Below are positions 1 through 64,000 of a stretch of 64,000 nt of DNA, in pieces. Under the pieces are notes generated by a model. That model had not been told where the DNA came from, did no database searches, and saw nothing but the letters and a program-made list of their open reading frames with translations. The stretch comes from a virus, in the IMG/VR virus record IMGVR_UViG_3300047560_000604, positions 1 through 64,000 of that record. The stretch is one strand, 5' to 3'. How positions within the stretch are numbered: the first letter of the stretch is position 1; each line of letters opens with the position of its first letter. The translations under genes were made by a program, and so were the position numbers.

Positions 1-11
1 CTCGGAAAATT

Positions 12-470
12 GTGGGAGTGGCTTCCGGACGAGCCGAGTTCGGCCCCCGTGCACTCGGAAACCGTAGCCTCTTGGCGGACCCTCGCGGAAGCAAGATTAA
101 GGAGACTGTAAATGAAATTAAACGAAGACAACAATTTAGACCCTTTGCGCCAGTTATTCTGGAAGAGTATGTTCACGAGTATTTTACTATGCCTCGTAAT
201 TGGGATAACAGTAGGTATATGCAAGTCGTCGGTACTTGTAGGTTTCCTGACTTATTTCCTGCTATCGTTCATCACGACAATACTAGTCGTATCCAGACTG
301 TGCCGAAAGATGGATCAGGAATCAGAGAACTACTTGAAAAGTGGTTTGTCTTAACAGGATGCCCTATGCTTCTTAATACATCATTGAATATCAGAGGCGA
401 GCCTATGGTCAATGATAGAACAGATGCAGATAGATTTGAAAATATGTATGGGATTAAAGTAATATCGTGA
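12..470 (+). CDS. Carbamoyltransferase (NodU/CmcH family) C-terminal domain, 5'-truncated by window edge
   Basis: GRAEFGPRALGNRSLLADPR, RQQFRPFAP, SRIQTV and LLNTSLNIRGEP motifs; frame is open to the window start. Confidence 0.9.
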   Translation: MGVASGRAEFGPRALGNRSLLADPRGSKIKETVNEIKRRQQFRPFAPVILEEYVHEYFTMPRNWDNSRYMQVVGTCRFPDLFPAIVHHDNTSRIQTVPKDGSGIRELLEKWFVLTGCPMLLNTSLNIRGEPMVNDRTDADRFENMYGIKVIS

Positions 471-2761
471 TTTCTAGTGAAGAAGTAAATCGTAGACAAG
501 AGTTGTTTAATCAGGGTTATTGGGAGATACCTGATAACTTAGATACAACTAACTTTGACTTTGAATGGAGACCGGACCCTTATGATAGACCCTATATTCA
601 TCAATTCGGGACACAACATCAGAAAACAGGAGGCCCACGTTTTGTTATTCCAGAGAATGAAGGAATCAAGTATCAATCACATCAGCAAGCTATTAGACTA
701 CGGGACGAATCTAGTAGAGCGTGGCGGCACCTTAAACCAAATGTTAGCTTTGATTATTCTTGGCACCCTGATGATTGTGATCCTCCCTATATCTATGTGT
801 TCGGCAATCAGTGGTATGATGTTCACACCATGCCGACAATTCAGTACAGGGTTAAAGGTGCTACTGAGAAAAAGTACGTGGAAGATGTCCATGCAAGACT
901 TTTACCCACCACAGACAGATGGGAGATCCCGGACGACATTACAGACTTTGACTACAGTTGGGAGCCGCATCCTGATGAACCCCCATTCATCTGGCAGTTT
1001 GGTACCCAATGGCAAAAGAACGGTGGTCCCAAGTATAAGGCTGACTATGCGACCGTAGTCAAGTATACAGATATTCAGAAAGCAACTAAGAAACAGAATA
1101 TAGATAATCGTGCATGGCGCCCATTGGTATCTAATGCAACTATAGATTATTCATGGCATCCTGACGAATCTGAGCCACCTTATATCTATGTGTTCGGTAA
1201 TCAGTGGTATGACTCTATTACTATGCCAACGTTTCAATATAGGGTTCAAGGTGCAACAGAAAAGAAATACTTAGACATAAACGCAACACTGTTACCTGAC
1301 ACAACTGGATGGGACATACCTACAGACATAGAAGATAATTTTGACTACAGCTGGAGACCTAATCCAAATGATCCGCCAATGACATACCAGTTTGGTACTC
1401 AATGGCAAAAGACAGGTGGCCCTCGACTAGCAACGACTGGTTCAAGTGTTGTTAAGTATGTGGATATGCCCCGTGCCGTTAAGAAAGTTAACATGCGTAA
1501 CTGGAGAATACCCGAAGAAATCGAAGAAGGGTTTGACTTTAGTTGGCATCCAGATGATACTGAACCTAGTATGATGTATCAGTTTGGGACACAGCATCAA
1601 AAGACCGGCGGCCCTATATACGTAGCTAGGGGTGCAACAGATACAAAATACTGTGACGCACAAATTGCTAAACGCAAAGTTAATATGCGTAACTGGAGAA
1701 TCATTGAACCTATCAACAATGAAACGTTTGACTTTAGCTGGCACCCTGACGAAACAGAAGACGACTATACACATATCTTTGGCAATCAGTTTCATTTACC
1801 TGAAACCATGCCCACTGTTATGTATAAGAGTAAAACCTCTATTGGTAACAAATACAATCAAACAATTGAAGCTGAATTGACTGTAGACAAGTTCACATAC
1901 ACTGACAGTATCTTTGATAGTTTGATGGAACATAAGTTTCAATCAGCATACGCACACTTTGTAAAGGGTGATAGCAAAGTAAATTATTCGCATCTTAGAA
2001 CTAACAAAATCAGTGTACACTTATTGGGTAATGAAGCTATTGTACCTAGAAGTGCAAAGATTCACATGTACGACAAGTTAACAGATAGTGACAACGTGGT
2101 ACTTCATTCTGTACCCGATGTTAAACTATTAGACATTGTTTTCTTTAGTAACGGGGAAAGTTGTGCGGAAGAGAACTATCAACACTTATTAAGTTTAAAC
2201 TTACCTAATCGTATCGTAAGAGTAGACGGAGTAAATGGTAGAGTAGCAAGTCAACATGCCGCAGCGAATAGTAGCAATACTGAGTGGTACTTCTTAATCA
2301 ATGCTAAGTTGAAAGTTAATAAAGACTTTGATTTTAACTGGCAACCTGACATATACAAATCTAGTAGACATTATATCTTTAGAGCAAAGAATCCATTGAA
2401 TGGGTTAGAGTATGGACATATGGCTATGGTAGCAAACAATAAGAAACTTACACTACAGACAGTGGGTAAGGGCTTAGACTTTACTATGGAAAGTAACCAT
2501 GAAGTTGTTGACTTGTTATCTGGAACAGCAGTGTTCAATAGTGACTGGGATATATGGCGTACTGCGTTCAGAGAATGTATTAAGTTATGTCATGCGGGCG
2601 ATAGTGAGTCCATGCAAAGACTAGAAGTATGGACAACTGTAGGAGAAGGCACTAAAGGAGCATTAGACGCAGTTAGTTATTATAATGAAGTAGACGGAGA
2701 CTTTGATAAGTTAAAACTAAGTTATGACTGGACTTGGTTGTACAACAGATACGCTAAATAA
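467..2761 (+). CDS. 764-aa protein: about 7 Trp/Pro-rich ~60-aa repeats plus C-terminal glycosyltransferase-like domain
   Basis: Repeated FDYSW(H/R)PD..PPYIY.FG(N/T)QW; C-terminal DIVFFSNGE..AEENY..RVDGVNGR..SQHAAA resembles a GT-A fold. Confidence 0.7.
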   Translation: MISSEEVNRRQELFNQGYWEIPDNLDTTNFDFEWRPDPYDRPYIHQFGTQHQKTGGPRFVIPENEGIKYQSHQQAIRLRDESSRAWRHLKPNVSFDYSWHPDDCDPPYIYVFGNQWYDVHTMPTIQYRVKGATEKKYVEDVHARLLPTTDRWEIPDDITDFDYSWEPHPDEPPFIWQFGTQWQKNGGPKYKADYATVVKYTDIQKATKKQNIDNRAWRPLVSNATIDYSWHPDESEPPYIYVFGNQWYDSITMPTFQYRVQGATEKKYLDINATLLPDTTGWDIPTDIEDNFDYSWRPNPNDPPMTYQFGTQWQKTGGPRLATTGSSVVKYVDMPRAVKKVNMRNWRIPEEIEEGFDFSWHPDDTEPSMMYQFGTQHQKTGGPIYVARGATDTKYCDAQIAKRKVNMRNWRIIEPINNETFDFSWHPDETEDDYTHIFGNQFHLPETMPTVMYKSKTSIGNKYNQTIEAELTVDKFTYTDSIFDSLMEHKFQSAYAHFVKGDSKVNYSHLRTNKISVHLLGNEAIVPRSAKIHMYDKLTDSDNVVLHSVPDVKLLDIVFFSNGESCAEENYQHLLSLNLPNRIVRVDGVNGRVASQHAAANSSNTEWYFLINAKLKVNKDFDFNWQPDIYKSSRHYIFRAKNPLNGLEYGHMAMVANNKKLTLQTVGKGLDFTMESNHEVVDLLSGTAVFNSDWDIWRTAFRECIKLCHAGDSESMQRLEVWTTVGEGTKGALDAVSYYNEVDGDFDKLKLSYDWTWLYNRYAK

Positions 2762-2765
2762 GTCT

Positions 2766-2861
2766 ATGAGTTACTTATTTTGGATTGTAATCTGTGCTAC
2801 CTTCAGCGGTGCTATCTACTGGATTATGGACTGGCATGACAAACACGAAGACGGTGAATGA
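2766..2861 (+). CDS. 31-aa small membrane protein (not in ORF track)
   Basis: MSYLFWIVICATFSGAIYWIMDWHDKHEDGE; lies just after TAAATA; single hydrophobic segment. Confidence 0.5.
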   Translation: MSYLFWIVICATFSGAIYWIMDWHDKHEDGE

Positions 2862-3462
2862 TTTAATTTCCATCCCGCGCTAGTTTTTAGTTTTCCGTTC
2901 ACTAATTTACTAGCACTCCTGCTACCTGTAATTGTACTAAATTCAAATTTAGTCGTATACAATATTTCTCCGGAATTAATATTTATAAATGAGTAGATAT
3001 TTTTATCTGATTTAGCATGTCCTAACCCAACTCTCCCCATTTTCTTTCTTGTACTATCGCTATGTGTTTTTCCATAATGGGATTGTTGGCACCACTTACA
3101 TCATTTTCTTGATGCCATTCGATTTTGCGTTGACGCATTGATTCCAATTTTATTGGATCCCATACTTTACCAATAGTCCCTTCACCACCGTCTGTTTTGT
3201 TATATAAGATACCAGTGTTAGTATTCTTGCGACCGTACCATTTAATCATTCTACGCTCAATGGCCAACGCACCCAATTCAGATAAATTGTGTTCAAGAAT
3301 TACAATCTTGGACATGTCGCTCGGAACTGAAATCGAATGATCCTTGTTCCAGGCACGGTTACCTGAACCTTTTCCGATGTAATACAGTGAGTTGTTTGAT
3401 TTGCGAATGTATGCGTAAACATAAAACCCTTTAGGTAGATGTTTAGGTGAATAAATAGTCAT
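2816..3462 (-). pseudogene. GIY-YIG-like homing endonuclease with NUMOD3 motif, frameshifted near 3077
   Basis: YVYAYIRK..LYYIGKG..R..KTDGGEG N-terminus; after NNP the other frame continues YGKTHSDSTRKKM..IYSFININSGE..LVNGKLKTSAGWKL, consistent with a 1-nt deletion. Confidence 0.7.
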
Positions 3463-3530
3463 GCTGATTGCTCCTCTAAGCGTTAGAGTAGTTGGGAATT
3501 CCACTTCCGCGAACTACACTATTATTTATC
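3460..3530 (-). promoter_or_regulatory. Conserved endonuclease leader, copy 1 (late promoter + hairpin + SD)
   Basis: Near-identical to 9574-9643; TAAATA, GTAGTT/AACTAC stem, GAGGAG-CAATCAGC-ATG. Confidence 0.75.
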
Positions 3531-3577
3531 CCAAAACATTTGATTTTTATCTAATTGTGTATATAATAAATACTTGA

Positions 3578-3950
3578 TTGCTGTAAACCCCGAAAGGGAA
3601 GAGGCGAAGAGAAAAGTGTTCTGGACGCGGGTTCGACTCCCGCCAGGTCCACCAGTAAGAATATTGTTCGCACCAAATAATAGCGCAAAAAATAGTGGCG
3701 TGGTACTAGTCCGTGGATCACTAGCAATATTCTTACTAATGGGCCTGTCATGGTTTCGACAGGGCAAAGAGTAACAGAGTGGACAGCAGGGCAATGTGAA
3801 AGCCCTTAGGATTGGGGGTAACAATACAGTAATGTCATGTCAATATGATATCAGTATTTCCCGGTCGTAGAAGCAAAAAACGTAAATGCAAACGACAGCG
3901 CATATTCTCTAGCCGCTTGAGGCAGAGGTGCAGTAGGACTTACTGTATAA
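3578..3950 (+). ncRNA. ssrA: Circularly permuted (two-piece) tmRNA
   Basis: T-arm GCGGG-TTCGACT-CCCGC and CAGGTCC-A-CCA (3644-3654) lie upstream of the 5' strand GGGCCTG (3741-3747), giving a G3.U70 pair; tag ORF 3888-3920 ANDSAYSLAA*; outer ends approximate. Confidence 0.93.
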
Positions 3951-3963
3951 AATAAAAAACCAC

Positions 3964-3990
3964 AATAGGGACTTCGGTCCCTATTTGTTT
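3964..3990 (+). terminator. Rho-independent terminator after tmRNA
   Basis: ATAGGGAC-TTCG-GTCCCTAT followed by TTGTTT. Confidence 0.85.
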
Positions 3991-4043
3991 GGGTATTGTC
4001 AACGTAATTGTCACGTAAGGCGTTGTATATATGAGGAGCTTAT

Positions 4044-4178
4044 ATGCAACTAACTAAACCCAAAGAGTATTCTGACGATAAACCAGCTAAGTACGAAGTC
4101 ATTCATTTCTTAAAGACCTGTTCACGAGGTTGCCCTAATTGTGACAAGAAACGCATAGGAACATGCGGTTGTAAGTAA
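4044..4178 (+). CDS. 44-aa Cys-rich small protein (not in ORF track)
   Basis: GAGGAG SD; MQLTKPKEYSDDKPAKYEVIHFLKTCSRGCPNCDKKRIGTCGCK. Confidence 0.65.
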   Translation: MQLTKPKEYSDDKPAKYEVIHFLKTCSRGCPNCDKKRIGTCGCK

Positions 4179-4187
4179 CCTTTTTTC

Positions 4188-4216
4188 TTGCATCTCAACT
4201 TTCAGTCATATATACT
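4188..4216 (+). promoter_or_regulatory. sigma70-like promoter; ATG 6 nt after the -10
   Basis: TTGCAT-17-TATACT-6-ATG(4223). Confidence 0.6.
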
Positions 4217-4222
4217 TTGACT

Positions 4223-4537
4223 ATGAGTAACGAAACAGCTAAATTTATCAACTCTCGTCGCCGTCATAAGACCGACGTTCACATCGCAAGACAGATAAAG
4301 ATTGCGAAGCAGTCTCACACAATGGGAACATCACGTTCTATCATTGAACGAGAGCCACATAGAATGGCAAAACGACATGCAATGGATTGTGGAAATCCAA
4401 AATGCTTTCTCTGCGGAAATCCCCGCAAGACCCACAAAGACAAACTAACAGCGCAAGAAAAGCGTTTGTTTCAAGATTTGGATAGAACATCAGATAAACA
4501 TTCTAATGGTCTACCATCACCGGATAATGACGAGTAA
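4223..4537 (+). CDS. Hypothetical basic protein with CxxPxCxxC motif
   Basis: ORF; HAMDCGNPKCFLCGNPRK. Confidence 0.75.
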   Translation: MSNETAKFINSRRRHKTDVHIARQIKIAKQSHTMGTSRSIIEREPHRMAKRHAMDCGNPKCFLCGNPRKTHKDKLTAQEKRLFQDLDRTSDKHSNGLPSPDNDE

Positions 4538-4573
4538 TCGTTATTATATTTCATAAACGTTAAAGGAAATTAA

Positions 4574-5131
4574 ATGAAAAAAATCGCATTAGCCCTAATG
4601 GCAACTCTATCTTTCGCAGCATCCGCAGCAGACTTTGTTTCTGTCGCAGTTGAGCATGTTACTGACCGTGTTGACTCAGCAAAGTCAACAGTACAATATG
4701 TTCGTGCTGGTAAAGAAATCAATGGCTTGCAATATGGCTTGCAATCACGCACTAGCCGTCGTGATGATGGCACCGGCTTGTTCAACAGCTTAGAAGGTAC
4801 TGTTGGTAAGAACTATTCAGTTTCTCAATTCACTGTTACTCCATTCGTTGGTCTAGCACGTGACAACACTAAGAACGGTGCAAGTGAGCCATACACATAT
4901 GGTTTGATCGGTGCTAACATTGGTACACCAGTATTAGGTGGCTACGCAATGGCAGGTGTTAAGACACGAGCAGGTTCTACACAGTCAGGCGACCGTACAA
5001 AGCAAACTGTTACCTTCGCATCTTATGCTTACCCAGTAGCTAAGAACGTTGCGTTGACCGCAGGCGTTTCTCGTTCAGCACAGGACATCAAGGAACGTGC
5101 AGTTTCAGTAGGTGTTTCAGTAGGTTTCTAA
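4574..5131 (+). CDS. Outer-membrane beta-barrel / porin-like protein
   Basis: AAGGA SD; signal peptide MKKIALALMATLSFAASAA; alternating amphipathic strands; C-terminal VSVGVSVGF. Confidence 0.75.
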   Translation: MKKIALALMATLSFAASAADFVSVAVEHVTDRVDSAKSTVQYVRAGKEINGLQYGLQSRTSRRDDGTGLFNSLEGTVGKNYSVSQFTVTPFVGLARDNTKNGASEPYTYGLIGANIGTPVLGGYAMAGVKTRAGSTQSGDRTKQTVTFASYAYPVAKNVALTAGVSRSAQDIKERAVSVGVSVGF

Positions 5132-5157
5132 TCTCTGATTAGATTCTTTTAAAAGCG

Positions 5158-5183
5158 AAAAGGGCATTAAGTTGCCCTTTTTT
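5158..5183 (+). terminator. Rho-independent terminator
   Basis: AAAAGGGCA-TTAAGT-TGCCCTTTTTT. Confidence 0.85.
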
Positions 5184-5230
5184 ATTGTCTAGAACAAACC
5201 TATCATATATAATAACACAAAGGAGAAACT

Positions 5231-5701
5231 ATGTCAGTTACAATTAAGAACTTAGAAGCAGCTTTCGCCGGTGAGAGCCAAGCGTTCACAAAGTATATGT
5301 ACTTTGCTAAAATGGCTCGTCAGCAAGGCTTTGAAGACGTTGCTAAACACTTTGAACATACTGCAAGCCAAGAACTTCTTCATGCTCATGGGCATTTAGA
5401 GTTGTTAGTAGGTAAGCCAGATGTTAAGCATTGTTTAGAAATGGCTATTGAAGGTGAAACATACGAGTTCACTACAATGTACCCGGAGTTTGAAACAGTC
5501 GCTATCGCTGAAGGCAATCTAGAGGCTGCGATAGAAGCACGCTATCAGATTGAAGAATCAAAAGAACACGCAGACGAATTCAAACAAGTTTTGAAGAAAG
5601 CAGAAAAGCGTTTCGCCGCTCTTGCTAAAGTTGAGAAGCGTCACGCCGAGGCATACCAAGAAGTTTGGGAAGCTGTTAACACAAGTCAAGGAGCAAAATA
5701 A
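5231..5701 (+). CDS. rbr: Rubrerythrin
   Basis: NLEAAFAGESQA..KY..FA..A..EG..A..F..TA..E..HA and E..H diiron motifs. Confidence 0.92.
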   Translation: MSVTIKNLEAAFAGESQAFTKYMYFAKMARQQGFEDVAKHFEHTASQELLHAHGHLELLVGKPDVKHCLEMAIEGETYEFTTMYPEFETVAIAEGNLEAAIEARYQIEESKEHADEFKQVLKKAEKRFAALAKVEKRHAEAYQEVWEAVNTSQGAK

Positions 5702-5829
5702 TGGAACACGTATGCGTAGTATGCGGTCATGTACATGACGAAGCCACTGAAGGTAAATGGGAAGATTTGCCAGATACATTCACTTGCCCTGAGTGTGGTG
5801 TCGGTAAAGAAGATTACGAGACAATCTAA
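5701..5829 (+). CDS. rub: Rubredoxin (42 aa, not in ORF track)
   Basis: MEHVCVVCGHVHDEATEGKWEDLPDTFTCPECGVGKEDYETI; TAATG overlap with rbr; GGAG SD. Confidence 0.92.
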   Translation: MEHVCVVCGHVHDEATEGKWEDLPDTFTCPECGVGKEDYETI

Positions 5830-6221
5830 TGGCAAACGTAGCAGAGTATTTTGAAAAGAATCGTTATCACGGCTCCTATGATTTGGGAGAACGTGTGTTC
5901 GGTTATTACGACAAGATTCCCTTCATCGGCTCTGTTGGTAACGACCGTGTTGTCAGTGAACTAATTGGTCCTGAAATCACGGTCTTACTTGACTTGCCCA
6001 TTATGATTGATGGACAAGTAAAAAATGTTATAATTGTAAAACACAAAGACATTAAATCTTTGTTGAGAGATTATGATGCGTCGGAGGCTCGGATGGTCAG
6101 AGCAACCGATTCTAAACCGGTAGGAAGTGGGTTCGATTCCCATCCGACGCACCAAGAACAACCAAAGTCTAATAGTAAAACACTATTAGAGAATTTGAAG
6201 AAACTAAAAGGTAAAAAATAA
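5829..6221 (+). CDS. Hypothetical protein whose 3' part reads through a tRNA
   Basis: Coupled by TAATG overlaps at both ends; codons about 84-109 coincide with the tRNA. Confidence 0.7.
   Translation: MANVAEYFEKNRYHGSYDLGERVFGYYDKIPFIGSVGNDRVVSELIGPEITVLLDLPIMIDGQVKNVIIVKHKDIKSLLRDYDASEARMVRATDSKPVGSGFDSHPTHQEQPKSNSKTLLENLKKLKGKK
6078..6154 (+). tRNA. tRNA with CUA anticodon (amber-suppressor type), CCA encoded
   Basis: GCGTCGG/CCGACGC acceptor, GCTC/GAGC D-stem, ACCG(A)-TTCTAAA-(C)CGGT anticodon arm, GTGGG-TTCGATT-CCCAT T-arm, ACCA; atypical A8, G14 and A31.C39. Confidence 0.8.
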
Positions 6222-6463
6222 TGGACATGGATAACGCAGCAGTGTTCTTAGCTGGTACAATCTTGTACGCATTGGGTATTCTAATCATCCTATCAGCTAC
6301 GATTATTGCGAATAACATCATTCATAAATTTTGGAAAAGTTTCGGTTGGACATTCATGTCTTGGGTGCATCAAGAACCCGCGAGATTTATGACTCCAGAA
6401 GAAGAAGCTAAAGTTGCACCCACACTTGATCCAGTTAGTGGCGCCACACATAAAACAAAATGA
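6221..6463 (+). CDS. Small membrane protein
   Basis: N-terminal TM segment AVFLAGTILYALGILIILSATIIA. Confidence 0.7.
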   Translation: MDMDNAAVFLAGTILYALGILIILSATIIANNIIHKFWKSFGWTFMSWVHQEPARFMTPEEEAKVAPTLDPVSGATHKTK

Positions 6464-6768
6464 TTGAAAAGATTTGGTATCTCCCGGCACCGTATTCAGA
6501 AGATGACTGTGTATGGATCAACAGTTCAGGATTATTGTACGAAGTATTAAGTCCTGATAAGTGGGGTGACACTGACAGTGGATGGTGTGACTATGCTACT
6601 GGTCAAGAGGTACTAACAAATCTACACGAAGTTTATTTAAGAACCACAGATGAAAAAGGTGAGATGTGGTTGAAACTTAAATATATAGATAGAGTGAAAT
6701 TACAAAGGGTAATGAATCACAATATGTCAGAAGTATTAAGGAGAAAACAAAATGACACAATAGATTGA
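6460..6768 (+). CDS. Hypothetical protein, possible dispersed LRW-family member
   Basis: ATGA overlap; TDEKGEMWLKLKY resembles the array motif. Confidence 0.65.
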   Translation: MIEKIWYLPAPYSEDDCVWINSSGLLYEVLSPDKWGDTDSGWCDYATGQEVLTNLHEVYLRTTDEKGEMWLKLKYIDRVKLQRVMNHNMSEVLRRKQNDTID

Positions 6769-7327
6769 ATTTGCATGTAAAGAGGTAGTCTTCCACTTTA
6801 ACAAAGCACACTTACAAGACGAGACCATTCCCATGTGGGTCTTAAAATTTCATGGCGAAACGTACTATGTCAATCATGTAGATGCAAAGCTACCATGGAG
6901 TACTAAAGAAACTCCCGACAACCCAAGTACAAAAGGTTCATTAAAGTTCAAAAATGCGTTAGTAACCATCAACGAACAGAACGAAGCAACCTTGACAGAA
7001 TTAACAATCTTTGATAAAATACGTTTACGCAATCAGAAGTTGGGTATTACACGTATTATGTTCACACCTGGTTCTGAAATACACGAAGCATTAAAGAGAA
7101 ACGAATTCAAACACTCACCATTCAAAACTATCTCAGCACCTTGTACTACAACATACATTATCTGTGATATGTTGAAGAAAGAAGAGGTCACGTTCGCTAC
7201 TTTGAAGTATGACACGTTTAGGATTGTAAAAGAAAATGAGTATTACTACAAACACTATGACGAAACGAAAGACGACAGAATCCGTGCAGACTACTCGGAT
7301 CCGGACACCCCGTATGAGTACAGTTAA
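6752..7327 (+). CDS. Hypothetical protein with in-frame TAG at codon 4 (ORF track starts it at 6833)
   Basis: AAGGAG-8nt-ATG ACA CAA TAG ATT GAA TTT..., in frame with MWVLKFHGE. Confidence 0.7.
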
Positions 7328-7520
7328 GTTATTCGTAAAGGATGTTGACTTCTCAGATGTGTGTAAACATGTCAGTACGAGTGGTGTAAAGTATTACCCT
7401 ATTCGTAGATGGAGTGTCGCTATCCCGAAATATTACGCTGGGTATCTATTTGAAATGGATAAGGATCATCCTATCGTTTCATTTATCATGCTCACCTATG
7501 ATGTAATCCTACAAGACTAA
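7314..7520 (+). CDS. Small hypothetical protein
   Basis: ATG 7314 overlaps the upstream gene end; MSTVKLFVKD..FIMLTYDVILQD. Confidence 0.6.
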   Translation: MSTVKLFVKDVDFSDVCKHVSTSGVKYYPIRRWSVAIPKYYAGYLFEMDKDHPIVSFIMLTYDVILQD

Positions 7521-7527
7521 ATATAAG

Positions 7528-8073
7528 ATGCGTATTCAAGAAATCACCGAATCAAAAGAACAAGCATTACAATATGCTACACAAGCACATCAGGGACAAA
7601 CCCGTGATGGTGGCGCTCCCTATATCAGTCATCCTGTTAGAGTTGCTAATATAATTAAACAATATAAGCAAAGTCACAACATTGACGCATTGATTCAGGC
7701 TGCTTACTTGCACGATACGATTGAAGATACAGATACTACCCACGAAGCATTACATGACCTGTTTGGTGGGTTAGTTGCTAGTCTAGTTTTAGAACTTACA
7801 AGCGATTTAGCACAAATCAAGAAAGTAGGAAAGAAAGACTATCTTGCTAAAAAGATGGCTCACGATATGAGTTCATGGGGTCTTGTTATCAAACTAGCTG
7901 ATAGACTAGACAACGTGAAGGATATTACTACTGCCAAGACTCCTGAATGGAGAGCAAAATACAAAGAGGAGACAGAACATATCATGGACTACTTGGAACA
8001 GAATAGAGTATTGAGTGGTACACATAAGAAACTGATTGAGTTGATTAGAAATAAGATTAACGAGGTTCATTAA
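7528..8073 (+). CDS. RelA/SpoT-type HD domain (p)ppGpp hydrolase (small alarmone hydrolase)
   Basis: A..AHQGQTR..G.PYISHP..VA, AAYLHDTIEDT, VIKLADRLDN. Confidence 0.88.
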   Translation: MRIQEITESKEQALQYATQAHQGQTRDGGAPYISHPVRVANIIKQYKQSHNIDALIQAAYLHDTIEDTDTTHEALHDLFGGLVASLVLELTSDLAQIKKVGKKDYLAKKMAHDMSSWGLVIKLADRLDNVKDITTAKTPEWRAKYKEETEHIMDYLEQNRVLSGTHKKLIELIRNKINEVH

Positions 8074-8191
8074 CCCAAATAACTTTCTTTCTAAACTCAA
8101 TCTGATATAATAAATACATTGCTAGATAGGCTAGCAGTTCTAACACTCTTTAAACAACATGACCTTAGAGTGTGGTCAGTAAAAGGAAAAT

Positions 8192-9019
8192 ATGATGTAC
8201 GCAAACAAGCTCGTGGCGAGCCTAAAAGCCAATGGTAAAATTCTCCGTGAATTTAAAGACAATGTTTATATCCCATTCGGATCTGAATATAGCTTCTTAC
8301 TAAAAAACCTCAACTCAAAACGAGCATTAGTCAATGTATTCATTGACGGTGAAGACATGACACCCGGTGGTCTTGTTCTCAATGCAGGTCAAGAGATTGA
8401 CTTGGAACGCTCAATCAAAAACGGCAATCTACGTGAAGGTAACAAGTTTAAGTTCATTGAACGTACCGGCGCAGTAGAGAAACATCGTGGTGTCAAACTA
8501 GAAGACGGATTAATTCGTATTGAGTTTCAATTTGAATTACAACACCCAATGCAATCATTCTTTGATGACAACATGGCACGATATAGTAAGAATCTTATGC
8601 GTGGTATCAGTGGTGGTACCGGTGATGTTACTTACGGTGTACCACAGGGCACTGGTTCAGCAACTTACAGTAGCGTGAGTGGTTCAAGTATGGATTCATC
8701 ATGGATCAGTGCTAGCGGTGCAACTACCAACTCTATGAACATTTCAGCACAAGCACAATCAATGCCAGCGAACGATGTTGGTATCACTGTAGCAGGTAGC
8801 AAGAGTACACAATCGTTCACAACAACTACAATGGGCTTGATGGAAATCGAGAAGCATTCTATCATCTTTATGTTGTTAGGCGAGACAGAAGACAACAAGC
8901 CGGTACTACAACCCGTGACAGTGAAAACTAATCAAAAATGCACGACATGCAACCATACTAACAAAGTTTCGTCCAAATTCTGTTCAGAATGTGGCACTGC
9001 GTTAACACTCTACGCTTGA
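8192..9019 (+). CDS. Hypothetical protein with C-terminal zinc ribbon
   Basis: AAGGA SD; [16 protein letters not shown]. Confidence 0.8.
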
Positions 9020-9576
9020 TTTCGTTTACCAGTACCTTTGTTCCAAGGAGTTCTACCCTTAAGGGTTAGACTCCTTTTTAGTTTTTCATCTTCAGTTTGT
9101 TTGCGTCCTAGAGAATTTGTATTACCTGTAGCCCACGTATTGCCTAATGCGGCTTGTCGCATCTTTTCCTTAGATTCTTCTGTTCTAGGTTTCATCACTT
9201 GCAATTTACGGGCTTCTCTAATCTTCTGTTTTGTTTCTTCTGACTGAGGTTTTCTTTTTGTACCAGTCTGTCTTAGTACTTGACGGAGCTTAGTTTCTTG
9301 GGTATGTTTGTACCCACTAACACCTTCTCCACCGTCAGTTTTGTTAATTAAGATACCAGTGTTGTTATCTTTTCTACCGTACCATTTAATCATTCTTCTC
9401 TCAAGTGCTAGTGCTCCTATTTCGGATAAACAGGTTTCGAGGATGAGTATACGTGTTTTATCTTTTGGTGGTCTATGATAGGTATGATTTTGATATGCAC
9501 GGTTATTCTTTCCCTTACCGATGTAGTAAGGGGTACCGTCTTTTCTGAGATATGCGTAGACGTAATAAATAGTCAT
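9010..9576 (-). CDS. GIY-YIG-like homing endonuclease with NUMOD3 repeats
   Basis: [37 protein letters not shown]; [24 protein letters not shown]; PWNKG. Confidence 0.85.
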
Positions 9577-9643
9577 GCTGATTGCTCCTTTAAAGCGTTA
9601 GAGTAGTTGGGCCTGCCAGCCGCGAACTACACTATTATTTATC
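9574..9643 (-). promoter_or_regulatory. Conserved endonuclease leader, copy 2
   Basis: Near-identical to 3460-3530 except the hairpin loop and the segment next to the SD. Confidence 0.75.
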
Positions 9644-9647
9644 ATAT

Positions 9648-9676
9648 TTGACAAAAATACCCTTTTGTGCTATACT
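9648..9676 (+). promoter_or_regulatory. sigma70-like promoter; ATG 6 nt after the -10
   Basis: TTGACA-17-TATACT-6-ATG(9683). Confidence 0.8.
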
Positions 9677-9682
9677 TAGGGT

Positions 9683-9937
9683 ATGCAAATACAATCTTCA
9701 CTTGACTGGAACGATGTACATTCTGAATTGAGAAAACAAGTCGGACAGCTTCCTTATAACCCAGACTTGTGGAAAATGTTGAACAACATTAGCAACATGG
9801 TGTCTGAGTTAAGTTCAGCCGAAGTAGAGACACGTAGGCTCAATAAACCTGAGTACAATAAAGAAAAGGTCGATAGCATAAACAAAGCTATCGACCATCT
9901 TGAAAAGTTTTTGCTTATTGCAAAACTTATGTCTTAG
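9683..9937 (+). CDS. Hypothetical helical protein
   Basis: ORF directly after a promoter; TAG stop in a convergent overlap. Confidence 0.75.
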   Translation: MQIQSSLDWNDVHSELRKQVGQLPYNPDLWKMLNNISNMVSELSSAEVETRRLNKPEYNKEKVDSINKAIDHLEKFLLIAKLMS

Positions 9938-11288
9938 AAACGTCAACTATTAAATCATATCCAACTTCTTTAATAGTTAATTTGAAGTTATGCTTTTCGG
10001 CTAAGTCTTCAAACACTTCTTTAGTGAATCCGCATTTGTGAACCATGAAGTCACTGCTATGACGATGCGTATGATAACGTGAACCATACAACATATCCAT
10101 TGCACTTATGGGTCCACCTGCACTATCATACACTGTATCAAGTATCTTTCCGCTAGCTAATCTGATTGCCACAGTTTTCATGTTAGGTGTAATGAATCTA
10201 ACAAAGCCATCATCTTTAACCACACGTAATAGTTCTTTGATTACAGTAGGAACTTTGAAATAGTGAATGTGTTCAATCATGTGACTTGAGTATGCAACAT
10301 CAGCAAACTTATCAGGTATGTGACTGATATTATAAATGTCAGCAAGAATGTCAGGATTGTGCATCTTGTCAATATCTAATGAAATCTCACGATACTCAGT
10401 TAAGTCTTCGGTGTAAAGTTGCTCAGGGATTTTACTGCCACCAAAGCCTACGTTCAAAATAGTTTTGTCAGTAGTAGGAGTTAACACAGTGTCTCGGTCA
10501 TACCTATCCCACCATTCACGCCAATTGATTTGGTCATCTTCCTCAGTATCATATTGCATGTGTAGTGCAAGACTTGGGATAGGAACAAATAGATAATACC
10601 CTCGTTGCTGCCAAAGTTTATTGATAGTATTGTCTTCCATCTTACTATCAACCTGATGTTTGCCCATTGCTTCAAATACGTCCCAGTTATCAGTGATAAC
10701 TTTATGGTGTGTCATAAAGCAACTAGCAGTTGCATTCTGTGTACGCCAGTGACGTTTGCGATTACGAATCATGTGACTTTGCACAACAGTGTTTTGTGGG
10801 ATATAACGATATGGATCATCAAATGGGTAGATAGCAGTGAAGTTGCCAATCTTTTGACTTGTATCCATTAGTGTAAGAATCATATCATAGATAGCAGTAG
10901 TATCATATAGGTAGTCATCCTGTGCGTAGTACACGATTTCTTTACCATAGTCTCTGCCGTGTTCGTAGCATTTAAGAATGCTTGGCATGATACCATAAGT
11001 GTCTAGAGCATTGAATTGTGTTTTGAATGTAGCAATGTTAAGGTTGTTCTTTAACTCGTGTACTGCCGATTCATCACTGTGGTCATCGTAAATGACTAAT
11101 TCAAAATCACTATCTAAGAACAGTTCTTTTGCATAGTTCATGGACTCAACTAAACTGCGAGTGCAACGGCGTTGTATCTCACTTTTGGGCGCATTGGCAA
11201 ATCTTTTATTGTCGTTCATTTTTAAGTAGTGCTGACTGTCCCCTTTACTATGGGTTTGTAGCACTACTAATACATGTAGTTTATTCAT
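9927..11288 (-). CDS. Glycosyltransferase-like domain fused to class I SAM methyltransferase
   Basis: IYDDHS and YAQDDYL in the N-terminal part; ILNVGFGG..DID..PDILADI..YSSHMIEH in the C-terminal part. Confidence 0.75.
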   Translation of the reverse strand: MNKLHVLVVLQTHSKGDSQHYLKMNDNKRFANAPKSEIQRRCTRSLVESMNYAKELFLDSDFELVIYDDHSDESAVHELKNNLNIATFKTQFNALDTYGIMPSILKCYEHGRDYGKEIVYYAQDDYLYDTTAIYDMILTLMDTSQKIGNFTAIYPFDDPYRYIPQNTVVQSHMIRNRKRHWRTQNATASCFMTHHKVITDNWDVFEAMGKHQVDSKMEDNTINKLWQQRGYYLFVPIPSLALHMQYDTEEDDQINWREWWDRYDRDTVLTPTTDKTILNVGFGGSKIPEQLYTEDLTEYREISLDIDKMHNPDILADIYNISHIPDKFADVAYSSHMIEHIHYFKVPTVIKELLRVVKDDGFVRFITPNMKTVAIRLASGKILDTVYDSAGGPISAMDMLYGSRYHTHRHSSDFMVHKCGFTKEVFEDLAEKHNFKLTIKEVGYDLIVDVSKT

Positions 11289-11327
11289 TTAACTACTTAT
11301 TCTGTGAGTAGCGTCATTGATTAAAAG

Positions 11328-13928
11328 TTATGTCTCGTCGGCTGTTCTAGTTGATGGGAATTGACGAGTTGTACCAGGCCAAATAATTCTTACTGCACCG
11401 TATGAACCCGTACCTCCCACAGAACCGGCGGTTCCTTTCCCACCACCGCCACCGCCATATGTTCCACCTGTTCCACCATTTGCTCCGGTTGATACAGTGC
11501 TTGTTGCTCCGGTGCTCCCGGCGACAGGGCCACCTGATCCACTAGCACCGCCTGCTCTTGCAGCAGCTCCTATTGTGCCGTTAGACCCTTGACCTTGATT
11601 GCCGACACCACCTCCACCACCACCACCTTGATAAGTATTTCCAGTTGACGCAGCACCGTAACCCCCAGCTCCACCGCCACCTGAACCATTAGTTGGCGGT
11701 TGTATACTCCAATTAGTTCCACCAGCTCCGCCGGCGCCACCACTGCCTGAATATCCGCCTGCACCTCCACCACCACCACCTTTGTTGGTCGTCCCGGCAC
11801 TACCGCTACCGCCTGCACCACCACCATCACCGGTATATGAGCCACCAGCTCCTCCGCTTAGCCCGCCTCCGCCACTAACAGTTGCTAAACTAATGAAATA
11901 ACTATCGTTGCCATTAAACCCTTGCTGTGCGTATGCGGCCTGTACAACTGTGTAATTTTGACCGGGAACTACCGTGATATTGTTTTTATAGCCTAAACCT
12001 CCGCCCCCACCGCCGGTAGTAGTTGATCCACTACCACCCCCACCGATACAAACAACAGATACACTAGTAACACCCTCAGGGCATGTCCATGTAGTAGAAC
12101 TACCCGTGTTAGTTGCATAAAGTGCCTGACCTGTTACCTCCACTGCTAATGTAAATGAACCACTGCCGGATACATCAAATGAATCTACGACATCAACTGT
12201 GTAGACTGTATCACTTGTTACTGTGCTTGTAGTTGTTCCTGAGATTGCACCAGTTGAAGTGTTAAATGTTAATCCACTGGGTAACCCAGGGGATATTGAT
12301 AATGTTACTGTGCCAGTACCGCCTGTATATGTAACCGGTGTAAATGTAGTTATTGTTGATGAAACTGGTACTGCTTTATATGTTATTGCAGTAGTAACTA
12401 CTAGTGGAACCGAATCAATAGTATGTGTTGATGGGTAGGAACGCCCTGTACCCCAAATGATTCTTACTGCACCTTGATTACCGATACGGTTAGCCCCGGC
12501 ACCTCCACCGTATGATGATCCTGTGCCGCCTGAGCCTGCACCACCGTCAGGGCCTATTTGAGCGCTACCGGCATATACTGCCGCAGCACCGTTAGATCCC
12601 TCACCCAACAATCCCACCCCGCCGCCATAGCCACCATATGCTGTACCAGTAATCTGGCTATTTACTAAAGGAGCAGTAGAGTAATATGCGGGTGCACCTC
12701 CTCCAGCACCGCCGCCGGAGCCTGCAGAACCGCTACCAGTGCCACCGGTAGTAGACCAAGAACCTTTACCACCGTTTCCGCTATAGCCACCAGCACCACC
12801 CCCGCCACCTGCTACTGGATAAGCAAATGATTCACCGTAACCACCATCACCACCGTTGCCTCCACCGTCGCCTGTGTATGTACCACCAGTTCCGCGTGAG
12901 TTGTACAACGCACTTTGACCGGCACCACCTTTAACAGTGGATGTGTCAATAAAGTAACTGTCACCTGCAGTAGTTCTGGCTCCACCGTAAGTTTGTCTCG
13001 CACCACCTATACCAACTACTACTGTGTAATTTTGACCGGGAACTACAGTAATATTGTTTTTATAACCAACCCCGCCGCCTCCGCCACCGGCAGACCCGCC
13101 AAAACTACTACCAATTGGAACAGTTGACATATCAGCGCCACCACCACCACCGCCTCCGACACATAGAACACATACGGATGTTACTCCTGTGGGAGCAGTC
13201 CAGGAAAATGTACCAGTGGTAGTATATGCAACTTGATTCATCGGTGTTAAAGAGGTATCAGCTATAGTGACAGTTGACGATGATGCAACCACAGGACCTG
13301 AACTTGAACCGGATCTAATGTCAACTCTAAAAGTCTCAGATCCTTCAGTTGAGTAGTCAGTAGAAGTAGTTACGTTAAATGTGCCAGCCCCGCTTGTTAT
13401 GCTTACTGTACCAGTCGCTGCTGTAAAATCTGAATTGGTTGTAGTTAAATTTACTATTTCCCAATATAGTGTAGATACTGTAGTGTTTGTCGTAGATACT
13501 GAGAAGCCTAACGTAGCTGATTCATTCATATTTGCGCTATCAGCATATACCAAAACCGTACCGCTGGTCACGAAAACTTCACTGCTAGATTTAATTACTT
13601 CACCTGATGTAGAATCAAATCTAACACTTAGAACAAAAGACTCTTCAACCTCAGCAGACCCGTCTAATGATAATGTTTTTGTTATGGTACCTACATCACT
13701 AGTAACATTGAACGATCCAGTGAGTAAGCCGTCGGTGAAATCAGCCTCTGTGATATTAGTACCGGATATTGAGTAGTAGAACGTAGTTCCATCAGGAACA
13801 CCTATTGTATAAAAAGTGTAGGTAACAGAACTACCTTCGTATACTGCACTAGTTGAAGTAGTTAGTCTATAATTGTTTACTAATGTACCGAAATCCGATA
13901 ATCGGTGTAGTGATGCTAATATTGCCAT
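11328..13928 (-). CDS. Glycine-rich tail-fibre/structural protein with Calx-beta/Ig-like domains
   Basis: Two Gly-rich modules starting WT(A/C)P.GVTSV.V.C.GGGG; Ig-like LPSGLTFNTSTGAISGT; EG.E.F repeats. Confidence 0.75.
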   Translation of the reverse strand: MAILASLHRLSDFGTLVNNYRLTTSTSAVYEGSSVTYTFYTIGVPDGTTFYYSISGTNITEADFTDGLLTGSFNVTSDVGTITKTLSLDGSAEVEESFVLSVRFDSTSGEVIKSSSEVFVTSGTVLVYADSANMNESATLGFSVSTTNTTVSTLYWEIVNLTTTNSDFTAATGTVSITSGAGTFNVTTSTDYSTEGSETFRVDIRSGSSSGPVVASSSTVTIADTSLTPMNQVAYTTTGTFSWTAPTGVTSVCVLCVGGGGGGGADMSTVPIGSSFGGSAGGGGGGVGYKNNITVVPGQNYTVVVGIGGARQTYGGARTTAGDSYFIDTSTVKGGAGQSALYNSRGTGGTYTGDGGGNGGDGGYGESFAYPVAGGGGGAGGYSGNGGKGSWSTTGGTGSGSAGSGGGAGGGAPAYYSTAPLVNSQITGTAYGGYGGGVGLLGEGSNGAAAVYAGSAQIGPDGGAGSGGTGSSYGGGAGANRIGNQGAVRIIWGTGRSYPSTHTIDSVPLVVTTAITYKAVPVSSTITTFTPVTYTGGTGTVTLSISPGLPSGLTFNTSTGAISGTTTSTVTSDTVYTVDVVDSFDVSGSGSFTLAVEVTGQALYATNTGSSTTWTCPEGVTSVSVVCIGGGGSGSTTTGGGGGGLGYKNNITVVPGQNYTVVQAAYAQQGFNGNDSYFISLATVSGGGGLSGGAGGSYTGDGGGAGGSGSAGTTNKGGGGGGAGGYSGSGGAGGAGGTNWSIQPPTNGSGGGGAGGYGAASTGNTYQGGGGGGGVGNQGQGSNGTIGAAARAGGASGSGGPVAGSTGATSTVSTGANGGTGGTYGGGGGGKGTAGSVGGTGSYGAVRIIWPGTTRQFPSTRTADET

Positions 13929-13929
13929 A

Positions 13930-14454
13930 TCAACCGAAAGATGTTAGTTGTCCGAAAACTGTCCAAGCGCTACCTGTTCTTAATAGCCCGAACACCGCCA
14001 ATTCAGTTCTATTTGCAGTTGGTTGCGGAGTTAATGCGCCCAACCATTTTATTGTTTGTGAAGCACCGTCTATTTGAACAGCACTAGGGTACCTGGGTGT
14101 AGAACCTTGCACTAATACTAAGACAACAGTTGTTACTCTACCGTTAGTAGTTGGTACATTAGTGAAGTTTGCAGTAAAGTTGGCTGCTAGTGAAGTGTGG
14201 TAAAATGTAGATCCAGTGGAAATATCATGCACAACTGTACCCGTCGCACCGGTTTTTGTGTTTACTATTTCCGATGATTCTTGTAATTGCGTCAATCCAG
14301 TAACGTACAATCCGGCTGTTGTGAAAGAATCGTTTGATATAGTGATGGATTCTTGACCAACACGATTCCACAATGAAGATGAAGAATTGTATTGATATGT
14401 GATTCCGCTTATTGTTACTTGTTGTCCATTGATTGGGTTAGTGGGCCACGCCAT
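13930..14454 (-). CDS. Tail-fibre-associated structural protein
   Basis: MAWPTNPINGQQVT..ITYQYN...LW N-terminus; AAGGA SD; late promoter at 14477-14482. Confidence 0.65.
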   Translation of the reverse strand: MAWPTNPINGQQVTISGITYQYNSSSSLWNRVGQESITISNDSFTTAGLYVTGLTQLQESSEIVNTKTGATGTVVHDISTGSTFYHTSLAANFTANFTNVPTTNGRVTTVVLVLVQGSTPRYPSAVQIDGASQTIKWLGALTPQPTANRTELAVFGLLRTGSAWTVFGQLTSFG

Positions 14455-14492
14455 TGTTTATTCCTTAATACTTTATTATTTAGCTTTGATAG

Positions 14493-14522
14493 TTGACACA
14501 AATACCCGAAATGTGCTATAAT
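14493..14522 (+). promoter_or_regulatory. sigma70-like promoter; ATG 6 nt after the -10
   Basis: TTGACA-18-TATAAT-6-ATG(14529). Confidence 0.8.
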
Positions 14523-14528
14523 ACAGGC

Positions 14529-15047
14529 ATGCTTAAAGAACATTTGCTTAGTCGTCATTTAGATTTAGAACTACATCGTCCTATGTTAGACGAGACTGAG
14601 GGTGTGGCTACTTTTTACTTGTGGAATTTGAGCGGTCAGCTTGTAGGTTACCAACAATATCGCCCCGCAGGAGAAAAGAAGCCCAACAATAACCCTAAAG
14701 AGGGAAAGTATTTTACATACCGAAAGCAACCTACACTAGCAGTTTGGGGTGTTGAAAGTCTACACTTAACTCCTCACGTTGTTTTTGTGACTGAGGGCTT
14801 GTTTGATGCCGCACGATTGACTGAGCGAGGTGTTAGTGCTTTAGCAGTATTCACAAACAATCCAGGCAAAGACGTTATGAACTGGCTGAGTATGCTGGGT
14901 CGTAAAGTTGTTGTCGTTTGTGACGGCGACAATGCCGGCGCAAAACTAGCAAAATACGGCGATGTAAGCCTGTGTTTGCTTGGTGGTAAAGACTTAGGTG
15001 ACGCCGATGACGAAACTGTAACTTTCGTATTACAAAATTTCGTTTGA
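14529..15047 (+). CDS. Stand-alone TOPRIM primase-like protein
   Basis: VFVTEGLFDA, VVVCDGDNAG, KDLGD. Confidence 0.8.
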   Translation: MLKEHLLSRHLDLELHRPMLDETEGVATFYLWNLSGQLVGYQQYRPAGEKKPNNNPKEGKYFTYRKQPTLAVWGVESLHLTPHVVFVTEGLFDAARLTERGVSALAVFTNNPGKDVMNWLSMLGRKVVVVCDGDNAGAKLAKYGDVSLCLLGGKDLGDADDETVTFVLQNFV

Positions 15048-15072
15048 CAATAAATCAAAACCCTGTTATACT
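15044..15072 (+). promoter_or_regulatory. sigma70-like promoter; ATG 6 nt after the -10
   Basis: TTGACA-17-TATACT-6-ATG(15079). Confidence 0.8.
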
Positions 15073-15078
15073 TACAGT

Positions 15079-15494
15079 ATGGAAATCAAAATTGTTTCTC
15101 GTTCTAAACGGCGCAAAATTACTATTGACTTGACGACCAAATTCTTATGCAAAGAGTTGAAGTTGGAACGTAGTAAATTTTTGTTAACTATCTACACTAT
15201 GTCAGGATTGCGTAAGCATCAGGGTTATAATGGGGTAGTAGCACAAGTCGGTGAACGTGAAATGACAATGATGGTTGACAGTCGTTTGGGTGAAGGAGAC
15301 CTCATACAATGCGTTGCACATGAAATGGTTCACGTGAAACAAATTGCAAAAGGTCAACTTACTACGTAGTCTACCATGAGCGTCCTTGGGAACAAGAGGC
15401 TTTTAGTCGTGAACGTTTGCTTGCCGCACGTGCCCTTGCTTTTGCTGAAAAAGAAATGGGCAAGATGGTTAAAAAACTTGTAAAAAATGTTTGA
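15079..15494 (+). pseudogene. Zincin-like (HExxH) protein disrupted near 15366
   Basis: AHEMVHVKQ then TAG at 15367; the -1 frame continues VYHERPWEQEAFSRERLLA..NV*. Confidence 0.7.
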
Positions 15495-15519
15495 CAAAAA
15501 ATCCAACATAGCATACAAT
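15491..15519 (+). promoter_or_regulatory. sigma70-like promoter
   Basis: TTGACA-17-TACAAT. Confidence 0.75.
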
Positions 15520-15563
15520 ACAAATTCTGAAAAATTTCTCATCGCCAACAACAGGAGTTAATA

Positions 15564-16667
15564 ATGGCATCACCAGTCTCTGATAATCTCACTATCACTA
15601 GCACACAAGCCCGCAAAGCAATTATGCAGGCATTCAAAGTTAAACGTCCCGTATTTTTGTGGGGCCCTCCCGGTATCGGTAAATCTGAGGTTGTCGCAGA
15701 GATTGCCGCAGAAATGAATGGTCCCGTTATTGACTTGCGTATGGCTCAGATGGAACCCACTGACATTCGCGGTATCCCATTCTTCAACAAAGAGAATGGT
15801 AAGATGGACTGGGCTGAGCCAGTAGACTTGCCAAGCGCAGAGTTTGCGGCACAACATCCAGTTGTTGTATTGTTCCTCGATGAAATGAACTCAGCGCCCC
15901 CAGCAGTACAGGCAGCTGGTTATCAACTTATTCTTAACCGTCGTGTAGGTAAGTATCACTTGCCTGATAATGTCGTTATCGTTGCGGCAGGTAATCGTGA
16001 CAGCGACAAAGGTGTGACATATCGCATGCCAATGCCCCTCGCTAATCGTTTCGTTCACTTAGAAATGCGCCCTGACTTTGCATCTTGGCAAACATGGGCA
16101 GTGAACAATAACGTTCACAAAGACGTTGTTGGTTACTTGTCATTCGCTAAGAATGATATGTACGACTTTGATGCTAAGTCTAGCTCTCGTGCTTTTGCTA
16201 CACCTCGTTCATGGTGTTTCGTTTCTAACTTGCTTGATGACGAAGCTAACATGGATACTGACACACAATTCAACTTGGTGTCAGGTGCGATTGGTGAAGG
16301 TCTTGCAGTTAAGTTCATGGCTCACCGCAAAGTTGCAGGTAAGATGCCTGAGCCAAGCGATATCTTGTCAGGCAAAGTTAAAGACTTGCAAGTGAAAGAA
16401 ATTTCGGCAATGTATGCGTTGACTATTGCGATGTGTTACGAGTTGAAAGACAATATCAAAAACAAGACTGTTGATAACAAACAGTTCCACGTGATGGCTC
16501 AACACTTCTTTGACTACATGATGAACAACTTTGAAACTGAGTTGGTCGTTATGGGTGCTAAGATTGCTCTCAAGACTTATGAGTTGCCAATCGAACCAAG
16601 TCAACTTAAGAACTTTGACGAATTCCACAAGAAGTACGGCAAGTACATCGTGGAAGCAGGTAACTAA
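15564..16667 (+). CDS. MoxR-like AAA+ ATPase
   Basis: GPPGIGKS, LFLDEMN, AAGNR, PLANRF, TPRSW. Confidence 0.9.
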   Translation: MASPVSDNLTITSTQARKAIMQAFKVKRPVFLWGPPGIGKSEVVAEIAAEMNGPVIDLRMAQMEPTDIRGIPFFNKENGKMDWAEPVDLPSAEFAAQHPVVVLFLDEMNSAPPAVQAAGYQLILNRRVGKYHLPDNVVIVAAGNRDSDKGVTYRMPMPLANRFVHLEMRPDFASWQTWAVNNNVHKDVVGYLSFAKNDMYDFDAKSSSRAFATPRSWCFVSNLLDDEANMDTDTQFNLVSGAIGEGLAVKFMAHRKVAGKMPEPSDILSGKVKDLQVKEISAMYALTIAMCYELKDNIKNKTVDNKQFHVMAQHFFDYMMNNFETELVVMGAKIALKTYELPIEPSQLKNFDEFHKKYGKYIVEAGN

Positions 16668-16711
16668 TTGGTCAACATAAAGTTGACTCCCTAGTGTCGC
16701 AAGGCACTTTT

Positions 16712-16750
16712 GGGTGAGGATAGTGTGAATATTCTCACCCATTTTTTATT
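16712..16750 (+). terminator. Terminator hairpin
   Basis: GGGTGAGGATA...TATTCTCACCC followed by ATTTTTT; preceded by an AGTGTC-GCAA-GGCACT hairpin. Confidence 0.75.
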
Positions 16751-16778
16751 TGACAATAAATTGAGATTAGTGTACAAT
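16750..16778 (+). promoter_or_regulatory. sigma70-like promoter
   Basis: TTGACA-17-TACAAT. Confidence 0.75.
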
Positions 16779-16806
16779 TACTACATTAATTAACAGAGGT
16801 ATACAA

Positions 16807-18114
16807 ATGAGTGAAGTACTTGACAAAACAAAATCAAAGAAAAAGCGTTCTGCAAAATTTGAGAATCTTGTGGGCCCGATGGACAAAAACATTGACATGC
16901 AAGCCCGTGAGCGTTTGGTAACAGCACGTATTGGTTTGCTTTTGCGTCATTCATTCTTCGGTAATCTTGCTACTCGCATGACGTTGACAAACGCAGACGA
17001 ATGGTGCTCAACAGCCGCAACTGACGGCTTGAAATTCTATTACAACTCTCGCTTCATTATGATGTTGAAGCCTAAGGAAGTTGAATTCCTCGTAGGTCAC
17101 GAAGTGTTGCACGTTGTATATGACCACATGGGTCGCCGCAATCATCGTGATCCTCAAATCTGGAACATTGCCGACGACTACGCGGTTAACGCAGACTTGA
17201 AACGACACAAAGTGGGTCAATTCATCACCACAGTACCTTGTCTCTACGAACAAAAGTATGATGGCAAGCCAGCTGAGGAAATCTATGATGACTTGATGAA
17301 GAATGCCAAGAAGATTGATATCAACAGCTTAGTTGACCAATTGATTGATGACCACTTAGATGGTGACGAACAAGACGGTGAAGGTGATGACGGTGAAGGT
17401 GAAGGTAAAGACGGCAAAGGTAAGCCTAAGCGTCCCAAAATGTCACCTGAAGAACGTGAACGTGCCCGTCAAGAAATCAAACAAGCAATTATCAATGCGG
17501 CACAATCAGCAGAGGCAGGTTCATTGCCAAAAGGTGTTGAGCGTCTAGTACGTCAAGCAACTAACCCAGTCATGCCCTGGCGTGAATTGATTCAAACTAA
17601 CTTGACTAGTGCTATTCGTACTGACTACTCTTGGATGCGCCCATCACGCCGTTCTTGGCACATGGATGCAGTTATGCCCGGCATGACACCAGGCGAAGAG
17701 ATTGACGTAGTTGTTGCTATCGACATGTCAGGTTCTATTAGTAACAAACAAGCACAACAATTCTTGGGAGAAATCTCAGGCATGATGGAAGCGTTTGATG
17801 GTTATAAGGTTCATGTATTCTGTTTCGATACCGAAGTCTATAATCCACAAGATTTCACTAGCGAGAACATGGATACTATCGACAGTTACGAACCAGCAGG
17901 TGGCGGTGGTACTGACTTTGATGCTATCTTTGACTACTTGAAGCAAGTTGGTAACGTGCCAAAGCGTTTGATTTGTTTCACTGACGGATATCCCTGTGGT
18001 TCATGGGGTGACAAAGATTATTGCGATACTACATGGATCATTCATGGTGACCCTGATCCGAATCCCCCATTCGGTACATTCGCAATCTATGATGACCACA
18101 AGTCATCTAACTAA
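16807..18114 (+). CDS. Metallopeptidase-like (HExxH) + VWA domain protein, partner of the MoxR ATPase
   Basis: TAATDG, HEVLHV, WNIADDYAVN, VAIDMSGSIS, GGGGTDF, FTDG. Confidence 0.88.
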   Translation: MSEVLDKTKSKKKRSAKFENLVGPMDKNIDMQARERLVTARIGLLLRHSFFGNLATRMTLTNADEWCSTAATDGLKFYYNSRFIMMLKPKEVEFLVGHEVLHVVYDHMGRRNHRDPQIWNIADDYAVNADLKRHKVGQFITTVPCLYEQKYDGKPAEEIYDDLMKNAKKIDINSLVDQLIDDHLDGDEQDGEGDDGEGEGKDGKGKPKRPKMSPEERERARQEIKQAIINAAQSAEAGSLPKGVERLVRQATNPVMPWRELIQTNLTSAIRTDYSWMRPSRRSWHMDAVMPGMTPGEEIDVVVAIDMSGSISNKQAQQFLGEISGMMEAFDGYKVHVFCFDTEVYNPQDFTSENMDTIDSYEPAGGGGTDFDAIFDYLKQVGNVPKRLICFTDGYPCGSWGDKDYCDTTWIIHGDPDPNPPFGTFAIYDDHKSSN

Positions 18115-18120
18115 GGAGCA

Positions 18121-18246
18121 ATGATGGAAGTATTGGGAGAAACAATCGGTACAATCGTACTTGTAAGTGTAGTGGGTGGTATCATATACGCCTTCTATCG
18201 CATATTGAAATATATGCTTGATGGTATTAAGGGTAGTGACGATTGA
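18121..18246 (+). CDS. 41-aa membrane protein (not in ORF track)
   Basis: AAGGAG SD; MMEVLGETIGTIVLVSVVGGIIYAFYRILKYMLDGIKGSDD. Confidence 0.7.
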   Translation: MMEVLGETIGTIVLVSVVGGIIYAFYRILKYMLDGIKGSDD

Positions 18247-18464
18247 TTTATGAGAGTCCAGACGGGGGTAAGACAGTTTACTCCCGTCGCCCCGGCGAAA
18301 CGGAGAGAACATTGATTCACGAAAGTACTGAAGTGCGGGCTAGAAACCGATGGGCTAAGTTTGCAAACATCTTACATCTTGCAGAGACAGAACCTGCGCT
18401 TGATGATGCAGTCAAGAAAGTGGAAATGCTTTACGCATTGTTAAAGGATAATGATGGAAGTTAA
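18243..18464 (+). CDS. Hypothetical protein
   Basis: TTG start overlapping the upstream stop; IYESPDGGKTVYSR. Confidence 0.7.
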   Translation: MIYESPDGGKTVYSRRPGETERTLIHESTEVRARNRWAKFANILHLAETEPALDDAVKKVEMLYALLKDNDGS

Positions 18465-18711
18465 TCCTTCAGTTTGGTATGGTACACGTGAGTTGCCCGA
18501 TGTGCCACCTCACTTTATAAAAACATCAGCACCAGTTACAAGTGAATCACTATTTTGGGTAAAGTCAAAATTAGTAGGTAGATATTCTGTGTACATCGTG
18601 CCTATCACCCTATCATCTAGGACACTCACTGATTCGGGCAATACAGTTATGTATTTTGAGAATCCAGGTGAAGCAATGATGTATGAATTGCGTTGGTCCG
18701 GAAGTAAATAA
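18451..18711 (+). CDS. Dispersed LRW-family small protein
   Basis: Ends FENPGEAMMYELRWSGSK. Confidence 0.7.
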   Translation: MMEVNPSVWYGTRELPDVPPHFIKTSAPVTSESLFWVKSKLVGRYSVYIVPITLSSRTLTDSGNTVMYFENPGEAMMYELRWSGSK

Positions 18712-18765
18712 ATTTCGTCACTGAAAACTCACATTAAATATGTATACCCTTAAGGAGATATTAAT

Positions 18766-19458
18766 ATGAGTTTTTTACGACACGTAGGTAAGATTGGCGA
18801 CCGCAAAGTCGCTATCATTTTCAGAGAAGTACCTGGCGAGCCGCACATGTGCTTGGTGACATACACTGAGACATTAAACATGCACGTTCACGATCCATTG
18901 ATGAAGTGTATTGAGAGTCAAATTGGACAGAGCGCAGAGAATCTAGCTGACGCACTAAATCGCTCTTACACTAAGGACGGTAAAATCATTTTACAAGTTT
19001 TACACGCTGAAGGTTTGATGAAGAAAGTCCAAACTGGTCAAGTTGTTGTCACACCAAATAGCAACACTAGAATCAAACTTGATGAATTGAACAAAATCTT
19101 AGACGAAATGCAACAAGGTGAAAACGCAGTTAAGCGTTTAGCTGAAATGGATGCAAGTCGTGGCTTACAAGATCCAGTTGATGTTGCACGTAGAATGCGC
19201 GGTGAACCCACAGCACAACCATCACAACCAGTAACAGGTATTCCTGATGCAAATGGTATCATGGGTGATTCTGCTCTAGCTAATAACTTGTTGCAACAAG
19301 CACAACGTATGACAGCAGAAGCAAAAGGCTTATTGGCTGAAAGCGCAAGATTAGAACAACAAGCTAATGAAATGTTAGGTGTGCCAGTCGCTACACAAAC
19401 TACTGCACCGGTTGCTAAAAAGCGTGGTCGTCCAGCGAAAGTAAAAGTTCCTGCATAA
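18766..19458 (+). CDS. Hypothetical protein with basic C-terminal KKRGRP motif
   Basis: AAGGAG SD; late promoter at 18735. Confidence 0.85.
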   Translation: MSFLRHVGKIGDRKVAIIFREVPGEPHMCLVTYTETLNMHVHDPLMKCIESQIGQSAENLADALNRSYTKDGKIILQVLHAEGLMKKVQTGQVVVTPNSNTRIKLDELNKILDEMQQGENAVKRLAEMDASRGLQDPVDVARRMRGEPTAQPSQPVTGIPDANGIMGDSALANNLLQQAQRMTAEAKGLLAESARLEQQANEMLGVPVATQTTAPVAKKRGRPAKVKVPA

Positions 19459-19465
19459 GTACTAG

Positions 19466-19762
19466 ATGACACCTGAATACCTAAGTAAATGGGAACATAT
19501 CTTAGAAGATATTGATAAGCATAAAGTTCCCGTTCAATTCATTAAAAAAATCGTAGTACGGATGGTTGGTAAGAAACAACATACTATCAACATTCAAAAC
19601 TTGTTGAAACAAGGTTTGGCACCGGAAGAGATTGAAGAAGTAGTTTCTCGCAAACTACACGAGCTTGATCCTTTAATTACAAGTTTCGAGTTCATCCTTA
19701 ATGTAGAAAGTATAGCAGAGACAGTACAACCTGAAACTGATAAAATATTGAATAGATTATGA
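19466..19762 (+). CDS. Hypothetical protein
   Basis: ORF coupled to DHFR by ATGA. Confidence 0.75.
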   Translation: MTPEYLSKWEHILEDIDKHKVPVQFIKKIVVRMVGKKQHTINIQNLLKQGLAPEEIEEVVSRKLHELDPLITSFEFILNVESIAETVQPETDKILNRL

Positions 19763-20202
19763 AGTTGATTATAGCCTTTGATCCTAAAGGAGGAATTGGT
19801 TATCAAGGAAGATTGCCCTGGGATAAACTCCAGGGCGATTTACCAAGATTCAAGGAGTTGACGACAAATAAGATTGTACTTATGGGCCGCAACACTTGGG
19901 ATTCTCTACCAAAGAAACCTCTACCAAACAGAACTAACTGGGTGAAGAGTTCACGCCCTATAGATGATATTACAAATCCAAGCGATGATAAGATTGCACA
20001 AGATAAAGATGTGTGGCTTATCGGTGGCGCCAAGATGATTGAAAGTTATTGGGATTACATTGACGAGATACATGCGTCAAGAACTTTATCCGAATACACT
20101 TGCGATACGTTCATAGATTTAGTAAAATTAGAAAACGAATTCATGTGCTGGTTTAAAGAAGACTTAGCCGACCATTCGTATGAAATTTGGAAAAGAAAAT
20201 GA
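19759..20202 (+). CDS. frd: Dihydrofolate reductase
   Basis: GGIGYQGRLPW, DLPRFKELT, LMGRNTW.SLP.KPLPNR, WLIGGA, CDTF. Confidence 0.95.
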   Translation: MKLIIAFDPKGGIGYQGRLPWDKLQGDLPRFKELTTNKIVLMGRNTWDSLPKKPLPNRTNWVKSSRPIDDITNPSDDKIAQDKDVWLIGGAKMIESYWDYIDEIHASRTLSEYTCDTFIDLVKLENEFMCWFKEDLADHSYEIWKRK

Positions 20203-21110
20203 AACAGTACTTAGATTTATTACAAGATATTTTAGATAACGGAGAAATAAAAGATGACCGAACTGGCGTGGGCACCATTAGTGTTTTTGGACGTAATCTT
20301 CGCTTTGATTTGCGTAGGGGCTTTCCAGCCGTCACAACTAAGAAGTTGGCTTGGCGTGCTTGCAAGGGTGAACTTCTTTGGTTCCTTGAAGGATCAAATG
20401 ACGAAAGACGCCTCGCAGAAATTACGCATGGAACCTCAGACGGTACAGTTACAATCTGGACGCCCAATGCGCTTGCTCCGTATTGGAAGCCTAAGGCGAA
20501 ATTCGAAGGCGACTTGGGTCGTGTCTATGGGGTACAGTGGCGCCACTGGCAAACACCGATTGAACATAAGCAAGAAACATTTAAAGATGAATTCGGCAAT
20601 CAATACAACAGGGGCGGGGCGTACCATGTCAAAGAGACGGATCAAATCAAGAACCTCATCGAGGGCTTGAAGAAAGATCCTAACGGACGTAGACACATTA
20701 TCAATGCGTGGAACACAGGTGAGCTAGACCAAATGGCTTTACCACCATGTCACGTTATGTCGCAATTCTATGTAAACAAGAACAATGAACTTAGTTGCCA
20801 CATGTATCAACGAAGTGTTGATGTGTTTTTGGGATTACCGTTCAATATTGCAAGCTATGCGTTGTTAACTCACCTGATTGCACAAGTATGCGGTATGGGA
20901 GTTGCTGAATTGATTATCTCCACCGGTGATACTCATATCTATCAGAACCACTTAGATCAAGTAAAAGAACAATTGCAACGTGAACCATTAGCACCACCAA
21001 CGTTAGTGTTGAATCCTACGGTCACTGATATATTTGGCTTTATGATGAACGACATTGTATTGAATGATTACAAGTCTATGGACTCTATCAAAGCACAGAT
21101 GGCAGTGTAA
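20199..21110 (+). CDS. thyA: Thymidylate synthase
   Basis: DRTGVGT, DLGRVYG.QWR, MALPPCH, YQRSVDVFLGLPFNIASY. Confidence 0.97.
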   Translation: MKQYLDLLQDILDNGEIKDDRTGVGTISVFGRNLRFDLRRGFPAVTTKKLAWRACKGELLWFLEGSNDERRLAEITHGTSDGTVTIWTPNALAPYWKPKAKFEGDLGRVYGVQWRHWQTPIEHKQETFKDEFGNQYNRGGAYHVKETDQIKNLIEGLKKDPNGRRHIINAWNTGELDQMALPPCHVMSQFYVNKNNELSCHMYQRSVDVFLGLPFNIASYALLTHLIAQVCGMGVAELIISTGDTHIYQNHLDQVKEQLQREPLAPPTLVLNPTVTDIFGFMMNDIVLNDYKSMDSIKAQMAV

Positions 21111-21346
21111 TGCAGTACTTGGTTAAAAAAATCAGGATGAGCGATGTGGAAGATCCTGATCTGATGGTGTCGCAACCTATATATGAGTGGCAACAAACAG
21201 ATGCTGGTAAGTATGTAATGGCTAACAGCAAGCCTGAACCCATGTGGACTAGGACCGTTGACGCAACGACATATGGGTACTTGTATTTGATACATGCAGA
21301 GTTTACACCAGAGCAAATAACATATTATAAGTTGAAATTCGAATGA
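21110..21346 (+). CDS. Small hypothetical protein (LRW-like C-terminus)
   Basis: Ends FTPEQITYYKLKFE; coupled at both ends. Confidence 0.7.
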   Translation: MQYLVKKIRMSDVEDPDLMVSQPIYEWQQTDAGKYVMANSKPEPMWTRTVDATTYGYLYLIHAEFTPEQITYYKLKFE

Positions 21347-22305
21347 ACATTTTAGTAACAGGCGGAATGGGATTGATCGGTCATAACGTTGTTAAACGTT
21401 TACAGGACCAAGGTCATCAAGTATCAATCATTGATAATCAAACTAACTACGGTATTATCCCGCAAGACCAAATTGACTATCTCTTATCAGAACGAAAGAA
21501 GAAGATTCAATTAGGGGACTTCATTTATACTGCTGATATTTCAGACGCACGAAAAGTGAGTTCTATCTTCCATATTGAAGAACCTGAGATTGTAATTCAC
21601 TGTGCTAGTTTCCCTAGACAGAAGGTAGTTAACGCTGATCCGGCGATGGGTAGTCGTGTTATGAGTGAAGGGTTGCTCAACTTACTGGAATCTAGTAAAA
21701 ACTATGATGTTCGCAAGTTCATCTATATCAGTTCGTCAATGGTATATGGTGATTTTAAAGACGATGTGAAAGAAGACTATGACTGCAAACCACAAGGACA
21801 GTACGGAATCCTCAAGCTGGCAGGCGAAGCACTTGTCAAAGATTATAGCCGTCGTGACAATCTTAATTATACTATTATACGCCCCTCTGCTGTATACGGC
21901 CCACTTGACGTGGAAGACCGAGTCATCAGCAAGTTCATTCTCAACGCAATGCGTGGATTGCCTATCAGAGTTAACGGAGCAAACGAGACTCTTGACTTCA
22001 CGTATGTCGAAGACGCAGCAGATGGAATCGTTGCCGCAGCCCTCTCAGACAATACCGACAACAGAACCTACAACATCACCAAGTCGCACTCTCATACCTT
22101 ACTTGATGCTGCTACTCTAGCAGTAAAGATAGTCGGTAAGGGCGAGATTATAGTGGGTGACAGAGACTTAGACTTCCCTAGTAGGGGAGCATTGAACATT
22201 GATGCTGCCAGACGAGACTTTGATTTTGACCCCAAAGTTGATGTAGAAGAAGGCTTTAAAATTTACTATGATTGGCTAAAGGACTCTACATACTTTAATA
22301 AATAA
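21343..22305 (+). CDS. NAD-dependent nucleotide-sugar epimerase/dehydratase
   Basis: ILVTGGMGLIG, SSSMVYG, YGILK, IRPSAVYGP, DFTYVED. Confidence 0.93.
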   Translation: MNILVTGGMGLIGHNVVKRLQDQGHQVSIIDNQTNYGIIPQDQIDYLLSERKKKIQLGDFIYTADISDARKVSSIFHIEEPEIVIHCASFPRQKVVNADPAMGSRVMSEGLLNLLESSKNYDVRKFIYISSSMVYGDFKDDVKEDYDCKPQGQYGILKLAGEALVKDYSRRDNLNYTIIRPSAVYGPLDVEDRVISKFILNAMRGLPIRVNGANETLDFTYVEDAADGIVAAALSDNTDNRTYNITKSHSHTLLDAATLAVKIVGKGEIIVGDRDLDFPSRGALNIDAARRDFDFDPKVDVEEGFKIYYDWLKDSTYFNK

Positions 22306-22309
22306 GAGT

Positions 22310-22738
22310 ATGTTCATCTTTGAAGTCACACCCAACTGGATATTCCACTCGTTATTCTATCTTAGTATAGTTTCAATCATTCTTGGCTTTGTTTTCGGCA
22401 AAGCCAAGTTGATAAAACAATATGCCTTGATGCTGAAAATTTCGGGCATTATTGGATTTGCCGTATCTACATTCTTAGAAGGTGCATTATACGATTATAA
22501 CACAATGCAAGCTAGGATTGAAGAAGCTAAACAGCAAACAGCCGAGTATGAGCAAAAGAACAAAGAGTTGAATGACAAGTTAGCTAAGAAAGCTACAGTG
22601 ACTAAAGAAAAGATTAAGGTCAAGAAAGAGTATGTTACTCGTTACATTGACCGCGAAGTTAAGAAATACGACAATACATGTGTGATTCCGAAGCCGTTCG
22701 TTGATGCACATAATCAATCAGCGGAGAGAGCAAAATGA
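22310..22738 (+). CDS. Putative i-spanin (Rz-like)
   Basis: N-terminal TM segments, coiled coil, C..PK.FV..HN; overlaps a lipoprotein gene. Confidence 0.7.
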   Translation: MFIFEVTPNWIFHSLFYLSIVSIILGFVFGKAKLIKQYALMLKISGIIGFAVSTFLEGALYDYNTMQARIEEAKQQTAEYEQKNKELNDKLAKKATVTKEKIKVKKEYVTRYIDREVKKYDNTCVIPKPFVDAHNQSAERAK

Positions 22739-23049
22739 AGCACAATGATCCAAAACAAATCATAAAGTCTATGATGGGCTTTGTAATGGTTCTGTTGTTA
22801 GTTGTATTCATATTGACAGGTTGCACAACTCCACCAGTCATCCCTAAGTTCCCCGAAGCACCCACTAAGGCTGGAGCAATGGAACAATGCCCCGACCTAA
22901 AGAAACTTCAAGACGGGGCAAAATTAAGTGATGTTAGTCAAACTATCAACATCAACTATTCAACCTATTACGAATGTGCTGTAAAGGCAGACATATGGAT
23001 TGAATGGTATAACATCAACAAAATCAACTACGAAAAGATCGGCAAGTAA
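22735..23049 (+). CDS. Putative o-spanin (Rz1-like lipoprotein)
   Basis: Lipobox ILTGC followed by Pro-rich PPVIPKFPEAP. Confidence 0.72.
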   Translation: MKHNDPKQIIKSMMGFVMVLLLVVFILTGCTTPPVIPKFPEAPTKAGAMEQCPDLKKLQDGAKLSDVSQTININYSTYYECAVKADIWIEWYNINKINYEKIGK

Positions 23050-23865
23050 TTACTCTGCCGCACCCTTACACTTAGCACGTTTAGCGTTAGTCAACTGACC
23101 AAAGTCTACTTTCCATTCAGTACCGGGAGCTAACTCTTTAGCATTGCCCGGGAACTTAAAGCGTACACCAGCTTCTTGTTGAACCTGAGCAATCGGAGCA
23201 CGGAACTTAGTCAAATCATTTCCTAAATTCACGTATGGTTTAGTGTGCGGGAATCTCCAAGCTGCAACTTCACCTGTTTGATTGTTGATTACGACTTTGT
23301 AATAAGCGTGAGGGATAATGATCCCCTTGAATGACTCATCACCAGCGCCATACATAGCTCCAACGTATATCGTATAGCTTTGGTTCGTTTGTACTGCCCA
23401 ACCACGCACTGAAGTTTCCAGTAACTTCCAAATTCCACGGTTTAGACTTCCATGCTGCGGATACATGTTTGTCATTAAAAAACTCTCATATTCCACCATC
23501 TGATTGTAGGATAGGTCGCCATCCGGTGCCGCGTGTCCCTTGTCGTATCCTGTACCAGCATAGTCATCAGGTCTTGCACCTGTGCCATTTAAAGACTGGT
23601 CAGCCACGAAGGCGTTTGTTCTAGGAAAGCAACCTAATGCGTTTTCCGGCTTCAATGTATATGCTACGTAAACCGGAATTTTAACTGGTGCGTCATAAGC
23701 GACTAGATAGCCCTCACGGCATATAGCCTGTGCTTGACGCTGAGTTTCAGCAAATCCATATGGACTGTGAACTTGACATTGTTGTACGGGTAACGGGGCT
23801 CTTTGGTCCCATGCTTGAGCGGATGCTGATACAACTAACAGCAATCCTAATAGAAATTTGTGCAT
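23050..23865 (-). CDS. Secreted DNA/RNA non-specific endonuclease (NucA/EndA family)
   Basis: Signal peptide; YAGTGYDKGHAAP, FLMTNMYPQ..LNRG.W..LE, IIIP..YYKV. Confidence 0.92.
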   Translation of the reverse strand: MHKFLLGLLLVVSASAQAWDQRAPLPVQQCQVHSPYGFAETQRQAQAICREGYLVAYDAPVKIPVYVAYTLKPENALGCFPRTNAFVADQSLNGTGARPDDYAGTGYDKGHAAPDGDLSYNQMVEYESFLMTNMYPQHGSLNRGIWKLLETSVRGWAVQTNQSYTIYVGAMYGAGDESFKGIIIPHAYYKVVINNQTGEVAAWRFPHTKPYVNLGNDLTKFRAPIAQVQQEAGVRFKFPGNAKELAPGTEWKVDFGQLTNAKRAKCKGAAE

Positions 23866-23948
23866 AAATGCTCCTTAATATACGTATATTTATGATTGGG
23901 TAACTATTAGTTGCAGCCACGATAAATATATAATAACGGGATAGTAAA

Positions 23949-24737
23949 ATGACGATTACAACGGCAAATATTGATATTGGTGATTTACCAAACGACGGAA
24001 CAGGTGATCCGTTACGATATGCATTTGAGAAGATTAATGAGAACTTTGCTTTATTAGCAGAGGGGCAAGTTACTGGACCCGATGGGTCATTTCAGTTCAA
24101 CGATGGCGGTGTTCCTAACGGCACTGCTAATTTTGCATATGTTTCTTCTAATAACACTGTTCAACTTGGGGCCAACGTAGCAATCACCGGTAGTATATCT
24201 ATCGGTAATAGTAGTAATGCCATTACTAATTTGTATGTAGGTAACACTGGTTTGCGTATCGGTGGGGTAAAAGTCACTGAAAATGCAAACATTATTAGCT
24301 TCCCGGTCAACGTATTACCTACACTAAAGGCTAGTTTAGCAGTTAATGATATATTAGCAGACGGCAAAGTCGCAGCCAATGTTAGTTTACGTGCAGGTAA
24401 TACTGTCATTTCTGATTTACAGGAAGTTACATCTAATAATGATGCGAACCAAGTAATTTACACGTTTGATTCTTCAACATTCAGATCCGGAATCTTTAAT
24501 ATCAGATCAGTAGAATCATCATCAAACAACAGTCAGTATGCTACAGTAGCAGTTAACAAGTCTCCTGATAACAATGGTGTAAAGTATAGTGTATATGGAA
24601 CAGTGTTTGTCAATAACCCAGTTACAAACTATAACGTAGACCTTCAATACGGATATGTTCGTATTATGGTAAGCCCGATCCCCAACATCACAGTAACACA
24701 TACGTTATCACAGGTATCTGATAACAGCGGGATTTAA
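23949..24737 (+). CDS. Virion structural protein (baseplate/tail-associated type)
   Basis: IDIGDLPNDGTGDPLR.AF.KIN.NF N-terminus; late promoter at 23923. Confidence 0.7.
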   Translation: MTITTANIDIGDLPNDGTGDPLRYAFEKINENFALLAEGQVTGPDGSFQFNDGGVPNGTANFAYVSSNNTVQLGANVAITGSISIGNSSNAITNLYVGNTGLRIGGVKVTENANIISFPVNVLPTLKASLAVNDILADGKVAANVSLRAGNTVISDLQEVTSNNDANQVIYTFDSSTFRSGIFNIRSVESSSNNSQYATVAVNKSPDNNGVKYSVYGTVFVNNPVTNYNVDLQYGYVRIMVSPIPNITVTHTLSQVSDNSGI

Positions 24738-24754
24738 TTAACATAAATATCATT

Positions 24755-25126
24755 ATGAGAGCAACCGAATTTATCAGCGAGGCCCGCAAAATTGCAAAGC
24801 CAACTAAGCGTCAAAAACAATCTACTACTGGGTTGCAAAAGTTTCGTGATCCAGGTGGATATGACCGTACATACGAACTAAACCGTGTCATGATGGCTGC
24901 TGCTGGATCAGATGGTAAAACTCCCATCAAAGTTGATGCGGAAACATACAGTGGTCGTTATAATACCGCACACCCATATACACAAGTTGAAGCAGATATG
25001 CTAAAACAAGCATATAAAGCCGTGGGCAGTGATGCAAAAGATTTGAATCACGGTGACAACAAGAGCAAAGAACTTGATAGTACATATAAAGTTAGTCCAG
25101 TCATTGGATTTAAAGGCTTTAAATAA
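24755..25126 (+). CDS. Late hypothetical protein with MRATEFISE leader
   Basis: TAAATA-5-ATG. Confidence 0.8.
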   Translation: MRATEFISEARKIAKPTKRQKQSTTGLQKFRDPGGYDRTYELNRVMMAAAGSDGKTPIKVDAETYSGRYNTAHPYTQVEADMLKQAYKAVGSDAKDLNHGDNKSKELDSTYKVSPVIGFKGFK

Positions 25127-25160
25127 TTTTTGAGTATTAGTTCTATGAATAAGTAGAACT

Positions 25161-25847
25161 ATGCTTGATATTAATAACACACTAGACCTAGTCAAACTCA
25201 AATTCTACAACGAATGGTTGTACACCAGTCATCTTTATGATGAAGGTGAAACAGAGTTACACAAAAAGATGACCAGTGAAATGGTCAAGACTTACGTTGA
25301 TCCGATGAACATCCCTAGAAACGCAAACATCCTAGATGTATATTGCGGTACTGGTTATTTCTTAGAAGAAATGAAAGATCGTGGATATACTAACGTCACT
25401 GGTATTACTCTTAGTGAAGTAAACGCAAAGATGTGCCGTGATAAGGGACTTACTGTAAAAGAATATGATCCTACATTCCTCCCACAAAGTGACGGTTTTA
25501 TTGATGAATCTGTTGATTTCATCTTTATGAGACATTATCTGCAACATAGTCCATATCCGATCTTTAGTTTGATTGAATATAACAGAATCTTGAAGCAATA
25601 TGGTAAGATGTACATTGAAGTACCTGCTCCAGATTGTGCAAGGTCACATGAATATAATCAGAATCATTATTCTATCATGGGCGCAAAGCAACTAGACGCA
25701 TTATTACAACGCACCGGGTTCAAAGTCGAATCATTCAATGACGTAGATTTTGACCTGAATATTATCGAGAACGGTGAGACTAAAACAGTGAAAGAAAAGT
25801 ACTTCTGTATCGTGGTTAGCAAGCAAAGTCCACTAGATATTAAGTAA
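25161..25847 (+). CDS. Class I SAM-dependent methyltransferase
   Basis: ILDVYCGTGYF, GITLS, DFIFMRH.L.H, RILKQYG..YIEVP. Confidence 0.88.
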   Translation: MLDINNTLDLVKLKFYNEWLYTSHLYDEGETELHKKMTSEMVKTYVDPMNIPRNANILDVYCGTGYFLEEMKDRGYTNVTGITLSEVNAKMCRDKGLTVKEYDPTFLPQSDGFIDESVDFIFMRHYLQHSPYPIFSLIEYNRILKQYGKMYIEVPAPDCARSHEYNQNHYSIMGAKQLDALLQRTGFKVESFNDVDFDLNIIENGETKTVKEKYFCIVVSKQSPLDIK

Positions 25848-25850
25848 AAT

Positions 25851-25872
25851 AAGACGGTCTTAGGACCGTCTT
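25851..25872. terminator. Hairpin, possible terminator
   Basis: AAGACGGTC-TTAG-GACCGTCTT; no clear U-tract on the + strand. Confidence 0.5.
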
Positions 25873-25897
25873 CCTACATCTGTGCATAAATATAAAT

Positions 25898-26158
25898 ATG
25901 AGAGCAACCGAATTTATCAGAAGTCTTTTAGACATTATAGACCAAGTCGATGGTCAAGGTGAAGAAACAACAAACGACTATGAAGACGAGATCGTTGAAC
26001 CTAGTCCTGAAAAGCAATTCTCTAATAGTCCGGACGAAATGTACACGGATGAGAAAGTACTTTTCTCTATGGGCAATGACGTAAATAAACCCAAGCATCC
26101 AGCAGACATTAGAGTTTCAACGGTAGCATTGTATCCAGATACTGCGTATAAGGGCTAA
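25898..26158 (+). CDS. Acidic late protein with MRATEFI leader
   Basis: TAAATA-5-ATG. Confidence 0.75.
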   Translation: MRATEFIRSLLDIIDQVDGQGEETTNDYEDEIVEPSPEKQFSNSPDEMYTDEKVLFSMGNDVNKPKHPADIRVSTVALYPDTAYKG

Positions 26159-26160
26159 TA

Positions 26161-27021
26161 ATGGCTAATATCACTATCACCGTTCAGAGTTTGATTAATG
26201 CGGCAGAATACGATAGCTATACTGTTGCTGACACTACTACTATAGGCACGTTCAAAACAACAATCCAAACTACTACAGGTTGTAGTGTTGATTGGTTTGA
26301 TTTGGTGTTTAACAATGCTCTTTTAGATGTTTCAGAGACATTGGCATTTTATTCTATTACAACTGGTTCTCAGTTAAGAACACACAATAAGATTTCTCGT
26401 CTTGCTACATTAGAACTTAGACAAAAAAGTAAATTAGATTTAGCAGCATTGGATAGAGAAAATTCAAGTAATCCTAGAAGCACATATGATATCACTGAGT
26501 TACCTACACAATATATAGACGATGATGTACATGACAATCCAAACACAGGTGGATTGACAGAAGGCCGTCCTTGGATAGATACAACAACTCCGTTTACTTT
26601 CTACGAAGCAATTGATGATACAGTTGCAATATACACTACCCAATATGTAAGTGGTAACAAGATTTATGCTTACTCATCAAGTTATGACGTTCCAAGCTAT
26701 CAAAATGCACGTGTAGTCGTCAATGACATTGAACTAGCAAACACAGCTTTGCGTGGTCACACTATGGTTGTAACTAATAGTTACGGTGATTTAGTTAGTG
26801 TAACTAACTATGATACGTATATCAACCCTGCTAACCTAACAGCATTAGCAAATGCTCTTGGTGCAGTAACGAGTGGTAATATTGTTATATTAGTATCATA
26901 TGATGCGTGTGCATTCAACTCTGCATGTCGTTCCGCATTGACTACTGGTTACGGAGACACTAACACTACCACTTGGGCTGCTATTCGTTACGACCATATC
27001 TTTATTGGGGTTAAAGTCTAA
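26161..27021 (+). CDS. Ubiquitin-like domain + ILEI/PANDER-like domain protein
   Basis: TIGTFKTTIQ..G....LVFNN.LL...TLA.Y.I..GSQL resembles ubiquitin; RGHTMVV..YDTY..IVILVSYDA..R..HIFIG resembles ILEI. Confidence 0.65.
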   Translation: MANITITVQSLINAAEYDSYTVADTTTIGTFKTTIQTTTGCSVDWFDLVFNNALLDVSETLAFYSITTGSQLRTHNKISRLATLELRQKSKLDLAALDRENSSNPRSTYDITELPTQYIDDDVHDNPNTGGLTEGRPWIDTTTPFTFYEAIDDTVAIYTTQYVSGNKIYAYSSSYDVPSYQNARVVVNDIELANTALRGHTMVVTNSYGDLVSVTNYDTYINPANLTALANALGAVTSGNIVILVSYDACAFNSACRSALTTGYGDTNTTTWAAIRYDHIFIGVKV

Positions 27022-29036
27022 TGCCATCAGTTCCAGATCCAGACCACGTTAAGCCGTGGTATCTTAGAAACATAACAGAAGCACTAGCGTTAGATGAACC
27101 TAGTGGTAATGTTTATGTCCGAACCGGATTCCAAGGTAACATTATTATTAGCGGTAATGTTAATATTCCCGGCAATGTACAAGTTTTTAGTTCACCTGAA
27201 GATCCCGTTCATACACATATAAGTGAAGTAGGTACAAGCGGTATATTGGATGTACCATATTTGCCTATCGGCGGAAATGTAATAGTTAACTCAGGTAATA
27301 TAGATGCTAATGTTCACGGTAATGTAGGTATACTCACAATGCCAAATGTTAACGCAAGTGTCACTGGTAATGTTATTGTTTCTTCAGGTAATGTCAATGC
27401 CAATGTAAGTGGTAATGTTATTGTTTCTTCAGGTAACATTAATGCTAATGTTAGTGGCAATGTTATTGTTTCTTCAGGTAACATTAATGCTAATGTTAGT
27501 GGCAATGTAAATGCCAACGTTAGTGGTAATGTAGGAATAATAGGCAACGTAAACGTAACTCAAGGGACAGACCCATGGCATGTTGATGGCAATGTTGGCA
27601 TCACTGGTACAGTAACAACAGTACCGGCATTATCAGTTGGTGACTACTTTGGTGAACCTTATGCGGTTCCTATTACACCTGTAGTACAACTAGATGGTCG
27701 CTATGGCATTTATACCAAAGACGCCCAATCAATCACAGCAGGTGGCGGCAATGCTACAACCGGCAGCGGCTCATATCAAGTATCATCTACGTCTACTTTA
27801 GGCAGTTATGGACTACTACGCAGTAGACGTTTCAACACATACAAGCCAGGACAAAGTCTAGTTGCTCGTTGGTATAGTAAGTTTGACGCTCCAGCGGCAG
27901 GCACTAGCCAACGCATGGGATTGAACAACCAAGAAAATAATTATTGGTTTGGTTATGACAACACCACTTTTGGTTTCCTACATGTACACGGCGGCAGAGG
28001 GGCTATATACAGAATAACAGTTAGCTCATATTCAGGTGCACAAAACGTAACAGTGACACTTAACGGTGTTGCTTATGTGATAGCAATCAGTGCAGGATTA
28101 ACTACAGGACAAGTAGCACAACAAATTTCACAATCAGCATTTGGTGGATTATGGTTAGCTAACCAACGTGATAACACAGTTGAGTTATTAAACTTTGGAA
28201 CTGGACCAACAAATGGAACATTCAGTATCAGTGGTAGTGGAACATTTAGTGGTTCAATTGCACAAGTGCAAGCAGGTGTTGCGCCAACCAACGAATGGTG
28301 GTATGCGGGCACAGACTTTACGTTACCTGCGTGGTTCAATCCACAAGGGTTTAATCAGTATGAACTAAAATACAGTTGGGCAGGCGTCAGTTTCTTTATC
28401 TTGAATCCATCTAGCGGTCAGTTTGAATTAGTATATCAGCACTTACAAACAGACGATGATGAATTAGAATTGAATAACCCAGCGTTCAAGATAGCTATAT
28501 TAGCACTAAATCAAGGCGGGTCGACCCCGGTAACTGTTAAAGCAGCCAGTATGATGATGGGTCTAGAAGGCATCACTAATCGTAACAGTTACACTGGATC
28601 AGCAACTACTACTGCCACGAGTTTGACACAAAACATCTTATACCAAATTCTTTCAATTCAAAATCCATACACATACAGTGGAACAGTAAACGCACGAGAA
28701 TTATTACTAGATGATATTACTGTAGCAACACAATGTAATGATCCTAGCCAAGTATATGTTTTTGTTGAACCCGTTATTGCACTAGCAACAGGTGTAGATA
28801 ACTATACTACACAGGATAGTCAATCGGTAACAGTTAGTTACACAAATGGAACGATAACACAAGGGCAATATTTCCCGGTGGTTACCTTTGTTGTAGGTAA
28901 TACCGGATCAGTTACACAATTTGACCTAAGTGACTATCGTGTAGTTGTTCCGCCTGGCTACCAAGCAACTATCGCTGTTATGTCAACCGCGGCAATACAA
29001 AAGGTCAGTGCCGCTATAGTTTGGTATAACGACTAA
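27021..29036 (+). CDS. Virion structural/fibre protein with beta-helix-like repeats
   Basis: GNV/ANVS repeats; Thr/Ser/Gly-rich; TAATG coupling. Confidence 0.7.
   Translation: MPSVPDPDHVKPWYLRNITEALALDEPSGNVYVRTGFQGNIIISGNVNIPGNVQVFSSPEDPVHTHISEVGTSGILDVPYLPIGGNVIVNSGNIDANVHGNVGILTMPNVNASVTGNVIVSSGNVNANVSGNVIVSSGNINANVSGNVIVSSGNINANVSGNVNANVSGNVGIIGNVNVTQGTDPWHVDGNVGITGTVTTVPALSVGDYFGEPYAVPITPVVQLDGRYGIYTKDAQSITAGGGNATTGSGSYQVSSTSTLGSYGLLRSRRFNTYKPGQSLVARWYSKFDAPAAGTSQRMGLNNQENNYWFGYDNTTFGFLHVHGGRGAIYRITVSSYSGAQNVTVTLNGVAYVIAISAGLTTGQVAQQISQSAFGGLWLANQRDNTVELLNFGTGPTNGTFSISGSGTFSGSIAQVQAGVAPTNEWWYAGTDFTLPAWFNPQGFNQYELKYSWAGVSFFILNPSSGQFELVYQHLQTDDDELELNNPAFKIAILALNQGGSTPVTVKAASMMMGLEGITNRNSYTGSATTTATSLTQNILYQILSIQNPYTYSGTVNARELLLDDITVATQCNDPSQVYVFVEPVIALATGVDNYTTQDSQSVTVSYTNGTITQGQYFPVVTFVVGNTGSVTQFDLSDYRVVVPPGYQATIAVMSTAAIQKVSAAIVWYND
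27366..27500 (+). repeat. Three 45-nt tandem repeats encoding GNVIVSSGN(V/I)NANVS
   Basis: Units at 27366, 27411 and 27456, near-identical at DNA level. Confidence 0.9.
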
Positions 29037-29057
29037 CGTTTCTTAATAAATAAAATT

Positions 29058-30605
29058 ATGGCAAATACACCTACCTTAGTTAAAACTCCGTATGTAAAAA
29101 CAAAATACGCAAACGACCAAGAATTAACAGACTTCATCAAGTGCTGTGATCCTAACACGGGACCCATGTACTTCATGGACAACTTCTTTATGATTCAGCA
29201 TCCTACAAAAGGATCAATGAATTATCATCCATGGGATTATCAGAAACGATTGATTGAGAATTATCATCAGAATCGTTACTCAATCTCATTGATGCCTCGA
29301 CAAACAGGTAAGTCAACAAGTGCTGCGGGTTATCTATTATGGTACGCTATGTTCGTACCTGACTCTACGATTCTAATTGCAGCACACAAGTATACAGGTG
29401 CTCAAGAAATTATGCAACGTATTCGTTATGCGTATGAGAACTGTCCCGATCATATCAAAGCAGGTGTCACGACATATAACAAAGGTTCGTTAGACTTTGA
29501 GAACGGATCTCGTATTGTATCAGCTACAACAACTGAAAACACAGGTCGTGGTATGTCTATTACACTCTTATACCTAGACGAATTTGCGTTCGTTCGACCT
29601 ACGATTGCGACAGAGTTCTGGACAGCGATTACACCTACTCTAGCAACTGGTGGTAAAGCTATTATCACAAGTACTCCCAACTCAGACGAAGACCAATTTG
29701 CTTTAATTTGGAAAGGTGCCAACAAATGTGAAGATGAGTTTGGTAACAAGACAGAATTAGGAGTGAATGGCTTCAAAGCATATCGTGCTTTCTGGCAAGA
29801 ACATCCTGAACGTGATGAAGCATGGGCAACTCAGATGAAGGCTCAGCTTGGTGAAGATAGATTCCGCCGAGAGATTGGTTGCGAGTTCATTATTGCTGAC
29901 GAAACATTGATTGCTCCCACTACATTGATTGACATGGAAGGAATCGAGCCTATTCATAGAGAAGGTCAAGTACGTTGGTATAAAAAACCTTCAAAAGATA
30001 AAATCTACACAGTTGCATTAGATCCTGCTGTGGGTACAGGTGGTGACTATGCTGCAATTCAAGTGTTTGAAGCAAACACTACAGAGCAGATAGGTGAGTG
30101 GAAACACAACAAAACTCCTATCCCTGAGCAAATTAAACTGTTAGCTAATATTTGTAAACATATCTGTGATGCCACCGGACAATCTAACAATATCTACTAT
30201 TCGGTAGAGAACAACTCGGTGGGTGAAGGTGCCCTAATTTCATTGCAAGAGTATGGTGAAACAAATATTCAGGGTATCTTTCTATGTGAGCCTGGAAAGA
30301 AGCGTAAGGGCTTTACTACTACCCACAAAACAAAGATGGCTGCATGCACTAAGTTCAAACATCTACTAGAATCCAAGAGAATGAAGATTTATAGTCACAG
30401 TCTTATCTCAGAATTAAAGAACTATATTGCTTCAAAAGACAGTTTTGCGGCGAAATTAGGAGAAACTGATGACTTAGTAGCTGCTACGTTGCTTACAACC
30501 CGCATGATCCAGGACTTAGGAGACTATCATTACAACTTGGAAGAGCAAATCCGTGACCATGAGGATATTGTATTGCCCCTTCCCTTCTATGCTATCCTGG
30601 GATAA
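29058..30605 (+). CDS. gp17: Terminase large subunit (T4 gp17-like)
   Basis: MPRQTGKST, LLYLDEFAF, IITSTPN, VALDPAVG, DDLV. Confidence 0.96.
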   Translation: MANTPTLVKTPYVKTKYANDQELTDFIKCCDPNTGPMYFMDNFFMIQHPTKGSMNYHPWDYQKRLIENYHQNRYSISLMPRQTGKSTSAAGYLLWYAMFVPDSTILIAAHKYTGAQEIMQRIRYAYENCPDHIKAGVTTYNKGSLDFENGSRIVSATTTENTGRGMSITLLYLDEFAFVRPTIATEFWTAITPTLATGGKAIITSTPNSDEDQFALIWKGANKCEDEFGNKTELGVNGFKAYRAFWQEHPERDEAWATQMKAQLGEDRFRREIGCEFIIADETLIAPTTLIDMEGIEPIHREGQVRWYKKPSKDKIYTVALDPAVGTGGDYAAIQVFEANTTEQIGEWKHNKTPIPEQIKLLANICKHICDATGQSNNIYYSVENNSVGEGALISLQEYGETNIQGIFLCEPGKKRKGFTTTHKTKMAACTKFKHLLESKRMKIYSHSLISELKNYIASKDSFAAKLGETDDLVAATLLTTRMIQDLGDYHYNLEEQIRDHEDIVLPLPFYAILG

Positions 30606-30634
30606 TTGATAAATAATTAATTAGAGACAAAATT

Positions 30635-32029
30635 ATGCCAATTAACACCGATTCATTAAACAGAGAACTATACGGACTATTAAAAAGCAGAGGATATCGC
30701 CCTGACATGTTTACTAGTTCAGGTAAGAAAGTAGCTATCCCAGACGAAGCAGAAGTATTCCAATTCGACTTCATTCAAGATGACGTAGAATATGGAAAAG
30801 TCACTGTAACAGTCGACGGCTTGCATAGAATGATTGTGTATTATGGAGATGACGTTGAATCTGCACCAAAAGCAAGTTCACATGACAGTGAATCATTCAC
30901 ACATTTGTTAGGGCATTTAAAGCGTTTCGCAAAGAATAGACAATTGGGCTTTGAACTAAGCGACCAAGATGATCTGGAACCAGATATGGCTAAAAGAGAA
31001 CACAACAAAAGAGAAGGTTTACGTGAGGGTTATTACCCAATGGGCAAGAAGTCTAGCTATAGCGACAATGTACCTACTACAAAGATTATTTTGCAACATT
31101 CTCGTCAAATCGAAGAAGGTGAACAACGTTATCGCAACATCGCAAAGATTTTCGTAGAAAATGCAAATGGCGAACGATTCTTAGTTCCAACAACAAAACC
31201 CGGCATCGCACGTGTGTATGCCAGACACATTGCTGAAGGTGGCACACCGTATGATGAACGTGGTGGTCATATCACTAGCCTTGTAGAAGAATATTCTAAG
31301 ATGGCAGGATTTGTTCGTGCAACACGTGGTCAACAGTTCAATGAATCAACCCAAAAATTAGTAGCTGAAGGTATCAATCACTATCAGAAATTACGTGAGA
31401 CCTTACATAAGATGTCAGGTAAAAAGGGATATACTGCATACTTCGAAAGTTATACTCCTGCATTGATGGAAGACGAAGATGTAGACTTGAGTGAAATGTT
31501 CATGCAATCTAGTTTAGATCCACGCATCGAATCAGTGATGCCAATCTTAGGTAAGTTGAGCAAGAACATCACTGAATCAGATATTTCAGAAGTTAAAGAA
31601 CTTGAAGAATGGGCTGATAATCTAATGGATGGTAAGATGAGTTCATTAGCTTCATTTGAAAAGGTTGATACTGACCGTGATGAAGATGACGAAGACGAAG
31701 AAGTTGACGTACAAGATTATCAAGATCCTGAAGAAGCCGACTATGGTGATGAATATCAGGACACCGTTAAACGTGCAGGTGATGCTGTAAAACGTATTGA
31801 GAAAAAGTTAGGCAAGGTAGACTTAGGTGCACTAGCCAAGAAACTCAGCAGAGAAGAAACAACTGAGAACATTGATAGTGACCAACGTAAGGCAGGACAA
31901 TTAGGTCCCACTAATAAAGTAAGTACAGGCCCTGTCTTAGGAAACAAACCACAATCACAAAAAGGATTACGTGGTAAATTAGTTGCAGAAGATCCATTGA
32001 GCAAAATCAAAAAGTTGTCAGGTCTATGA
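30635..32029 (+). CDS. Hypothetical late protein (acidic; possible head-associated protein)
   Basis: Late promoter at 30610; long intact ORF. Confidence 0.75.
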   Translation: MPINTDSLNRELYGLLKSRGYRPDMFTSSGKKVAIPDEAEVFQFDFIQDDVEYGKVTVTVDGLHRMIVYYGDDVESAPKASSHDSESFTHLLGHLKRFAKNRQLGFELSDQDDLEPDMAKREHNKREGLREGYYPMGKKSSYSDNVPTTKIILQHSRQIEEGEQRYRNIAKIFVENANGERFLVPTTKPGIARVYARHIAEGGTPYDERGGHITSLVEEYSKMAGFVRATRGQQFNESTQKLVAEGINHYQKLRETLHKMSGKKGYTAYFESYTPALMEDEDVDLSEMFMQSSLDPRIESVMPILGKLSKNITESDISEVKELEEWADNLMDGKMSSLASFEKVDTDRDEDDEDEEVDVQDYQDPEEADYGDEYQDTVKRAGDAVKRIEKKLGKVDLGALAKKLSREETTENIDSDQRKAGQLGPTNKVSTGPVLGNKPQSQKGLRGKLVAEDPLSKIKKLSGL

Positions 32030-33579
32030 AAGAAATAAAGCTATTAGAATCATGGGCTGATGACATAACAGAATTCAAGCAGCCTACTAGAATGGGCACG
32101 CCTATGACTGCTAAGGCTGATAGACCTTTACCAAGAAATATCGACATTCAATATAAAGCACAACGTGCCCATCCTGAACTAAGTCCAGAACAAGCACTAG
32201 CATTGTATATGAACGATGAACTTGTTGACAAAGAAAAAATGGACTTTGCTCAGAACAAGTTAATCAACACAGTAAAGCGTGAAAACGAAAAACTACGTAA
32301 GAACGTAACTGATATTGGCAATGAATTACATGACTTAGAACGTCAAGAAGCAGAGACAGATAAAGAAGTTGCAAGACTACGTGACCTAAGTGCTAAGTTA
32401 AGACCAGCTGGTGAAGTTCAACAAATGGCTGCTAAGGCAAGTGCTGATAAAGTACAAAACATGCTTTCTGACTTAGAGAAGTTACAAAACAAGCCAGGCG
32501 TCGATGACGCAAAATATCAAGAACTAGTCGATAAGGTTAACAGAATTAAATCTGGTCCAGTGGACAACACTGACGTTCAAAAAGTTCAAGCTGCATTAGC
32601 TGCATTAGGTCAACGCCAGAACGTAGATGACGAGTTATTCAACAAAGTGATGGGTAGACTTGAGACTACTGAAAAAGAATTGGCTGCAAAAGAAAAACGT
32701 TTCCAAAAGAGTATTACCAAGAATGCTGAAAAGATTGGTCAGTGGGGGAATAAGTTCGGTGATCTAGACGACAAGGTCAAGAAAATTGAAGTTCGAGCTA
32801 AAGAAGTCTTAGATAACGTTGAAAAAGAGAACGACAATCTACAGGACAAGTTCAACCGTCTAGCCGATTTGATTTATAAAATCAATCCTGATATTCTGCA
32901 ACAAGCAGGTATTACTGCTGGAAGTGTTGCTAGTAGTGTCGCTGATAGACAAGAAAAGGATGAGGCGGATTTAGCCAAGATCCAACCAGAGCCAGTGGAT
33001 CCAGAAGAAATCGCAGCGGCTAAACTGCAAGCTGCTAGTGGATCATCTCAAGTTGACATAGACGATACGTTAGATGATGAGCCGTTCGACAAAGACAAAG
33101 TAGTATCCATATTCAAGAATCAAGGCAAACAATCATCAACTATGCCAGATGATATGAAGGATGCAATGAAACAAGAACCTCGCAAAGTTAACGAACAAGA
33201 TTTGCCTATCACTATGGTAGACAAACCAGAAACAAATCAAAAAGTTACACCTGACTACATCGAAGATACTGTTATTCCAAATCTAGTTCGTTGGTATAGA
33301 AATCAATATCCAATTGATTTAAAACAATACACAGTTCAACAACTAATGGAAATCATTCGTAGAACAGTTACTGGCGGATTATTAATATATGGTGATGACA
33401 TAACAGACAAGACAGTAGAAGAATATCTAGCCAGAGTGCGTGGATGGTTACGTAAGTCTAGACCCGTAGCACCTGAGTTACCCGGTATACCTAGTGAGCC
33501 TCCATCACAAGGTGGACTACAAGAATCCATGTTTAGGAACTTCACTGACGAATTAGACCGTTTAACAGGCGGATATTAA
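32026..33579 (+). CDS. Coiled-coil hypothetical late protein
   Basis: ATGA overlap; heptad-rich. Confidence 0.75.
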   Translation: MKEIKLLESWADDITEFKQPTRMGTPMTAKADRPLPRNIDIQYKAQRAHPELSPEQALALYMNDELVDKEKMDFAQNKLINTVKRENEKLRKNVTDIGNELHDLERQEAETDKEVARLRDLSAKLRPAGEVQQMAAKASADKVQNMLSDLEKLQNKPGVDDAKYQELVDKVNRIKSGPVDNTDVQKVQAALAALGQRQNVDDELFNKVMGRLETTEKELAAKEKRFQKSITKNAEKIGQWGNKFGDLDDKVKKIEVRAKEVLDNVEKENDNLQDKFNRLADLIYKINPDILQQAGITAGSVASSVADRQEKDEADLAKIQPEPVDPEEIAAAKLQAASGSSQVDIDDTLDDEPFDKDKVVSIFKNQGKQSSTMPDDMKDAMKQEPRKVNEQDLPITMVDKPETNQKVTPDYIEDTVIPNLVRWYRNQYPIDLKQYTVQQLMEIIRRTVTGGLLIYGDDITDKTVEEYLARVRGWLRKSRPVAPELPGIPSEPPSQGGLQESMFRNFTDELDRLTGGY

Positions 33580-33625
33580 TTCTCCCAAAAGCCTCACATA
33601 AAAGTGAGGTTAGCCATATCTGGGA

Positions 33626-33663
33626 TAAATACTATTGACACTGCTTGATAGTAATGCTAAACT
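33626..33663 (+). promoter_or_regulatory. Tandem late (TAAATA) and sigma70-like promoters for gp32
   Basis: TAAATA 33626-33631; TTGACA 33635-33640, 17 nt, TAAACT. Confidence 0.7.
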
Positions 33664-33741
33664 ATCATCTGTGTTAGTCACTAATAGGTAGTGGCGAATA
33701 TTAAAACAGAGACCATCTCAATTTATTAAGGAAATATTATT

Positions 33742-34749
33742 ATGGCATCATTAGCAGAAATTCGTGCCCGTATCGCGGCACAAGAAAACAAGTCTACTGG
33801 CGGCGAACGTCAGCAATCAGACAACGCAATCTACCCCCACTGGAACATGGACGAAGGCACAACAGCTACAATTCGTTTCTTGCCAGACGCAAATCCAAAC
33901 AACACATTCTTCTGGGTAGAACGTCAAATCATCAAACTACCATTCAACGGTGTTAAGGGTGATACTAATATGAAACAAGTTATCGTTCAAGTTCCATGTA
34001 TGGAAATGTACGGTGAGGCTTGTCCAGTATTGGCAGAAGTTCGTCCTTGGTACAAAGACGAAACATTGAAAGAAATGGCAAACAAATACTGGAAGAAGCG
34101 TAGTTACTTGTTCCAAGGTTTTGTTCGTCAAAACCCACTTGGTGATGACAAGACACCAGCGAACCCAATTCGCCGTTTCGTTATCAGCCCACAAATCTTT
34201 ACAGTCATCAAATCTAGTTTGATGGATCCTGAAATGGAAGAATTGCCAACAGACTACATGCGTGGTCTTGACTTCAACGTTAAGAAAACAAGCAAGGGTG
34301 GTTATGCTGACTACTCAACTAGTAACTGGGCACGTAAAGAATCTGCATTGACCGAAGCAGAAGCATCAGCAGTTGATGCACATGGTCTATTTGACTTGGC
34401 TGAGTTCTTACCTAAGAAGCCAGGTGAAGCAGAATTGCGTATCATCAAAGAAATGTTTGAAGCATCAGTTGATGGTCGCCCATTCGACAACGAGCGTTGG
34501 GGCAATTACTACCGTCCATTCGGTGTAGAAGCACCTGCAGGTTCGACCGCGGAAAAACAAGCAGCGCCAGCACAAGAAGCAAGCGCACCCGCAACAGCAC
34601 CCGTAGCAGAAGCTAAACAACCTTGGGAAGGTGATGACGAGCCATCATCAGCAAGCACCCCAGTTGAAGTTCCAAAAGCAACTCCTAGTAGCGATAAAGC
34701 ACAAGACATTTTAGCAATGATTCGTGCCCGTCAAAACAAGCCTGCTTAA
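33742..34749 (+). CDS. gp32: Single-stranded DNA-binding protein (gp32-like)
   Basis: IRFLPD..W, CP......W, YWKKRSY, G.DF..K, YADY..S.W, acidic tail. Confidence 0.93.
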   Translation: MASLAEIRARIAAQENKSTGGERQQSDNAIYPHWNMDEGTTATIRFLPDANPNNTFFWVERQIIKLPFNGVKGDTNMKQVIVQVPCMEMYGEACPVLAEVRPWYKDETLKEMANKYWKKRSYLFQGFVRQNPLGDDKTPANPIRRFVISPQIFTVIKSSLMDPEMEELPTDYMRGLDFNVKKTSKGGYADYSTSNWARKESALTEAEASAVDAHGLFDLAEFLPKKPGEAELRIIKEMFEASVDGRPFDNERWGNYYRPFGVEAPAGSTAEKQAAPAQEASAPATAPVAEAKQPWEGDDEPSSASTPVEVPKATPSSDKAQDILAMIRARQNKPA

Positions 34750-34756
34750 TCAAAAC

Positions 34757-34780
34757 GGGGAAGGTTAACCTTCCCCTATT
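34757..34780 (+). terminator. Terminator-like hairpin
   Basis: GGGGAAGG-TTAA-CCTTCCCC-TATT. Confidence 0.7.
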
Positions 34781-34792
34781 AAGGAGTATGTT

Positions 34793-35026
34793 ATGACAAT
34801 GCCTGATGAAAGATACCGTGCCCTAAAGCAAGGTAGAAAACTATTAGAAGAACTATGCGATCCAGGTAAGACACCTAGAGTACCTAGCATAGTACGTGAC
34901 CGAGCACGAGGCGCATTGAGACACTTTCCATCTGATTATGAATTAGATTGCATGGCAGACAAATGCCCAGACATGCTTGATAAGCAACCGTTTAGTGCGT
35001 ATACTAACGGTACAAATAGACAATAA
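34793..35026 (+). CDS. Hypothetical protein
   Basis: AAGGAG SD; MTMPDERYRA..LRHFP. Confidence 0.8.
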   Translation: MTMPDERYRALKQGRKLLEELCDPGKTPRVPSIVRDRARGALRHFPSDYELDCMADKCPDMLDKQPFSAYTNGTNRQ

Positions 35027-35045
35027 GTATATATAAGGAGTAGAA

Positions 35046-36119
35046 ATGGTAAAACCATTTGACGTAAGTAAGTTCCGCAAGGACATTACAAAAAGTATTG
35101 AAGGATTATCAATTGGATTTAATGACCCCACTGATTGGATTAGCACAGGAAACTATGCACTTAATTATCTCATTAGCGGTGATTTTAATAAAGGTATACC
35201 TCTTGGCAAAGTTACTGTATTCGCTGGAGAGTCTGGTTCGGGAAAGAGTTACATCTGTTCCGGGAACCTGGTTCGCCACGCTCAAGAGCAAGGTATCTTT
35301 GTTGTCCTCATTGATTCAGAGAATGCACTAGACGAAACATGGTTGCATAACTTAGGAGTTGACACAAGTGAAGCTAAACTTCTAAAATTGAACATGGCTA
35401 TGATTGATGACGTGGCTAAGACAATCAGTAAGTTCGTAGCTGATTACAAAACATTACCCACAGAAGATAGACCAAAAGTCTTGTTCGTTGTTGATTCACT
35501 TGGTATGTTGTTGACTCCAACTGACGTTAATCAGTTTGAAGCAGGTGATATGAAAGGTGACATGGGTCGTAAGCCTAAAGCACTTACAGCACTTGTTCGT
35601 AACACAGTTAACATGTTTGGTTCACTCGGCATCGGCTTGGTAGCAACGAACCACACATACGCATCGCAAGATATGTTTGATCCAGATGATAAAATCTCTG
35701 GTGGTCAAGGTTTCATTTATGCAAGTTCTATCGTTGTTGCGATGAAGAAGTTGAAGTTGAAAGAAGACGAAGACGGTAACAAAGTTACAGACGTTCGTGG
35801 TATTCGTAGTGCTTGTAAGATTATGAAAACTCGCTATGCAAAACCATTCGAAGGTGTGCAAGTTAAGATTCCATATGACACAGGTATGAGTCCATATTCA
35901 GGTCTTGTTGATATGATTGAGAAAGATGAATTGTTGAAGAAAGAAGGCAACAGTTTAGTGTACACGGGCATTGACGGAGTTATCATTAAGAAGTTCCGCA
36001 AAGCATGGGAATCAAACACTGACGGTTGTTTGGATACAGTTATGTCAGAATATTCAACTAAGATGGCAAAGATAAGTAATGTAGATTTAACAAATGAAGA
36101 AGGAGAATCTACAGAATGA
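35046..36119 (+). CDS. uvsX: RecA-like recombinase UvsX
   Basis: FAGESGSGKS, LIDSENA, VVDSLG, TNHTY, SGG.GF.YASS. Confidence 0.95.
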   Translation: MVKPFDVSKFRKDITKSIEGLSIGFNDPTDWISTGNYALNYLISGDFNKGIPLGKVTVFAGESGSGKSYICSGNLVRHAQEQGIFVVLIDSENALDETWLHNLGVDTSEAKLLKLNMAMIDDVAKTISKFVADYKTLPTEDRPKVLFVVDSLGMLLTPTDVNQFEAGDMKGDMGRKPKALTALVRNTVNMFGSLGIGLVATNHTYASQDMFDPDDKISGGQGFIYASSIVVAMKKLKLKEDEDGNKVTDVRGIRSACKIMKTRYAKPFEGVQVKIPYDTGMSPYSGLVDMIEKDELLKKEGNSLVYTGIDGVIIKKFRKAWESNTDGCLDTVMSEYSTKMAKISNVDLTNEEGESTE

Positions 36120-36364
36120 GTTTAAGTATCGTATCAGAAGTTTGGGAAATATTGCGTGAGCATATTGACTTTAATGAACGCAGTGAAGCAGCCGACACCC
36201 TAGTGAATTATTTGATGGACAACAATTATGAAGTTGATGATATCAAAGACGAATTCAAGGACAAGGATATTACTAAGGCTTTGAAAGGTTATGCTGAACA
36301 GCATTTCCAAGAAGAAGAATACGAAGAATATGAAGACGAAGACCAAGACGAAGAATGGGATTAA
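36116..36364 (+). CDS. Acidic small protein
   Basis: ATGA overlap; E/D-rich tail. Confidence 0.75.
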   Translation: MSLSIVSEVWEILREHIDFNERSEAADTLVNYLMDNNYEVDDIKDEFKDKDITKALKGYAEQHFQEEEYEEYEDEDQDEEWD

Positions 36365-36823
36365 ATGGCAAACTGGTATACCCGAGTATCACAAGACTTA
36401 TCAGTAATACCCGATTTCATTAACCATTACGAAGCCGAACTTGGTTCGGCTAGAAATGATGTGAAGATTTACGGCAATGTTGAAAAGAACATTGCCGCTT
36501 TACCCGGAGTTACTGAACACCGTTTCAACCAGCTTCAAGAGATTGAGGCTGTGTTGAATTATCTCAATATTCAATTACGGAAAATTCGCCGAAAACATTT
36601 TCAAAAGTATTTAGAAGCGTATAATAGAGCTTTAACAAGTCGTGATGCCGAGAAGTATGTCGATGGTGAACAAGAAGTTATTGACTTTGAAACCATTATT
36701 AACGAAGTAGCATTGTTACGTAATCGTTGGTTAGGTATACTTAAAGGCATTGAAGCAAAACAATGGCAGATGGGACATATTGTTCGTTTGCGTACTAGTG
36801 GAATGGAAGATATTTCAATATGA
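36365..36823 (+). CDS. uvsY: Recombination mediator UvsY-like
   Basis: RALTSRDAEKYVDGE..LRN.WLGI.KG..K.WQ; follows uvsX. Confidence 0.8.
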   Translation: MANWYTRVSQDLSVIPDFINHYEAELGSARNDVKIYGNVEKNIAALPGVTEHRFNQLQEIEAVLNYLNIQLRKIRRKHFQKYLEAYNRALTSRDAEKYVDGEQEVIDFETIINEVALLRNRWLGILKGIEAKQWQMGHIVRLRTSGMEDISI

Positions 36824-37605
36824 GTTTAAGTAACGTTTCTTGGTCACCTACTATCACAATAGGTTCAGCCGCAAGTCAGCACACTATCAACATTTTAGAT
36901 TCACTCAGTGGCTTGAATAGTGATTATCACAAAGTCAAAAGATACGAGGTGTGCGAATCACCCGAAGACACTCTTGCATTAAGCGTAACATGGAAGCGGT
37001 TACGTGATGCAGGCAAAAGCACTTCCGGTAAAATATTGGATAGACAATTATTCGATGAAGTTACAGATGCTGACCGAGAAGAAGCTAAAGTAATTCGTGA
37101 TTACTATAGCAAGAAGATTATGATGTGGAAACTTAAGGGGGATAAACCCTTCACTCCGTATCGTGAAGACTTAAACAAGTTTGTCCATAGTGACGGTACG
37201 ATTGTTCGCAATGACATGATGGGTTTAATTTACTATCTTCCTATCTTCCATCAATATGACACTGAACTTGATGTAGTCAAGGACTTAGTAACTACGAATC
37301 AATCATTCAAGAAAATGGATGAGTCACATACACCTAAGGTGATGACACTAACTGCATCATTGGAACCTCTCAAAAAGATTGCTAAGAAACGTAAACGTGC
37401 CACAACGATTGAGTATTGGTTCAAGGACAATAAAGTTAACTCAGCAGTTGTAATGACCCTTGACAAAAAGAACCCTCTAGAGCATATCTGGGAGAACGTT
37501 TTTAATACTGAAAAAGTATTACAAATTAAGGGTGCCTATTGCAGACGCAAACAAGACGAATTTGAATACTATAGTATTGATAACTGGACGCTCGAAAAGG
37601 CTTGA
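36820..37605 (+). CDS. Hypothetical protein
   Basis: ATGA overlap; intact ORF. Confidence 0.75.
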   Translation: MSLSNVSWSPTITIGSAASQHTINILDSLSGLNSDYHKVKRYEVCESPEDTLALSVTWKRLRDAGKSTSGKILDRQLFDEVTDADREEAKVIRDYYSKKIMMWKLKGDKPFTPYREDLNKFVHSDGTIVRNDMMGLIYYLPIFHQYDTELDVVKDLVTTNQSFKKMDESHTPKVMTLTASLEPLKKIAKKRKRATTIEYWFKDNKVNSAVVMTLDKKNPLEHIWENVFNTEKVLQIKGAYCRRKQDEFEYYSIDNWTLEKA

Positions 37606-37630
37606 CAAATAATCATTTTGGGCATATAAT
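37602..37630 (+). promoter_or_regulatory. sigma70-like promoter
   Basis: TTGACA-17-TATAAT. Confidence 0.85.
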
Positions 37631-37659
37631 ACATGTATTGATTGATTAAAGGAGCATGT

Positions 37660-37866
37660 ATGTCGTTCGAAAAAGAAGTCCTCGCTAAAGTTGCTAAGAT
37701 TCTCAAAGACGAAAATTCTGCTAGTTTTTTCTATGGTACATTGTCGGTCGTTTGCTCCGAAGACGAAGCCCGCAAAGTCTATCACAAACTAGCTAAAGAT
37801 TATAAGAATAAAGTACTCATTTCCAAGGATGGTTCTTACGGTTATTTGTTCGACTTTACGGCTTGA
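37660..37866 (+). CDS. Small hypothetical protein
   Basis: AAGGAG SD; MSFEKEVLAK. Confidence 0.75.
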   Translation: MSFEKEVLAKVAKILKDENSASFFYGTLSVVCSEDEARKVYHKLAKDYKNKVLISKDGSYGYLFDFTA

Positions 37867-37891
37867 CAATAAACCCAAAACATAGTATAAT
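37863..37891 (+). promoter_or_regulatory. sigma70-like promoter
   Basis: TTGACA-17-TATAAT. Confidence 0.85.
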
Positions 37892-37917
37892 AACATCTTT
37901 ACACACGAAAGGTTTCA

Positions 37918-38916
37918 ATGACTACAGTTCGCATCGTTTCTGGCTCTTATCGCAACACCCCAGTTTCTAATCAAGTTTTCACATTAGTGAAAGGTTACCA
38001 ACTAGGTGCTAAAGGTGGTTTCGTTACTGTGAAGAATGAGGGTCAGTTCCCGGGTCGTAGTGACGAATTGCGTATTCAAATTGATAATCAACAATGTATT
38101 GAATTTGGTGCAAGTATGCCTGAGGTAGTTGAGACTGTTAAAGAAACTGAGACAGAAGCAATGGATCGTATTGCCTCACGATTCGCAGTGCTTGATGAAA
38201 TGTCTCGTGCCTGTATCGCAGGCGATATTCGTGCTATGATTGTGACAGGTCCTGCAGGTATCGGTAAGTCACACGGTGTTATCACACAGATGGAGAAAGC
38301 ATCTATGTTTGACAAGATTCAAGGCAAGCGTCCTCGCTTTGAGATTGTCAAAGGTGCAATGTCAGGCATCGGCTTGTTCGCTAAGTTGTACAAATTCAGT
38401 GACAAGAAAAATGTCTTGGTGTTTGATGACTGTGACATTTGGGATGACCAAGATGCTGTTAACGTACTGAAGGGCGCTTTGGATTCAGGTAAGACTCGCC
38501 GTATCTCTTGGAACAAAGATAGTCGTTTGTTGCGTGACGAAGGTGTGCCAAACACTTTCAACTTTGAGGGTTCAATCATCTTCATTACAAACAAAACTTT
38601 CGATAGCAAAAAAGCAAGCAAGATGACACCTCACTTGGATGCTCTCCAATCACGTAGTCACTTCTTAGACCTGACTGTTGATACTGAGCGTGACAAAATG
38701 TTGCGTATCAAGCAAGTTCACCGTGATGCTGATGGTGGTTTGTTTGCTGACTATGACTTTACTCAGGAACAAACTGACGAAGTTATGGCATTCATTGAGG
38801 CTAATCATTCTAAATTGCGTGAAGTGTCTTTGCGTATGTGTTTGAAAGTTGCTGACCTCGTGAAGATTAGTGGTAACTGGCGTGAACTCGCTAAAGCAAC
38901 TTGTATGAAAGGTTAA
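37918..38916 (+). CDS. P-loop AAA-type ATPase
   Basis: GPAGIGKS, LVFDDCD, LKGALDS, IIFITN, ALQSR. Confidence 0.85.
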   Translation: MTTVRIVSGSYRNTPVSNQVFTLVKGYQLGAKGGFVTVKNEGQFPGRSDELRIQIDNQQCIEFGASMPEVVETVKETETEAMDRIASRFAVLDEMSRACIAGDIRAMIVTGPAGIGKSHGVITQMEKASMFDKIQGKRPRFEIVKGAMSGIGLFAKLYKFSDKKNVLVFDDCDIWDDQDAVNVLKGALDSGKTRRISWNKDSRLLRDEGVPNTFNFEGSIIFITNKTFDSKKASKMTPHLDALQSRSHFLDLTVDTERDKMLRIKQVHRDADGGLFADYDFTQEQTDEVMAFIEANHSKLREVSLRMCLKVADLVKISGNWRELAKATCMKG

Positions 38917-38917
38917 T

Positions 38918-39169
38918 ATGAGAGAACGTATCAACGAACTTGCCATCAAAGCTGGCGGAATCTGGCAGGGTGGCTATGTTGAGCAGGCTAACGGTGATAG
39001 TGTCTACACTGACCGGAAGTTTGTGAGTGGTGGCGACATGGATGTAGAACAATTCGCCCGGTTGCTGGTGAAAGAATGTGCCATAATTGCTAATCGTGCA
39101 GATAATACTGAAACTGAGATACGGTGTATGTATGATGTGATTACTGAACATTTCGGAGTTGAAGAATGA
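38918..39169 (+). CDS. MNERI-family small protein
   Basis: MRERINELA..EQFARLLVKEC..EHFGVEE. Confidence 0.75.
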   Translation: MRERINELAIKAGGIWQGGYVEQANGDSVYTDRKFVSGGDMDVEQFARLLVKECAIIANRADNTETEIRCMYDVITEHFGVEE

Positions 39170-39363
39170 CTAAACTAACATACACTGAATGGTTTGAAAA
39201 ATACGGCGGTAAGTTAAAAGACGGCGAATTTCAGACTGCACAAGAAATGATATCCGATTTTCAAAAATTACACGGACTATCTTTACAAAATGAAATTGAT
39301 AAAATAAACCAATCGGAATATCAGTTATACCTAGAGCGGTTTGCCGCAGGAGTTGAAGAATGA
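39166..39363 (+). CDS. Small hypothetical protein ending GVEE
   Basis: Coupled by the junction repeat. Confidence 0.75.
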   Translation: MTKLTYTEWFEKYGGKLKDGEFQTAQEMISDFQKLHGLSLQNEIDKINQSEYQLYLERFAAGVEE

Positions 39364-39632
39364 ATGAACGAATTAAAGAACTTGCTGAACAGGCTGCGAT
39401 AAGTTGTGGTTATTTTATTGGACCCAGGTTGTACATGACACACGAAGAAGAAATGGAAAAGTTCGCCGAGTTGATGATCGTTGAGTTTACCGAGGCTGTA
39501 AAAGAAACTGCTACTCGTGTTGCTCAAACTGCATTCAATGATGGTGAAGACGCAGTTGCAGTCCAAAAGCGAGTTGCTGGTGCGTTGCGGGTGTTGGATG
39601 TTATGCGTGAGCGTTTCGGAGTTGAAGAATGA
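39360..39632 (+). CDS. MNERI-family small protein
   Basis: MNERIKELAEQA..EKFAELMI..ERFGVEE. Confidence 0.75.
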   Translation: MNERIKELAEQAAISCGYFIGPRLYMTHEEEMEKFAELMIVEFTEAVKETATRVAQTAFNDGEDAVAVQKRVAGALRVLDVMRERFGVEE

Positions 39633-39877
39633 ACCACCGACTAGATGAACTTTATGAACAATCATTGTTATCTATCCCATACAGGATATGCCCCAACTCA
39701 TACAAAGAGATAGATGATCCAGCGGGTGACCGCATTAGGAAAGTGTTTGATCCCGAAACATTCGCCGAGTTGATTGTCAAGGAATGCCATAGTGTTATTG
39801 TTAAATCTCACAGGGGGCACATGAATCCCGATTTATCTTGGAATGCGGTTAAAGAACATTTTGGAGTTGAAGAATGA
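39629..39877 (+). CDS. MNERI-family small protein
   Basis: MNHRLDEL..ETFAELIVKEC..EHFGVEE. Confidence 0.75.
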   Translation: MNHRLDELYEQSLLSIPYRICPNSYKEIDDPAGDRIRKVFDPETFAELIVKECHSVIVKSHRGHMNPDLSWNAVKEHFGVEE

Positions 39878-40077
39878 CAGACTTTGAATTGGTACAACGT
39901 TTTCAATCATGGGAACGTGAACTTAATCAATTAGGCTACAAAGTGTCTGCAATTAATATGGGCTTTTATATTCATAATAACAAAGGTACGATTGTTGCTG
40001 ACGTTTCTAGTGTAGATGGCTTGCGAGGATTCGCACAGGGTATTGAGTATATGAATTCATTAAAGGATAAAGAATGA
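39874..40077 (+). CDS. Small hypothetical protein
   Basis: ATGA coupled. Confidence 0.7.
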   Translation: MTDFELVQRFQSWERELNQLGYKVSAINMGFYIHNNKGTIVADVSSVDGLRGFAQGIEYMNSLKDKE

Positions 40078-40394
40078 ACTTTGGATTATGGCTACTCAAG
40101 CGCATGAAGCGTAAAGTCTTCGGTGGTGAGTGGGGCTGGCTATACAAGTATCGTCAATTCATTCAAGAGGAAATGGCATTGTCTATTCTGATGACTGTCA
40201 TCCTCGGCGCTATATGGACAATAGTAGTGGGCGTGATTTGTGCTTGGTTAATTGACAGCGGAGACACATTGCGAACAGTAATGAAGTGTGTGGTTGCTTG
40301 TCCTCCCTTGTTCTTTGTGTATAATTGGATCTATGGGTTATATCAGATTTATGATACTGAACGAATGGCTACTTGGAATAGGCTTAAAGAATGA
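40074..40394 (+). CDS. Membrane protein (2 TM)
   Basis: ALSILMTVILGAIWTIVVGVICAWLI; ATGA coupled. Confidence 0.75.
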   Translation: MNFGLWLLKRMKRKVFGGEWGWLYKYRQFIQEEMALSILMTVILGAIWTIVVGVICAWLIDSGDTLRTVMKCVVACPPLFFVYNWIYGLYQIYDTERMATWNRLKE

Positions 40395-40624
40395 ATGAAA
40401 AAGAAAATACATTCAGAATCTTAAAGGATGAAACACCTCTTATGAAAAGTTTTTGGTGTCGCATTGGCATTCATAACTGGACAATGTGGGGTGAACCTCA
40501 ACAAGGTGTACATGAAAATGTGTTCCTTTCAACTAAGCGTAAAGCGTTGTTCCAGTTTCGTCATTGCGGCAACTGTAATAAGATTAACAGAGGCAAGACG
40601 TTACTAGGTTCTATCTATCATTAA
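40391..40624 (+). CDS. Small Cys/His zinc-finger-like protein
   Basis: WCRIGIHNW..W..RHCGNC; similar to 51755. Confidence 0.7.
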   Translation: MNEKENTFRILKDETPLMKSFWCRIGIHNWTMWGEPQQGVHENVFLSTKRKALFQFRHCGNCNKINRGKTLLGSIYH

Positions 40625-40640
40625 ATTTCAATCACTTTCT

Positions 40641-40662
40641 GGGGACTTCGGTCCCCTTTTTT
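40641..40662 (+). terminator. Rho-independent terminator
   Basis: GGGGAC-TTCG-GTCCCC-TTTTTT. Confidence 0.92.
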
Positions 40663-40673
40663 CACCTCTAGTG

Positions 40674-40703
40674 TTGACTTCTGTGTACTAAAAGCTATAT
40701 ACT
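40674..40703 (+). promoter_or_regulatory. sigma70-like promoter; ATG 6 nt after the -10
   Basis: TTGACT-18-TATACT-6-ATG(40710). Confidence 0.7.
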
Positions 40704-40709
40704 AAGAGA

Positions 40710-41753
40710 ATGAAAAAAGTGAAACCTACAACAAAAGAACAGTTAATATACTTTTTTATAACCAACGTAAGTTTAGGAACTTACGATAAAAGATTCTTGT
40801 CTAATATAGAATCAATGAGCCTCATTGAAGGAAAACCATTGACCTCTAACCAAGTAGCATTGTTAGATAAGATAATCGCTAGGTATAGTAGACAGTTATC
40901 TAAAATGGAAATCAACGTAGATGAAATGTTGGCACTGCCATGGAACCTACAACCGATTGAAAGTCTACCACAATTCACTGAGGCTCACTTGAATCTCATG
41001 GAGGATGTATTTCTACTACATAGTCCATATAAGAAAGAATTCATCGATGAATTCAAACAAGCTGACATTGATGGTAAGTGGAACAAAGAAGACCGGTGCT
41101 GGACATTCCCTGCGTGTACTCATTCATTAAGTATAGCTACCTTTCTGATTGAAAAACATTATAACAAAGTAAACTACTGCGACCAAACTAAAGAGTTTAT
41201 AAATACAGCTAGTGAGTACAAGGATATGAAATATTGGAATCCTACTTACAAGTATATCAACGGTTCATTCTATGTTGTAGCAACAAATCCATATCTTGAA
41301 TCTGCAATTACAGATTTAGAATTTAACTTAGACCTTTCAGTCTTAGCTAGATTAGTAAGATATGGTGTCACTATTGATGACACAGTATTGATGAAGTTCA
41401 GTGAAACGTATTCGGTTGATGAAATAGCCTTTGCTATAGATCCTAAACCCAAAGTAGAAATAAACGATGATTCTATCATAGACAAGTTACAATCAATTAA
41501 AACAGATTGTGTTGCTTTTATGGAACTCACCGGCAGTTCTAGTAATTTTTTCAAAGGGTTGAAAGAGCAACTAAACGACACTGACATGAAGCAATTAACA
41601 CTATCAACCCGAGAGCCAGTCAATGATGCTTTCGTAGATAGTGAATACCCCGTGCTACTTGTATCTGGCTTTTGGACTAAATCCATGATGGATTCTCGTC
41701 AAGCTGCCAAAGTTATACACGTAGTAAACAGTAAACCAATTTTTATTAAATGA
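40710..41753 (+). CDS. Hypothetical protein upstream of UvsW
   Basis: Intact ORF, ATGA coupled to the helicase. Confidence 0.8.
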   Translation: MKKVKPTTKEQLIYFFITNVSLGTYDKRFLSNIESMSLIEGKPLTSNQVALLDKIIARYSRQLSKMEINVDEMLALPWNLQPIESLPQFTEAHLNLMEDVFLLHSPYKKEFIDEFKQADIDGKWNKEDRCWTFPACTHSLSIATFLIEKHYNKVNYCDQTKEFINTASEYKDMKYWNPTYKYINGSFYVVATNPYLESAITDLEFNLDLSVLARLVRYGVTIDDTVLMKFSETYSVDEIAFAIDPKPKVEINDDSIIDKLQSIKTDCVAFMELTGSSSNFFKGLKEQLNDTDMKQLTLSTREPVNDAFVDSEYPVLLVSGFWTKSMMDSRQAAKVIHVVNSKPIFIK

Positions 41754-43237
41754 AACAATGCAAAATAATCGTTAAGGATGAAGTTAACGTAAAAATAGAA
41801 GGACTCGAACTAACAGAGCGCAAGGCTCTGATGAAGAAGTTTGAGTATGAGAAGCCGGGTGCGAGGTATTTACCAAGTGTCCGGCTTGGTCGTTGGAATG
41901 GCAAGATTAGCTATTTCAGTCTAGGTGGTTCTAGTTTTGTAAACTTATTACCTGACATCCTTCCCTTCATTGACCAAGCAGGTTATGATATTGAGCTAGA
42001 AGACTTGCGTGAGTATTCTACTACGTTCAACTTCACCGAGTTCAAAGAAGATAGCTTCGCCGCGCACGTGTGGCCTGACAAGCATCCAATGGCAGGTTCT
42101 CCTGTTATGATTCGTGACTATCAGATTGAGATTATCAACAACTTCTTAAAGAATCCGCAATCACTACAAGAAGTTGCGACTGGTGCTGGCAAAACAATTA
42201 TGACTGCCGCACTGAGTTATTCAGTAGAGGGTTATGGACGTTCAATCGTTATCGTTCCTAACAAGGACTTGGTTACACAAACAGAACGTGATTACATTAA
42301 CGTGGGATTAGACGTAGGTGTATACTTCGGTGACAGAAAAGACTACGGTAAGACTCACACAATTTGTACGTGGCAAAGTCTTGGCAACATGTTAAAGAAA
42401 ACTAAAGCAGATGAAGCAGAGATTACAATAGGTGAATTCATTGAAGGTGTATGCTGTGTTATCGTTGACGAAGTTCACATGGCTAAAGCTGACGTATTGA
42501 AAGAACTATTGACAGGGGTAATGTCACACATTCCAATTCGTTGGGGATTGACTGGAACTATCCCTAAGAGTGAGTTTGATTATAAAGCTATCATGGTCTC
42601 ACTTGGACCTGTTATCGGTAAACTATCAGCAAAAGAATTACAAGACAAAGGCGTGTTATCAAACTGTCACGTTAACATCGTACAATTACAAGATAAAGTA
42701 GAGTTCAGTAACTACCAAACTGAATTGAAATATCTTCTTGAAGATGACAAACGATTGACTTCTATTTGTCAGTTACTTGAGAAGATTAAAGAGACTGGCA
42801 ACACATTAATTCTTGTTGATAGAGTGTCAGCAGGTAGAGCAATTCAAACAAGATTGAGTGAGGCATTCACTAAAGAAAGACTTGATTACGAAGTTAGTTT
42901 TGTGTCAGGTGAGACAGGATTAACTGAGAGGAAAGAACAGTATGATGAAGTGGCTACAGCTACTAACAAGGTTATTGTGGCGACTTATGGTGTGGCCGCT
43001 GTGGGTATTAATATTCCTAGGATTTTCAATCTGGTTCTTGTGGAACCCGGAAAGAGCTTTGTTCGAGTTATCCAATCTATTGGACGAGGTATTAGAAAGG
43101 CAGAAGATAAGGACTTTGTACAAATCTGGGATATTACGAGTTCCTGTAAATTCGCCAAACGACATTTGACACAACGTAAGACGTTCTACAAAGAGGCGTC
43201 GTACCCGTTTTCGATTGAAAAACTAGACTATAAGTGA
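41750..43237 (+). CDS. uvsW: SF2 DNA helicase UvsW-like
   Basis: IRDYQ, VATGAGKT, IVDEVH, GLTGT, QSIGRGIR. Confidence 0.93.
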   Translation: MKQCKIIVKDEVNVKIEGLELTERKALMKKFEYEKPGARYLPSVRLGRWNGKISYFSLGGSSFVNLLPDILPFIDQAGYDIELEDLREYSTTFNFTEFKEDSFAAHVWPDKHPMAGSPVMIRDYQIEIINNFLKNPQSLQEVATGAGKTIMTAALSYSVEGYGRSIVIVPNKDLVTQTERDYINVGLDVGVYFGDRKDYGKTHTICTWQSLGNMLKKTKADEAEITIGEFIEGVCCVIVDEVHMAKADVLKELLTGVMSHIPIRWGLTGTIPKSEFDYKAIMVSLGPVIGKLSAKELQDKGVLSNCHVNIVQLQDKVEFSNYQTELKYLLEDDKRLTSICQLLEKIKETGNTLILVDRVSAGRAIQTRLSEAFTKERLDYEVSFVSGETGLTERKEQYDEVATATNKVIVATYGVAAVGINIPRIFNLVLVEPGKSFVRVIQSIGRGIRKAEDKDFVQIWDITSSCKFAKRHLTQRKTFYKEASYPFSIEKLDYK

Positions 43238-43243
43238 TACAAT
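43215..43243 (+). promoter_or_regulatory. sigma70-like promoter; ATG 6 nt after the -10
   Basis: TTGAAA-17-TACAAT-6-ATG(43250). Confidence 0.65.
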
Positions 43244-43249
43244 ATAATT

Positions 43250-43750
43250 ATGCGAATTTTAACTTTAGACAACCAATACTATAACTTAGAGACACTACCA
43301 GAAGAAGTAGATGACTTACGCTTTGCTATCTTAGATAACAGCACACCAACAAACGTAGACTATCATTACATTCCATTAATCTTCTTAGAATCGTTTAACT
43401 CACCTGCTCTCGTATTGAGAGTGGGAGACAAGACTATAAAGATGCCGGTTGATTGGCAAATATTAATAGGCGAACCTGAAATGGGTGACTTAGAAACGTT
43501 ACCATTAACAAGTATCAATGATCGGGGATTCAAAGCATTTGAGTTTAATCCATTGTCAGCATTCAGACCCAGCTTTCAAGACATTGAGATTGTAGACATA
43601 TATCACGATGTAACATGGTATGCACCTCGATTGAAGAACGGACAGTTCTTATGTGTACCGATAGATGATACAGATAAACCCCGATGTGTTTACTTTGTAA
43701 AAGAGATTAGTAGAAACTGTGAAATCGTAGACTATCAACAGGCTTGGTAA
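43250..43750 (+). CDS. Hypothetical protein
   Basis: Intact ORF; TAATG coupling. Confidence 0.8.
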   Translation: MRILTLDNQYYNLETLPEEVDDLRFAILDNSTPTNVDYHYIPLIFLESFNSPALVLRVGDKTIKMPVDWQILIGEPEMGDLETLPLTSINDRGFKAFEFNPLSAFRPSFQDIEIVDIYHDVTWYAPRLKNGQFLCVPIDDTDKPRCVYFVKEISRNCEIVDYQQAW

Positions 43751-44346
43751 TGGCAACTAAAAAACCCGCAATAGCAAAAGACGAAAAGTTTGAAAAGCAA
43801 GACCTTGATTTGTTTGAGGCACTAGGTGCATTAGACAAGAAGGACTATGGATATTATTCTAGGCTCACGGAAGACCAGAAGAAGAAATTCTCTCACTATA
43901 TGATGACTACTTGGATGAGTATGGTAGATTCACGCAACAGTGAATTGCAAGGATACTATATTCGTGCCACTGATATGGCAGCGAACAAGCACATGTTCAA
44001 CGAAAACGTTCAACGTCATCCTGAATTGCAATGGTTGATGCTATGTGCTATTAGTCCTGGCATGGGTGCTCAACGTAGAAAGTGGATCCCGCATCTATCA
44101 CCTAAAGTTGCGATGTTAAAAGAAACACCCAAGGCTAAAGACATAAAAGAATATTACAGCAAAATCTATCCTGGAACTAAAGACAGTGACTTGACTATGA
44201 TTAGTGATGTGTTTGTTAAAGAACACAAGAAGAAAGTATATCTAGCAAGTGTATACCCACTGATGAAACAGACTGACATTGAACTACTAGCACAAATGGT
44301 TACTGATGAAGATATTGAACAATATGAGCGAGACCGAGGAAACTAA
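43750..44346 (+). CDS. Putative clamp-loader small subunit (gp62-like)
   Basis: DLFEAL.ALDKKD..Y..L..KKF..YM..WMS..N..HP.LQW.ML pattern. Confidence 0.55.
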   Translation: MATKKPAIAKDEKFEKQDLDLFEALGALDKKDYGYYSRLTEDQKKKFSHYMMTTWMSMVDSRNSELQGYYIRATDMAANKHMFNENVQRHPELQWLMLCAISPGMGAQRRKWIPHLSPKVAMLKETPKAKDIKEYYSKIYPGTKDSDLTMISDVFVKEHKKKVYLASVYPLMKQTDIELLAQMVTDEDIEQYERDRGN

Positions 44347-45022
44347 ACCAATATATGGTTGTGAATTTTGTAATCGTAAATTTGCAAGAGAACGCACATT
44401 AGTTTCCCACATCTGTGAAACAAAATCTAGATGGCTTAGTAGAGATACCGCAGGCAATCGTTTGGGATATCAATGCTTCTTGCAATTCTATAAAAAGAAT
44501 ACAACAGCAAAGAAACCCAAGCCATACGAGGAGTATATTCGTAGCCCGTACTATACTGCGTTTGCTAAGTTCGGTAGTTACTGTGTTGATGTGCAAGTTA
44601 TCAACGTAAGTAGATATGTTGATTGGCTATTGAAAGATAGTATCAAGCTAGATAATTGGGCAACTGACGCAAACTACACAAAGTTCTTGTGTGAGTATCT
44701 TAGAATAGAAGACCCATTTGATGCTATTTACCGAAGCGTTGAGAAGTGTGTTGAATTGGGTGAGGCCCAAAATATATTACCAAATGATGTGTTGAGATTT
44801 GGGAATGTGAACAAAATCTGTTACGCCATAACAACGGGCAAAATCTCCCCCTGGATGTTGTATTGTAGCGACAGTGGTACCCAATTTCTAGCTAACTTAA
44901 ATGAAGATCATGTTAGAATAGTCATAGATTATATAAATCCACAACAATGGGCATTGAAGTTTAACCGTGACGAAAATCTTAAACAACAAATCAGAGACAC
45001 GCTCCAAGCCGCAGGGTACTAA
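44324..45022 (+). CDS. Hypothetical protein with N-terminal C2H2-like zinc finger
   Basis: YGCEFCNRKF.RE.TL..HICE. Confidence 0.8.
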   Translation: MSETEETKPIYGCEFCNRKFARERTLVSHICETKSRWLSRDTAGNRLGYQCFLQFYKKNTTAKKPKPYEEYIRSPYYTAFAKFGSYCVDVQVINVSRYVDWLLKDSIKLDNWATDANYTKFLCEYLRIEDPFDAIYRSVEKCVELGEAQNILPNDVLRFGNVNKICYAITTGKISPWMLYCSDSGTQFLANLNEDHVRIVIDYINPQQWALKFNRDENLKQQIRDTLQAAGY

Positions 45023-45206
45023 AGTAACACTTGATTGGCGGCACGGGCGTGATGGGACAGAATCATGGAATGAGATTTGTGCTTGGGTAATTGAGCAATA
45101 TGGTATGCCAGGCACACTTTACACATGGCACCCAACGGAAGACTACATGCAGTTCTACTTTCATAGAGAAAAGGATGCTATTCATTTTAGTTTGAGGTGG
45201 TTATGA
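44967..45206 (+). CDS. LRW-array protein
   Basis: Ends FHREKDAIHFSLRWL; start uncertain. Confidence 0.7.
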   Translation: MTKILNNKSETRSKPQGTKVTLDWRHGRDGTESWNEICAWVIEQYGMPGTLYTWHPTEDYMQFYFHREKDAIHFSLRWL

Positions 45207-45466
45207 AAGAACCCTATTTTGTTAGAGAAAGATACATTGTTAATGTATGTAGAGGTCTATGGATAGAGCCTTGGCCCAAATACTTTGATAACTTTTGGAA
45301 TCATTGTCTTGCTATTGGTCATGAAAATGAATGGCAAACTATCACTGTTGCTAACCATGAACTTAAACCATTAGGTGGTAAACTGATTATAACTAAAACA
45401 CAAGGGTGGTACTTACGTTGGGATGATGAAAAAACTCACGCATTTTTTATATTAAAGTGGTCATGA
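45203..45466 (+). CDS. LRW-array protein
   Basis: Ends DDEKTHAFFILKWS. Confidence 0.75.
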   Translation: MKEPYFVRERYIVNVCRGLWIEPWPKYFDNFWNHCLAIGHENEWQTITVANHELKPLGGKLIITKTQGWYLRWDDEKTHAFFILKWS

Positions 45467-45645
45467 ATCAACATAGTATCGCTATCGAAAGATGGACTTG
45501 GAAACATAGAAATGAAGTGAGAATGTGGCTAGTTGAGAACTTCGGTGTTCATGGTGGTCGCTGGTTTGAAGATCCTGACTACGGATTAGATAATCTAGTT
45601 ATGGATGAAGATGTTTATATGATGTATAGGTTGAGGTGGGAATAA
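45463..45645 (+). CDS. LRW-array protein
   Basis: Ends MDEDVYMMYRLRWE. Confidence 0.75.
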   Translation: MNQHSIAIERWTWKHRNEVRMWLVENFGVHGGRWFEDPDYGLDNLVMDEDVYMMYRLRWE

Positions 45646-45818
45646 TGGATCTTACTGAAGAACAATGTGACAAAATTTTTACTCCAAGTGAGGCAGAGCA
45701 AACTTGGCTAGTGTTACAAGGTAAATGCCCGCACAACGGCGGCTGGCGTCATGTGGGTCACGGTCATAACGATGACTGCTATGAATGTAAATTATGCAGC
45801 GAATCAAGATGGTGGTAA
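45645..45818 (+). CDS. Small zinc-finger-like protein
   Basis: CPHN..H.GH..CYECKLC. Confidence 0.65.
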   Translation: MDLTEEQCDKIFTPSEAEQTWLVLQGKCPHNGGWRHVGHGHNDDCYECKLCSESRWW

Positions 45819-45819
45819 C

Positions 45820-46065
45820 ATGAGACTGAAAGCGTTCAGAGGCAATCTGATGGCGCACAAACATCGCGGTAATCGCTGGACAGTGAGAGTTGCTGGCAAG
45901 ATTGATGATGAAGTGTGGTGTTGGTTAAGTGATAATTATGGCGAAGAAGATTTTGAAAATGGTCCCTGGGCTAGAATGTATGCTTCATGGGACTATTATA
46001 GTCACGCTACTTATGATGTAACAGACCCTAAAATTATTACTATGTTGAAATTGAGGTTTGAATGA
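45820..46065 (+). CDS. LRW-array protein
   Basis: Ends TDPKIITMLKLRFE. Confidence 0.7.
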   Translation: MRLKAFRGNLMAHKHRGNRWTVRVAGKIDDEVWCWLSDNYGEEDFENGPWARMYASWDYYSHATYDVTDPKIITMLKLRFE

Positions 46066-46379
46066 TTACAAGTGTATGGTACTCTACGGACGATCATAGA
46101 CCTTCTGTAGAGGGTTATTACCTAGCATACAAATTGCCTACTTTAGGTGATGATGAAGAAGGCTACGGGGTATACTACTGGGATGAGTTTTATAGAGACT
46201 GGAGAGAATCGAGTTCCCCTCAGTCACACGGCGTTAGAGTTAGCTTATGGTCAGAATTGCCACCACACGACCCTCGTGATAATACTGTACATCCACCCTC
46301 AGTAGCAGAAATTGACGCTTGGAATAATGTGATGAATGCCATTGACAAATTTAACATGGTGAAAGAGTTGAGTAGATAA
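46062..46379 (+). CDS. Small hypothetical protein
   Basis: WYSTDDHRP..GYYL..V..W..LP; coupled. Confidence 0.7.
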   Translation: MITSVWYSTDDHRPSVEGYYLAYKLPTLGDDEEGYGVYYWDEFYRDWRESSSPQSHGVRVSLWSELPPHDPRDNTVHPPSVAEIDAWNNVMNAIDKFNMVKELSR

Positions 46380-46723
46380 TGTTAGAAGTTGTGAACAAGA
46401 TTCTCGGAATGTTTGGTAAAGACATTCAAGCGAAAGCTACCCGAAAGATAGCAAACCCCGGTGACCAATTTAGCCCATTTAAGATAGTAGATGGGTATAT
46501 TGGGTTTAAACCTTTCCTAATTATTGAGAATCAAAACGAAACTATGTTATACTCACATGACTGTGTAGCAATTGATACCCGGTCAGAAGTTGAATTATGG
46601 ATACTTGACCAACCAGTTCACATGTGGAAGTATGCAGAAGAATGTGATGATTGTCACCCTGCAATGACAAGATTTTTAGTAAACAAAGAATTATTAACTT
46701 GGATGGAGTTAAAATGGAATTGA
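46379..46723 (+). CDS. LRW-array protein
   Basis: Ends NKELLTWMELKWN. Confidence 0.7.
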   Translation: MLEVVNKILGMFGKDIQAKATRKIANPGDQFSPFKIVDGYIGFKPFLIIENQNETMLYSHDCVAIDTRSEVELWILDQPVHMWKYAEECDDCHPAMTRFLVNKELLTWMELKWN

Positions 46724-47151
46724 ATCACTTATCAGATAATGAATTGATTGAGCATATCATTAGATATGATAATGACCCTGTGAGGGTTCGTCTTGCCACT
46801 CACATGCAACGAGTTAGTGGTGCTATCATTGATGACTTGCTTGATGCTGGTATGGATGACACATGGTGTAATTTTGATAGTGTTGTGAATGGTGCTCAAT
46901 ATCACCCCGGTCGATATATTACGCACCTTGAGAATGAAGTTGAATATCTTAACGACAAATTATCCGACGCCCTCAAAGAAATCAAAGAACTTCAAGCACG
47001 AACTATCATGGACTTTATCGGTGAACTTAAACAAGAGATTAAGACTGTAGAATGGTGCAGAGATGAGGCTTACAGAGATAGAGACAAAGCACAAGAGAAT
47101 GAAAAGTTGATGAAAAGTAAACTTAGCATGTGGGCTGAGTTGAACAGATGA
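46714..47151 (+). CDS. Coiled-coil hypothetical protein
   Basis: GGAG SD; heptad C-terminal half. Confidence 0.75.
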   Translation: MELNHLSDNELIEHIIRYDNDPVRVRLATHMQRVSGAIIDDLLDAGMDDTWCNFDSVVNGAQYHPGRYITHLENEVEYLNDKLSDALKEIKELQARTIMDFIGELKQEIKTVEWCRDEAYRDRDKAQENEKLMKSKLSMWAELNR

Positions 47152-47372
47152 ACGATAAAGTGAAAAGTTTTATGGAACAATGGTTCGGTGAAGAAGAACT
47201 CAATGACAAGTACTGGCCCTATCAGTTTACTATCAATGACTGGCAACGTATTCGTGAAACTGAACGATTTTGCTATAACAGTTTTAAAAGTGGTAACTGG
47301 CGCAATCGTGGAAGATACTTTGGATTCAAACGTAAGCAAGATTACGAATGGTTCTTATTAAGGTGGCTATGA
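47148..47372 (+). CDS. LRW-array protein
   Basis: Ends FKRKQDYEWFLLRWL. Confidence 0.8.
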   Translation: MNDKVKSFMEQWFGEEELNDKYWPYQFTINDWQRIRETERFCYNSFKSGNWRNRGRYFGFKRKQDYEWFLLRWL

Positions 47373-47626
47373 GAGTAGAGTTTAATCAAGGCGTACCCGA
47401 AGGATGTAAGCAATGGCTTTGGGATAATGTCGGACCCGGCAATATAACATTGACTAGACCTGGTATCATTGACACAAAAGATAGTCCCGAGTATGCTTGG
47501 TTCTTTGAGCGTATTAAGAAACCAACAACCCCGGAATCGTTTTATGACGACCCATTTTATTTTGTCCCTACTATCACAGTGAAAGATGAAAAGATGGCAA
47601 CAATATTTGCTTTGAGGTGGCTATGA
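47369..47626 (+). CDS. LRW-array protein
   Basis: Ends VKDEKMATIFALRWL. Confidence 0.8.
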   Translation: MRVEFNQGVPEGCKQWLWDNVGPGNITLTRPGIIDTKDSPEYAWFFERIKKPTTPESFYDDPFYFVPTITVKDEKMATIFALRWL

Positions 47627-47871
47627 TGGATTTAGAACTTGTAAAAAAGATTGTGGCTAGACAAGGGCAGAATGAGTTTCTCAAAAAACCTATCGTATTG
47701 CCACCCGAAGCAAAAGTTGTCACTGGTCAAATGAAGGAAGATGCTTACTTACATTTCCTAGAAACTAACTGCGGGGTAGAGATACATTTGTCAGAATATC
47801 ATAACGAGATAGTTGGGTACAATGTCATTGATGAAAAGAAATTTTCTTGGTTTGTATTGAAATGGTCATGA
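47623..47871 (+). CDS. LRW-array protein
   Basis: Ends IDEKKFSWFVLKWS. Confidence 0.8.
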   Translation: MMDLELVKKIVARQGQNEFLKKPIVLPPEAKVVTGQMKEDAYLHFLETNCGVEIHLSEYHNEIVGYNVIDEKKFSWFVLKWS

Positions 47872-47882
47872 AGGGACAATAA

Positions 47883-48221
47883 ATGGCACAGCCAATCATC
47901 ATGCCAATAATTAGACAGGTGACACCCACTTTACTAGCTAATAGTATCTTAGGTGTACAACCCATGACGGGCCCGGTGGGTGAAATCTTTACTATGAAGG
48001 CTAACTACGCTCCGCTCAAATATAAATTTAGCCGTGCTAAATGGTACTATGCAGACCATCGTTATGAAGATTATGATGCTATCATAGCATGGTGTACTGA
48101 ACAGTTTGGTCCGCGACCCAAACGCCCTGATGCATGGACACGATGGGTTGATGAACACATTGACCGTATTAAATTCCGTGACGAAAAAGATTATGCTTGG
48201 TTTGTGTTGAGATGGTCATGA
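47883..48221 (+). CDS. LRW-array protein with N-terminal gp23 (Gol-region)-like peptide
   Basis: IIMPIIRQVTPTLLANSILGVQPMTGPVGEIFTMKANY; ends FRDEKDYAWFVLRWS. Confidence 0.8.
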   Translation: MAQPIIMPIIRQVTPTLLANSILGVQPMTGPVGEIFTMKANYAPLKYKFSRAKWYYADHRYEDYDAIIAWCTEQFGPRPKRPDAWTRWVDEHIDRIKFRDEKDYAWFVLRWS

Positions 48222-48496
48222 CAGATACAGTCAAACTAGAGTGGACAGATATTTGTCGCCACGAGCATAGGTGTGAGAGCGGGAAAATGTTCCATCACAC
48301 TGTGCCCAGCTATAGTGTATACGTTCAAGCATACCAATGGTTGCGGGTAGAGCGTGGGTATAAGTTTATATGTGCTGCAGCCGAGATATCAGAGGAAGAA
48401 TACCCGGAAAGGGGTGGTAAAATTCACACCGGCAGATTCATATTCAAGTTCTTATGTGAGCAAGAGTATATGTGGTTTAAGTTGAGGTGGAGTTAA
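48218..48496 (+). CDS. LRW-array protein
   Basis: Ends FLCEQEYMWFKLRWS. Confidence 0.8.
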   Translation: MTDTVKLEWTDICRHEHRCESGKMFHHTVPSYSVYVQAYQWLRVERGYKFICAAAEISEEEYPERGGKIHTGRFIFKFLCEQEYMWFKLRWS

Positions 48497-48774
48497 TGGA
48501 ATATTTTTACGGTGGCGGCGGCAACAATCGCCCTGTCTTTTTATACAGATTTAAAGTCAACCCTTGTACTACTGAAATGTATAAGTGGGCACAAGCATAT
48601 CCTGAGAAAGGTCCCTTCAGTCGGTTTCATGTTGAATGGCGAGGGGCTTATAGCAAAATGGATAGACCCTTAGAATATGATGTAATTCAGTTTGAACATA
48701 GTGAAGCCGCTAAAGTATTCAGAATCGCATTTGCGGGTGAGTATGAAGAAACCACTTTCAAAGAATACAGATGA
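48496..48774 (+). CDS. LRW-array protein (divergent)
   Basis: FEHSEAAKVFRIAF. Confidence 0.7.
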   Translation: MEYFYGGGGNNRPVFLYRFKVNPCTTEMYKWAQAYPEKGPFSRFHVEWRGAYSKMDRPLEYDVIQFEHSEAAKVFRIAFAGEYEETTFKEYR

Positions 48775-49001
48775 ACAAGTACGATTACTGGAGATTGTTA
48801 AGAATTCTTAAAACAGAATATGATAAACAGTATACTGGTTACTATGAACCGACATATACTGGTTTCACAGATTCGTTTGACAAGTACATACAAGAACAGT
48901 ACGGAATAAAAATGTGGATTCATAATGACGGTAATATTGATGGTACTTTTGAAATTCTAGACGAAGGTAAGTATGCATGGTGCCTACTTAAACATAAATG
49001 A
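48771..49001 (+). CDS. LRW-array protein
   Basis: Ends LDEGKYAWCLLKHK. Confidence 0.75.
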   Translation: MNKYDYWRLLRILKTEYDKQYTGYYEPTYTGFTDSFDKYIQEQYGIKMWIHNDGNIDGTFEILDEGKYAWCLLKHK

Positions 49002-49438
49002 AAATACTTAGACGAATCAAAGCCTACGTTAGACTCAAAAAGAGCAGAAATTTTCTAAAGAAACATAAGTGTTTATCTTATAAACAATACAAGCTCCAGT
49101 ATGACGATGATATAATTAAGTACGCTACTTTGGTTAGCCACTTCTATCACGGTTACCCATATACATGTTACTTTGAGAAAGTACCCGACGGTGAGTTGTT
49201 GATGCCTTGGTTAGAGAAAATGGACGATTGGTGTCATACTAATTGTTCGGGTAAAGTCAGACATGATATCCATAGAGTTATTCGGGAAAAGGGCTTGATT
49301 CACAATCAATATGATGATACAATGATATGGAGTGATATAGAAGATTTTTCCATGAATGATATCGGTGGACATGACTTGTTATTCTATGCGTTTAAAAGTG
49401 AAAAGGATTATGCGTGGTTCAAACTAAGATGGCAGTAA
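48998..49438 (+). CDS. LRW-array protein
   Basis: Ends FKSEKDYAWFKLRWQ. Confidence 0.8.
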   Translation: MKILRRIKAYVRLKKSRNFLKKHKCLSYKQYKLQYDDDIIKYATLVSHFYHGYPYTCYFEKVPDGELLMPWLEKMDDWCHTNCSGKVRHDIHRVIREKGLIHNQYDDTMIWSDIEDFSMNDIGGHDLLFYAFKSEKDYAWFKLRWQ

Positions 49439-49692
49439 AAACCAAAGAAGAAGAAATGATGGATATCTTGGCTGAAGAAATTCGCAAAGAAATTGATGAG
49501 GGTATCATATCAAATATATTAGTTGAGACTGGATGGACACCTGTACAGTTTTATTTTAAGAACGGTGAGCAAGCAGTTGATGTACAGATTTGGTTAGCCG
49601 GAACATGTACTGATGACTATCGTAGATTGGGCAGTGACTACTTGTTTAAAAGTAAGCAAGATGCTGAATGGTTTATTCTACGATGGCTATGA
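49429..49692 (+). CDS. LRW-array protein with N-terminal gp23-like helix
   Basis: EEEMMDILAEEIRKEIDEGIISNIL; ends FKSKQDAEWFILRWL. Confidence 0.8.
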   Translation: MAVKTKEEEMMDILAEEIRKEIDEGIISNILVETGWTPVQFYFKNGEQAVDVQIWLAGTCTDDYRRLGSDYLFKSKQDAEWFILRWL

Positions 49693-49946
49693 CATTCAAA
49701 ATTGATGAGGGCAGAGTGTATGGAGCACGATACTATACCGCAAAACCTCATTGTGATGATTGGGATGAAGCAGTCCCATGGTACATACTACAAGACTGGG
49801 TAGAAGAAATGTTCGGAGAAAGTAAGGGTTCTATATGGTTTGATAAGGGAATACCTCAACCAGGTGAAAGATGGTATGTGAACAATGCGAAATTTTGGTT
49901 TCGCAACAAAGAAGATTTAGAATGGTTTTTATTAAGATGGCAATGA
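49689..49946 (+). CDS. LRW-array protein
   Basis: Ends FRNKEDLEWFLLRWQ. Confidence 0.8.
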   Translation: MTFKIDEGRVYGARYYTAKPHCDDWDEAVPWYILQDWVEEMFGESKGSIWFDKGIPQPGERWYVNNAKFWFRNKEDLEWFLLRWQ

Positions 49947-50188
49947 AAATAGAAGCAACAAAAGAGTTAGTCCAAATGATTGAACGTTCCGCACGTGAGT
50001 GGAAGAGGATCAAACCAATCCTAGAAGAAAAACATCGTCATTATGATACCTACGCTGAAGATATGTTCGGGATCAATGTCGATTTTGGTGTGTTTGATAA
50101 CAAGGTAGCTATCATTGGTGCCCAAATAATAGATGATGAAAAGTACGTCAACTTTCTATTAAGGTACGGAGACATGCCAAATGAGTAA
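49943..50188 (+). CDS. LRW-array protein
   Basis: IDDEKYVNFLLRYG. Confidence 0.75.
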   Translation: MKIEATKELVQMIERSAREWKRIKPILEEKHRHYDTYAEDMFGINVDFGVFDNKVAIIGAQIIDDEKYVNFLLRYGDMPNE

Positions 50189-50465
50189 TATGCACAAAGC
50201 AGTAAAAGAAATTAAAGAATTAGGCTCCTTCAGATATTGGGATGAACACTACTACGGCAGTAAACGAACTATTACTACTATTACTTGGAAAGGCAGGGGC
50301 GAAGTTGACTCTGATGAAATACAAGATTGGTGTTTAACCTCATTTGGTAAGAGCGGCTATCAAGAAGAAATCGAAGATAGTCTTTGGGTTGATAATTGTC
50401 AGTACGGTGAGCTTATGTTATGTAGACCCGAACTACTCACAGCGTTTTTATTAAGATGGACATGA
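50181..50465 (+). CDS. LRW-array protein
   Basis: Ends CRPELLTAFLLRWT. Confidence 0.75.
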   Translation: MSNMHKAVKEIKELGSFRYWDEHYYGSKRTITTITWKGRGEVDSDEIQDWCLTSFGKSGYQEEIEDSLWVDNCQYGELMLCRPELLTAFLLRWT

Positions 50466-50728
50466 AATTTGACATAAACAGAAGCATAGGCTGGAACATA
50501 GATAGAAGAATTGTGAAGCGTACTGACATTATCACAGACGGCGCAGATTGCTATCCATGGACTGAAACGTTTGTCATTTGGCCCAGACGAAGTATTTCGG
50601 GTGCTCCGTTGTTCTGGACTAAAGCATACAAGCGTAGAGTTTGGGTAGTATGGGGTACGGGGTTTCATATGGAACCAGAAGTTCAATATGCTACAGCATT
50701 TGATTTGTTGACACATGGTAACGATTAA
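50462..50728 (+). CDS. Trp-rich small hypothetical protein
   Basis: ATGA coupled. Confidence 0.7.
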   Translation: MKFDINRSIGWNIDRRIVKRTDIITDGADCYPWTETFVIWPRRSISGAPLFWTKAYKRRVWVVWGTGFHMEPEVQYATAFDLLTHGND

Positions 50729-50966
50729 ACTTAAACGAGGGCTAGAGCCACAAGCAGAACAATGGCTTGCTAAGAATGTGGGGCCAAGAATGCACTACCT
50801 CCATAATTCAATCGGTGGAGAAGGCTGGATCGCTAAGAAAGGTACCGAACCATTTGAGTATACCGATCAACAAGGTAATACGAGACAAATGACTGTTATA
50901 GTATGGAACCTCACATTCCAAGAAGATAAGTATGCTACTTGGTTTAGGATAATGTTTCCAGAATGA
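50715..50966 (+). CDS. LRW-array protein (divergent)
   Basis: FQEDKYATWFRIMF. Confidence 0.7.
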   Translation: MVTIKLKRGLEPQAEQWLAKNVGPRMHYLHNSIGGEGWIAKKGTEPFEYTDQQGNTRQMTVIVWNLTFQEDKYATWFRIMFPE

Positions 50967-51181
50967 TAGAGGTTAAACTCATAGATTTGATGCCCAATGA
51001 GATTATGGACATCGTAAAAGAACTAAGAAAGAACGGGTGTGTACAGGGTTTGGACTTTGATTTTGAGTATCATAAGCCCAAATATGATGACTTCGGCCAT
51101 GAACCAGTGTATAATAGACATACAATATTCAAGTTTTACAAAGAAGAATTAGCGACTTGGTTCGCATTGAGGTATCAATAG
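50963..51181 (+). CDS. LRW-array protein
   Basis: Ends FYKEELATWFALRYQ (TAG stop). Confidence 0.8.
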   Translation: MIEVKLIDLMPNEIMDIVKELRKNGCVQGLDFDFEYHKPKYDDFGHEPVYNRHTIFKFYKEELATWFALRYQ

Positions 51182-51465
51182 TGGCAATATCAGGTATAGG
51201 TAATAGCACAGGCACATTCATGCCCTACACAGGGACTCGTCCGCCTGAGGATCAAAGTAAATATGAAATTCATCACATGGGTAAAATCTTTCATCAGATT
51301 GATTTGAAATTTAGTAAAATTGATCCAGTAGACTATATTAAATGGTGCCGTAGAAATCTAGGTGATCGCGGTTCTACATGGGAGTTCTGGATGGCAGGTG
51401 GAATGTTGTATATTGAAGTCTGGGGCGAGAAGGCAAAGTTTACTTATGAAATGTGGAAGAACTAA
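51181..51465 (+). CDS. LRW-array protein (divergent)
   Basis: GTG start overlapping TAG; WGEKAKFTYEMWKN. Confidence 0.65.
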   Translation: MAISGIGNSTGTFMPYTGTRPPEDQSKYEIHHMGKIFHQIDLKFSKIDPVDYIKWCRRNLGDRGSTWEFWMAGGMLYIEVWGEKAKFTYEMWKN

Positions 51466-51758
51466 TGAGTGAGCTAGTAGCAATCAATGGAATTGTACAA
51501 GCACGTAGCCAATACATGGTATCCGGGGATAACATCGTGTTTCACATCGCACCGCCGTGCGGCTCAAGAATCTGTATTCTGTCAGAAGATGGTAGGTCTG
51601 ACTATGAAGGCACCGGCGACACGTATGTGTACCCAGGGGCTTCTAATGAAAGAACAAAATACAAACAGTTTATGGAAGATGTTTATGACAAACGTTATAA
51701 CCCAACAGTCAAAGACGCATTAGAGAAATTAAAAGTAGTAATGGAATTAGTACGATGA
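51465..51758 (+). CDS. Small hypothetical protein
   Basis: TAATG coupling. Confidence 0.7.
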   Translation: MSELVAINGIVQARSQYMVSGDNIVFHIAPPCGSRICILSEDGRSDYEGTGDTYVYPGASNERTKYKQFMEDVYDKRYNPTVKDALEKLKVVMELVR

Positions 51759-51955
51759 GTGCCGAGAATACATGGCGTGTAGTTGCAGGACTTAAACCCA
51801 TCCAATCATTTCGTTGCCGCTTTGGTTGGCATCGCTGGACTAGTTATGAAGTTGTAGAGCGACATGAATTCTCCATGCCATACGCCAAGTGTCATTGTGC
51901 AGACTGTGGATTACCTAGAATAGAACAACCCTACTCAAGCAAGAAAGAAAAGTAA
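51755..51955 (+). CDS. Small Cys/His zinc-finger-like protein
   Basis: CRFGWHRW..C.C..C; paralog of 40391. Confidence 0.7.
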   Translation: MSAENTWRVVAGLKPIQSFRCRFGWHRWTSYEVVERHEFSMPYAKCHCADCGLPRIEQPYSSKKEK

Positions 51956-52200
51956 TGGCTAATGCTTCACGCACTTGGCAAGAAAATCTAAAACAGTGGC
52001 AAAATTCAGATTTACCGGGTCTTTCAAATAGTCTCAATGAAATTGATATGCTCGTATTAGTACATGGTAAGATGCAAGAGTTATACCCGGGCAATTATTC
52101 ACTTGATTGGAAGTTTGATTCAGTAACCGGGGCTTTCAAGTTGTATCCGAAATTTAACACACCAGAAGACGAGACTTGGTTCATATTAAAATATAGTTAA
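51955..52200 (+). CDS. LRW-array protein
   Basis: Ends FNTPEDETWFILKYS. Confidence 0.75.
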   Translation: MANASRTWQENLKQWQNSDLPGLSNSLNEIDMLVLVHGKMQELYPGNYSLDWKFDSVTGAFKLYPKFNTPEDETWFILKYS

Positions 52201-52257
52201 GGAAACAAACGACATTATGATTGACGAATGATAAATACTTTATCAGGAGTTAAAACA

Positions 52258-52875
52258 ATGGATTACAGGAAACTTTGGGAATCGCACAACGGACCTATAC
52301 CAAAAGATAAAGATGGTAGAAGTTATGAAATACATCACATTGATGGTAACCATCAAAATAATGTCATTGAAAATTTGAAATTAGTAACTATTCAAGAACA
52401 CTATGATGTACATTATTCGCAAGGTGACTACGGGGCATGTCTGGCTATCATTATGAGAATGAATGTTCCGGTTGAGGTGTCAAAGAAATTACAAAGCAAA
52501 CTAAGTAAAGCAGTTGCCGCAAAACGCATTGCCGAAGGCACCCATAACTTTTCATCCGAACTTAGTAAGCGAGTTCAGAAAGAAAGATTAGATAATGGAA
52601 CACACAACTTTCAAGGTGAACAAGGTAGCCTTAATGCTGTACAACGCAATAATAAACTAGTAGAATTAGGAAAGCATCCGTGGGCAGGTGAGTTAGGAAA
52701 GATTCATAATAAGAAAGTAGCTACTGAAAGAATTGCTAATGGTACGCATAACTTTCAAGGAGAGATGAACCCTAATAAAAACATGCCTAAGGTAACATGC
52801 CCACATTGTGGTAAAGTAGGTGGTCGTAATTCAATGAAACGATACCATTTTGATAATTGTAAGAATAAGGAATAA
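52258..52875 (+). CDS. HNH homing endonuclease with GTHNF repeats and C-terminal Zn ribbon
   Basis: YEIHHIDGNHQNN..ENL..VT..EH; R(I/L)xxGTHNF three times; CPHCGK..HFDNC; AGGAG SD. Confidence 0.88.
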   Translation: MDYRKLWESHNGPIPKDKDGRSYEIHHIDGNHQNNVIENLKLVTIQEHYDVHYSQGDYGACLAIIMRMNVPVEVSKKLQSKLSKAVAAKRIAEGTHNFSSELSKRVQKERLDNGTHNFQGEQGSLNAVQRNNKLVELGKHPWAGELGKIHNKKVATERIANGTHNFQGEMNPNKNMPKVTCPHCGKVGGRNSMKRYHFDNCKNKE

Positions 52876-52877
52876 GT

Positions 52878-53438
52878 ATGGCGGCGGACATTATGATAGA
52901 TATTGAGAGTTTAGACACAACACCTGATTGTGCTATTCTTACGATTGGTGCAGTAAGATTTGATCCTAAGGGTTCAGGTGTTGTTGAAAAACTTGAACTT
53001 AGACCTACATTAGAAGACCAAACAGAAAAATATAATAGGAGAATTAGTGATGATACACTTCGTTGGTGGTCCGAGCAGTCCCCAGAAGCCCTCGAGGAAG
53101 CGATGGGCGACAGAGGCCGTGTCCCGTTTGCTGAATGCATGGAGACGCTATATAAGTTTTGTTGGAATCGCCGTGCTGTTTGGAGTAACGGTGCTCCATT
53201 CGACTTGGTCGTTATGGAGCACGCCTGGCGACAAACAAGTGATAAACCAAATCCTATCCCTTGGCCGTTCTGGACAATGAGAGATACTAGAACTCTCTTT
53301 GAAATAGCAGGTGTTAAACTAAGTGATGGCGGCCATTCTACGAGTCACAAGGCTGTGGAAGATGCTGAACGACAAGCCATTGTCGTACAAAAAGCATATA
53401 TGAAACTAATCAAAGCAGAATTGGTAGCACCACGATGA
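52878..53438 (+). CDS. DEDDh 3'-5' exonuclease
   Basis: IMIDIESL, WSNG..FD, RDTRT, HKAVEDA. Confidence 0.88.
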   Translation: MAADIMIDIESLDTTPDCAILTIGAVRFDPKGSGVVEKLELRPTLEDQTEKYNRRISDDTLRWWSEQSPEALEEAMGDRGRVPFAECMETLYKFCWNRRAVWSNGAPFDLVVMEHAWRQTSDKPNPIPWPFWTMRDTRTLFEIAGVKLSDGGHSTSHKAVEDAERQAIVVQKAYMKLIKAELVAPR

Positions 53439-53857
53439 GTATTTTTTCTGATCTGTTTCACACACAGGAGAACGATATCATGCACACAAAGATGTGTAGC
53501 ATGTGCAATCGAACTTTGCCCGCGAACGGTGCTCATTTTGCAAAAGAAGGTAGCAAGGGATATTTGCGATATGAGTGCAGGGATTGTGCTAAGAAACACA
53601 GCAAACTATTAGCAAAGATTAAAAAGTCAGCACCTAAAGTTGCAGTTGACCACAAATGTCCTGTGTGTTTAAGAGGTGCAGCCGATCTCAAAACTTATGG
53701 AAAAAACAAAAAATCAGTTTGGGTCGCTGACCATGACCATGCTACTGAAAAGTTTCGAGGGTGGCTGTGTCACAAGTGTAACTTAGGTCTAGGTAATTTA
53801 GGTGATGATGCAGAACGATGTATTAGAGCCGCGGAGTATTTAAAAAATGAAGTTTAA
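53435..53857 (+). CDS. Recombination endonuclease VII-like protein
   Basis: CPVC..VADHDH.T.KFRGWLCHKCN.GLG..D. Confidence 0.85.
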   Translation: MSIFSDLFHTQENDIMHTKMCSMCNRTLPANGAHFAKEGSKGYLRYECRDCAKKHSKLLAKIKKSAPKVAVDHKCPVCLRGAADLKTYGKNKKSVWVADHDHATEKFRGWLCHKCNLGLGNLGDDAERCIRAAEYLKNEV

Positions 53858-54443
53858 TTCAGATATTGATATTGACTTTGGTAACAGAGAAAATATACTA
53901 CAGCATATCAAGCATACGCCGGCGGCGATGCGTAATGTAACTCCCATACGAAAACATGCTACTGGAGTATATGTAACTGATGTTCCATATGATGCTGTAA
54001 ATGATATGGCTAATATTGATTACACTGTAGCAGAAGATAGAGGGTATGTTAAGCTAGACTTTTTGAACGTACACATTTATGAGCATGTTCGTGATGAGGA
54101 TCACTTAAAAAGTCTAATGAAAGAACCTGATTGGGCTAAGTTGAAAGACAAAGATTTTGTTGAAAAGTTAATTCACTTGTCTAATCATTACAACAGCCTT
54201 CAGCGTATGCCTGAGCCGGTAGATAGTATTCCTCGTCTTGCTATGTTTCTTGCGATAATCCGCCCAGCGAAGAAACACCTCATTGGTCTCCCATGGAAGA
54301 AAGTCTCTGAATCTGTGTGGGAAAAAGAATCTGATGGTTATCATTTCAAGAAAAGTCATAGTGTCGCCTACGCAAATCTTGTTGTTGTTCATATGAATCT
54401 GTTGAAAGAGGGTCTAGGGCATACGCTTGACGAGAGTAATTGA
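53847..54443 (+). CDS. Minimal DNA polymerase III alpha (DnaE)-like catalytic core, 198 aa
   Basis: SDIDIDF, KHATGVYV, VKLDFLN, RLAMFLAIIRP, YHFKKSHSVAY. Confidence 0.75.
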   Translation: MKFNSDIDIDFGNRENILQHIKHTPAAMRNVTPIRKHATGVYVTDVPYDAVNDMANIDYTVAEDRGYVKLDFLNVHIYEHVRDEDHLKSLMKEPDWAKLKDKDFVEKLIHLSNHYNSLQRMPEPVDSIPRLAMFLAIIRPAKKHLIGLPWKKVSESVWEKESDGYHFKKSHSVAYANLVVVHMNLLKEGLGHTLDESN

Positions 54444-54794
54444 TTTGCGTTTACTCTTACGCTTATTGAGTTCTAACATAGAGCATATGGGCCCATGCAT
54501 GATTGTTAGACTCTTGTTATTGAATGTTCTAAGATAGGGTTTGAACACTACCCAATCTTCTTTTAAGAACATATTGATGGGAACTAAGCGATTTGATTCC
54601 CACCACCACGTGTCTCCCAATTCTAGGAACTTTTCTCTAAGTTCAGGGTGTTGGATTGACCCGTAGTCGTATATAGTGGTGACAATATCATCCCTGTTCT
54701 GCACGATTCCCACATAGTCTTGACCAGCATAGGAGCATACAGTAATAAAGGGATGATTCTCGGTCAATTTTTTGAAGAATTCGTTGTGAAACAT
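54414..54794 (-). CDS. Hypothetical protein
   Basis: GTG start after minus-strand TAAATA (54813-54818); convergent overlap. Confidence 0.75.
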   Translation of the reverse strand: MFHNEFFKKLTENHPFITVCSYAGQDYVGIVQNRDDIVTTIYDYGSIQHPELREKFLELGDTWWWESNRLVPINMFLKEDWVVFKPYLRTFNNKSLTIMHGPICSMLELNKRKSKRKSITLVKRMP

Positions 54795-54875
54795 TATAAT
54801 ATATTACGGATATATTTATCATTGGGCAAAACCCAATATATTATTTGTCATAAATAGATTATAAGGAGCCAATCT

Positions 54876-55667
54876 GTGTACTCAACAAACGTTTATCTAA
54901 TAACTGGAAGAAACTATCTTCTAACTCAAAAGCATACGGTTGTGGTTTACAGTGGGAACTCGACCAGGAGGTATAGTCTAGTGTACGCAAAGAATCTAAA
55001 ATTACATAAGGGCGTTGAAAATCGCATTCAATTCCAATTTTTAAACCAGGAACAGAAACCAGTGGATATCACTGGAAAGACCTTTACTTTTAGACTTATC
55101 AGCTACGACGGCACAGAAGTATTGTTACAAGTTCCGTTAGTTACAACACTAGCATTGACTGGTATTGCAGAGTTGAGAACTAAAGCAGGTCAGTTGGAAG
55201 GAATCGATCCTCAGAACGCATCTTATAGTTTGGAAGTTATTGACCCAGATGGTGATGCATCCGAGTATACCGGGCATCCTCATTATCCTGTGTTCACTAA
55301 TAGTGATGCAGGTGGTCGTGGTTTATGTCAAGTAGTATCAAGTATCATGCCAGACTTTGTTTCGGCAACTAACGTTACCATTCCTAGTCATTCTATTCCA
55401 AACTCAAATACGGTTACTTATACCAGCAGTGTACTAACATCAAATGATACGGGTGTGACTACTATACAAACATTCTATGACAACTATAGCGGTACTGCTA
55501 CTATTCAAGGGTCAACGTTGAATGATACAGATTGGTATGATATTAGCACATCAACATATCTGGAAACCACCGCAAGTGATGGATACACTGTCACTGGGTT
55601 TCACCCATATCTGAGACTAAGTTTCACTAGTACTCAGGGCAATGTCACTCAAATTTTAGCCAGATAA
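54876..55667 (+). CDS. Virion structural protein (BppU-like N-terminus)
   Basis: Late promoter at 54851; AAGGAG; L.KGVENRIQFQFLNQEQKPVDITG. Confidence 0.65.
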   Translation: MYSTNVYLITGRNYLLTQKHTVVVYSGNSTRRYSLVYAKNLKLHKGVENRIQFQFLNQEQKPVDITGKTFTFRLISYDGTEVLLQVPLVTTLALTGIAELRTKAGQLEGIDPQNASYSLEVIDPDGDASEYTGHPHYPVFTNSDAGGRGLCQVVSSIMPDFVSATNVTIPSHSIPNSNTVTYTSSVLTSNDTGVTTIQTFYDNYSGTATIQGSTLNDTDWYDISTSTYLETTASDGYTVTGFHPYLRLSFTSTQGNVTQILAR

Positions 55668-55669
55668 GA

Positions 55670-55698
55670 TTGCATCAACATATATACTATGTTACAAT
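55670..55698 (+). promoter_or_regulatory. sigma70-like promoter; ATG 6 nt after the -10
   Basis: TTGCAT-17-TACAAT-6-ATG(55705). Confidence 0.65.
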
Positions 55699-55704
55699 AG
55701 TATT

Positions 55705-56679
55705 ATGTTTGATATCCTTTCGTTAATTCCCGGTAAGAAAAAGAGCACAAGTAGTGGTTGGACTAGTTTCAATGCTATTTGCTGCGGGCACCGCGGTCAT
55801 AAAGCTGACCGGCGCGGTAGAGGTGGTATTAAATTTGATGGCCAAGCAAACTGGGTCATGCACTGCTTTAATTGCAGTTTCAGTTGTAGCTTTACATTGG
55901 GCAAGACTATTGCCCCTAAAACTCGACAATTCTTAACATGGTGTGGCGTTGATACTGAACAAGTACAACGATGGAGTTTAGAAAGTTTACAGCACAAAGA
56001 TTTCTTGGATTTCACTATCCAACAAAAACGATTAACACAAATCAAGTTCAAGACTAAGAAACTGCCTTTGGGTGAACCACTTGACAGTTCTAATCCAAGA
56101 CACAAATTCTACGTAGATTATCTGAACAAGCGCAAGATAAATTATAATACATATTCTTTCTATGTGAATCCAGATGGAAAGAGTAGAAATCAGTTCGGTA
56201 TAATCGTACCATACACTTACAAGGCAAAACTTGTAGGCAGCACTATTCGCTTCATTGACAATAAAATCCCCAAGTTCATTAATGACCAACAACCGGGATA
56301 TGTATTCAATGTTGACGCACAAAAATCTGAATCGACTGTTTGTATTGTTACTGAAGGTATCTTTGACGCCCTGGCTATTGATGGGGTAGCATTGATGCAC
56401 GATGATATCAGCAATGAGCAAGCAATGCTACTAGCACAAATGAATAAGAGAATAATCGTAGTGCCCGACTTTGATGCAACGGGTTTGAAGATATGTGATA
56501 GAGCCCTTGAATTAGGATACAGTGTAAGTTTACCCCCATGGGATGTAGGGATAAAGGATGTTAATGACGCAGTGGTTAAGTACGGAAAACTACCTACTCT
56601 GTTGAGCATTTTAGAGAATGCTACGATGAGCAAAATTAAAATAGAATTAAGGAAGAAACAAATTGCTAAAGGAATATAA
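55705..56679 (+). CDS. gp61: DNA primase (gp61-like)
   Basis: Zn finger C..C..RG..HCFNC; IVTEGIFDA; PD.D..G; KDVNDA. Confidence 0.88.
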   Translation: MFDILSLIPGKKKSTSSGWTSFNAICCGHRGHKADRRGRGGIKFDGQANWVMHCFNCSFSCSFTLGKTIAPKTRQFLTWCGVDTEQVQRWSLESLQHKDFLDFTIQQKRLTQIKFKTKKLPLGEPLDSSNPRHKFYVDYLNKRKINYNTYSFYVNPDGKSRNQFGIIVPYTYKAKLVGSTIRFIDNKIPKFINDQQPGYVFNVDAQKSESTVCIVTEGIFDALAIDGVALMHDDISNEQAMLLAQMNKRIIVVPDFDATGLKICDRALELGYSVSLPPWDVGIKDVNDAVVKYGKLPTLLSILENATMSKIKIELRKKQIAKGI

Positions 56680-58099
56680 TAAAGACGTACAATCATTGTT
56701 CTTGCGAATGATGTTAACTAACTCCGAGTTGTATACTCGTGTTATGAACATTATGAACGCAGACAACTTTGATAAAGGGTTGAGACCAGTTGCTGAGTTT
56801 GTCAAGGAATACAGTGCAAAATATAATGTGTTACCTGATGTATCACAAATCAAAGCAACAACTGGCACAGACATTGAACTTGTTGAAGACATGGGTGACA
56901 AGCACACCGAATGGTTTTTGACTGAGTTTGAGGGTTTTACTAAACGTCAAGAGTTAGAACGTGCAATTCTTAAAGCAGCCGATTTGCTTGAGAAGGGTGA
57001 ATTCGGCCCGGTTGAGAAACTAATCAAAGACGCAGTTCAAATCAGCTTACAGAAAGACATGGGTACAGATTACTTTCTAGACCCAAAGACTCGTATCAAC
57101 AAATACTTTAACGCAGGTGGACAACAATCTACGGGTTGGCCTCAACTTGATAAACTACTATATGGTGGTTTCAGTCGTGGTGAATTGAACATCTTTGCAG
57201 GTGGTTCAGGTTCAGGTAAATCATTGGTTATGATGAACATTGCGTTGAACTGGTTAGAGATGGGATTGAACGGAGTGTATGTCTCACTTGAATTGTCAGA
57301 AGAATTAACAAGTTTGCGTACTGATGCTATGTTAACTAGCATGAGTACCAGAGACATTCGCAAGGACATTGATAGCACAGAACTTAGAGTTAAGATGTTT
57401 GCTAAGAAAGCAGGACAGTATCGTGTCAAGGGGATGCCAGCGCAAAGTAACGTTAACGACATTCGTTCATATCTAAAAGAAGTGCAAATTCAAACAGGAA
57501 TGAGAGTTGACTTTGTTATGATTGACTACTTGGATCTTGTTATGCCAGTTTCAGTCAAAGTGAACCCAAATGACCAGTTTATCAAGGATAAGTATGTTTC
57601 AGAAGAACTACGTAACTTAGCTAAAGAACTAGGAATTTTGATGGTTACAGCGTCACAGTTGAACCGTAGTGCGGTTGAAGAAATCGAATTCGACCATAGT
57701 CACATTGCTGGTGGTATTTCAAAGATTAACACAGCAGATAACGTATTTGGTATCTTTACAAGTCGCTCAATGAGAGAGCGCGGACAGTATCAGATTCAAT
57801 GTATGAAGTCACGTAGTTCTACGGGTGTGGGTCAAAAGATAGAATTATCGTATAATATCGAAACCATGCGTATTACAGATGATGATCCAGATGGATATGC
57901 TGACCAACAAGCAAAATACAAGTCTGCTCCTAGTCCGAATGACATTATGAGTCAGTTAAAACCACAGTCAAGTTTAAGTTCGTCTGAACCAGTAATCGAC
58001 CAGAAAACAGGGGAAATCATCGAACCTGTACAGAAAAAAGTCGTTGCAGACGTTAGAGGATCACAACTCAAATCTCTACTCAACAATCTGAAAAAGTGA
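56663..58099 (+). CDS. gp41: Replicative DnaB-like helicase (gp41-like)
   Basis: FAGGSGSGKS, VSLELSE, MIDYLD, TASQLNR, KSRSS. Confidence 0.93.
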   Translation: MLKEYNKDVQSLFLRMMLTNSELYTRVMNIMNADNFDKGLRPVAEFVKEYSAKYNVLPDVSQIKATTGTDIELVEDMGDKHTEWFLTEFEGFTKRQELERAILKAADLLEKGEFGPVEKLIKDAVQISLQKDMGTDYFLDPKTRINKYFNAGGQQSTGWPQLDKLLYGGFSRGELNIFAGGSGSGKSLVMMNIALNWLEMGLNGVYVSLELSEELTSLRTDAMLTSMSTRDIRKDIDSTELRVKMFAKKAGQYRVKGMPAQSNVNDIRSYLKEVQIQTGMRVDFVMIDYLDLVMPVSVKVNPNDQFIKDKYVSEELRNLAKELGILMVTASQLNRSAVEEIEFDHSHIAGGISKINTADNVFGIFTSRSMRERGQYQIQCMKSRSSTGVGQKIELSYNIETMRITDDDPDGYADQQAKYKSAPSPNDIMSQLKPQSSLSSSEPVIDQKTGEIIEPVQKKVVADVRGSQLKSLLNNLKK

Positions 58100-58123
58100 T
58101 AAATACAATTAGGATATCTACAT

Positions 58124-58372
58124 ATGCAAAAGAAAACTCGCAGCTTGTTAGAGGAATTAGAGGCTATTGGTCAAAATCGTGATACTAAGCATATCATTGA
58201 AAGCCGTGCCCACAACATCATTACCAGTGCAATTAATCTAATAGAAATGATTAATAAACACTATGATTCAGAAAAAGCGCAAGTTTTAGAGCGCAAACTC
58301 CTCAGTGCAATCAAAGCCCGAGACCAGGGTAGATTCTCCAAAAGTCTGAGGAAGAATAATGAAGGCGAATGA
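58124..58372 (+). CDS. Late hypothetical protein
   Basis: Late promoter at 58100; AGGA SD. Confidence 0.75.
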   Translation: MQKKTRSLLEELEAIGQNRDTKHIIESRAHNIITSAINLIEMINKHYDSEKAQVLERKLLSAIKARDQGRFSKSLRKNNEGE

Positions 58373-59153
58373 GTTTATCGTAGAGGGACCAGTAGACCAG
58401 ATACGTACAAGTATGTACCGTAATTTGGGCATTGGTGGTGACGCGGCAAATGAAGTGGCTGCAAAACAAAACTTTGTAGACCGCTTTATGCAACAAGTGA
58501 AGCAGAATCAAAAAGCATCAGCTACATCAGGAATGCCACTAGATGTGAACCAAATGGTTCAATCTTATCTAGGTCAATATGGCTGGGTAGTATCACCTGC
58601 ACAACAAGCAAAACTATCTCAGATGGCTGACGCCGTGGGTGGAGAACGAGGTTTAATGGGCGGCGCATCTATGTACGCTCCTAAGTTAAAACAGTTAGCT
58701 AATGCTATGTACATGATCGGTAGTCAACAGCTACGTGATCCTAAAACAGGATTAACGATTCAAGGTGCAGGTGGCCAAGGTGGTGGATCTGCCGGTGGAC
58801 AAGCTAGTGCGGCAGCAGAACCAGAGCAATTATCACCTGCGACAGAACAAATCGTACAAAGAATTCAAAAATTACTAGGTTCTGAGAACAACGATGACCT
58901 AGAAATAATCGCAAAAACTGCTATGCAAGTATTGTATAAGCAAAACCCAACTGCATATACTGAGTTGTACAAAGAGATTATGACCGGTGAGACTAAGAAG
59001 AAAGCTCGTTCTCCTGAAGATATCCGCAAAGTTAAACAAGCACGTGCGGCTAGAGTAGCAAATCGTTCAGCAGTACCCGGTTCTAAACCAGTAGCTGATA
59101 CCGGTGAAAACCCTAACATTGTTCAGGGTTACAATGAGTCTAGAAGAAGATAA
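58359..59153 (+). CDS. Late hypothetical protein with MKANEFIVE leader
   Basis: Intact ORF; CTS-like N-terminus. Confidence 0.75.
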   Translation: MKANEFIVEGPVDQIRTSMYRNLGIGGDAANEVAAKQNFVDRFMQQVKQNQKASATSGMPLDVNQMVQSYLGQYGWVVSPAQQAKLSQMADAVGGERGLMGGASMYAPKLKQLANAMYMIGSQQLRDPKTGLTIQGAGGQGGGSAGGQASAAAEPEQLSPATEQIVQRIQKLLGSENNDDLEIIAKTAMQVLYKQNPTAYTELYKEIMTGETKKKARSPEDIRKVKQARAARVANRSAVPGSKPVADTGENPNIVQGYNESRRR

Positions 59154-60325
59154 TGTTTTCCCTACGTGAACTAACTGATAAGCTAAATGAACTTTCTATC
59201 GTTGAAGACGAAGAAGTTCTAGTAGAAGATAAGGGTCATTTGGATCATCCAGAAGACTTAATCTTTCTCGGTGGAAGCGCCGGCGCAACTAAAGCAGTAA
59301 ATGCAATTGTTGACACTGTAAAGAATCCAAAGAACGTTACTATCAAGTGGGATGGATATCCTGCGTTGATATTCGGTCGTGATGTTGAAGGTAAGTTTAG
59401 CATCATGGATAAGCACATGTTCAACAAGAAAGATGGTTCAGGACGTGTAGCATATAGCCCGCAAGCATTTAGAAAGTATGACTTGGCTCGTGGGGTAGAC
59501 CGATCAGACTTACATCGTTTGATTGCTATGATTTGGCCTGGTCTAGAAAAAGAAGCACAAGGCAAGGGATACTATTGGGGCGACTTGCTATTCAGTAATC
59601 CATTGCAAAACGACAATGGCTTATATAAGTTTAAAGCTAACCCTAACGGAATCACATATACAGTTGACGTAAATAGCGATGTGGGTAAGTTGCTTACTAG
59701 TAAGCAAGCTGGAATCGCTGTACATCAATATATCGATCCAAGTGCCCCTACGACAGACCAAGCAGTTCCGTTAAACGGTACTATTGGTCAACTTAGAAAC
59801 GATAGCAACGTTGCTATTGTGCCTAGCAAGATGCCGTTAACTCCCAAGTTAACACTATCTCAAGCGCAAGTAGCAAGATGTCAACAAGCTATTCAAAAGT
59901 ACGGTCCTGCAGTAGATAAAATGTTAAGTACTGCACCTCAAGCAAGATCAGGATTCGTGGGTTTGTTTACTGTCTATATCAATAGAAAAGTTGTATCTCG
60001 TAATCTCACTGGCTTGATGAAAGACTTCATGGCTTTCTTTAATACTCGTCCTATGACTGAATCAATGAAAGCTAAGTTAACTGAGCACTTCCGTCAGAAT
60101 AGAGAAGGATTAGCCGGCGCATTTGTCATCTGGAGTGAGATTTATAAGCTAAAAATGTCAGTTGTTAAACAACTAGACAAAGCAAGTAAAGCAAGTCCAG
60201 TGAAGGGCTATCTACAAGATGGTTCAGAGACACATGAAGGATTTGTTGCATACGGATTGAAGTTTGTTGATAGAATGGGCTTTTCTGCTCAGAATTTGGC
60301 TGCTAGAGCACCCGCAACTCCATGA
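59153..60325 (+). CDS. Conserved myovirus hypothetical protein
   Basis: HLDHPEDL..VTIKWDG.PALIFG..EGFV. Confidence 0.8.
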   Translation: MFSLRELTDKLNELSIVEDEEVLVEDKGHLDHPEDLIFLGGSAGATKAVNAIVDTVKNPKNVTIKWDGYPALIFGRDVEGKFSIMDKHMFNKKDGSGRVAYSPQAFRKYDLARGVDRSDLHRLIAMIWPGLEKEAQGKGYYWGDLLFSNPLQNDNGLYKFKANPNGITYTVDVNSDVGKLLTSKQAGIAVHQYIDPSAPTTDQAVPLNGTIGQLRNDSNVAIVPSKMPLTPKLTLSQAQVARCQQAIQKYGPAVDKMLSTAPQARSGFVGLFTVYINRKVVSRNLTGLMKDFMAFFNTRPMTESMKAKLTEHFRQNREGLAGAFVIWSEIYKLKMSVVKQLDKASKASPVKGYLQDGSETHEGFVAYGLKFVDRMGFSAQNLAARAPATP

Positions 60326-60393
60326 TTTTTTCTTCCTGGCATAAATAATAGTATGAATCTATATGATTCAAACATTATAAAGGAAATTATATC

Positions 60394-60786
60394 ATGGCAT
60401 ATACAGCACGTACACACGGTGACTTGAAACAAGTTGCTAACTTTGACACTCCAGACTACACAGTTGGTTCAGTTGACGCAGTAACTTCAGCAGTTACAGT
60501 TCAACCACAAGGTCCTAAGCTAGATTATTGCACTATCACTTCTGAAGTCGGTCACTTGACTGGTGCTGAAGTTAACGCTATCATCCAGACTTTGACTCAA
60601 TTGGCTACTGTTCACATCTATGAATTCACTACTGGTGGTACATACGATTCATTAGCAGTTGCATTCTACCCAACACAAGCATGGGGTGCAGACGTTACAG
60701 CTACTGGCGCTGGTACACTTGACGCTGCTGTTACAGCAGTTGCTGGTGCAGTTGCTATCACAGCTTCAGCTACATTCACAAACTAA
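60394..60786 (+). CDS. Small virion structural protein
   Basis: Late promoter at 60342; AAGGA; Ala/Thr/Val-rich; own terminator. Confidence 0.75.
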   Translation: MAYTARTHGDLKQVANFDTPDYTVGSVDAVTSAVTVQPQGPKLDYCTITSEVGHLTGAEVNAIIQTLTQLATVHIYEFTTGGTYDSLAVAFYPTQAWGADVTATGAGTLDAAVTAVAGAVAITASATFTN

Positions 60787-60807
60787 TTCAAACTTAGTGT
60801 GATTAAG

Positions 60808-60833
60808 AGCCCAAGAATTTCTTGGGCTTTTTT
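60808..60833 (+). terminator. Rho-independent terminator
   Basis: AGCCCAAGA-ATT-TCTTGGGCT-TTTTT. Confidence 0.88.
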
Positions 60834-60850
60834 ACCTCTATAAATAGTAC

Positions 60851-61315
60851 ATGACATTTATGATTAGGTGCTATACGTTATTTGATACAGTGAATACAGG
60901 CGTCACTAGCCGTAGACCACCAGTTAACGGTGCCCCTTCTGAGATAGCACAATGGCAACTTGACCGCAATAGACAAGTAAACTATGATACAATTCTGCAA
61001 GTAGTATCACTCAGAGCACAACCGGAGAATATGTCTTCTGTTGTAACAACAAAGATAAATTTTAGAGATTTTGATAATTTTGGATTCTTATTTGAAGATG
61101 AGAAAGATCAATTATGTTATCAGTTTGACTTCACCATCAATCACAAAAACGTATTTTATGACGGTGTAACAGAATTGGGAGCATTGTACAATGATTGCAT
61201 TGACGTTCCCATGATAAAGACTGGAAATGAATGGGAAAAATTACCGTCATTTCTAGATATTAGTCCAGAGTTAAAAAATATCCATTTTGAGGTAGTAAGT
61301 TATGAAGAAGAATGA
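60851..61315 (+). CDS. Late hypothetical protein
   Basis: TAAATA-4-ATG. Confidence 0.75.
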   Translation: MTFMIRCYTLFDTVNTGVTSRRPPVNGAPSEIAQWQLDRNRQVNYDTILQVVSLRAQPENMSSVVTTKINFRDFDNFGFLFEDEKDQLCYQFDFTINHKNVFYDGVTELGALYNDCIDVPMIKTGNEWEKLPSFLDISPELKNIHFEVVSYEEE

Positions 61316-61781
61316 ACGTGACATGTTTCAGATCCTAAAACGGATCTTGAGCAAAAATGAGATTGAACAACTATCCAACAAGCTAGTCATTGAAGACGGC
61401 AAGGGATATGAATTGTACGGTGAATACAGCATAAGACCGTCAGGTAATATGTATAAGACTATCAAATTTACTACGTTCACTGAACATAAGTTCTATAGCT
61501 TGAGAAATGCAGCAGTTTGGGTGTCACTAGACAAGACCAATCAGATAATAGACGCACAGCGAGTTTTGGAACTAGATAAAGTACTTGAGGGTGCTTTAAT
61601 CAATGCTGAAATTCACAGAAAATTGTATAAAAATACGAAAAGTTTAGAGGCAAAATCATTGTACTATGCTAAATTGCAAGAGGACAATACTAAGCGTCAG
61701 TACGTAGTTAACCAACTAGAAACTTACGTGAGCAAAGTCAAAGCGTGGCAGGAAAAATGCTTTAAAGAAGCCGCTAAATAA
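61302..61781 (+). CDS. Hypothetical protein
   Basis: Overlapping start; intact ORF. Confidence 0.75.
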   Translation: MKKNERDMFQILKRILSKNEIEQLSNKLVIEDGKGYELYGEYSIRPSGNMYKTIKFTTFTEHKFYSLRNAAVWVSLDKTNQIIDAQRVLELDKVLEGALINAEIHRKLYKNTKSLEAKSLYYAKLQEDNTKRQYVVNQLETYVSKVKAWQEKCFKEAAK

Positions 61782-61824
61782 TTTAATCAATGATAAATAC
61801 TATATCAGTTCTTTAGGAAAAACC

Positions 61825-62556
61825 ATGAAACTAACCGAATTTAATTTAAGACCAACCACAGTTGCTAAAAAGGCACTGAAGGAGCATTTCAACACAAACC
61901 TCAATGTAGACAATATGAGTCTATATGACACACAGCGCATGATGCGTAAAGTTAGTGGCTTGATGAACGAAATGCGTCAAAAAAGCAATGGTCATGCTAC
62001 TGAGCAAAATCCAGCATACTTGAAACTAGTATTCATGGAGCAAGCTCTATCTCACCACTATGGTGAATTGAAAGCTCTTCCAATGTACAACACACGCATG
62101 GTTGTAGAAAACGAGCAAGTTGAGAAATCACAAGTTATCTTGGCTGCACAAGAAATGGTAGATGCTATGCAAAAGATGATTGAGCAAGTATCTGACATGT
62201 TAGTTAAGGAACTTCCAGCTGTCGTTGACGGAGTTAACTCAGAAGTTGGCACAAACGAAGGTGAACAATTCCAACAACAAGTTTCAGAAGCACTAACATC
62301 ATTGCAAGCTGCATTGAGCCAATCACAAGGCACTATGAAATCTGCTTTAGGTACAATCACTGGTCAAGGCGGTGGTATGGAAGGTGGTATGGACATGGGC
62401 GGCGATATGGCCGGTGGCATGGGTGACGAAATGGGCGACATGGGCGGTATGGGTGATGAGCTAGGTGGCGAACAACCAGACACAGAGTTACCAGAGCTTC
62501 CATCTGAGCCAGACGAATCATTGCCAGTAGGCGGTGCAGGACGTTCAGTACGTTAA
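61825..62556 (+). CDS. Acidic helical late protein with Gly-Met-rich tail (possible prohead core/scaffold)
   Basis: Late promoter at 61794; MKLTEF; GGMDMGGDM repeats. Confidence 0.7.
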   Translation: MKLTEFNLRPTTVAKKALKEHFNTNLNVDNMSLYDTQRMMRKVSGLMNEMRQKSNGHATEQNPAYLKLVFMEQALSHHYGELKALPMYNTRMVVENEQVEKSQVILAAQEMVDAMQKMIEQVSDMLVKELPAVVDGVNSEVGTNEGEQFQQQVSEALTSLQAALSQSQGTMKSALGTITGQGGGMEGGMDMGGDMAGGMGDEMGDMGGMGDELGGEQPDTELPELPSEPDESLPVGGAGRSVR

Positions 62557-62557
62557 T

Positions 62558-62893
62558 ATGAAACTGTTCGAATTTGCCGATAATGATCCGTTGCGTGTTA
62601 AGCTGGTTGCAGTAACTAACCAGCTCAAAGAACGTCTTGCAGGTCAGTCGGCTACAATGAGTACAGATGAGTTGTTAAACTTCTTAAAGCAAAACAACGT
62701 TGTACTTGACAAATCAGATTTATTTGATATCGTAAAAAAAGATCCGTTGAAAAACATTATTCACAATGTTAATAAAGATGAAGTAGTCTTTAAGGGTCAA
62801 GAAGGCGCAGAAGAAATGGGTTCAGAGCCCGGGGCTGACGAAAATGAAAAGATTCGACAGCAGTTAGCAAGTAAGCAAACTTCTAAACTTTAA
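62558..62893 (+). CDS. Late hypothetical protein
   Basis: ATG 1 nt after the upstream TAA; MKLFEF. Confidence 0.75.
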   Translation: MKLFEFADNDPLRVKLVAVTNQLKERLAGQSATMSTDELLNFLKQNNVVLDKSDLFDIVKKDPLKNIIHNVNKDEVVFKGQEGAEEMGSEPGADENEKIRQQLASKQTSKL

Positions 62894-62902
62894 CCAAAAG
62901 AG

Positions 62903-62931
62903 TTGTACTACGAAGAAATTTGTAGTACAAT
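62903..62931 (+). promoter_or_regulatory. sigma70-like promoter embedded in a 12-bp inverted repeat; ATG 6 nt after the -10
   Basis: TTGTAC-17-TACAAT-6-ATG(62938); TTGTACTACGAA-GAAA-TTTGTAGTACAA. Confidence 0.6.
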
Positions 62932-62937
62932 TTCCAT

Positions 62938-63624
62938 ATGTACAATCCCACTAAATTTAACTATGTCCCAATGTCTCGTGTAGAGATTGATGGGAAACGA
63001 AGATATGCCACACCCGATGGTGAAAAACTCCCGAGTGTAACTACTATCTTAGATGCAACTAAATCAGAAGATTCTAAGAAAGCTCTTATGGAATGGCGAA
63101 AGCGTGTTGGTCATCAGAAAGCGCAAGAGATAACAACAGAAGCCGCAGGACGAGGAACTCGTATGCACAAGTGGCTTGAGGATTATATCAAGACAGGAGT
63201 CTTAGGTGAACCAGGATCAAACCCATACTCAGTACAAAGTCATCGAATGGCTTATTCAATTATCAAGCAAGGTCTTAGCAACTGCGCTGAGTTCTGGGGT
63301 ACAGAAGTACCTCTTTATTTCCCTAAAGTCTATGCTGGAACGACTGATTTGGTCGGTGTGCATGATGGTAGTGAATGTATTATGGACCATAAACAGACTA
63401 ATAAGCCCAAGAAACGTGAGTGGATTGATGACTATTTTGTTCAACTTGCGGCTTACGCAACAGCACATAACGAGCTACATGGAACCAAAATCCGTAAAGG
63501 AGTCATTTTTATGTGTGATCCAAACGCTGTATATCAAGAGTTCATACTAGAAGGTGAAGAGTTTGACAAGTATGTTGACTTGTGGTTTCGTAAAGTAGAA
63601 CAGTACTATATGCAGTTCATCTAA
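62938..63624 (+). CDS. PD-(D/E)xK exonuclease (Cas4/RecB-like)
   Basis: LPSVTTIL, GTRMH..LE, E..L, YAGTTD, IMDHK, QLAAY. Confidence 0.88.
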   Translation: MYNPTKFNYVPMSRVEIDGKRRYATPDGEKLPSVTTILDATKSEDSKKALMEWRKRVGHQKAQEITTEAAGRGTRMHKWLEDYIKTGVLGEPGSNPYSVQSHRMAYSIIKQGLSNCAEFWGTEVPLYFPKVYAGTTDLVGVHDGSECIMDHKQTNKPKKREWIDDYFVQLAAYATAHNELHGTKIRKGVIFMCDPNAVYQEFILEGEEFDKYVDLWFRKVEQYYMQFI

Positions 63625-63658
63625 AACATGATAAATAGTATAATTAACGGATTATACT

Positions 63659-64000
63659 ATGGCAATCGTACAAATATCAAAAATCATTCACCGCACTGGC
63701 GCAAACGTAGACTTACCTCAACTAGATATCGGTGAGATAGGTTTTGCAACAGATGAGCAACGAGTCTTTATCGGCAATGATCCTGAGATTGTTCCCCCAG
63801 TCGCAGTTGGGGCAACTACACAAACAGAAATTTTAACTCAAGCATCATCGCTTGACTTCTCACGTTTAAATGGTTCTAGCAACGCTACATTAGAATTAGC
63901 GGATGTAGCTACTGGTCAACTATTAGGAATCAACGTAACAGGTGACGTTACTAAAGTAATTAACGTTGGTGGTAATGTCGGTGGTCAAATCACATTAGGC
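63659..64000 (+). CDS. Virion structural protein, 3'-truncated (not in ORF track)
   Basis: Late promoter at 63632; MAIVQISKIIHRTG..LPQLD.GEIGFATDEQRVFIGN. Confidence 0.8.
   Translation, partial: MAIVQISKIIHRTGANVDLPQLDIGEIGFATDEQRVFIGNDPEIVPPVAVGATTQTEILTQASSLDFSRLNGSSNATLELADVATGQLLGINVTGDVTKVINVGGNVGGQITLG

What the first reader, a model, noticed from the sequence alone, without database searches (positions are those of the whole stretch)
6738..7327. Amber codon at position 4 of a gene just downstream of the suppressor tRNA
Seen: a strong SD (AAGGAG) 8 nt before ATG-ACA-CAA-TAG-ATT-GAA-TTT-GCA-TGT-AAA, in frame with the 164-aa ORF whose own ATG (6833) has no comparable SD. Read-through gives a 191-aa protein, MTQ*IEFACKEVVFHFNKAHLQDETIPMWVLK. 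Inference: an amber-gated gene whose expression depends on the phage tRNA about 600 nt upstream in the same apparent operon, a compact suppressor/target switch. A plain nonsense mutation cannot be excluded.
Basis: partly seen in the sequence, partly recalled or inferred. Interest (0 to 1): 0.8.

Follow-up and report, generated by a model that had tools for sequence, protein, structure and literature searches.

The report
Phage gene locked by amber codon
A large uncultured phage that otherwise uses the normal genetic code keeps a UAG stop as codon 4 of one conserved gene and carries its own UAG-reading tRNA 600 bases upstream; over a hundred related phages keep the same pair, so the protein is very probably made only when that tRNA overrides the stop.

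Summary

It is not a chance nonsense mutation.
- Of 122 distinct related gene regions in IMG/VR, 117 keep TAG (never TAA or TGA) at the same site, after a strong SD and a variable 1-9-codon leader. A cultured Rhizobium phage does the same.
- The 26 codons after the TAG, 23 of which lie upstream of the 'annotated' Met28, evolve as coding sequence. They form a core beta-strand of a confidently predicted domain.
- A tRNA(CUA) with strong stem covariation lies on the same strand in 103 of 106 gated regions with enough flank. The three exceptions are 11-23 kb fragments.
- The held 133-kb record uses the standard code and has no second gene built this way.

The protein has an unnamed N-terminal beta domain ('FHFNK') and a ferredoxin-like C-domain. 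Its function is unknown, but the N-domain is fused or adjacent to PTH2-type peptidyl-tRNA hydrolase genes elsewhere, and some of those carry the amber gate instead.

Nothing is experimental. I found no published description. This scan has met the same family before in other genomes. Interest is high: a new variant of phage stop-codon suppression.

The parts
6007..6034 (+). Promoter-like site (TTGATG, 16 nt, TG-TATAAT) 44 nt upstream of the tRNA. It is a candidate promoter for the tRNA and the downstream genes.
   Evidence: Consensus scan only; the number of such sites in the region is not above the shuffled expectation. Weak.
6078..6154 (+). Amber-suppressor tRNA: anticodon CUA, loop U32-U33-C-U-A-A37-A38, G1-C72/C2-G71/G3-C70, discriminator A73, encoded CCA, short variable loop, A31.C39 mismatch.
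   Evidence: ARAGORN; Rfam RF00005 56.2 bits. In 75 distinct homologous tRNA(CUA) genes, 92.4% of cells are paired and 19 of 21 pairs show compensatory changes; 0 of 500 shuffles reach this.
6221..6768 (+). Two small intervening ORFs (6221-6463, 80 aa, hydrophobic; 6460-6768, 102 aa). These are variable cargo between the tRNA and the gated gene. The second ends 3 nt after the TAG.
   Evidence: ORF list. Homologs occur in only 18 and 4 of 122 related loci. No Pfam family passes its cut-off.
6738..6743 (+). Shine-Dalgarno AAGGAG, 8 nt before ATG 6752.
   Evidence: Sequence. An SD-like GGAG or AGGA lies 4-16 nt before the leader ATG in 107 of 109 distinct relatives.
6752..6760 (+). Three-codon leader: ATG ACA CAA (Met-Thr-Gln).
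   Evidence: Sequence. Leaders vary freely among relatives (MA, MS, MK, MQ, MTQ, MTQQ, MSQS and others); the TAG is codon 3 in 78, codon 4 in 11 and codon 5 in 14 of 109.
6761..6763 (+). The in-frame amber codon TAG (codon 4), followed by A (context TAG-ATT-GAA).
   Evidence: Invariant in 108-109 distinct sequences. The next base is A in 104 and G in 5. The two following codons (ATT 94/108, GAA 102/108) show less synonymous variation than the same amino acids further downstream.
6764..7006 (+). N-terminal 'FHFNK' domain (residues 5-85): a small all-beta domain. Its first strand (residues 5-16) starts right after the TAG. It contains the internal Met28 (ATG 6833) that gene callers take as the start.
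   Evidence: AlphaFold2 on a 61-sequence alignment: pLDDT 95.2, pTM 0.83. Invariant residues listed. No Pfam or PHROG family. Best structural match Z 4.1 (OB-fold proteins, weak).
7007..7327 (+). C-terminal domain (residues 86-174, alpha/beta ferredoxin-like), an acidic disordered tail, and the stop TAA at 7325-7327.
   Evidence: AlphaFold2 on the full protein: pLDDT 80.8, below 50 after residue 175. VIA-align Z 5.0-5.7 to ACT/RRM-type ferredoxin-like domains, which is not discriminating.

Best explanation
Gene 6752-7327 is an amber-gated gene. Ribosomes start at ATG 6752 on a strong SD and meet UAG at codon 4. If host RF1 acts, only a tripeptide is released and no protein is made. If the phage's own tRNA(CUA), encoded 600 nt upstream and probably on the same transcript, decodes the UAG, an amino acid is inserted (identity unknown) and the full 191-aa two-domain protein is made. 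Output therefore depends on the activity of charged suppressor tRNA relative to RF1. The tRNA and the gene form a two-part cassette that travels together through a very plastic genome region. Shown by comparison: conservation of the TAG, coding constraint across it, structural need for the residues just after it, a functional-looking tRNA(CUA), and near-obligate linkage. Inferred: that the tRNA is expressed, charged and reads this codon. Also inferred is the regulatory purpose, either a feed-forward delay or leak filter, or a sensor of UAG-decoding capacity. The protein itself most likely works on tRNA or peptidyl-tRNA together with PTH2-type hydrolases. This last step is the weakest.
For: (1) 117 of 122 distinct related gene regions carry TAG, never TAA, TGA or a sense codon, at the same place, behind an SD and a variable short leader. 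The distant cultured Rhizobium phage RHph_I1_18 has TAG at codon 6 of an unannotated homolog, with a tRNA(CUA) 12 nt downstream.
(2) Codons between the TAG and Met28 are under protein-level selection (entropy 0.37/0.24/1.01 by codon position). They hold the invariant VFHFNK motif and form strand 5-16 of a domain modelled at pLDDT 95.
(3) tRNA(CUA): 75 distinct sequences keep the cloverleaf through compensatory changes. All 90 found by ARAGORN are on the gene's strand, 85 of them upstream at a median of about 305 nt. After a covariance-model and pattern search, 103 of 106 gated regions with flank have one; the three without are 11-23 kb fragments.
(4) Neighbouring genes are not conserved; only the tRNA-gene pair is.
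(5) The held 133-kb record uses the standard code (stops TAA 104, TGA 58, TAG 12) and has no other gene of this build. In five relatives at least 93% complete (1.78 Mb), the pattern SD-ATG-NNN-TAG-purine followed by a long ORF occurs only at this gene.
(6) The TAG is always followed by a purine, and the next two codons are constrained at synonymous sites. This fits a selected suppression context.
(7) Link to tRNA metabolism: P0066 is a natural PTH2 + FHFNK fusion. PTH2 genes lie in the same overlapping operon in phages Phosso and Atu_ph07. In L130 and L168 the TAG sits at codon 3 of a PTH2-like gene directly upstream of an ungated FHFNK gene. In L081 a PTH2-like gene directly precedes a gated FHFNK-only gene.
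Against: There is no experimental evidence of any kind: no expression, charging or readthrough data. The amino acid inserted is unknown, and the tRNA resembles no co-resident isoacceptor. The window's tRNA has non-standard A8/G14 and an A31.C39 mismatch, which could lower its activity. Three of the four DNA-verified ungated relatives still keep a tRNA(CUA) nearby (L159, L168, L186). In L168 a gated PTH2-like gene next door explains this, but L159 and L186 show no gated gene within 4 kb, so the tRNA may have other uses. A suppressor would also extend the 12 phage ORFs, and the host genes, that end in TAG. The held record is only 38% complete, so 'single target' is shown only for a restricted pattern. 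The fold matches (Z 4-5.7) are too weak to support a function.
Confidence: 0.85

Rival explanations
1. Mini-ORF with reinitiation. The 3-codon ORF (ATG ACA CAA TAG) is a regulatory upstream minigene. After terminating at the TAG, ribosomes reinitiate at the adjacent ATT, as at the AUU start of infC. The tRNA would then not be needed for the protein.
For: ATT is over-represented right after the TAG: 94 of 108, against ATT 50 / ATA 23 / ATC 9 at another Ile position. In ungated relatives the start ATG sits exactly where the TAG is (M-IEL...). Very short ORFs with strong SDs are known regulatory or drop-off elements (own knowledge: lambda bar minigenes).
Against: The codon after the TAG is also ATC (6), ATA (2), GTA (5) or ACT (1), and AAC in the Rhizobium phage. 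These are poor starts or not starts at all, and the variation is mostly synonymous or conservative for Ile or Val, as expected of an elongation codon. This rival does not explain why the stop is always TAG and never TAA or TGA. It also does not explain why a tRNA(CUA) is linked in 103 of 106 cases.
Confidence: 0.06
2. The real product is the 164-aa protein from ATG 6833 (MWVLK...). The upstream SD, leader and TAG are an unrelated short uORF or a remnant.
For: Standard gene callers give this ORF. Many database proteins of the family start at this Met (profile position 27).
Against: There is no SD before 6833. The 23 codons upstream are conserved as protein, with an invariant VFHFNK motif. They form the first strand and helix of the N-domain. 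Ungated relatives start 10 codons before FHFNK, not at this Met. The Met-Trp pair is invariant as part of the PMW motif, also in fusion proteins where it lies deep inside the chain.
Confidence: 0.03
3. The phage uses TAG as a sense codon genome-wide (code 15), and this is just one of many recoded genes.
For: A phage-encoded Sup-CTA tRNA is the hallmark of TAG-recoded phages (bioRxiv 10.1101/2021.08.26.457843). TAG is the rarest stop here (12 of 174). Only 38% of the genome is held.
Against: Reading TAG as sense does not raise coding coverage (0.949 falls to 0.933). The 'internal TAGs' it creates are upstream extensions or adjacent same-frame genes. In five complete relatives the start-proximal gate pattern with a long ORF is unique to this gene.
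Confidence: 0.03
4. Plain nonsense mutation, pseudogene or sequencing error.
For: A single window cannot exclude it.
Against: The same codon is present in 117 independently assembled, 50-95% identical relatives, with purifying selection on both sides.
Confidence: 0.005

Closest known systems
Stop-codon-recoded phages with phage-encoded suppressor tRNAs (TAG read as Gln, 'code 15': crAss-like, Lak and others; bioRxiv 10.1101/2021.08.26.457843; PMC7886860)
   Same: The phage carries its own tRNA(CUA), infects a host presumed to use the standard code, and has an in-frame TAG that must be read through. The proposed use is timing or regulation of expression.
   Different: In those phages, tens to hundreds of genes, mostly late structural and lysis genes, are recoded and coding density depends on the code. 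Here the genome uses the standard code, one gene is gated, the TAG is always within the first few codons, and the tRNA is physically linked to its target. That paper notes suppressor tRNAs in standard-code relatives only as possible precursors of recoding, without a target.
prfB (RF2) autoregulation through an in-frame UGA at codon 26 (own knowledge)
   Same: A conserved in-frame stop close to the 5' end makes synthesis depend on how efficiently that stop is decoded, so it acts as a built-in sensor of termination capacity.
   Different: prfB needs a +1 frameshift and senses its own product. Here the frame does not change, decoding is by a dedicated tRNA, and whether the product feeds back on UAG decoding is unknown.
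Synthetic suppressor-tRNA feed-forward circuits in E. coli (PMC7969014; PMC13276491)
   Same: A suppressor tRNA and an amber-containing target are expressed together, so output needs both. This lowers leak and sharpens the response.
   Different: Those circuits are engineered. This would be a natural counterpart, and co-transcription here is inferred, not shown.
Programmed readthrough in viruses (Q-beta A1 at UGA, MuLV gag-pol at UAG; own knowledge; reviewed in PMC13517186)
   Same: A stop codon is decoded as sense to make a needed protein, and the nucleotide context after the stop matters.
   Different: Those use host near-cognate tRNAs at a low rate to make a C-terminal extension of an otherwise functional protein. 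Here the stop precedes the whole protein and a cognate virus-encoded tRNA is supplied.
PTH2 peptidyl-tRNA hydrolases of large phages (Pfam PF01981; annotated in cluster C mycobacteriophages)
   Same: The FHFNK domain is fused to a PTH2 domain (P0066), or encoded next to one (Phosso, Atu_ph07, L081, L130, L168). In L130 and L168 the PTH2-like gene carries the same SD-ATG-NNN-TAG-A gate.
   Different: The window's protein has no PTH2 domain, and none is found in the held 133 kb. The relation is association, not homology.

Membership tests
tRNA (Rfam RF00005), amber suppressor type | Cloverleaf scoring above the family threshold, with anticodon CUA in a 7-nt loop | tested here: met
   56.2 bits against a gathering score of 29. 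ARAGORN gives anticodon cta at position 35. The loop is UU-CUA-AA.
tRNA (Rfam RF00005), amber suppressor type | Stems maintained by compensatory substitutions among homologs | tested here: met
   75 distinct sequences: 92.4% of cells paired, 19 of 21 pairs with double changes, covariation 0.582 against 0.210 in shuffles and at most 0.112 with slid partners.
tRNA (Rfam RF00005), amber suppressor type | Expressed, aminoacylated and active in UAG decoding | not testable with these tools
   Needs tRNA-seq, acid-gel northern blots and reporter assays.
TAG-recoded ('code 15') phage | Many genes with in-frame TAG; coding density recovers only when TAG is read as sense | tested here: not met
   Coverage is 0.949 under code 11 and 0.933 with TAG as sense. 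No other credible in-frame TAG in 133 kb. Only 38% of the genome is held.
TAG-recoded ('code 15') phage | Phage-encoded Sup-CTA tRNA | tested here: met
prfB-type autoregulatory recoding | Conserved in-frame stop near the 5' end that must be bypassed | tested here: met
   TAG at codons 2-10, and at codon 3 in 78 of 109.
prfB-type autoregulatory recoding | Bypass by +1 frameshift on a slippery codon with an internal SD | tested here: not met
   The downstream ORF is in the same frame as the ATG, and the codon before the TAG is variable.
prfB-type autoregulatory recoding | The product acts on decoding of that same stop codon | not testable with these tools
   The protein's function is unknown. 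The link to PTH2 and the tRNA is suggestive only.
PTH2 peptidyl-tRNA hydrolase (PF01981) | Sequence match of the protein to the family | tested here: not met
   No Pfam hit for P0001. hhalign of the family profile against Phosso PTH2 gives probability 0.1%.
OB-fold nucleic-acid-binding domains | Structural superposition of the N-domain on OB-fold proteins | tested here: inconclusive
   Best VIA-align Z is 4.1 (LEF-3), with 3.6-3.7 for PriB and about 2.8-2.9 for SSB and RPA. Foldseek finds nothing at E <= 0.001.
ACT/RRM-type ferredoxin-like domains | Structural superposition of the C-domain | tested here: inconclusive
   Z 5.0-5.7 over 53-87 residues to many unrelated beta-alpha-beta-beta-alpha-beta domains.

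The most novel reading that the evidence does not exclude
The tRNA(CUA), the FHFNK protein and, in other lineages, PTH2-like hydrolases form a self-referential translation module. The early UAG would then be a sensor as well as a lock. The gated proteins would act on the suppressor tRNA, on UAG-paused ribosomes, or on the short peptidyl-tRNAs that such pauses release. The module would measure and tune its own UAG-decoding activity, a tRNA-based analogue of RF2 autoregulation. The phage tmRNA often found beside it would belong to the same ribosome-rescue toolkit.
Probability: 0.25. Interest if true: 0.9.

Novelty: new variant of a known kind. Interest (0 to 1): 0.8.

Why it matters
Suppressor tRNAs turn up in many large standard-code phages without a known purpose; the literature treats them as precursors or tools of whole-genome recoding. 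This cassette gives such a tRNA a specific, conserved target. It would be a natural example of a single gene switched by a dedicated suppressor tRNA, a design so far known from synthetic biology.

It also has a practical consequence. Standard annotation truncates this gene (164 instead of 191 aa, losing a core strand) or misses it altogether, as in Rhizobium phage RHph_I1_18.

The recurrent link to PTH2-type peptidyl-tRNA hydrolases, and the frequent neighbouring tmRNA, point to an unexplored layer of phage control over termination and ribosome rescue. A cultured phage-host pair exists in which this can be tested directly.

Tried and rejected
- **T4 gene-60-type bypass or frameshifting:** rejected. 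The sequence right after the TAG is in frame and conserved as protein, and the codon before the TAG varies.
- **Pyrrolysine:** ARAGORN's 'tRNA-Pyl' label is only its name for any CUA anticodon. I did not search for pyl genes.
- **tRNA identity:** comparing it with co-resident phage tRNAs gave at most 68% identity to any isoacceptor, which is uninformative.
- **Pfam and PHROGs on the protein:** nothing usable.
- **Profile against PDB sequences:** nothing below E 0.17.
- **Foldseek against PDB, both models:** nothing at E <= 0.001.
- **VIA-align wide:** only weak, common-fold matches.
- **Megablast of the region against cultured phages:** no match.
- **PTH2 and RF-1 families in the held record:** none found. 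The record is 38% complete, so this shows little.
- **Other 'internal TAG' candidates in the record** (15079-15483, 93165-93998, 54720-55667, 132486-133364): these are adjacent same-frame genes or spurious extensions.
- The P0022 scan found no relatives.
- **Tree:** the careful tree did not finish, so only the quick tree is reported.
- **Literature:** four searches found no description of this cassette.

Full report
**1. Observation**

AAGGAG lies at 6738-6743. After an 8-nt spacer come ATG 6752, ACA, CAA, TAG 6761-6763, ATT, GAA and so on. This is in frame with ATG 6833 of the 164-aa ORF that ends at 7327. Reading TAG through gives 191 residues. A tRNA with anticodon CUA lies at 6078-6154 on the same strand (ARAGORN; Rfam tRNA 56.2 bits).

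Between the tRNA and the gene lie two small same-strand ORFs. No terminator-like site is found on that strand, and a promoter-like site sits 44 nt before the tRNA (weak evidence). The window is the first 64 kb of a 133,466-bp virus record that CheckV rates 38% complete. It is about 40% G+C throughout, and other notes of this scan call it a giant T4-like freshwater phage.

**2. The TAG is conserved, and the sequence behind it is translated**

A tblastn search of cultured phages found homologs whose match begins upstream of Met28.
- In Rhizobium phage RHph_I1_18 the homolog is unannotated. It has an SD, an ATG, four sense codons and then TAG at codon 6, and then the same conserved motif. A tRNA(CUA) starts 12 nt after its stop.
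- Four scans of IMG/VR yielded 295 loci with the motif, which reduce to 122 distinct gene regions.
- 117 of these have TAG 10-15 codons before the invariant FHFNK motif, and never TAA, TGA or a sense codon. The TAG is preceded by an SD (107 of 109) and a leader of variable sequence and length. It is codon 3 in 78, codon 4 in 11 and codon 5 in 14 of 109.
- The three bases of the TAG have zero entropy, while the 15 bases before it carry 0.7-2.0 bits.
- The 26 codons after it show entropy of 0.37, 0.24 and 1.01 bits at codon positions 1, 2 and 3. This is the signature of a translated, constrained frame.
- Residues 13-18 (VFHFNK), L21, D23, T25 and P27 are invariant.
- AlphaFold2 places residues 5-16 as the first long strand of an all-beta domain. 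The full protein has pLDDT 80.8. The domain alone, on 61 diverse sequences, has pLDDT 95.2 and pTM 0.83.

A product starting at Met28 would lack that strand, and Met28 has no SD. The plain-nonsense-mutation and 'starts at MWVLK' readings are therefore rejected.

**3. The tRNA is real and linked**

I aligned 75 distinct tRNA(CUA) genes from these loci.
- They keep G1-C72, C2-G71, G3-C70, A73, an encoded CCA and the loop YU-CUA-AA.
- 92.4% of stem cells are paired, and 19 of 21 pairs show compensatory double changes. No shuffle or slid control comes close.
- ARAGORN found a tRNA(CUA) in 86 of the gated regions with at least 2.5 kb of upstream flank. All are on the gene's strand. Of the 90 found in all gated regions, 85 lie upstream (median about 305 nt, 24 within 150 nt) and 5 lie just downstream. 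It is by far the commonest tRNA in these loci (94 against at most 13 for any other anticodon).
- ARAGORN misses variants with odd T-loops. A pattern search and a covariance model (R1) recovered clear CUA tRNAs in 13 more loci.
- On the whole contigs, five more were found at 3.3-8.5 kb.

The final count is 103 of 106. The three regions without a tRNA lie on 11-23 kb fragments rated 3-4% complete. No complete genome has the gate without the tRNA.

Neighbouring protein genes are not conserved around the pair. Homologs of the window's flanking ORFs occur in 1-48 of 122 loci, often at other positions. So the tRNA and the gene behave as one two-part cassette.

**4. Not a recoded genome**

In the held 133 kb, a greedy ORF set ends in TAA 104 times, TGA 58 times and TAG 12 times. 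Treating TAG as sense lowers coverage instead of raising it. The other 'internal TAGs' are upstream over-extensions or adjacent genes in the same frame.

In five relatives at least 93% complete (1.78 Mb in all), the pattern GGAG-N5-11-ATG-NNN-TAG-purine occurs six times. Only the two hits at this gene are followed by a long ORF. That pattern catches only codon-3 gates with a GGAG, so 'single target' is supported but not proven.

**5. Context of the stop**

The base after the TAG is A in 104 and G in 5 of 109. The next two codons are ATT in 94 of 108 and GAA in 102 of 108. Their third-position entropy is 0.65 and 0.32 bits. The same amino acids further downstream show 1.48 and 0.88 bits. From my own knowledge, a purine, especially A, after UAG favours suppression in E. 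coli, and the data fit a selected context.

The over-use of ATT is also what a reinitiation model would predict. However, ATC, ATA, GTA, ACT and (in the Rhizobium phage) AAC also occur there. That model also explains neither the exclusive use of TAG nor the tRNA linkage.

**6. Ungated relatives and the PTH2 link**

A profile search of 1.84 billion proteins found 175 relatives. They fall into four groups:
- many start at the internal Met, as expected if gene callers stop at the TAG;
- some start with Met exactly where the TAG lies (M-IEL..., M-VEL...);
- some carry the N-domain alone;
- some carry it as the C-terminal domain of proteins of about 175 aa, as in Agrobacterium phage Atu_ph07 and Sinorhizobium phage Phosso.

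Four ungated genes could be checked on DNA (L130, L159, L168, L186). Three of them still have a tRNA(CUA) upstream. A quick tree places the DNA-checked ungated forms in at least three places among gated ones (the careful search was unfinished and branches are long, so treat this as indicative).

Following a lead from earlier notes of this scan about amber-gated PTH2-like genes, I tested the link here.
- P0066 is a natural fusion of a PTH2 domain (PF01981, 32 bits against a cut-off of 23) with the FHFNK domain.
- In Phosso and Atu_ph07 a PTH2 gene (59-61 bits) lies two genes upstream in a run of 4-nt-overlapping genes.
- In L130 and L168 a PTH2-like gene (15.8 and 19.6 bits, below the cut-off, but covering the whole model in L168) starts SD-ATG-NNN-TAG-A. 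It ends just before the ungated FHFNK gene.
- In L081 a PTH2-like gene (E 7.5e-20 to P0066) directly precedes a gated FHFNK-only gene, with the tRNA(CUA) 558 nt downstream.

The gate can therefore sit on either partner, and the FHFNK domain is functionally tied to peptidyl-tRNA-hydrolase-like enzymes. The window's own protein has no PTH2 domain, and none is present in the held 133 kb.

**7. What the protein may do**

No family names it. The best structural matches of the N-domain are weak (Z 4.1 and below) and are mostly OB-fold nucleic-acid binders. The C-domain is a generic ferredoxin-like alpha/beta domain (Z 5.0-5.7 to ACT/RRM-type domains). Together with the linkage to a tRNA and to PTH2, I infer with low confidence an RNA or tRNA-related role.

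**8. Mechanism and purpose**

The best-supported mechanism is translational gating. RF1 and the phage's aminoacyl-tRNA(CUA) compete at codon 4, and only suppression yields protein. Placing the stop in the first few codons makes failed attempts cheap, because no truncated protein is produced.

If the tRNA and gene are co-transcribed, the cassette is a coherent feed-forward loop like the synthetic 'leak dampener' circuits (PMC7969014). Alternatively, or in addition, the UAG acts as a sensor of UAG-decoding capacity, by analogy with prfB. Which of these holds, and the sign of any feedback, cannot be told from sequence.

The inserted residue is unknown. A73 and a strong 1-72 pair argue (own knowledge) against good GlnRS recognition and are compatible with Lys, but this is a guess. 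The position is evidently tolerant of different residues.

**9. Novelty**

Four literature searches found only genome-wide recoding, engineered suppressor circuits and eukaryotic-virus readthrough. None described a natural single-gene cassette of this kind. This scan has already met the same family in other genomes, and related PTH2/HD cassettes as well. My results agree with those notes and add the following:
- the ungated variants;
- the shift of the gate onto a PTH2-like neighbour;
- the PTH2-FHFNK fusion;
- the corrected 97% co-occurrence;
- the synonymous-site constraint after the TAG.

All evidence is comparative, and nothing has been measured.

Noticed in passing
window 3579-3920 (+); also 18 of 122 related loci: A circularly permuted (two-piece) tmRNA with tag ANDSAYSLAA lies 2.2 kb upstream of the tRNA(CUA). 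Permuted tmRNAs with tags ending in ...ALAA (most of the form ANDxxFALAA or ANDxxYALAA) lie within 4 kb of the gated gene in 18 of 122 distinct related loci, so ribosome-rescue RNA and the suppressor cassette often travel together.
   Followed up: partly
tRNA positions 31 and 39 (window 6108 and 6116); alignment A4 columns 32 and 40: The last pair of the anticodon stem is not a standard pair in 53 of 75 distinct tRNA(CUA) genes (mostly C31.A39; A31.C39 in the window). Such a systematic mismatch next to the loop may tune suppressor strength.
   Followed up: no
L143, L145, L148, L164, L172, L188, L195, L233, L296, L297 and others: ARAGORN missed at least 13 clear tRNA(CUA) genes, several with deviant T-loops (GGCTCGATACC, GGATCGTTACC, GGTTAGATTCC). 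Surveys that rely on standard tRNA finders will undercount phage suppressor tRNAs.
   Followed up: yes
L168:3625-3999 and L130:3352-3729: A PTH2-like gene with SD-ATG-NNN-TAG-A (TAG at codon 3) lies directly upstream of an ungated member of this family. The amber gate sits on the neighbour instead.
   Followed up: yes
L149:3332-3997: A NUMOD3-motif (homing-endonuclease-like) ORF of 219 aa also begins SD-ATG-NNN-TAG-ATT-GAA-TAT (M-x-stop-I-E-Y), the same start as the gated gene. It may be an endonuclease inserted behind, or recombined onto, the gate.
   Followed up: no
L159 and L186: Two ungated family members (ATG at or near the TAG position) still have a tRNA(CUA) about 160 nt upstream, with no other gated gene detected within 4 kb. 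What that tRNA reads there is unexplained.
   Followed up: partly
window 7528-8073 (+): An HD_4 domain protein (PF13328, 68 bits, RelA/SpoT-type hydrolase fold) lies 200 nt downstream of the gated gene, after a 68-aa ORF that overlaps its stop. It is not gated here, and a homolog occurs in only 1 of 122 related loci.
   Followed up: partly
window 5231-5829 (+): A rubrerythrin (PF02915) gene and a short rubredoxin-like ORF lie just upstream of the tRNA. These are unusual auxiliary genes for a phage.
   Followed up: no
protein P0082 (database): One database protein joins the first ~45 residues after Met28 of this family to an SNF2/ResIII helicase fragment. It could be a recombinant or an assembly chimera.
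   Followed up: no
MN988519.1 complement 10,998-11,248 (L001:2507-2757): The homolog in cultured Rhizobium phage RHph_I1_18 is not annotated at all in GenBank, presumably because of its TAG at codon 6.
   Followed up: yes

Follow-up and report, generated by a model that had tools for sequence, protein, structure and literature searches.

The locus described here raises the question of what a phage does with a long chain of small genes that mostly share one protein motif, and whether this chain is a quickly renewed effector library or an older set of related genes. The window, i.e. the whole stretch of DNA analysed, is 64,000 nucleotides long, and the contig bearing the array (133 kb) comes from an uncultured freshwater jumbo (giant) phage that is distant kin of PA5oct and Rak2-type phages. 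At positions 44967-52200 of the plus strand, 27 small open reading frames (ORFs) of 57-146 amino acids (aa) overlap or abut one another, and the chained 27-gene array of the original prediction is thereby borne out. Overlaps of 1-14 nt occur at nearly all junctions, while gaps measure 1, 1 and 11 nt, with 27 nt before the HNH gene. The array sits within the replication-gene module, with a UvsW-like helicase gene in the upstream flank and exonuclease, endonuclease VII and DnaB-like helicase genes downstream. It begins immediately 3′ of g00b, whose 3′ end is overlapped by m01 by 56 nt. The features are as follows; E-values refer to the family profile unless another database is named.

g00a, 43750..44346, plus strand: conserved left-flank gene (phrog_11758); orthologues at at least 45% identity in 36 of 80 related loci
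g00b, 44324..45022, plus strand: conserved left-flank gene (phrog_11058, E 2e-57), locus anchor in ~37 related contigs; homologues in the jumbo phages PA5oct, Phosso, SCTP-2 and Yersinia fHe-Yen9
m01, 44967..45206, plus strand: family member, 79 aa (E 7e-19, profile from other contigs); best orthologue 83% identical, matches in 37 loci; tail TTG AGG TGG TTA TGA
m02, 45203..45466, plus strand: divergent member, 87 aa (E 1.6e-3; hhalign 92%, C-terminal 22 columns); orthologue 77% identical
m03, 45463..45645, plus strand: minimal member, the bare domain, 60 aa (E 1.4e-13); orthologue 75% identical
x04, 45645..45818, plus strand: non-family Cys-rich ORF, 57 aa, without family match; no orthologue among 80 related loci
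m05, 45820..46065, plus strand: family member, 81 aa (E 3.5e-9; hhalign 98%)
x06, 46062..46379, plus strand: non-family cassette, 105 aa, without family match (hhalign); matches in 26 loci, top identity 74%
m07, 46379..46723, plus strand: family member, 114 aa (E 3.5e-6); orthologue 68% identical
x08, 46714..47151, plus strand: non-family cassette, 145 aa, without family match (hhalign); matches in 33 loci, top identity 85%
m09, 47148..47372, plus strand: family member, 74 aa (E 6e-11)
m10, 47369..47626, plus strand: family member, 85 aa (E 1e-8); orthologue 93% identical
m11, 47623..47871, plus strand: family member, 82 aa (E 2.4e-6); orthologue 90% identical
mini-ORF, 47868..47882, plus strand: four codons (ATG AAG GGA CAA TAA) bridging m11 and m12; its ATG runs into the stop codon of m11, and the AAGGGA within it precedes the m12 ATG by 6 nt
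m12, 47883..48221, plus strand: core family member with N-terminal capsid segment, 112 aa (E 1e-22)
m13, 48218..48496, plus strand: family member, 92 aa (E 7e-6)
x14, 48496..48774, plus strand: core cassette, 92 aa, family membership unsupported (hhalign only 13%); matches in 36 loci, top identity 88%
m15, 48771..49001, plus strand: family member, 76 aa (E 5.6e-7)
m16, 48998..49438, plus strand: family member, 146 aa (E 2e-8), in which the domain occupies residues 75-146, behind the longest N-terminal extension; best orthologue only 35% identical
m17, 49429..49692, plus strand: family member, 87 aa (E 2e-10), one helix of which weakly resembles the capsid protein (Pfam Gp23 positions 171-199, E 1.8e-3, under the cut-off); its start codon falls in AGA TGG of m16
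m18, 49689..49946, plus strand: family member, 85 aa (E 6e-14)
m19, 49943..50188, plus strand: divergent member, 81 aa, tail LRY plus six residues (E 4e-3; hhalign 96%, 59 columns)
m20, 50190..50465, plus strand: core family member, 91 aa (E 1.5e-13); orthologues at at least 45% identity in 28 loci
x21, 50462..50728, plus strand: non-family core cassette, 88 aa (hhalign 1%), retained more widely than any other gene here (38 loci)
m22, 50715..50966, plus strand: core family member, 83 aa (E 3e-9), in 27 loci
m23, 50963..51181, plus strand: core family member, 72 aa (E 3.8e-7), in 29 loci
x24, 51181..51465, plus strand: probable divergent member, 94 aa (hhalign 81%, 43 columns; HMM not significant)
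x25, 51465..51758, plus strand: non-family cassette, 97 aa, of which only the N-terminal residues 4-36 resemble a tail fibre (phrog_18673, tail fiber protein, E 6e-5)
x26, 51755..51955, plus strand: non-family Cys-rich cassette, 66 aa, without family match; matches in 14 loci
m27, 51955..52200, plus strand: last member, 81 aa, tail LKY-S (E 1.8e-4; hhalign 88%, C-terminal 19 columns); no orthologue among 80 related loci
HNH homing-type endonuclease, 52228..52875, plus strand: right edge of the array (Pfam HNH_3, E 1.7e-13); present in only 3 of 80 related loci
3′-5′ exoribonuclease-like gene, 52878..53438, plus strand: conserved right flank closing the array (Pfam Rv2179c-like, E 5e-33); orthologues of 66-89% identity in ~29 loci

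Family membership was assessed with a profile drawn from 546 ORFs, all on other contigs, and this profile matched 17 of the 27 array ORFs at E-values from 1e-22 to 2e-4, with m02 and m19 borderline (E ~2-4e-3). Profile-profile comparison with hhalign supported m19, m02 and m27 (spanning only the C-terminal ~20 columns in the latter two), and added x24. On these comparisons 19-21 of the array genes are family members, close to the 18 clear and three divergent ones first counted, and seven or eight are non-family genes. The C-terminal pattern occurs 17 times on the plus strand inside 45.4-52.2 kb of the contig, with three loose matches outside the array on the same strand and two on the other. 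The shared C-terminal module originally described is real, but the homology extends beyond the last 15 residues to an entire domain of ~60 aa, with a strand bearing W, a helix ...W(C)xxxFG, a second W and then FxFxxExDxxWFxLRW; only 0-30 further residues are present in most members. Among the dispersed copies proposed earlier, one at 18445-18711 matched weakly (E 1.4e-3 over 20 residues) and one at 6454-6768 matched at E 9e-3 with the window's own profile only, whereas the ORF at 21068-21346 was not significant and that at ~7314 had no listed match.

The family appears to be restricted to viruses and unnamed. No matching family was found in Pfam, PHROG or NCBIfam, no relative among solved structures, and no match in GenBank phages or in representative genomes of 185,579 prokaryote species, which agrees with the earlier statement that this is not a described system. 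Metagenomic viral clusters yielded 313 cluster representatives at E<=1e-3; among 150 listed representatives, nearly all are 44-156 aa long with the domain at the C-terminus.

AF2 models of the m12 domain and of m18, made from separate alignments, share a predicted core with strand-helix-strand-strand-helix topology. The m12 domain was modelled at pLDDT 86-94 (its capsid piece at ~50-59), and m18, with its own orthologues, at pLDDT 86 and pTM 0.77 as a hairpin plus helix-strand-strand-helix. Fold matches are generic (best Z 5.7 and 5.0). The best structural neighbours (Z 4-5.7) include KH, ACT and translation-factor domains, and one could therefore regard the proteins as small nucleic-acid-binding regulators of KH-, ACT- or RRM-like two-layer alpha/beta fold that tune phage or host transcription or translation. 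The position of the array within the replication module would suit such a role, and a parallel is offered by Bacillus phage G, whose ~35 zinc-ribbon copies were proposed to bind DNA or to serve as transcription factors (Iyer et al. 2021, PMC7824862). We regard this as very unlikely, as the tool's own guidance puts Z values below 6 at chance level for folds this small, the members (pI 4.5-9.2) are mostly acidic or neutral, and the conserved positions, which we read as probable core residues, are mainly aromatic or hydrophobic, with no conserved basic patch seen in the alignments.

The tail ...W-F-x-L-R-W-x-stop is written (T)TG AGG TGG NNA TGA and is dual-coded, specifying the last helix and, in the same letters, a GAGGTG Shine-Dalgarno (SD) site and the next start codon in ATGA or TAATG. 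The nine TGG-NNA-TGA junctions said to carry the next ATG are all exact (m01, m02, m09, m10, m11, m12, m17, m18 and m20), as are the two quoted 39-nt tail strings, and the mini-ORF said to keep the coupling is present and abuts the m12 ATG at 47883. Codon choice is consistent with the dual reading: AGG encodes the LRW arginine 8 times out of 13 in the window, against 4% genome-wide (P = 7e-9), and CGT does so in 0 of 13, against 44%. A survey of 435 unique tails from relatives gave AGG for 238 of 323 Arg codons (74%, background 8%), ATGA overlaps in 254 of 396 tails and TAATG in 62 of 396, with 357 of 396 ending exactly in W plus one residue. AGG is present in only 8 of 19 window tails; no SD motif is recognisable in the window after AGA, AAA, AAG or CGA tails, so that coupling there would need termination-reinitiation alone. 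Terminator-like sites show no enrichment (4, against an expected 5.9). The tails are the only direct repeats in the array, but the reported similarity of the 3′ DNA partly reflects SD constraint and not recombination alone. Because the tail spells the next gene's ribosome-binding site and start, whole genes could be gained, lost and reordered with expression kept.

Such rearrangement is evident among relatives. The same flanks enclose 6 to >20 cassettes in ~40 related contigs, in 55 different gene orders, and the family copy number per genome ranges from 2 to 24, in keeping with an expandable array of variable content. Whereas g00b comes directly after g00a in 31 of 31 orders, m12, m09 and m03 each have at least seven different right neighbours; x21 is followed by m22 in 16 orders. 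Breakpoints between relatives, which differ there in gene content and order, fall on or inside the tail, the junction DNA switching between TGG and the next ATG, and the moving unit is the whole gene. Contigs of at least 88% likeness, which represent related phages and not necessarily one population, lack x04 (joint 45648 to 45823), m13 (48193 to 48482) or m27 together with the HNH gene (51964 to 52890), and m09 runs directly into m17 in L048 and a same-sample contig (47366 to 49438). Seven contig joints have a defined junction within the array or at its edge; in every one, both ends lie within 28 nt of a cassette boundary, and three are tail-to-tail joins. Any viable change of gene content should place its breakpoints at gene ends, and only tail-to-tail chimeras are specific evidence of recombination inside the module. 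With this qualification, the 55 orders, the TGG/ATG crossovers and the tail-joined metagenome contigs uphold the proposal of recombination at conserved 3′ ends.

Recombination at tails would also serve a quickly renewed effector library, in which hypervariable N-terminal payloads are swapped on a C-terminal docking or fold module that stays constant. Here the original prediction is not supported for the family as a whole: orthologues in other phages are 60-93% identical over their full length, N-terminus included (exceptions being m16 at 35% and m27 and x04 with none), and array genes are about as conserved as their flanks, not faster-diverging, so the array is a set of old, individually conserved paralogues, which share only 20-35% identity with their array neighbours. 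Swappable payloads hold only for the m12 subfamily, in which the domain is conserved and the extension differs between relatives, being either a capsid piece, a P-loop with a ribonucleotide-reductase piece, or a reductase piece with a capsid C-terminal piece. They do not hold for the family as a whole, which has one small domain and conserved N-termini. As little lies outside the domain in most members, the m12 extension is predicted to be disordered and the cut between TGG and ATG moves entire genes, the library account seems unlikely.

The m12 extension invites a different reading. Residues 3-46 match Pfam Gp23 (positions 5-48) at E 6e-13, residues 5-43 share 59% identity with the stretch 64-102 in the intact capsid protein that a related 364-kb genome encodes, and the N-terminus is thus a copy of a major-capsid-protein segment. 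We take this segment to be the counterpart of the Gol region in T4 gp23, known for binding EF-Tu and activating the e14 Lit protease. Like that region, m12 holds the same highly conserved capsid segment, but as a stand-alone piece fused to a mini-domain. The domain might then be a stable carrier of short copies of essential phage-protein segments, misleading or occupying a host recognition factor, with the other paralogues as related binders. The segments would be the most conserved ones of the capsid protein, ribonucleotide reductase and P-loop NTPase. The capsid-piece fusion is kept in >100 clusters, and two fusions of this kind, each on a different subfamily, occur in one complete genome. 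In 4 of 4 genomes a 20-aa extension piece matches the large reductase subunit of the same phage, and the extensions of family ORFs are enriched 20- to 90-fold in capsid, reductase and P-loop motifs. Yet such pieces occur in only 2 of ~20 window members, detection favours conserved motifs, and other pieces (Laminin_G_3, tail fibre) look like arbitrary gene fragments that fit passive capture during recombination, and we consider mimicry quite unlikely as an account of the family.

The reading that we favour, and think probable, is that of a hyperplastic cassette array of old paralogues with a portable dual-coded tail, shuffled at the tails. The array would be read as one polycistronic message along which ribosomes pass from each gene to the next; whole cassettes would be deleted, inserted and reordered by homologous or microhomology recombination between tails, and the new neighbour would still be translated after each rearrangement. 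The proteins may present different surfaces, as the spread of pI suggests, on a common scaffold, and each paralogue would be under purifying selection and so probably bind a different partner. The weakest step is that they might act as accessory host-takeover or counter-defence factors, with a complement tuned to the host.

Several known systems bear comparison with this array. Integron cassette arrays likewise hold variable cassettes without their own expression signals at one fixed site, read from upstream, with content and order differing between relatives; unlike integrons, the phage array has no integrase match among the scanned flank genes and no room for attC sites because its genes overlap, and it would recombine through homology or microhomology in its coding tails. 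Bacillus phage G, with ~35 zinc-ribbon copies, offers a lineage-specific expansion of a small domain in a jumbo phage (Iyer et al. 2021, PMC7824862), with tens of copies in a giant phage and a function only guessed, but the domain here is different, without zinc ligands in the family core, and its copies are old, with orthologues across many phages, a fixed locus and a coupling tail. The hyperplastic regions of T4-type phages contain cassettes with promoter-early stem-loops (PeSL; Arbiol et al. 2010, PMC2839356; Comeau et al. 2014, PMC4122927). Small non-essential genes lie between conserved blocks there too, and a short border expression signal mediates modular shuffling by recombination; that border is intergenic and consists of a sigma-70-type promoter and a terminator stem-loop, whereas the array has no intergenic DNA, its border lies inside coding sequence (last helix, SD and start codon) and would act on translation instead of transcription, and its cassettes are mostly paralogues of one family. 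Finally, ATGA and TAATG overlaps with an SD inside the upstream gene are shared with translational coupling in polycistronic operons, but the SD of the array is fixed in a protein motif common to ~20 paralogues per array and hundreds of relatives, and travels with each cassette as a portable module.

The small genes whose products end in W-F-x-L-R-W constitute a real, large and undescribed phage gene family, organised as a self-coupling, shuffled cassette array. This architecture, comprising the family itself, the coupling tail and the shuffling, is well supported. As originally predicted, the array is a chain of 27 genes at 44967-52200; these are plus-strand ORFs of 57-146 amino acids, with overlaps of 1-14 nt at nearly all junctions. 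Two 39-nt strings quoted from the tails, nine junctions of the form TGG-NNA-TGA and a 4-codon mini-ORF (47868-47882) were likewise found as described. Within the 133-kb contig, the C-terminal pattern is limited to the array stretch and its strand.

Family membership was assessed with an independent profile of 546 ORFs, all taken from other contigs because circularity had to be avoided. This profile recovers 17 array ORFs with E-values between 1e-22 and 2e-4, and a further two at about 2-4e-3. Profile-profile comparison backs the members m19, m02 and m27 and brings in x24 (51181-51465), probably a divergent member. An earlier count of 18 clear and three divergent members thus becomes 19-21 of the 27 ORFs, and the dispersed copies proposed elsewhere in the window are weak, only 18445-18711 nearing significance (E 1.4e-3, across its final 20 residues). 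Two other array ORFs, x14 and x21, gained no support as members from profile-profile comparison, and three long helicase-associated repeat proteins (P0002, P0033 and P0074) were placed outside the family as they matched at the WCxxxFG helix only. Two small, Cys-rich, zinc-ribbon-like ORFs lie amid the family cassettes, x04 (45645-45818) and x26 (51755-51955); orthologues of x26 occur in 14 related loci and those of x04 in none.

The window is the leading 64 kb of a 133,466-nt IMG/VR viral contig, estimated by CheckV as ∼38% complete, and the array sits within a same-strand series of replication genes:

41750-43237, upstream side: UvsW-like helicase
next: three conserved genes without known function
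44967-52200 (+): the array
52228-52875, downstream side: HNH endonuclease
52878-53438: Rv2179c-like 3′-5′ exonuclease
53435-53857: endonuclease VII
further on: DnaB-like helicase

The nearest cultured relatives of the UvsW-like helicase and of the gene bordering the array on its left, at 30-54% identity, are the jumbo phages Sinorhizobium Phosso, Pseudomonas PA5oct, Agrobacterium Atu_ph07, Salicola SCTP-2 and Yersinia fHe-Yen9. In PA5oct, the homologue of the left-flank gene g00b is followed by a gene other than the exonuclease, so that the array flanks are not simply adjacent there. Between 93 and 96% of the sampled words of the array are present in two runs from one freshwater metagenome sample, which may have been the source of the contig assembly. 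The HNH gene at the right edge of the array is found in the same place in only three of 80 related loci and the endonuclease VII gene in none of the 80; related contigs bridge across both (51964 to 52890, and 53400 to 53847), and both genes look like recent insertions. Elsewhere in the window, ARAGORN calls a tmRNA-like gene with the tag ANDSAYSLAA at 3562-4011, and a tRNA of the amber suppressor type (anticodon CUA) at 6078-6154. An Rfam search of 43000-54500 returned no RNA family.

The family extends well beyond this contig. When 1.84 billion representative proteins were searched with a profile, 313 clusters matched at E<=1e-3. Nearly all of the 150 matches listed are 44-156 amino acids long, with the domain at the extreme C-terminus. 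Named clusters are all annotated as 'hypothetical protein', except for one called 'predicted phage tail protein' by JGI, and matches in the ESM Atlas are to unnamed viral clusters only. No match was found in GenBank phages by megablast of the array or by tblastn of m18 and the m12 domain, and a contig scan of representative prokaryote genomes revealed no detectable relative. From IMG/VR, 79 related loci were fetched; in 77 of 80 loci, between one and 16 family ORFs, in every case all on a single strand, occur at distances of up to 10 kb from the anchor. Copy number in large genomes ranges from two to 24: the 24 copies of a complete 364-kb genome, which has terminal repeats, form two main arrays with one copy standing alone, a 353-kb genome rated 99% complete carries seven, and the others two to ten.

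The similarity between members is not confined to the tail. Alignments uphold the shared C-terminal motif that was first noticed, and extend the family signature over ∼60 amino acids: a Trp-bearing strand and a helix ending in W(C)xxxFG are followed by another Trp and, C-terminally, by FxFxxExDxxWFxL(R/K)W. We read the conserved positions, mostly aromatic or hydrophobic, as core residues. AlphaFold models were obtained from two non-overlapping alignments, one of m12 with 146 relatives and the other of m18 with 25 of its own orthologues and close relatives. Both predict, with high confidence, a common core of strand-helix-strand-strand-helix (m12, pLDDT 86-94 for residues 47-112; m18, pLDDT 86 and pTM 0.77), to which m18 adds an N-terminal strand that forms a hairpin. 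As far as these two predictions can tell, the members are not structurally unrelated, the outcome that the original prediction had named as speaking against it.

This fold has no evident counterpart in the libraries searched. Foldseek found no match in the PDB at E<=1e-3; exhaustive structural alignment gave best Z scores of 5.7 for m12 and 5.0 for m18, which the tool rates as background; KH, ACT, secretin-N and various other small two-layer domains, many of unrelated fold, scored equally. A PDB sequence profile search gave chance-level matches only, and no member or relative had a domain match in Pfam, PHROGs or NCBIfam. In Pfam Phage_g100 (PF23772), m18 scored 13.5 bits (E 0.16) against a curated cut-off of 27 bits, and no other member matched. 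The family numbers hundreds of clusters, is limited to uncultured giant phages and is absent from every curated library searched; it is therefore a sizeable share of viral dark matter for which a confident fold can be predicted.

The original prediction saw the array as a library of swappable N-terminal payloads on a common module. This view finds little support, given the domain-wide homology and the age of the individual genes. Array genes have full-length orthologues on other contigs at 60-93% identity (exceptions being m16, at 35%, and the orthologue-free m27 and x04), whereas the best match among their own neighbours is 20-35% identical or confined to the tail. In any one related locus, conservation of the array genes is similar to that of the genes on either side; in one example, L032, array genes are 83, 89, 80 and 76% identical and flanking genes 66, 60 and 89%. 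The array is therefore not a fast-evolving or recently amplified library; its genes are long separated and individually maintained.

What does change is their order. In ∼40 related contigs the locus is opened by the conserved genes g00a and g00b and closed by the exonuclease, with 6 to >20 genes between them in 55 different orders. The pair g00a then g00b is kept in 31 of 31 orders, whereas each of m12, m09 and m03 is followed by seven or more different genes. A minimal set of m12, m20, x14, m23, x21 and m22 recurs. The most conserved adjacency in the otherwise shuffled locus is x21 followed by m22 (50462-50966; 16 orders); x21, not itself a family member, is retained more widely than any other gene of the locus, and the two may form a functional pair. 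New neighbours are joined through the tail: in L048, m09 leads into m17 via AGG TGG GGATGA, and in L004 m12 leads into m02 likewise. As the start codon is part of the preceding gene's tail, the first codons of m17 and m22 differ according to which gene lies upstream.

The same boundaries appear in contigs of four public runs aligned to the region. In these relatives, which are at least 88% identical and not proven variants of a single population, seven joints with a defined junction lie inside the array or at its edge; in all seven, both ends are within 28 nt of a cassette boundary. In three of the seven, the tail of one paralogue is joined to that of another (45188 to 46702, 46704 to 49425 and 48193 to 48482), which is what recombination between tails would leave; the direct DNA repeats of the array are its tails only. 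Viable breakpoints at gene ends would be expected from selection alone, and it is the tail-to-tail chimeras that are specific evidence for recombination. Identity is also mosaic, m11 being ∼89% identical in four loci whose m12 spans 43 to 85%, a pattern that fits exchange of single cassettes. Recombination at the conserved 3′ ends, as originally proposed, is thus supported by the variety of orders, the junction sequences and the tail-to-tail joins.

Codon usage suggests that the tail carries a second message. Within this array, AGG encodes the Arg of LRW in 8 of 13 cases, AGA does so in four and CGT in none, as against 4% AGG and 44% CGT in long ORFs of the same genome (binomial P 7e-9). Among 435 unique tails of relatives, AGG makes up 238 of 323 Arg codons, compared with a background of 8%. 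Tails of relatives end exactly one residue past the Trp in 357 of 396 cases, and overlap the next ATG as ATGA in 254 of 396 and as TAATG in 62 of 396. The coding end (T)TG AGG TGG contains GAGGTG, which perfectly matches the complement of the 16S rRNA 3′ end, and its GAGG core lies 5 nt from the ATG. Together, the codon bias, the overlaps and the GAGGTG match indicate that AGG TGG NNA TGA is both the end of the last helix and a predicted Shine-Dalgarno sequence and start for whichever gene comes next. The DNA similarity of the tails, initially taken as a sign of recombination, is partly explained by this constraint. A second type of junction, AGA TGG CAG TAA, occurs at 49424-49438 and at L048:5120-5134; here the next ATG lies inside the Arg-Trp codons, with a 10-nt overlap and no obvious Shine-Dalgarno sequence upstream.

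Some members bear N-terminal extensions that resemble pieces of essential phage proteins. The product of m12 scores 49.3 bits against the Pfam major capsid protein family Gp23 (curated cut-off 24.4), over profile positions 5-48 of 376 only, and is therefore a capsid fragment rather than a capsid protein. Over 39 residues, its N-terminus (47883-48020) shares 59% identity with an intact major capsid protein encoded by a related genome (residues 64-102). This fusion is kept in >100 clusters, and the complete 364-kb relative has two capsid-segment fusions, on different subfamilies, alongside its intact capsid gene. Outside the window, capsid-segment fusions are recorded at:

L087:1336-1752 (-)
L088 (+): ORF of 124 amino acids

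In other relatives, the place ahead of the domain is taken by a P-loop piece (GRQxGKS) and a 20-residue match, with the motif NLCKEIxLP, to the phage's own ribonucleotide-reductase large subunit (in four of four genomes, within the Pfam-confirmed gene); still others combine the reductase piece with a capsid C-terminal piece (YYAPY). Orthologues of the m12 type with such patchwork extensions are:

L033:3821-4306
L025:8946-9458
L049:9743-10198
L031:9902-10258

The capsid, reductase and P-loop motifs are 20- to 90-fold enriched in the extensions of family ORFs, in loci that were chosen via m12 orthologues. A capsid origin for the NLCKEI motif, which can also be aligned there, was rejected because the phages' own reductase large subunits match better; Pfam points to the same region below threshold. 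The P-loop piece matched no helicase or terminase gene in the four genomes, and Pfam DnaB_C only at E 0.05-0.1. Two array genes may carry more structural-protein fragments: the start of m17 (49429-49530) contains a helix like Gp23 positions 171-199 (E 1.8e-3; 18.2 bits, below the cut-off), and that of x25 (51465-51575) matches a tail-fibre PHROG (E 6e-5). The extension pieces may be purposeful mimics or debris captured by shuffling.

The array proteins range in pI from 4.5 to 9.2, and none of 147 diverse relatives scanned is fused to any complete known domain. In our best reading, the array offers one scaffold with many binding surfaces, made together with the replication genes and in a complement that differs between phages. 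Accessory genes for host takeover or counter-defence would be expected to vary in this way, although this functional class is a guess. An improbable elaboration is that the mini-domain is a display scaffold and the array a shuffled library of decoys or blockers, some cassettes showing short look-alikes of the best-conserved parts of essential phage proteins, namely the N-terminal segment of the capsid protein, the active-site loop of ribonucleotide reductase and a P-loop. Their targets would be host sensors for the core proteome of phages, and the self-coupling tail would let phages exchange individual decoys. Should a role in host takeover or counter-defence be borne out, the natural presence/absence matrix of the cassettes across relatives would serve as a ready guide for matching them to hosts or defence systems.

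Whatever its function, the array illustrates how a phage can hold many small accessory genes in modular form. In the proposed model, a single stretch of 15-20 nt would serve as protein end, ribosome binding site, next start and recombination joint. Literature searches found no described equivalent of the array, and we know of no described case of a shuffling signal inside a conserved protein motif. Integron arrays have an adjoining tyrosine-recombinase integrase and attC sites between cassettes, whereas here there is no intergenic room for attC, and no integrase domain was detected among the flank genes scanned. Border elements of the PeSL type were likewise not found in the array, with four terminator-like sites against 5.9 ± 3.0 expected and 49 promoter-like sites against 37.6 ± 6.1. 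The PeSL cassettes of T4-type hyperplastic regions are bordered by an intergenic sigma-70-like early promoter and a terminator stem-loop; in contrast, the genes of this array overlap or abut.

Follow-up and report, generated by a model that had tools for sequence, protein, structure and literature searches.

A Gol-region homologue carried on a small LRW-module protein in uncultured jumbo phages

Why T4-type capsid proteins carry an invariant EF-Tu-binding stretch is a question that has been open since the 1990s. In 2005, Copeland and Kleanthous reportedly found that 13 residues of the 20-residue core of this stretch, called Gol, matter for its activity. In T4, Gol consists of 29 residues within the first quarter of the major capsid protein (MCP) gp23; it is the most conserved gp23 region among T4-related phages, and it binds domains II-III of EF-Tu, which leads to cleavage of EF-Tu by Lit (PMC3014915). 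Capsid proteins are common triggers of bacterial immunity: short MCP motifs are read by Lit and by CapRel, and the MCP is sensed by Avs7/8/10 and Dsr1 (bioRxiv 10.64898/2026.01.04.697583; PMC9712102). In the unexpanded T4 head, the same stretch of gp23 is flexible, faces inwards and probably touches the scaffold; the mutations A94V and G97S, which affect head length, map to it, as does Met98, a contact to the portal, and once the head has expanded it becomes an extended N-arm that makes intercapsomer contacts (PMC9546572; PMC9958956).

The window that we analysed, a stretch of 64,000 nt, comes from an IMG/VR contig of 133 kb that is about 38% complete. No full-length MCP was found in this 133-kb record, and full MCP comparisons were made on complete relatives. 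At 47883-48221 on the plus strand (stop included) the window carries a gene for a chimeric protein of 112 aa, in which an MCP N-arm peptide is joined to an LRW module. The open reading frame closes with a TGA at 48219-48221, the protein ends in WFVLRWS, and there are ATGA overlaps at both ends of the gene, its own stop overlapping the ATG of the next gene. At the upstream end, the ATGA overlap with the stop of the preceding gene begins a four-codon mini-ORF (ATG AAG GGA CAA TAA; 47868-47882, plus strand), inside which lies an SD-like GAAGGGA, 6 nt upstream of the real ATG of the 112-aa gene. In the alignment, relatives begin at the ATGA site (47868 in the window) and have about 17 additional MCP-like N-terminal residues, so that on this comparison the window's copy is an N-terminally trimmed form; one homologue, P0002, has a short start identical to it.

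The similarity to gp23 claimed in an earlier note on this DNA holds in profile searches. Pfam PF07068 (Gp23) matches residues 3-46 over profile positions 5-48 of 376 (E 6.3e-13, 49.3 bits, above the curated gathering cut-off of 24.4 bits), and PHROG 138, 'major head protein', matches the peptide with E 1.5e-12. Moreover, in a phmmer search of PDB sequences, residues 4-43 (47892-48011, plus strand) aligned without gaps to positions 93-132 of T4 gp23 (6uzc_a and others; E 3.8e-5), that is, to the Gol region or extended N-arm, with 17 identities in 40 residues, the GVQPM block among them; the note's alignment of 16 identities in 38 lies within this one and was thus correct. Searching the 133-kb record by tblastn with five MCPs of the clade returned 47895-48011, with 59-62% identity over 39 residues (E 8e-12 to 5e-11), and the window's peptide corresponds to about residues 60-98 of the clade MCP. 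Since the peptide is closer to the clade MCP than to T4 gp23, these alignments indicate that its source is the phage lineage's own capsid gene, in agreement with the captured capsid segment that had been proposed. Judged by the same alignments the peptide is a Gol-region homologue, which fits the literature description of the most conserved gp23 stretch, located in the first quarter of the protein. That the resemblance arose by chance, or that the ORF was mis-called, has in its favour the shortness of the match and nothing else; against a Pfam E-value of 6e-13 over the curated cut-off, and orthologues in many contigs at 75-85% identity, its probability is practically nil, and this candidate was rejected on the Pfam, homologue, T4 gp23 and clade-MCP matches together.

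The true MCPs of the clade are T4-type proteins of 389-398 aa, 66% identical to the MCPs of Vibrio phage 2.275.O (349 kb) and of the Pseudomonas PA5oct group. Like a T4-type MCP, the 112-aa protein is over the Pfam cut-off, at profile positions 5-48, but it spans only about 12% of the profile, where a full HK97-type shell subunit would cover most of the 376 positions in about 390-520 aa; the A, P and I domains are all missing and, because the HK97 fold is absent, the protein cannot be a shell subunit. The comparison with the phage's own gp23, which the earlier note had put forward, was run on complete relatives. In G001 (364,247 bp, with terminal repeats) the MCP gene lies at 283.4-284.6 kb and the orthologue of the fusion gene at 201 kb, and the DNA coding for the tail is 48% identical to the genome's own MCP gene, and 20% identical at third positions, with 16 of 40 residues kept. 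Synonymous sites of the peptide are thus saturated relative to the MCP gene of the same genome, and residues are kept, which argues for an old copy maintained at the protein level without gene conversion. As a separate observation, the copied stretch, residues 52-97, is almost entirely invariant in 30 MCPs of the clade whose overall identity to the G001 MCP is 74-78% (L107:3390-4583(-), alignment A3); no other block of the protein is as conserved, which is also what has been reported for Gol in T4-type phages. An AlphaFold2 model of the clade MCP, meant for placing the segment in the fold, had a mean pLDDT of 49 from too shallow an alignment and was unusable.

Homologues of the 112-aa protein number 187 at E<=0.01, in uncultured jumbo phages with contigs of up to 364 kb, most of them with a precomputed PF07068 hit, and the family has 78 loci in IMG/VR; on this distribution the gene is genuine and belongs to the conserved accessory genes of one clade of these phages. 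Among orthologues, pN in the tail is 0.06-0.25 against a pS of 0.32-0.83, the same regime as in the module, and by this measure the tail is under purifying selection. Across 74 distinct fusion tails, counting from the G of GVQPM, variation is almost absent at P-16, I-14, R-13, P-9, A-5, I-2, GVQPM itself, G+9, I+11 and F+12, and these are the positions common to the clade MCP and T4 gp23. AlphaFold2 predicts the capsid-derived tail to be disordered (pLDDT about 50). Given that the capsid fold is absent, that disorder is predicted and that the conserved positions are those of the MCP and T4, the tail can be read as a short linear motif kept for binding. A DNA search of the region against cultured phages gave no match, and tblastn of the whole protein against 2073 records of cultured T4-type phages returned full-length MCP genes only, at one place per record and with no second copy.

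The rest of the protein, residues 46-112 (48018-48218, plus strand), is an LRW module of the 'KYKFSRAKWY...WFVLRW' subfamily. The fusion to this module, as described earlier, is borne out by an HMM built from array members, which matches the 112-aa ORF with an envelope of residues 28-112 (E 2.7e-19), and the protein also has the terminal F-x-L-R-W and the ATGA-coupled array setting of the LRW-module family. AlphaFold2 predicts residues 51-112 with a pLDDT of about 90 as a strand, a helix, two strands and a helix (beta-alpha-beta-beta-alpha). In a 35-member family alignment all the invariant columns (19/19) fall inside the C-terminal module, and the N-terminus varies in kind. Foldseek of the 112-aa model against PDB gave no match at E<=0.001, a wide VIA-align search with the same model reached at best Z 5.7, with generic small alpha/beta arrangements and no informative fold, a profile of 44 LRW modules found no match among PDB sequences, and tblastn of the module alone found none in cultured phages. 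The LRW HMM has 17 copies in the window's record and 34 in the complete 364-kb relative G001, where they are arranged in arrays at 51-58 kb and 200-205 kb. In public data, an LRW profile search among 1.84 billion representatives yielded 2035 clusters at 50% identity, the best 150 of which are all 56-156 aa long. The closest relatives of the chimera are therefore the uncharacterised LRW mini-proteins of the same phages, with which it has the C-terminal domain and the ATGA-coupled arrays in common; most of these are a bare module of 60-100 aa, and the subfamily of the 112-aa protein is one of few with an N-terminal head.

The capsid peptide is not confined to this subfamily, since in related genomes it is also the head of at least four further LRW subfamilies. 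Two of these have orthologues in the window: L051 and L049 carry the peptide on orthologues of 47148-47372 (E 1e-16 to 1e-18), and L090 and L064 on orthologues of 46379-46723 (E 4e-25 and 4e-13), an array member on the plus strand whose N-terminus in the window is a degenerate remnant of the MCP peptide only. Two more are L068:1287-1721 and L070:5956-6363. The start of the head differs, from MCP residue 1 in P0020 to about 30 in L021, about 48 in most members and about 60 in the window, and the core is present in every case. The array member at 49414-49692 on the plus strand preserves a faint trace of another part of the MCP, the spine helix with an EI..EID motif (Pfam Gp23 positions 171-198), where Gp23 scores E 7.4e-4, under the cut-off, and tblastn E 0.01-0.6. 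Its orthologue in G003, L070:4395-4808 (E 2e-13), has a clear MCP E-loop and spine helix (E 1e-7). In relatives, the MCP E-loop strand and spine helix head two further LRW subfamilies (L070:4395-4808, L068:1679-2068, P0219, P0247), orthologues of the window's 49414-49692 and 49668-49946, and the window's own copy at 49668-49946 is without trace of them. Of the N-terminal extensions of other LRW proteins, compared with every large ORF in G000 and G001, those derived from the MCP were the only ones that could be traced to another phage gene.

A sister branch of the KYKFSRAKWY module has, instead of the capsid peptide, a head of the form GG.K.GEM...S.GRQTGKS...NLCKEI (P0112, P0163, P0194 and about 20 others, alignment A4; G001:201810-202187(-)). 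Against the DnaB-like helicase (56663-58099 in the window) this head gave hmmsearch E-values of 0.0015 and 0.0097 in 2824 ORFs and an hhalign probability of 81.5% (E 1e-5), and Pfam scans of single members gave weak, mixed P-loop hits. The resemblance of this head to the Walker-A strand-loop in the DnaB-like helicase of the same phage is thus suggestive only, and the carrier may hold core-protein fragments of a second kind. An origin from the terminase was rejected, the 7-residue Walker A being the sole match and hhalign giving 17.7%, against 81.5% for the DnaB-like helicase.

The gene is part of a tightly coupled array of small genes (44967-52200, plus strand) with 17 LRW-HMM matches and ATGA coupling, and in only two members, its own product being one, does the module begin well away from the N-terminus. 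The array is encoded on the plus strand, with a UvsW-like helicase (41750-43237) on one side and genes for an HNH endonuclease, a 3'-5' exonuclease, a Toprim primase and the DnaB-like helicase on the other. Comparison with L003, L006 and L012, whose orthologues of the fusion gene are 52-84% identical to the window's, showed the region to be syntenic between conserved flanks, with the order of LRW cassettes inside thoroughly shuffled.

We hypothesise, tentatively and somewhat short of even confidence, that the tail is a molecular mimic, competing with unassembled MCP for one of its partners, which would most likely be EF-Tu or a sensor of the host. The flexible N-terminal tail would bind the factor that normally recognises the same segment in new, unassembled capsid protein, and the attached LRW domain would render this binding unproductive or divert it. 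The likeliest partner would be on the host side, either an abortive-infection sensor that reads a short MCP motif in the style of Lit or CapRel, or EF-Tu itself. Judging from the gene neighbourhood, a cluster co-directional with replication genes, the chimera would probably be made before the capsid protein and could potentially pre-occupy the partner. Its tail is homologous in sequence to T4 gp23 Gol, the cofactor of the e14 Lit protease, and like synthetic or over-expressed Gol it is outside the capsid fold, but the chimera is a separate gene product beside the phage's MCP, is fused to an unrelated domain and derives from the clade MCP. With anti-defence mimics and decoys such as the DNA mimic Ocr, or DSAD1 acting against DSR2, it shares the small size, the accessory status, the variable array and an apparent mimicry; unlike them, it would imitate an epitope of the phage's own protein and not DNA or a host ligand. 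That hundreds of uncultured giant phages keep this conserved stretch under selection in a gene product of its own points to an autonomous recognition motif, and about 74 naturally occurring versions of the peptide, attached to a soluble carrier domain, are ready reagents for finding what binds the stretch and for testing whether phages use self-mimicry against capsid-sensing defences.

The decoy or mimic idea of the earlier note stands in part, as a captured and selected segment in an accessory array within a replication-gene cluster suits a mimic, and a role inside the phage explains the same facts. Several points count against a mimic: a free Gol-like peptide would be expected to activate rather than block a Lit-type system, unless the module interferes; the module has no recognisable fold relative that would point to an effect on a bound partner; and the peptide has decayed in some lineages (46379-46723 in the window), with most LRW proteins being headless. 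Furthermore, the T4 segment also contacts the scaffold, the portal and neighbouring capsomers, so that a phage-internal partner would fit equally well (PMC9546572). The main rival builds on this, and supposes that the tail imitates the MCP N-arm in head assembly or packaging and binds the phage's own scaffold core, portal whiskers or a neighbouring capsomer, with the result that the LRW domain is carried into the procapsid, like the capsid-targeting sequence of an injected internal protein, or that assembly or head size is tuned. The presence of A94V, G97S and the portal-contacting Met98 within the homologous stretch, and its intercapsomer contacts after expansion (PMC9546572; PMC9958956), speak for such a role, as does the fact that longer members start near the mature MCP start, at HMM position 48. 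We nevertheless consider it unlikely, given that the gene has replication-type neighbours and is distant from the head genes (G001 has the fusion gene at 201 kb, the MCP gene at 283 kb), that no T4-style L/I-x-E processing motif is seen in the first 30 residues on direct reading, and that the fusion peptide has diverged at positions invariant in 30 MCPs, which would be odd if both fit the same phage partner. The T4 internal proteins IPI-III, with their N-terminal capsid-targeting sequence (CTS), are also small, and the N-terminal tail of the chimera could similarly address the head-assembly machinery; however, the chimera has no sequence similarity to them, its tail is MCP-derived and not a CTS, there is no evident processing site, and its gene is outside any head-gene or IP context. 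If the role were nonetheless in head assembly, the family would represent assembly factors of a new, N-arm-based class.

Two other explanations are less probable. A dominant-negative N-arm could poison the capsid assembly of co-infecting T4-type competitors or capsid-hijacking satellites and leave the MCP of its own phage, which has diverged, unharmed; the tail follows the pan-T4 consensus (at +12, for instance, it has the F of T4, a position at which H is invariant in the clade MCPs), capsomer contacts are mediated by N-arms (PMC9546572), and conflict is a frequent role of hyper-variable accessory arrays. At the same time the core GVQPM block is identical to that of the phage's own MCP, so that self-poisoning would be hard to avoid, there is no sign of competitors or satellites, and the DnaB-like P-loop heads are not an obvious fit, which makes such a weapon very unlikely. 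Alternatively, recombination of the cassette array may have picked up a piece of gene 23 as a functionless by-product, with the LRW module alone being of importance. Extensive cassette shuffling, the loss or degradation of the peptide in some copies and the singleton chimera P0020, in which MCP residues 1-84 give way to the module right at the GVQPMTG block that both share, are what such an accident would produce, but the peptide is under the same purifying selection as the module, its motif positions are retained although synonymous sites are saturated, and it recurs on several subfamilies trimmed to the same core; we consider this explanation very unlikely too. Beyond the mimic that we tentatively favour for the capsid tail, the LRW arrays as a whole could be a display platform, in which a stable domain presents pieces of the phage's own core proteins as self-epitope decoys. 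The pieces would be the MCP N-arm or Gol segment, the MCP E-loop with the spine helix, and the P-loop strand of the replicative helicase, and they would blunt sensors of capsid and helicase of the Lit, CapRel, Avs or Dsr type, or hold EF-Tu. We regard this extension as rather improbable; if true, phages would have a hitherto undescribed principle of counter-defence, in which what is imitated is the phage itself and not its host, and in a literature search no phage-encoded stand-alone copy of a capsid sensor epitope, or self-epitope decoy, was found.

Some further observations concern single genes and the borders of the array. P0020, on an ENA contig of 4.5 kb, encodes 167 aa, of which the part corresponding to MCP residues 1-84, propeptide included, is 84% identical to the G002 MCP, and it changes to the fusion-family sequence exactly after GVQPMTG; a twin was sought in IMG/VR and none was found, the search returning MCP genes only, and P0020 is either a true recombinant between gene 23 and the mini-gene or an assembly chimera. 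The HNH endonuclease gene that directly follows the array (52228-52875; PF13392, E 1.7e-13) has no counterpart at that place in L003, L006 and L012 and is, for this reason, probably a mobile insertion. Scans of the region for promoters, terminators and T4 late promoters did not rise above shuffled controls. At 40641-40703, the region's strongest terminator-like hairpin, GGGGAC-TTCG-GTCCCC with a T-run, precedes a sigma-70-like promoter match just before the ORF at 40710, and this site is a possible start of a transcription unit that runs into the array.
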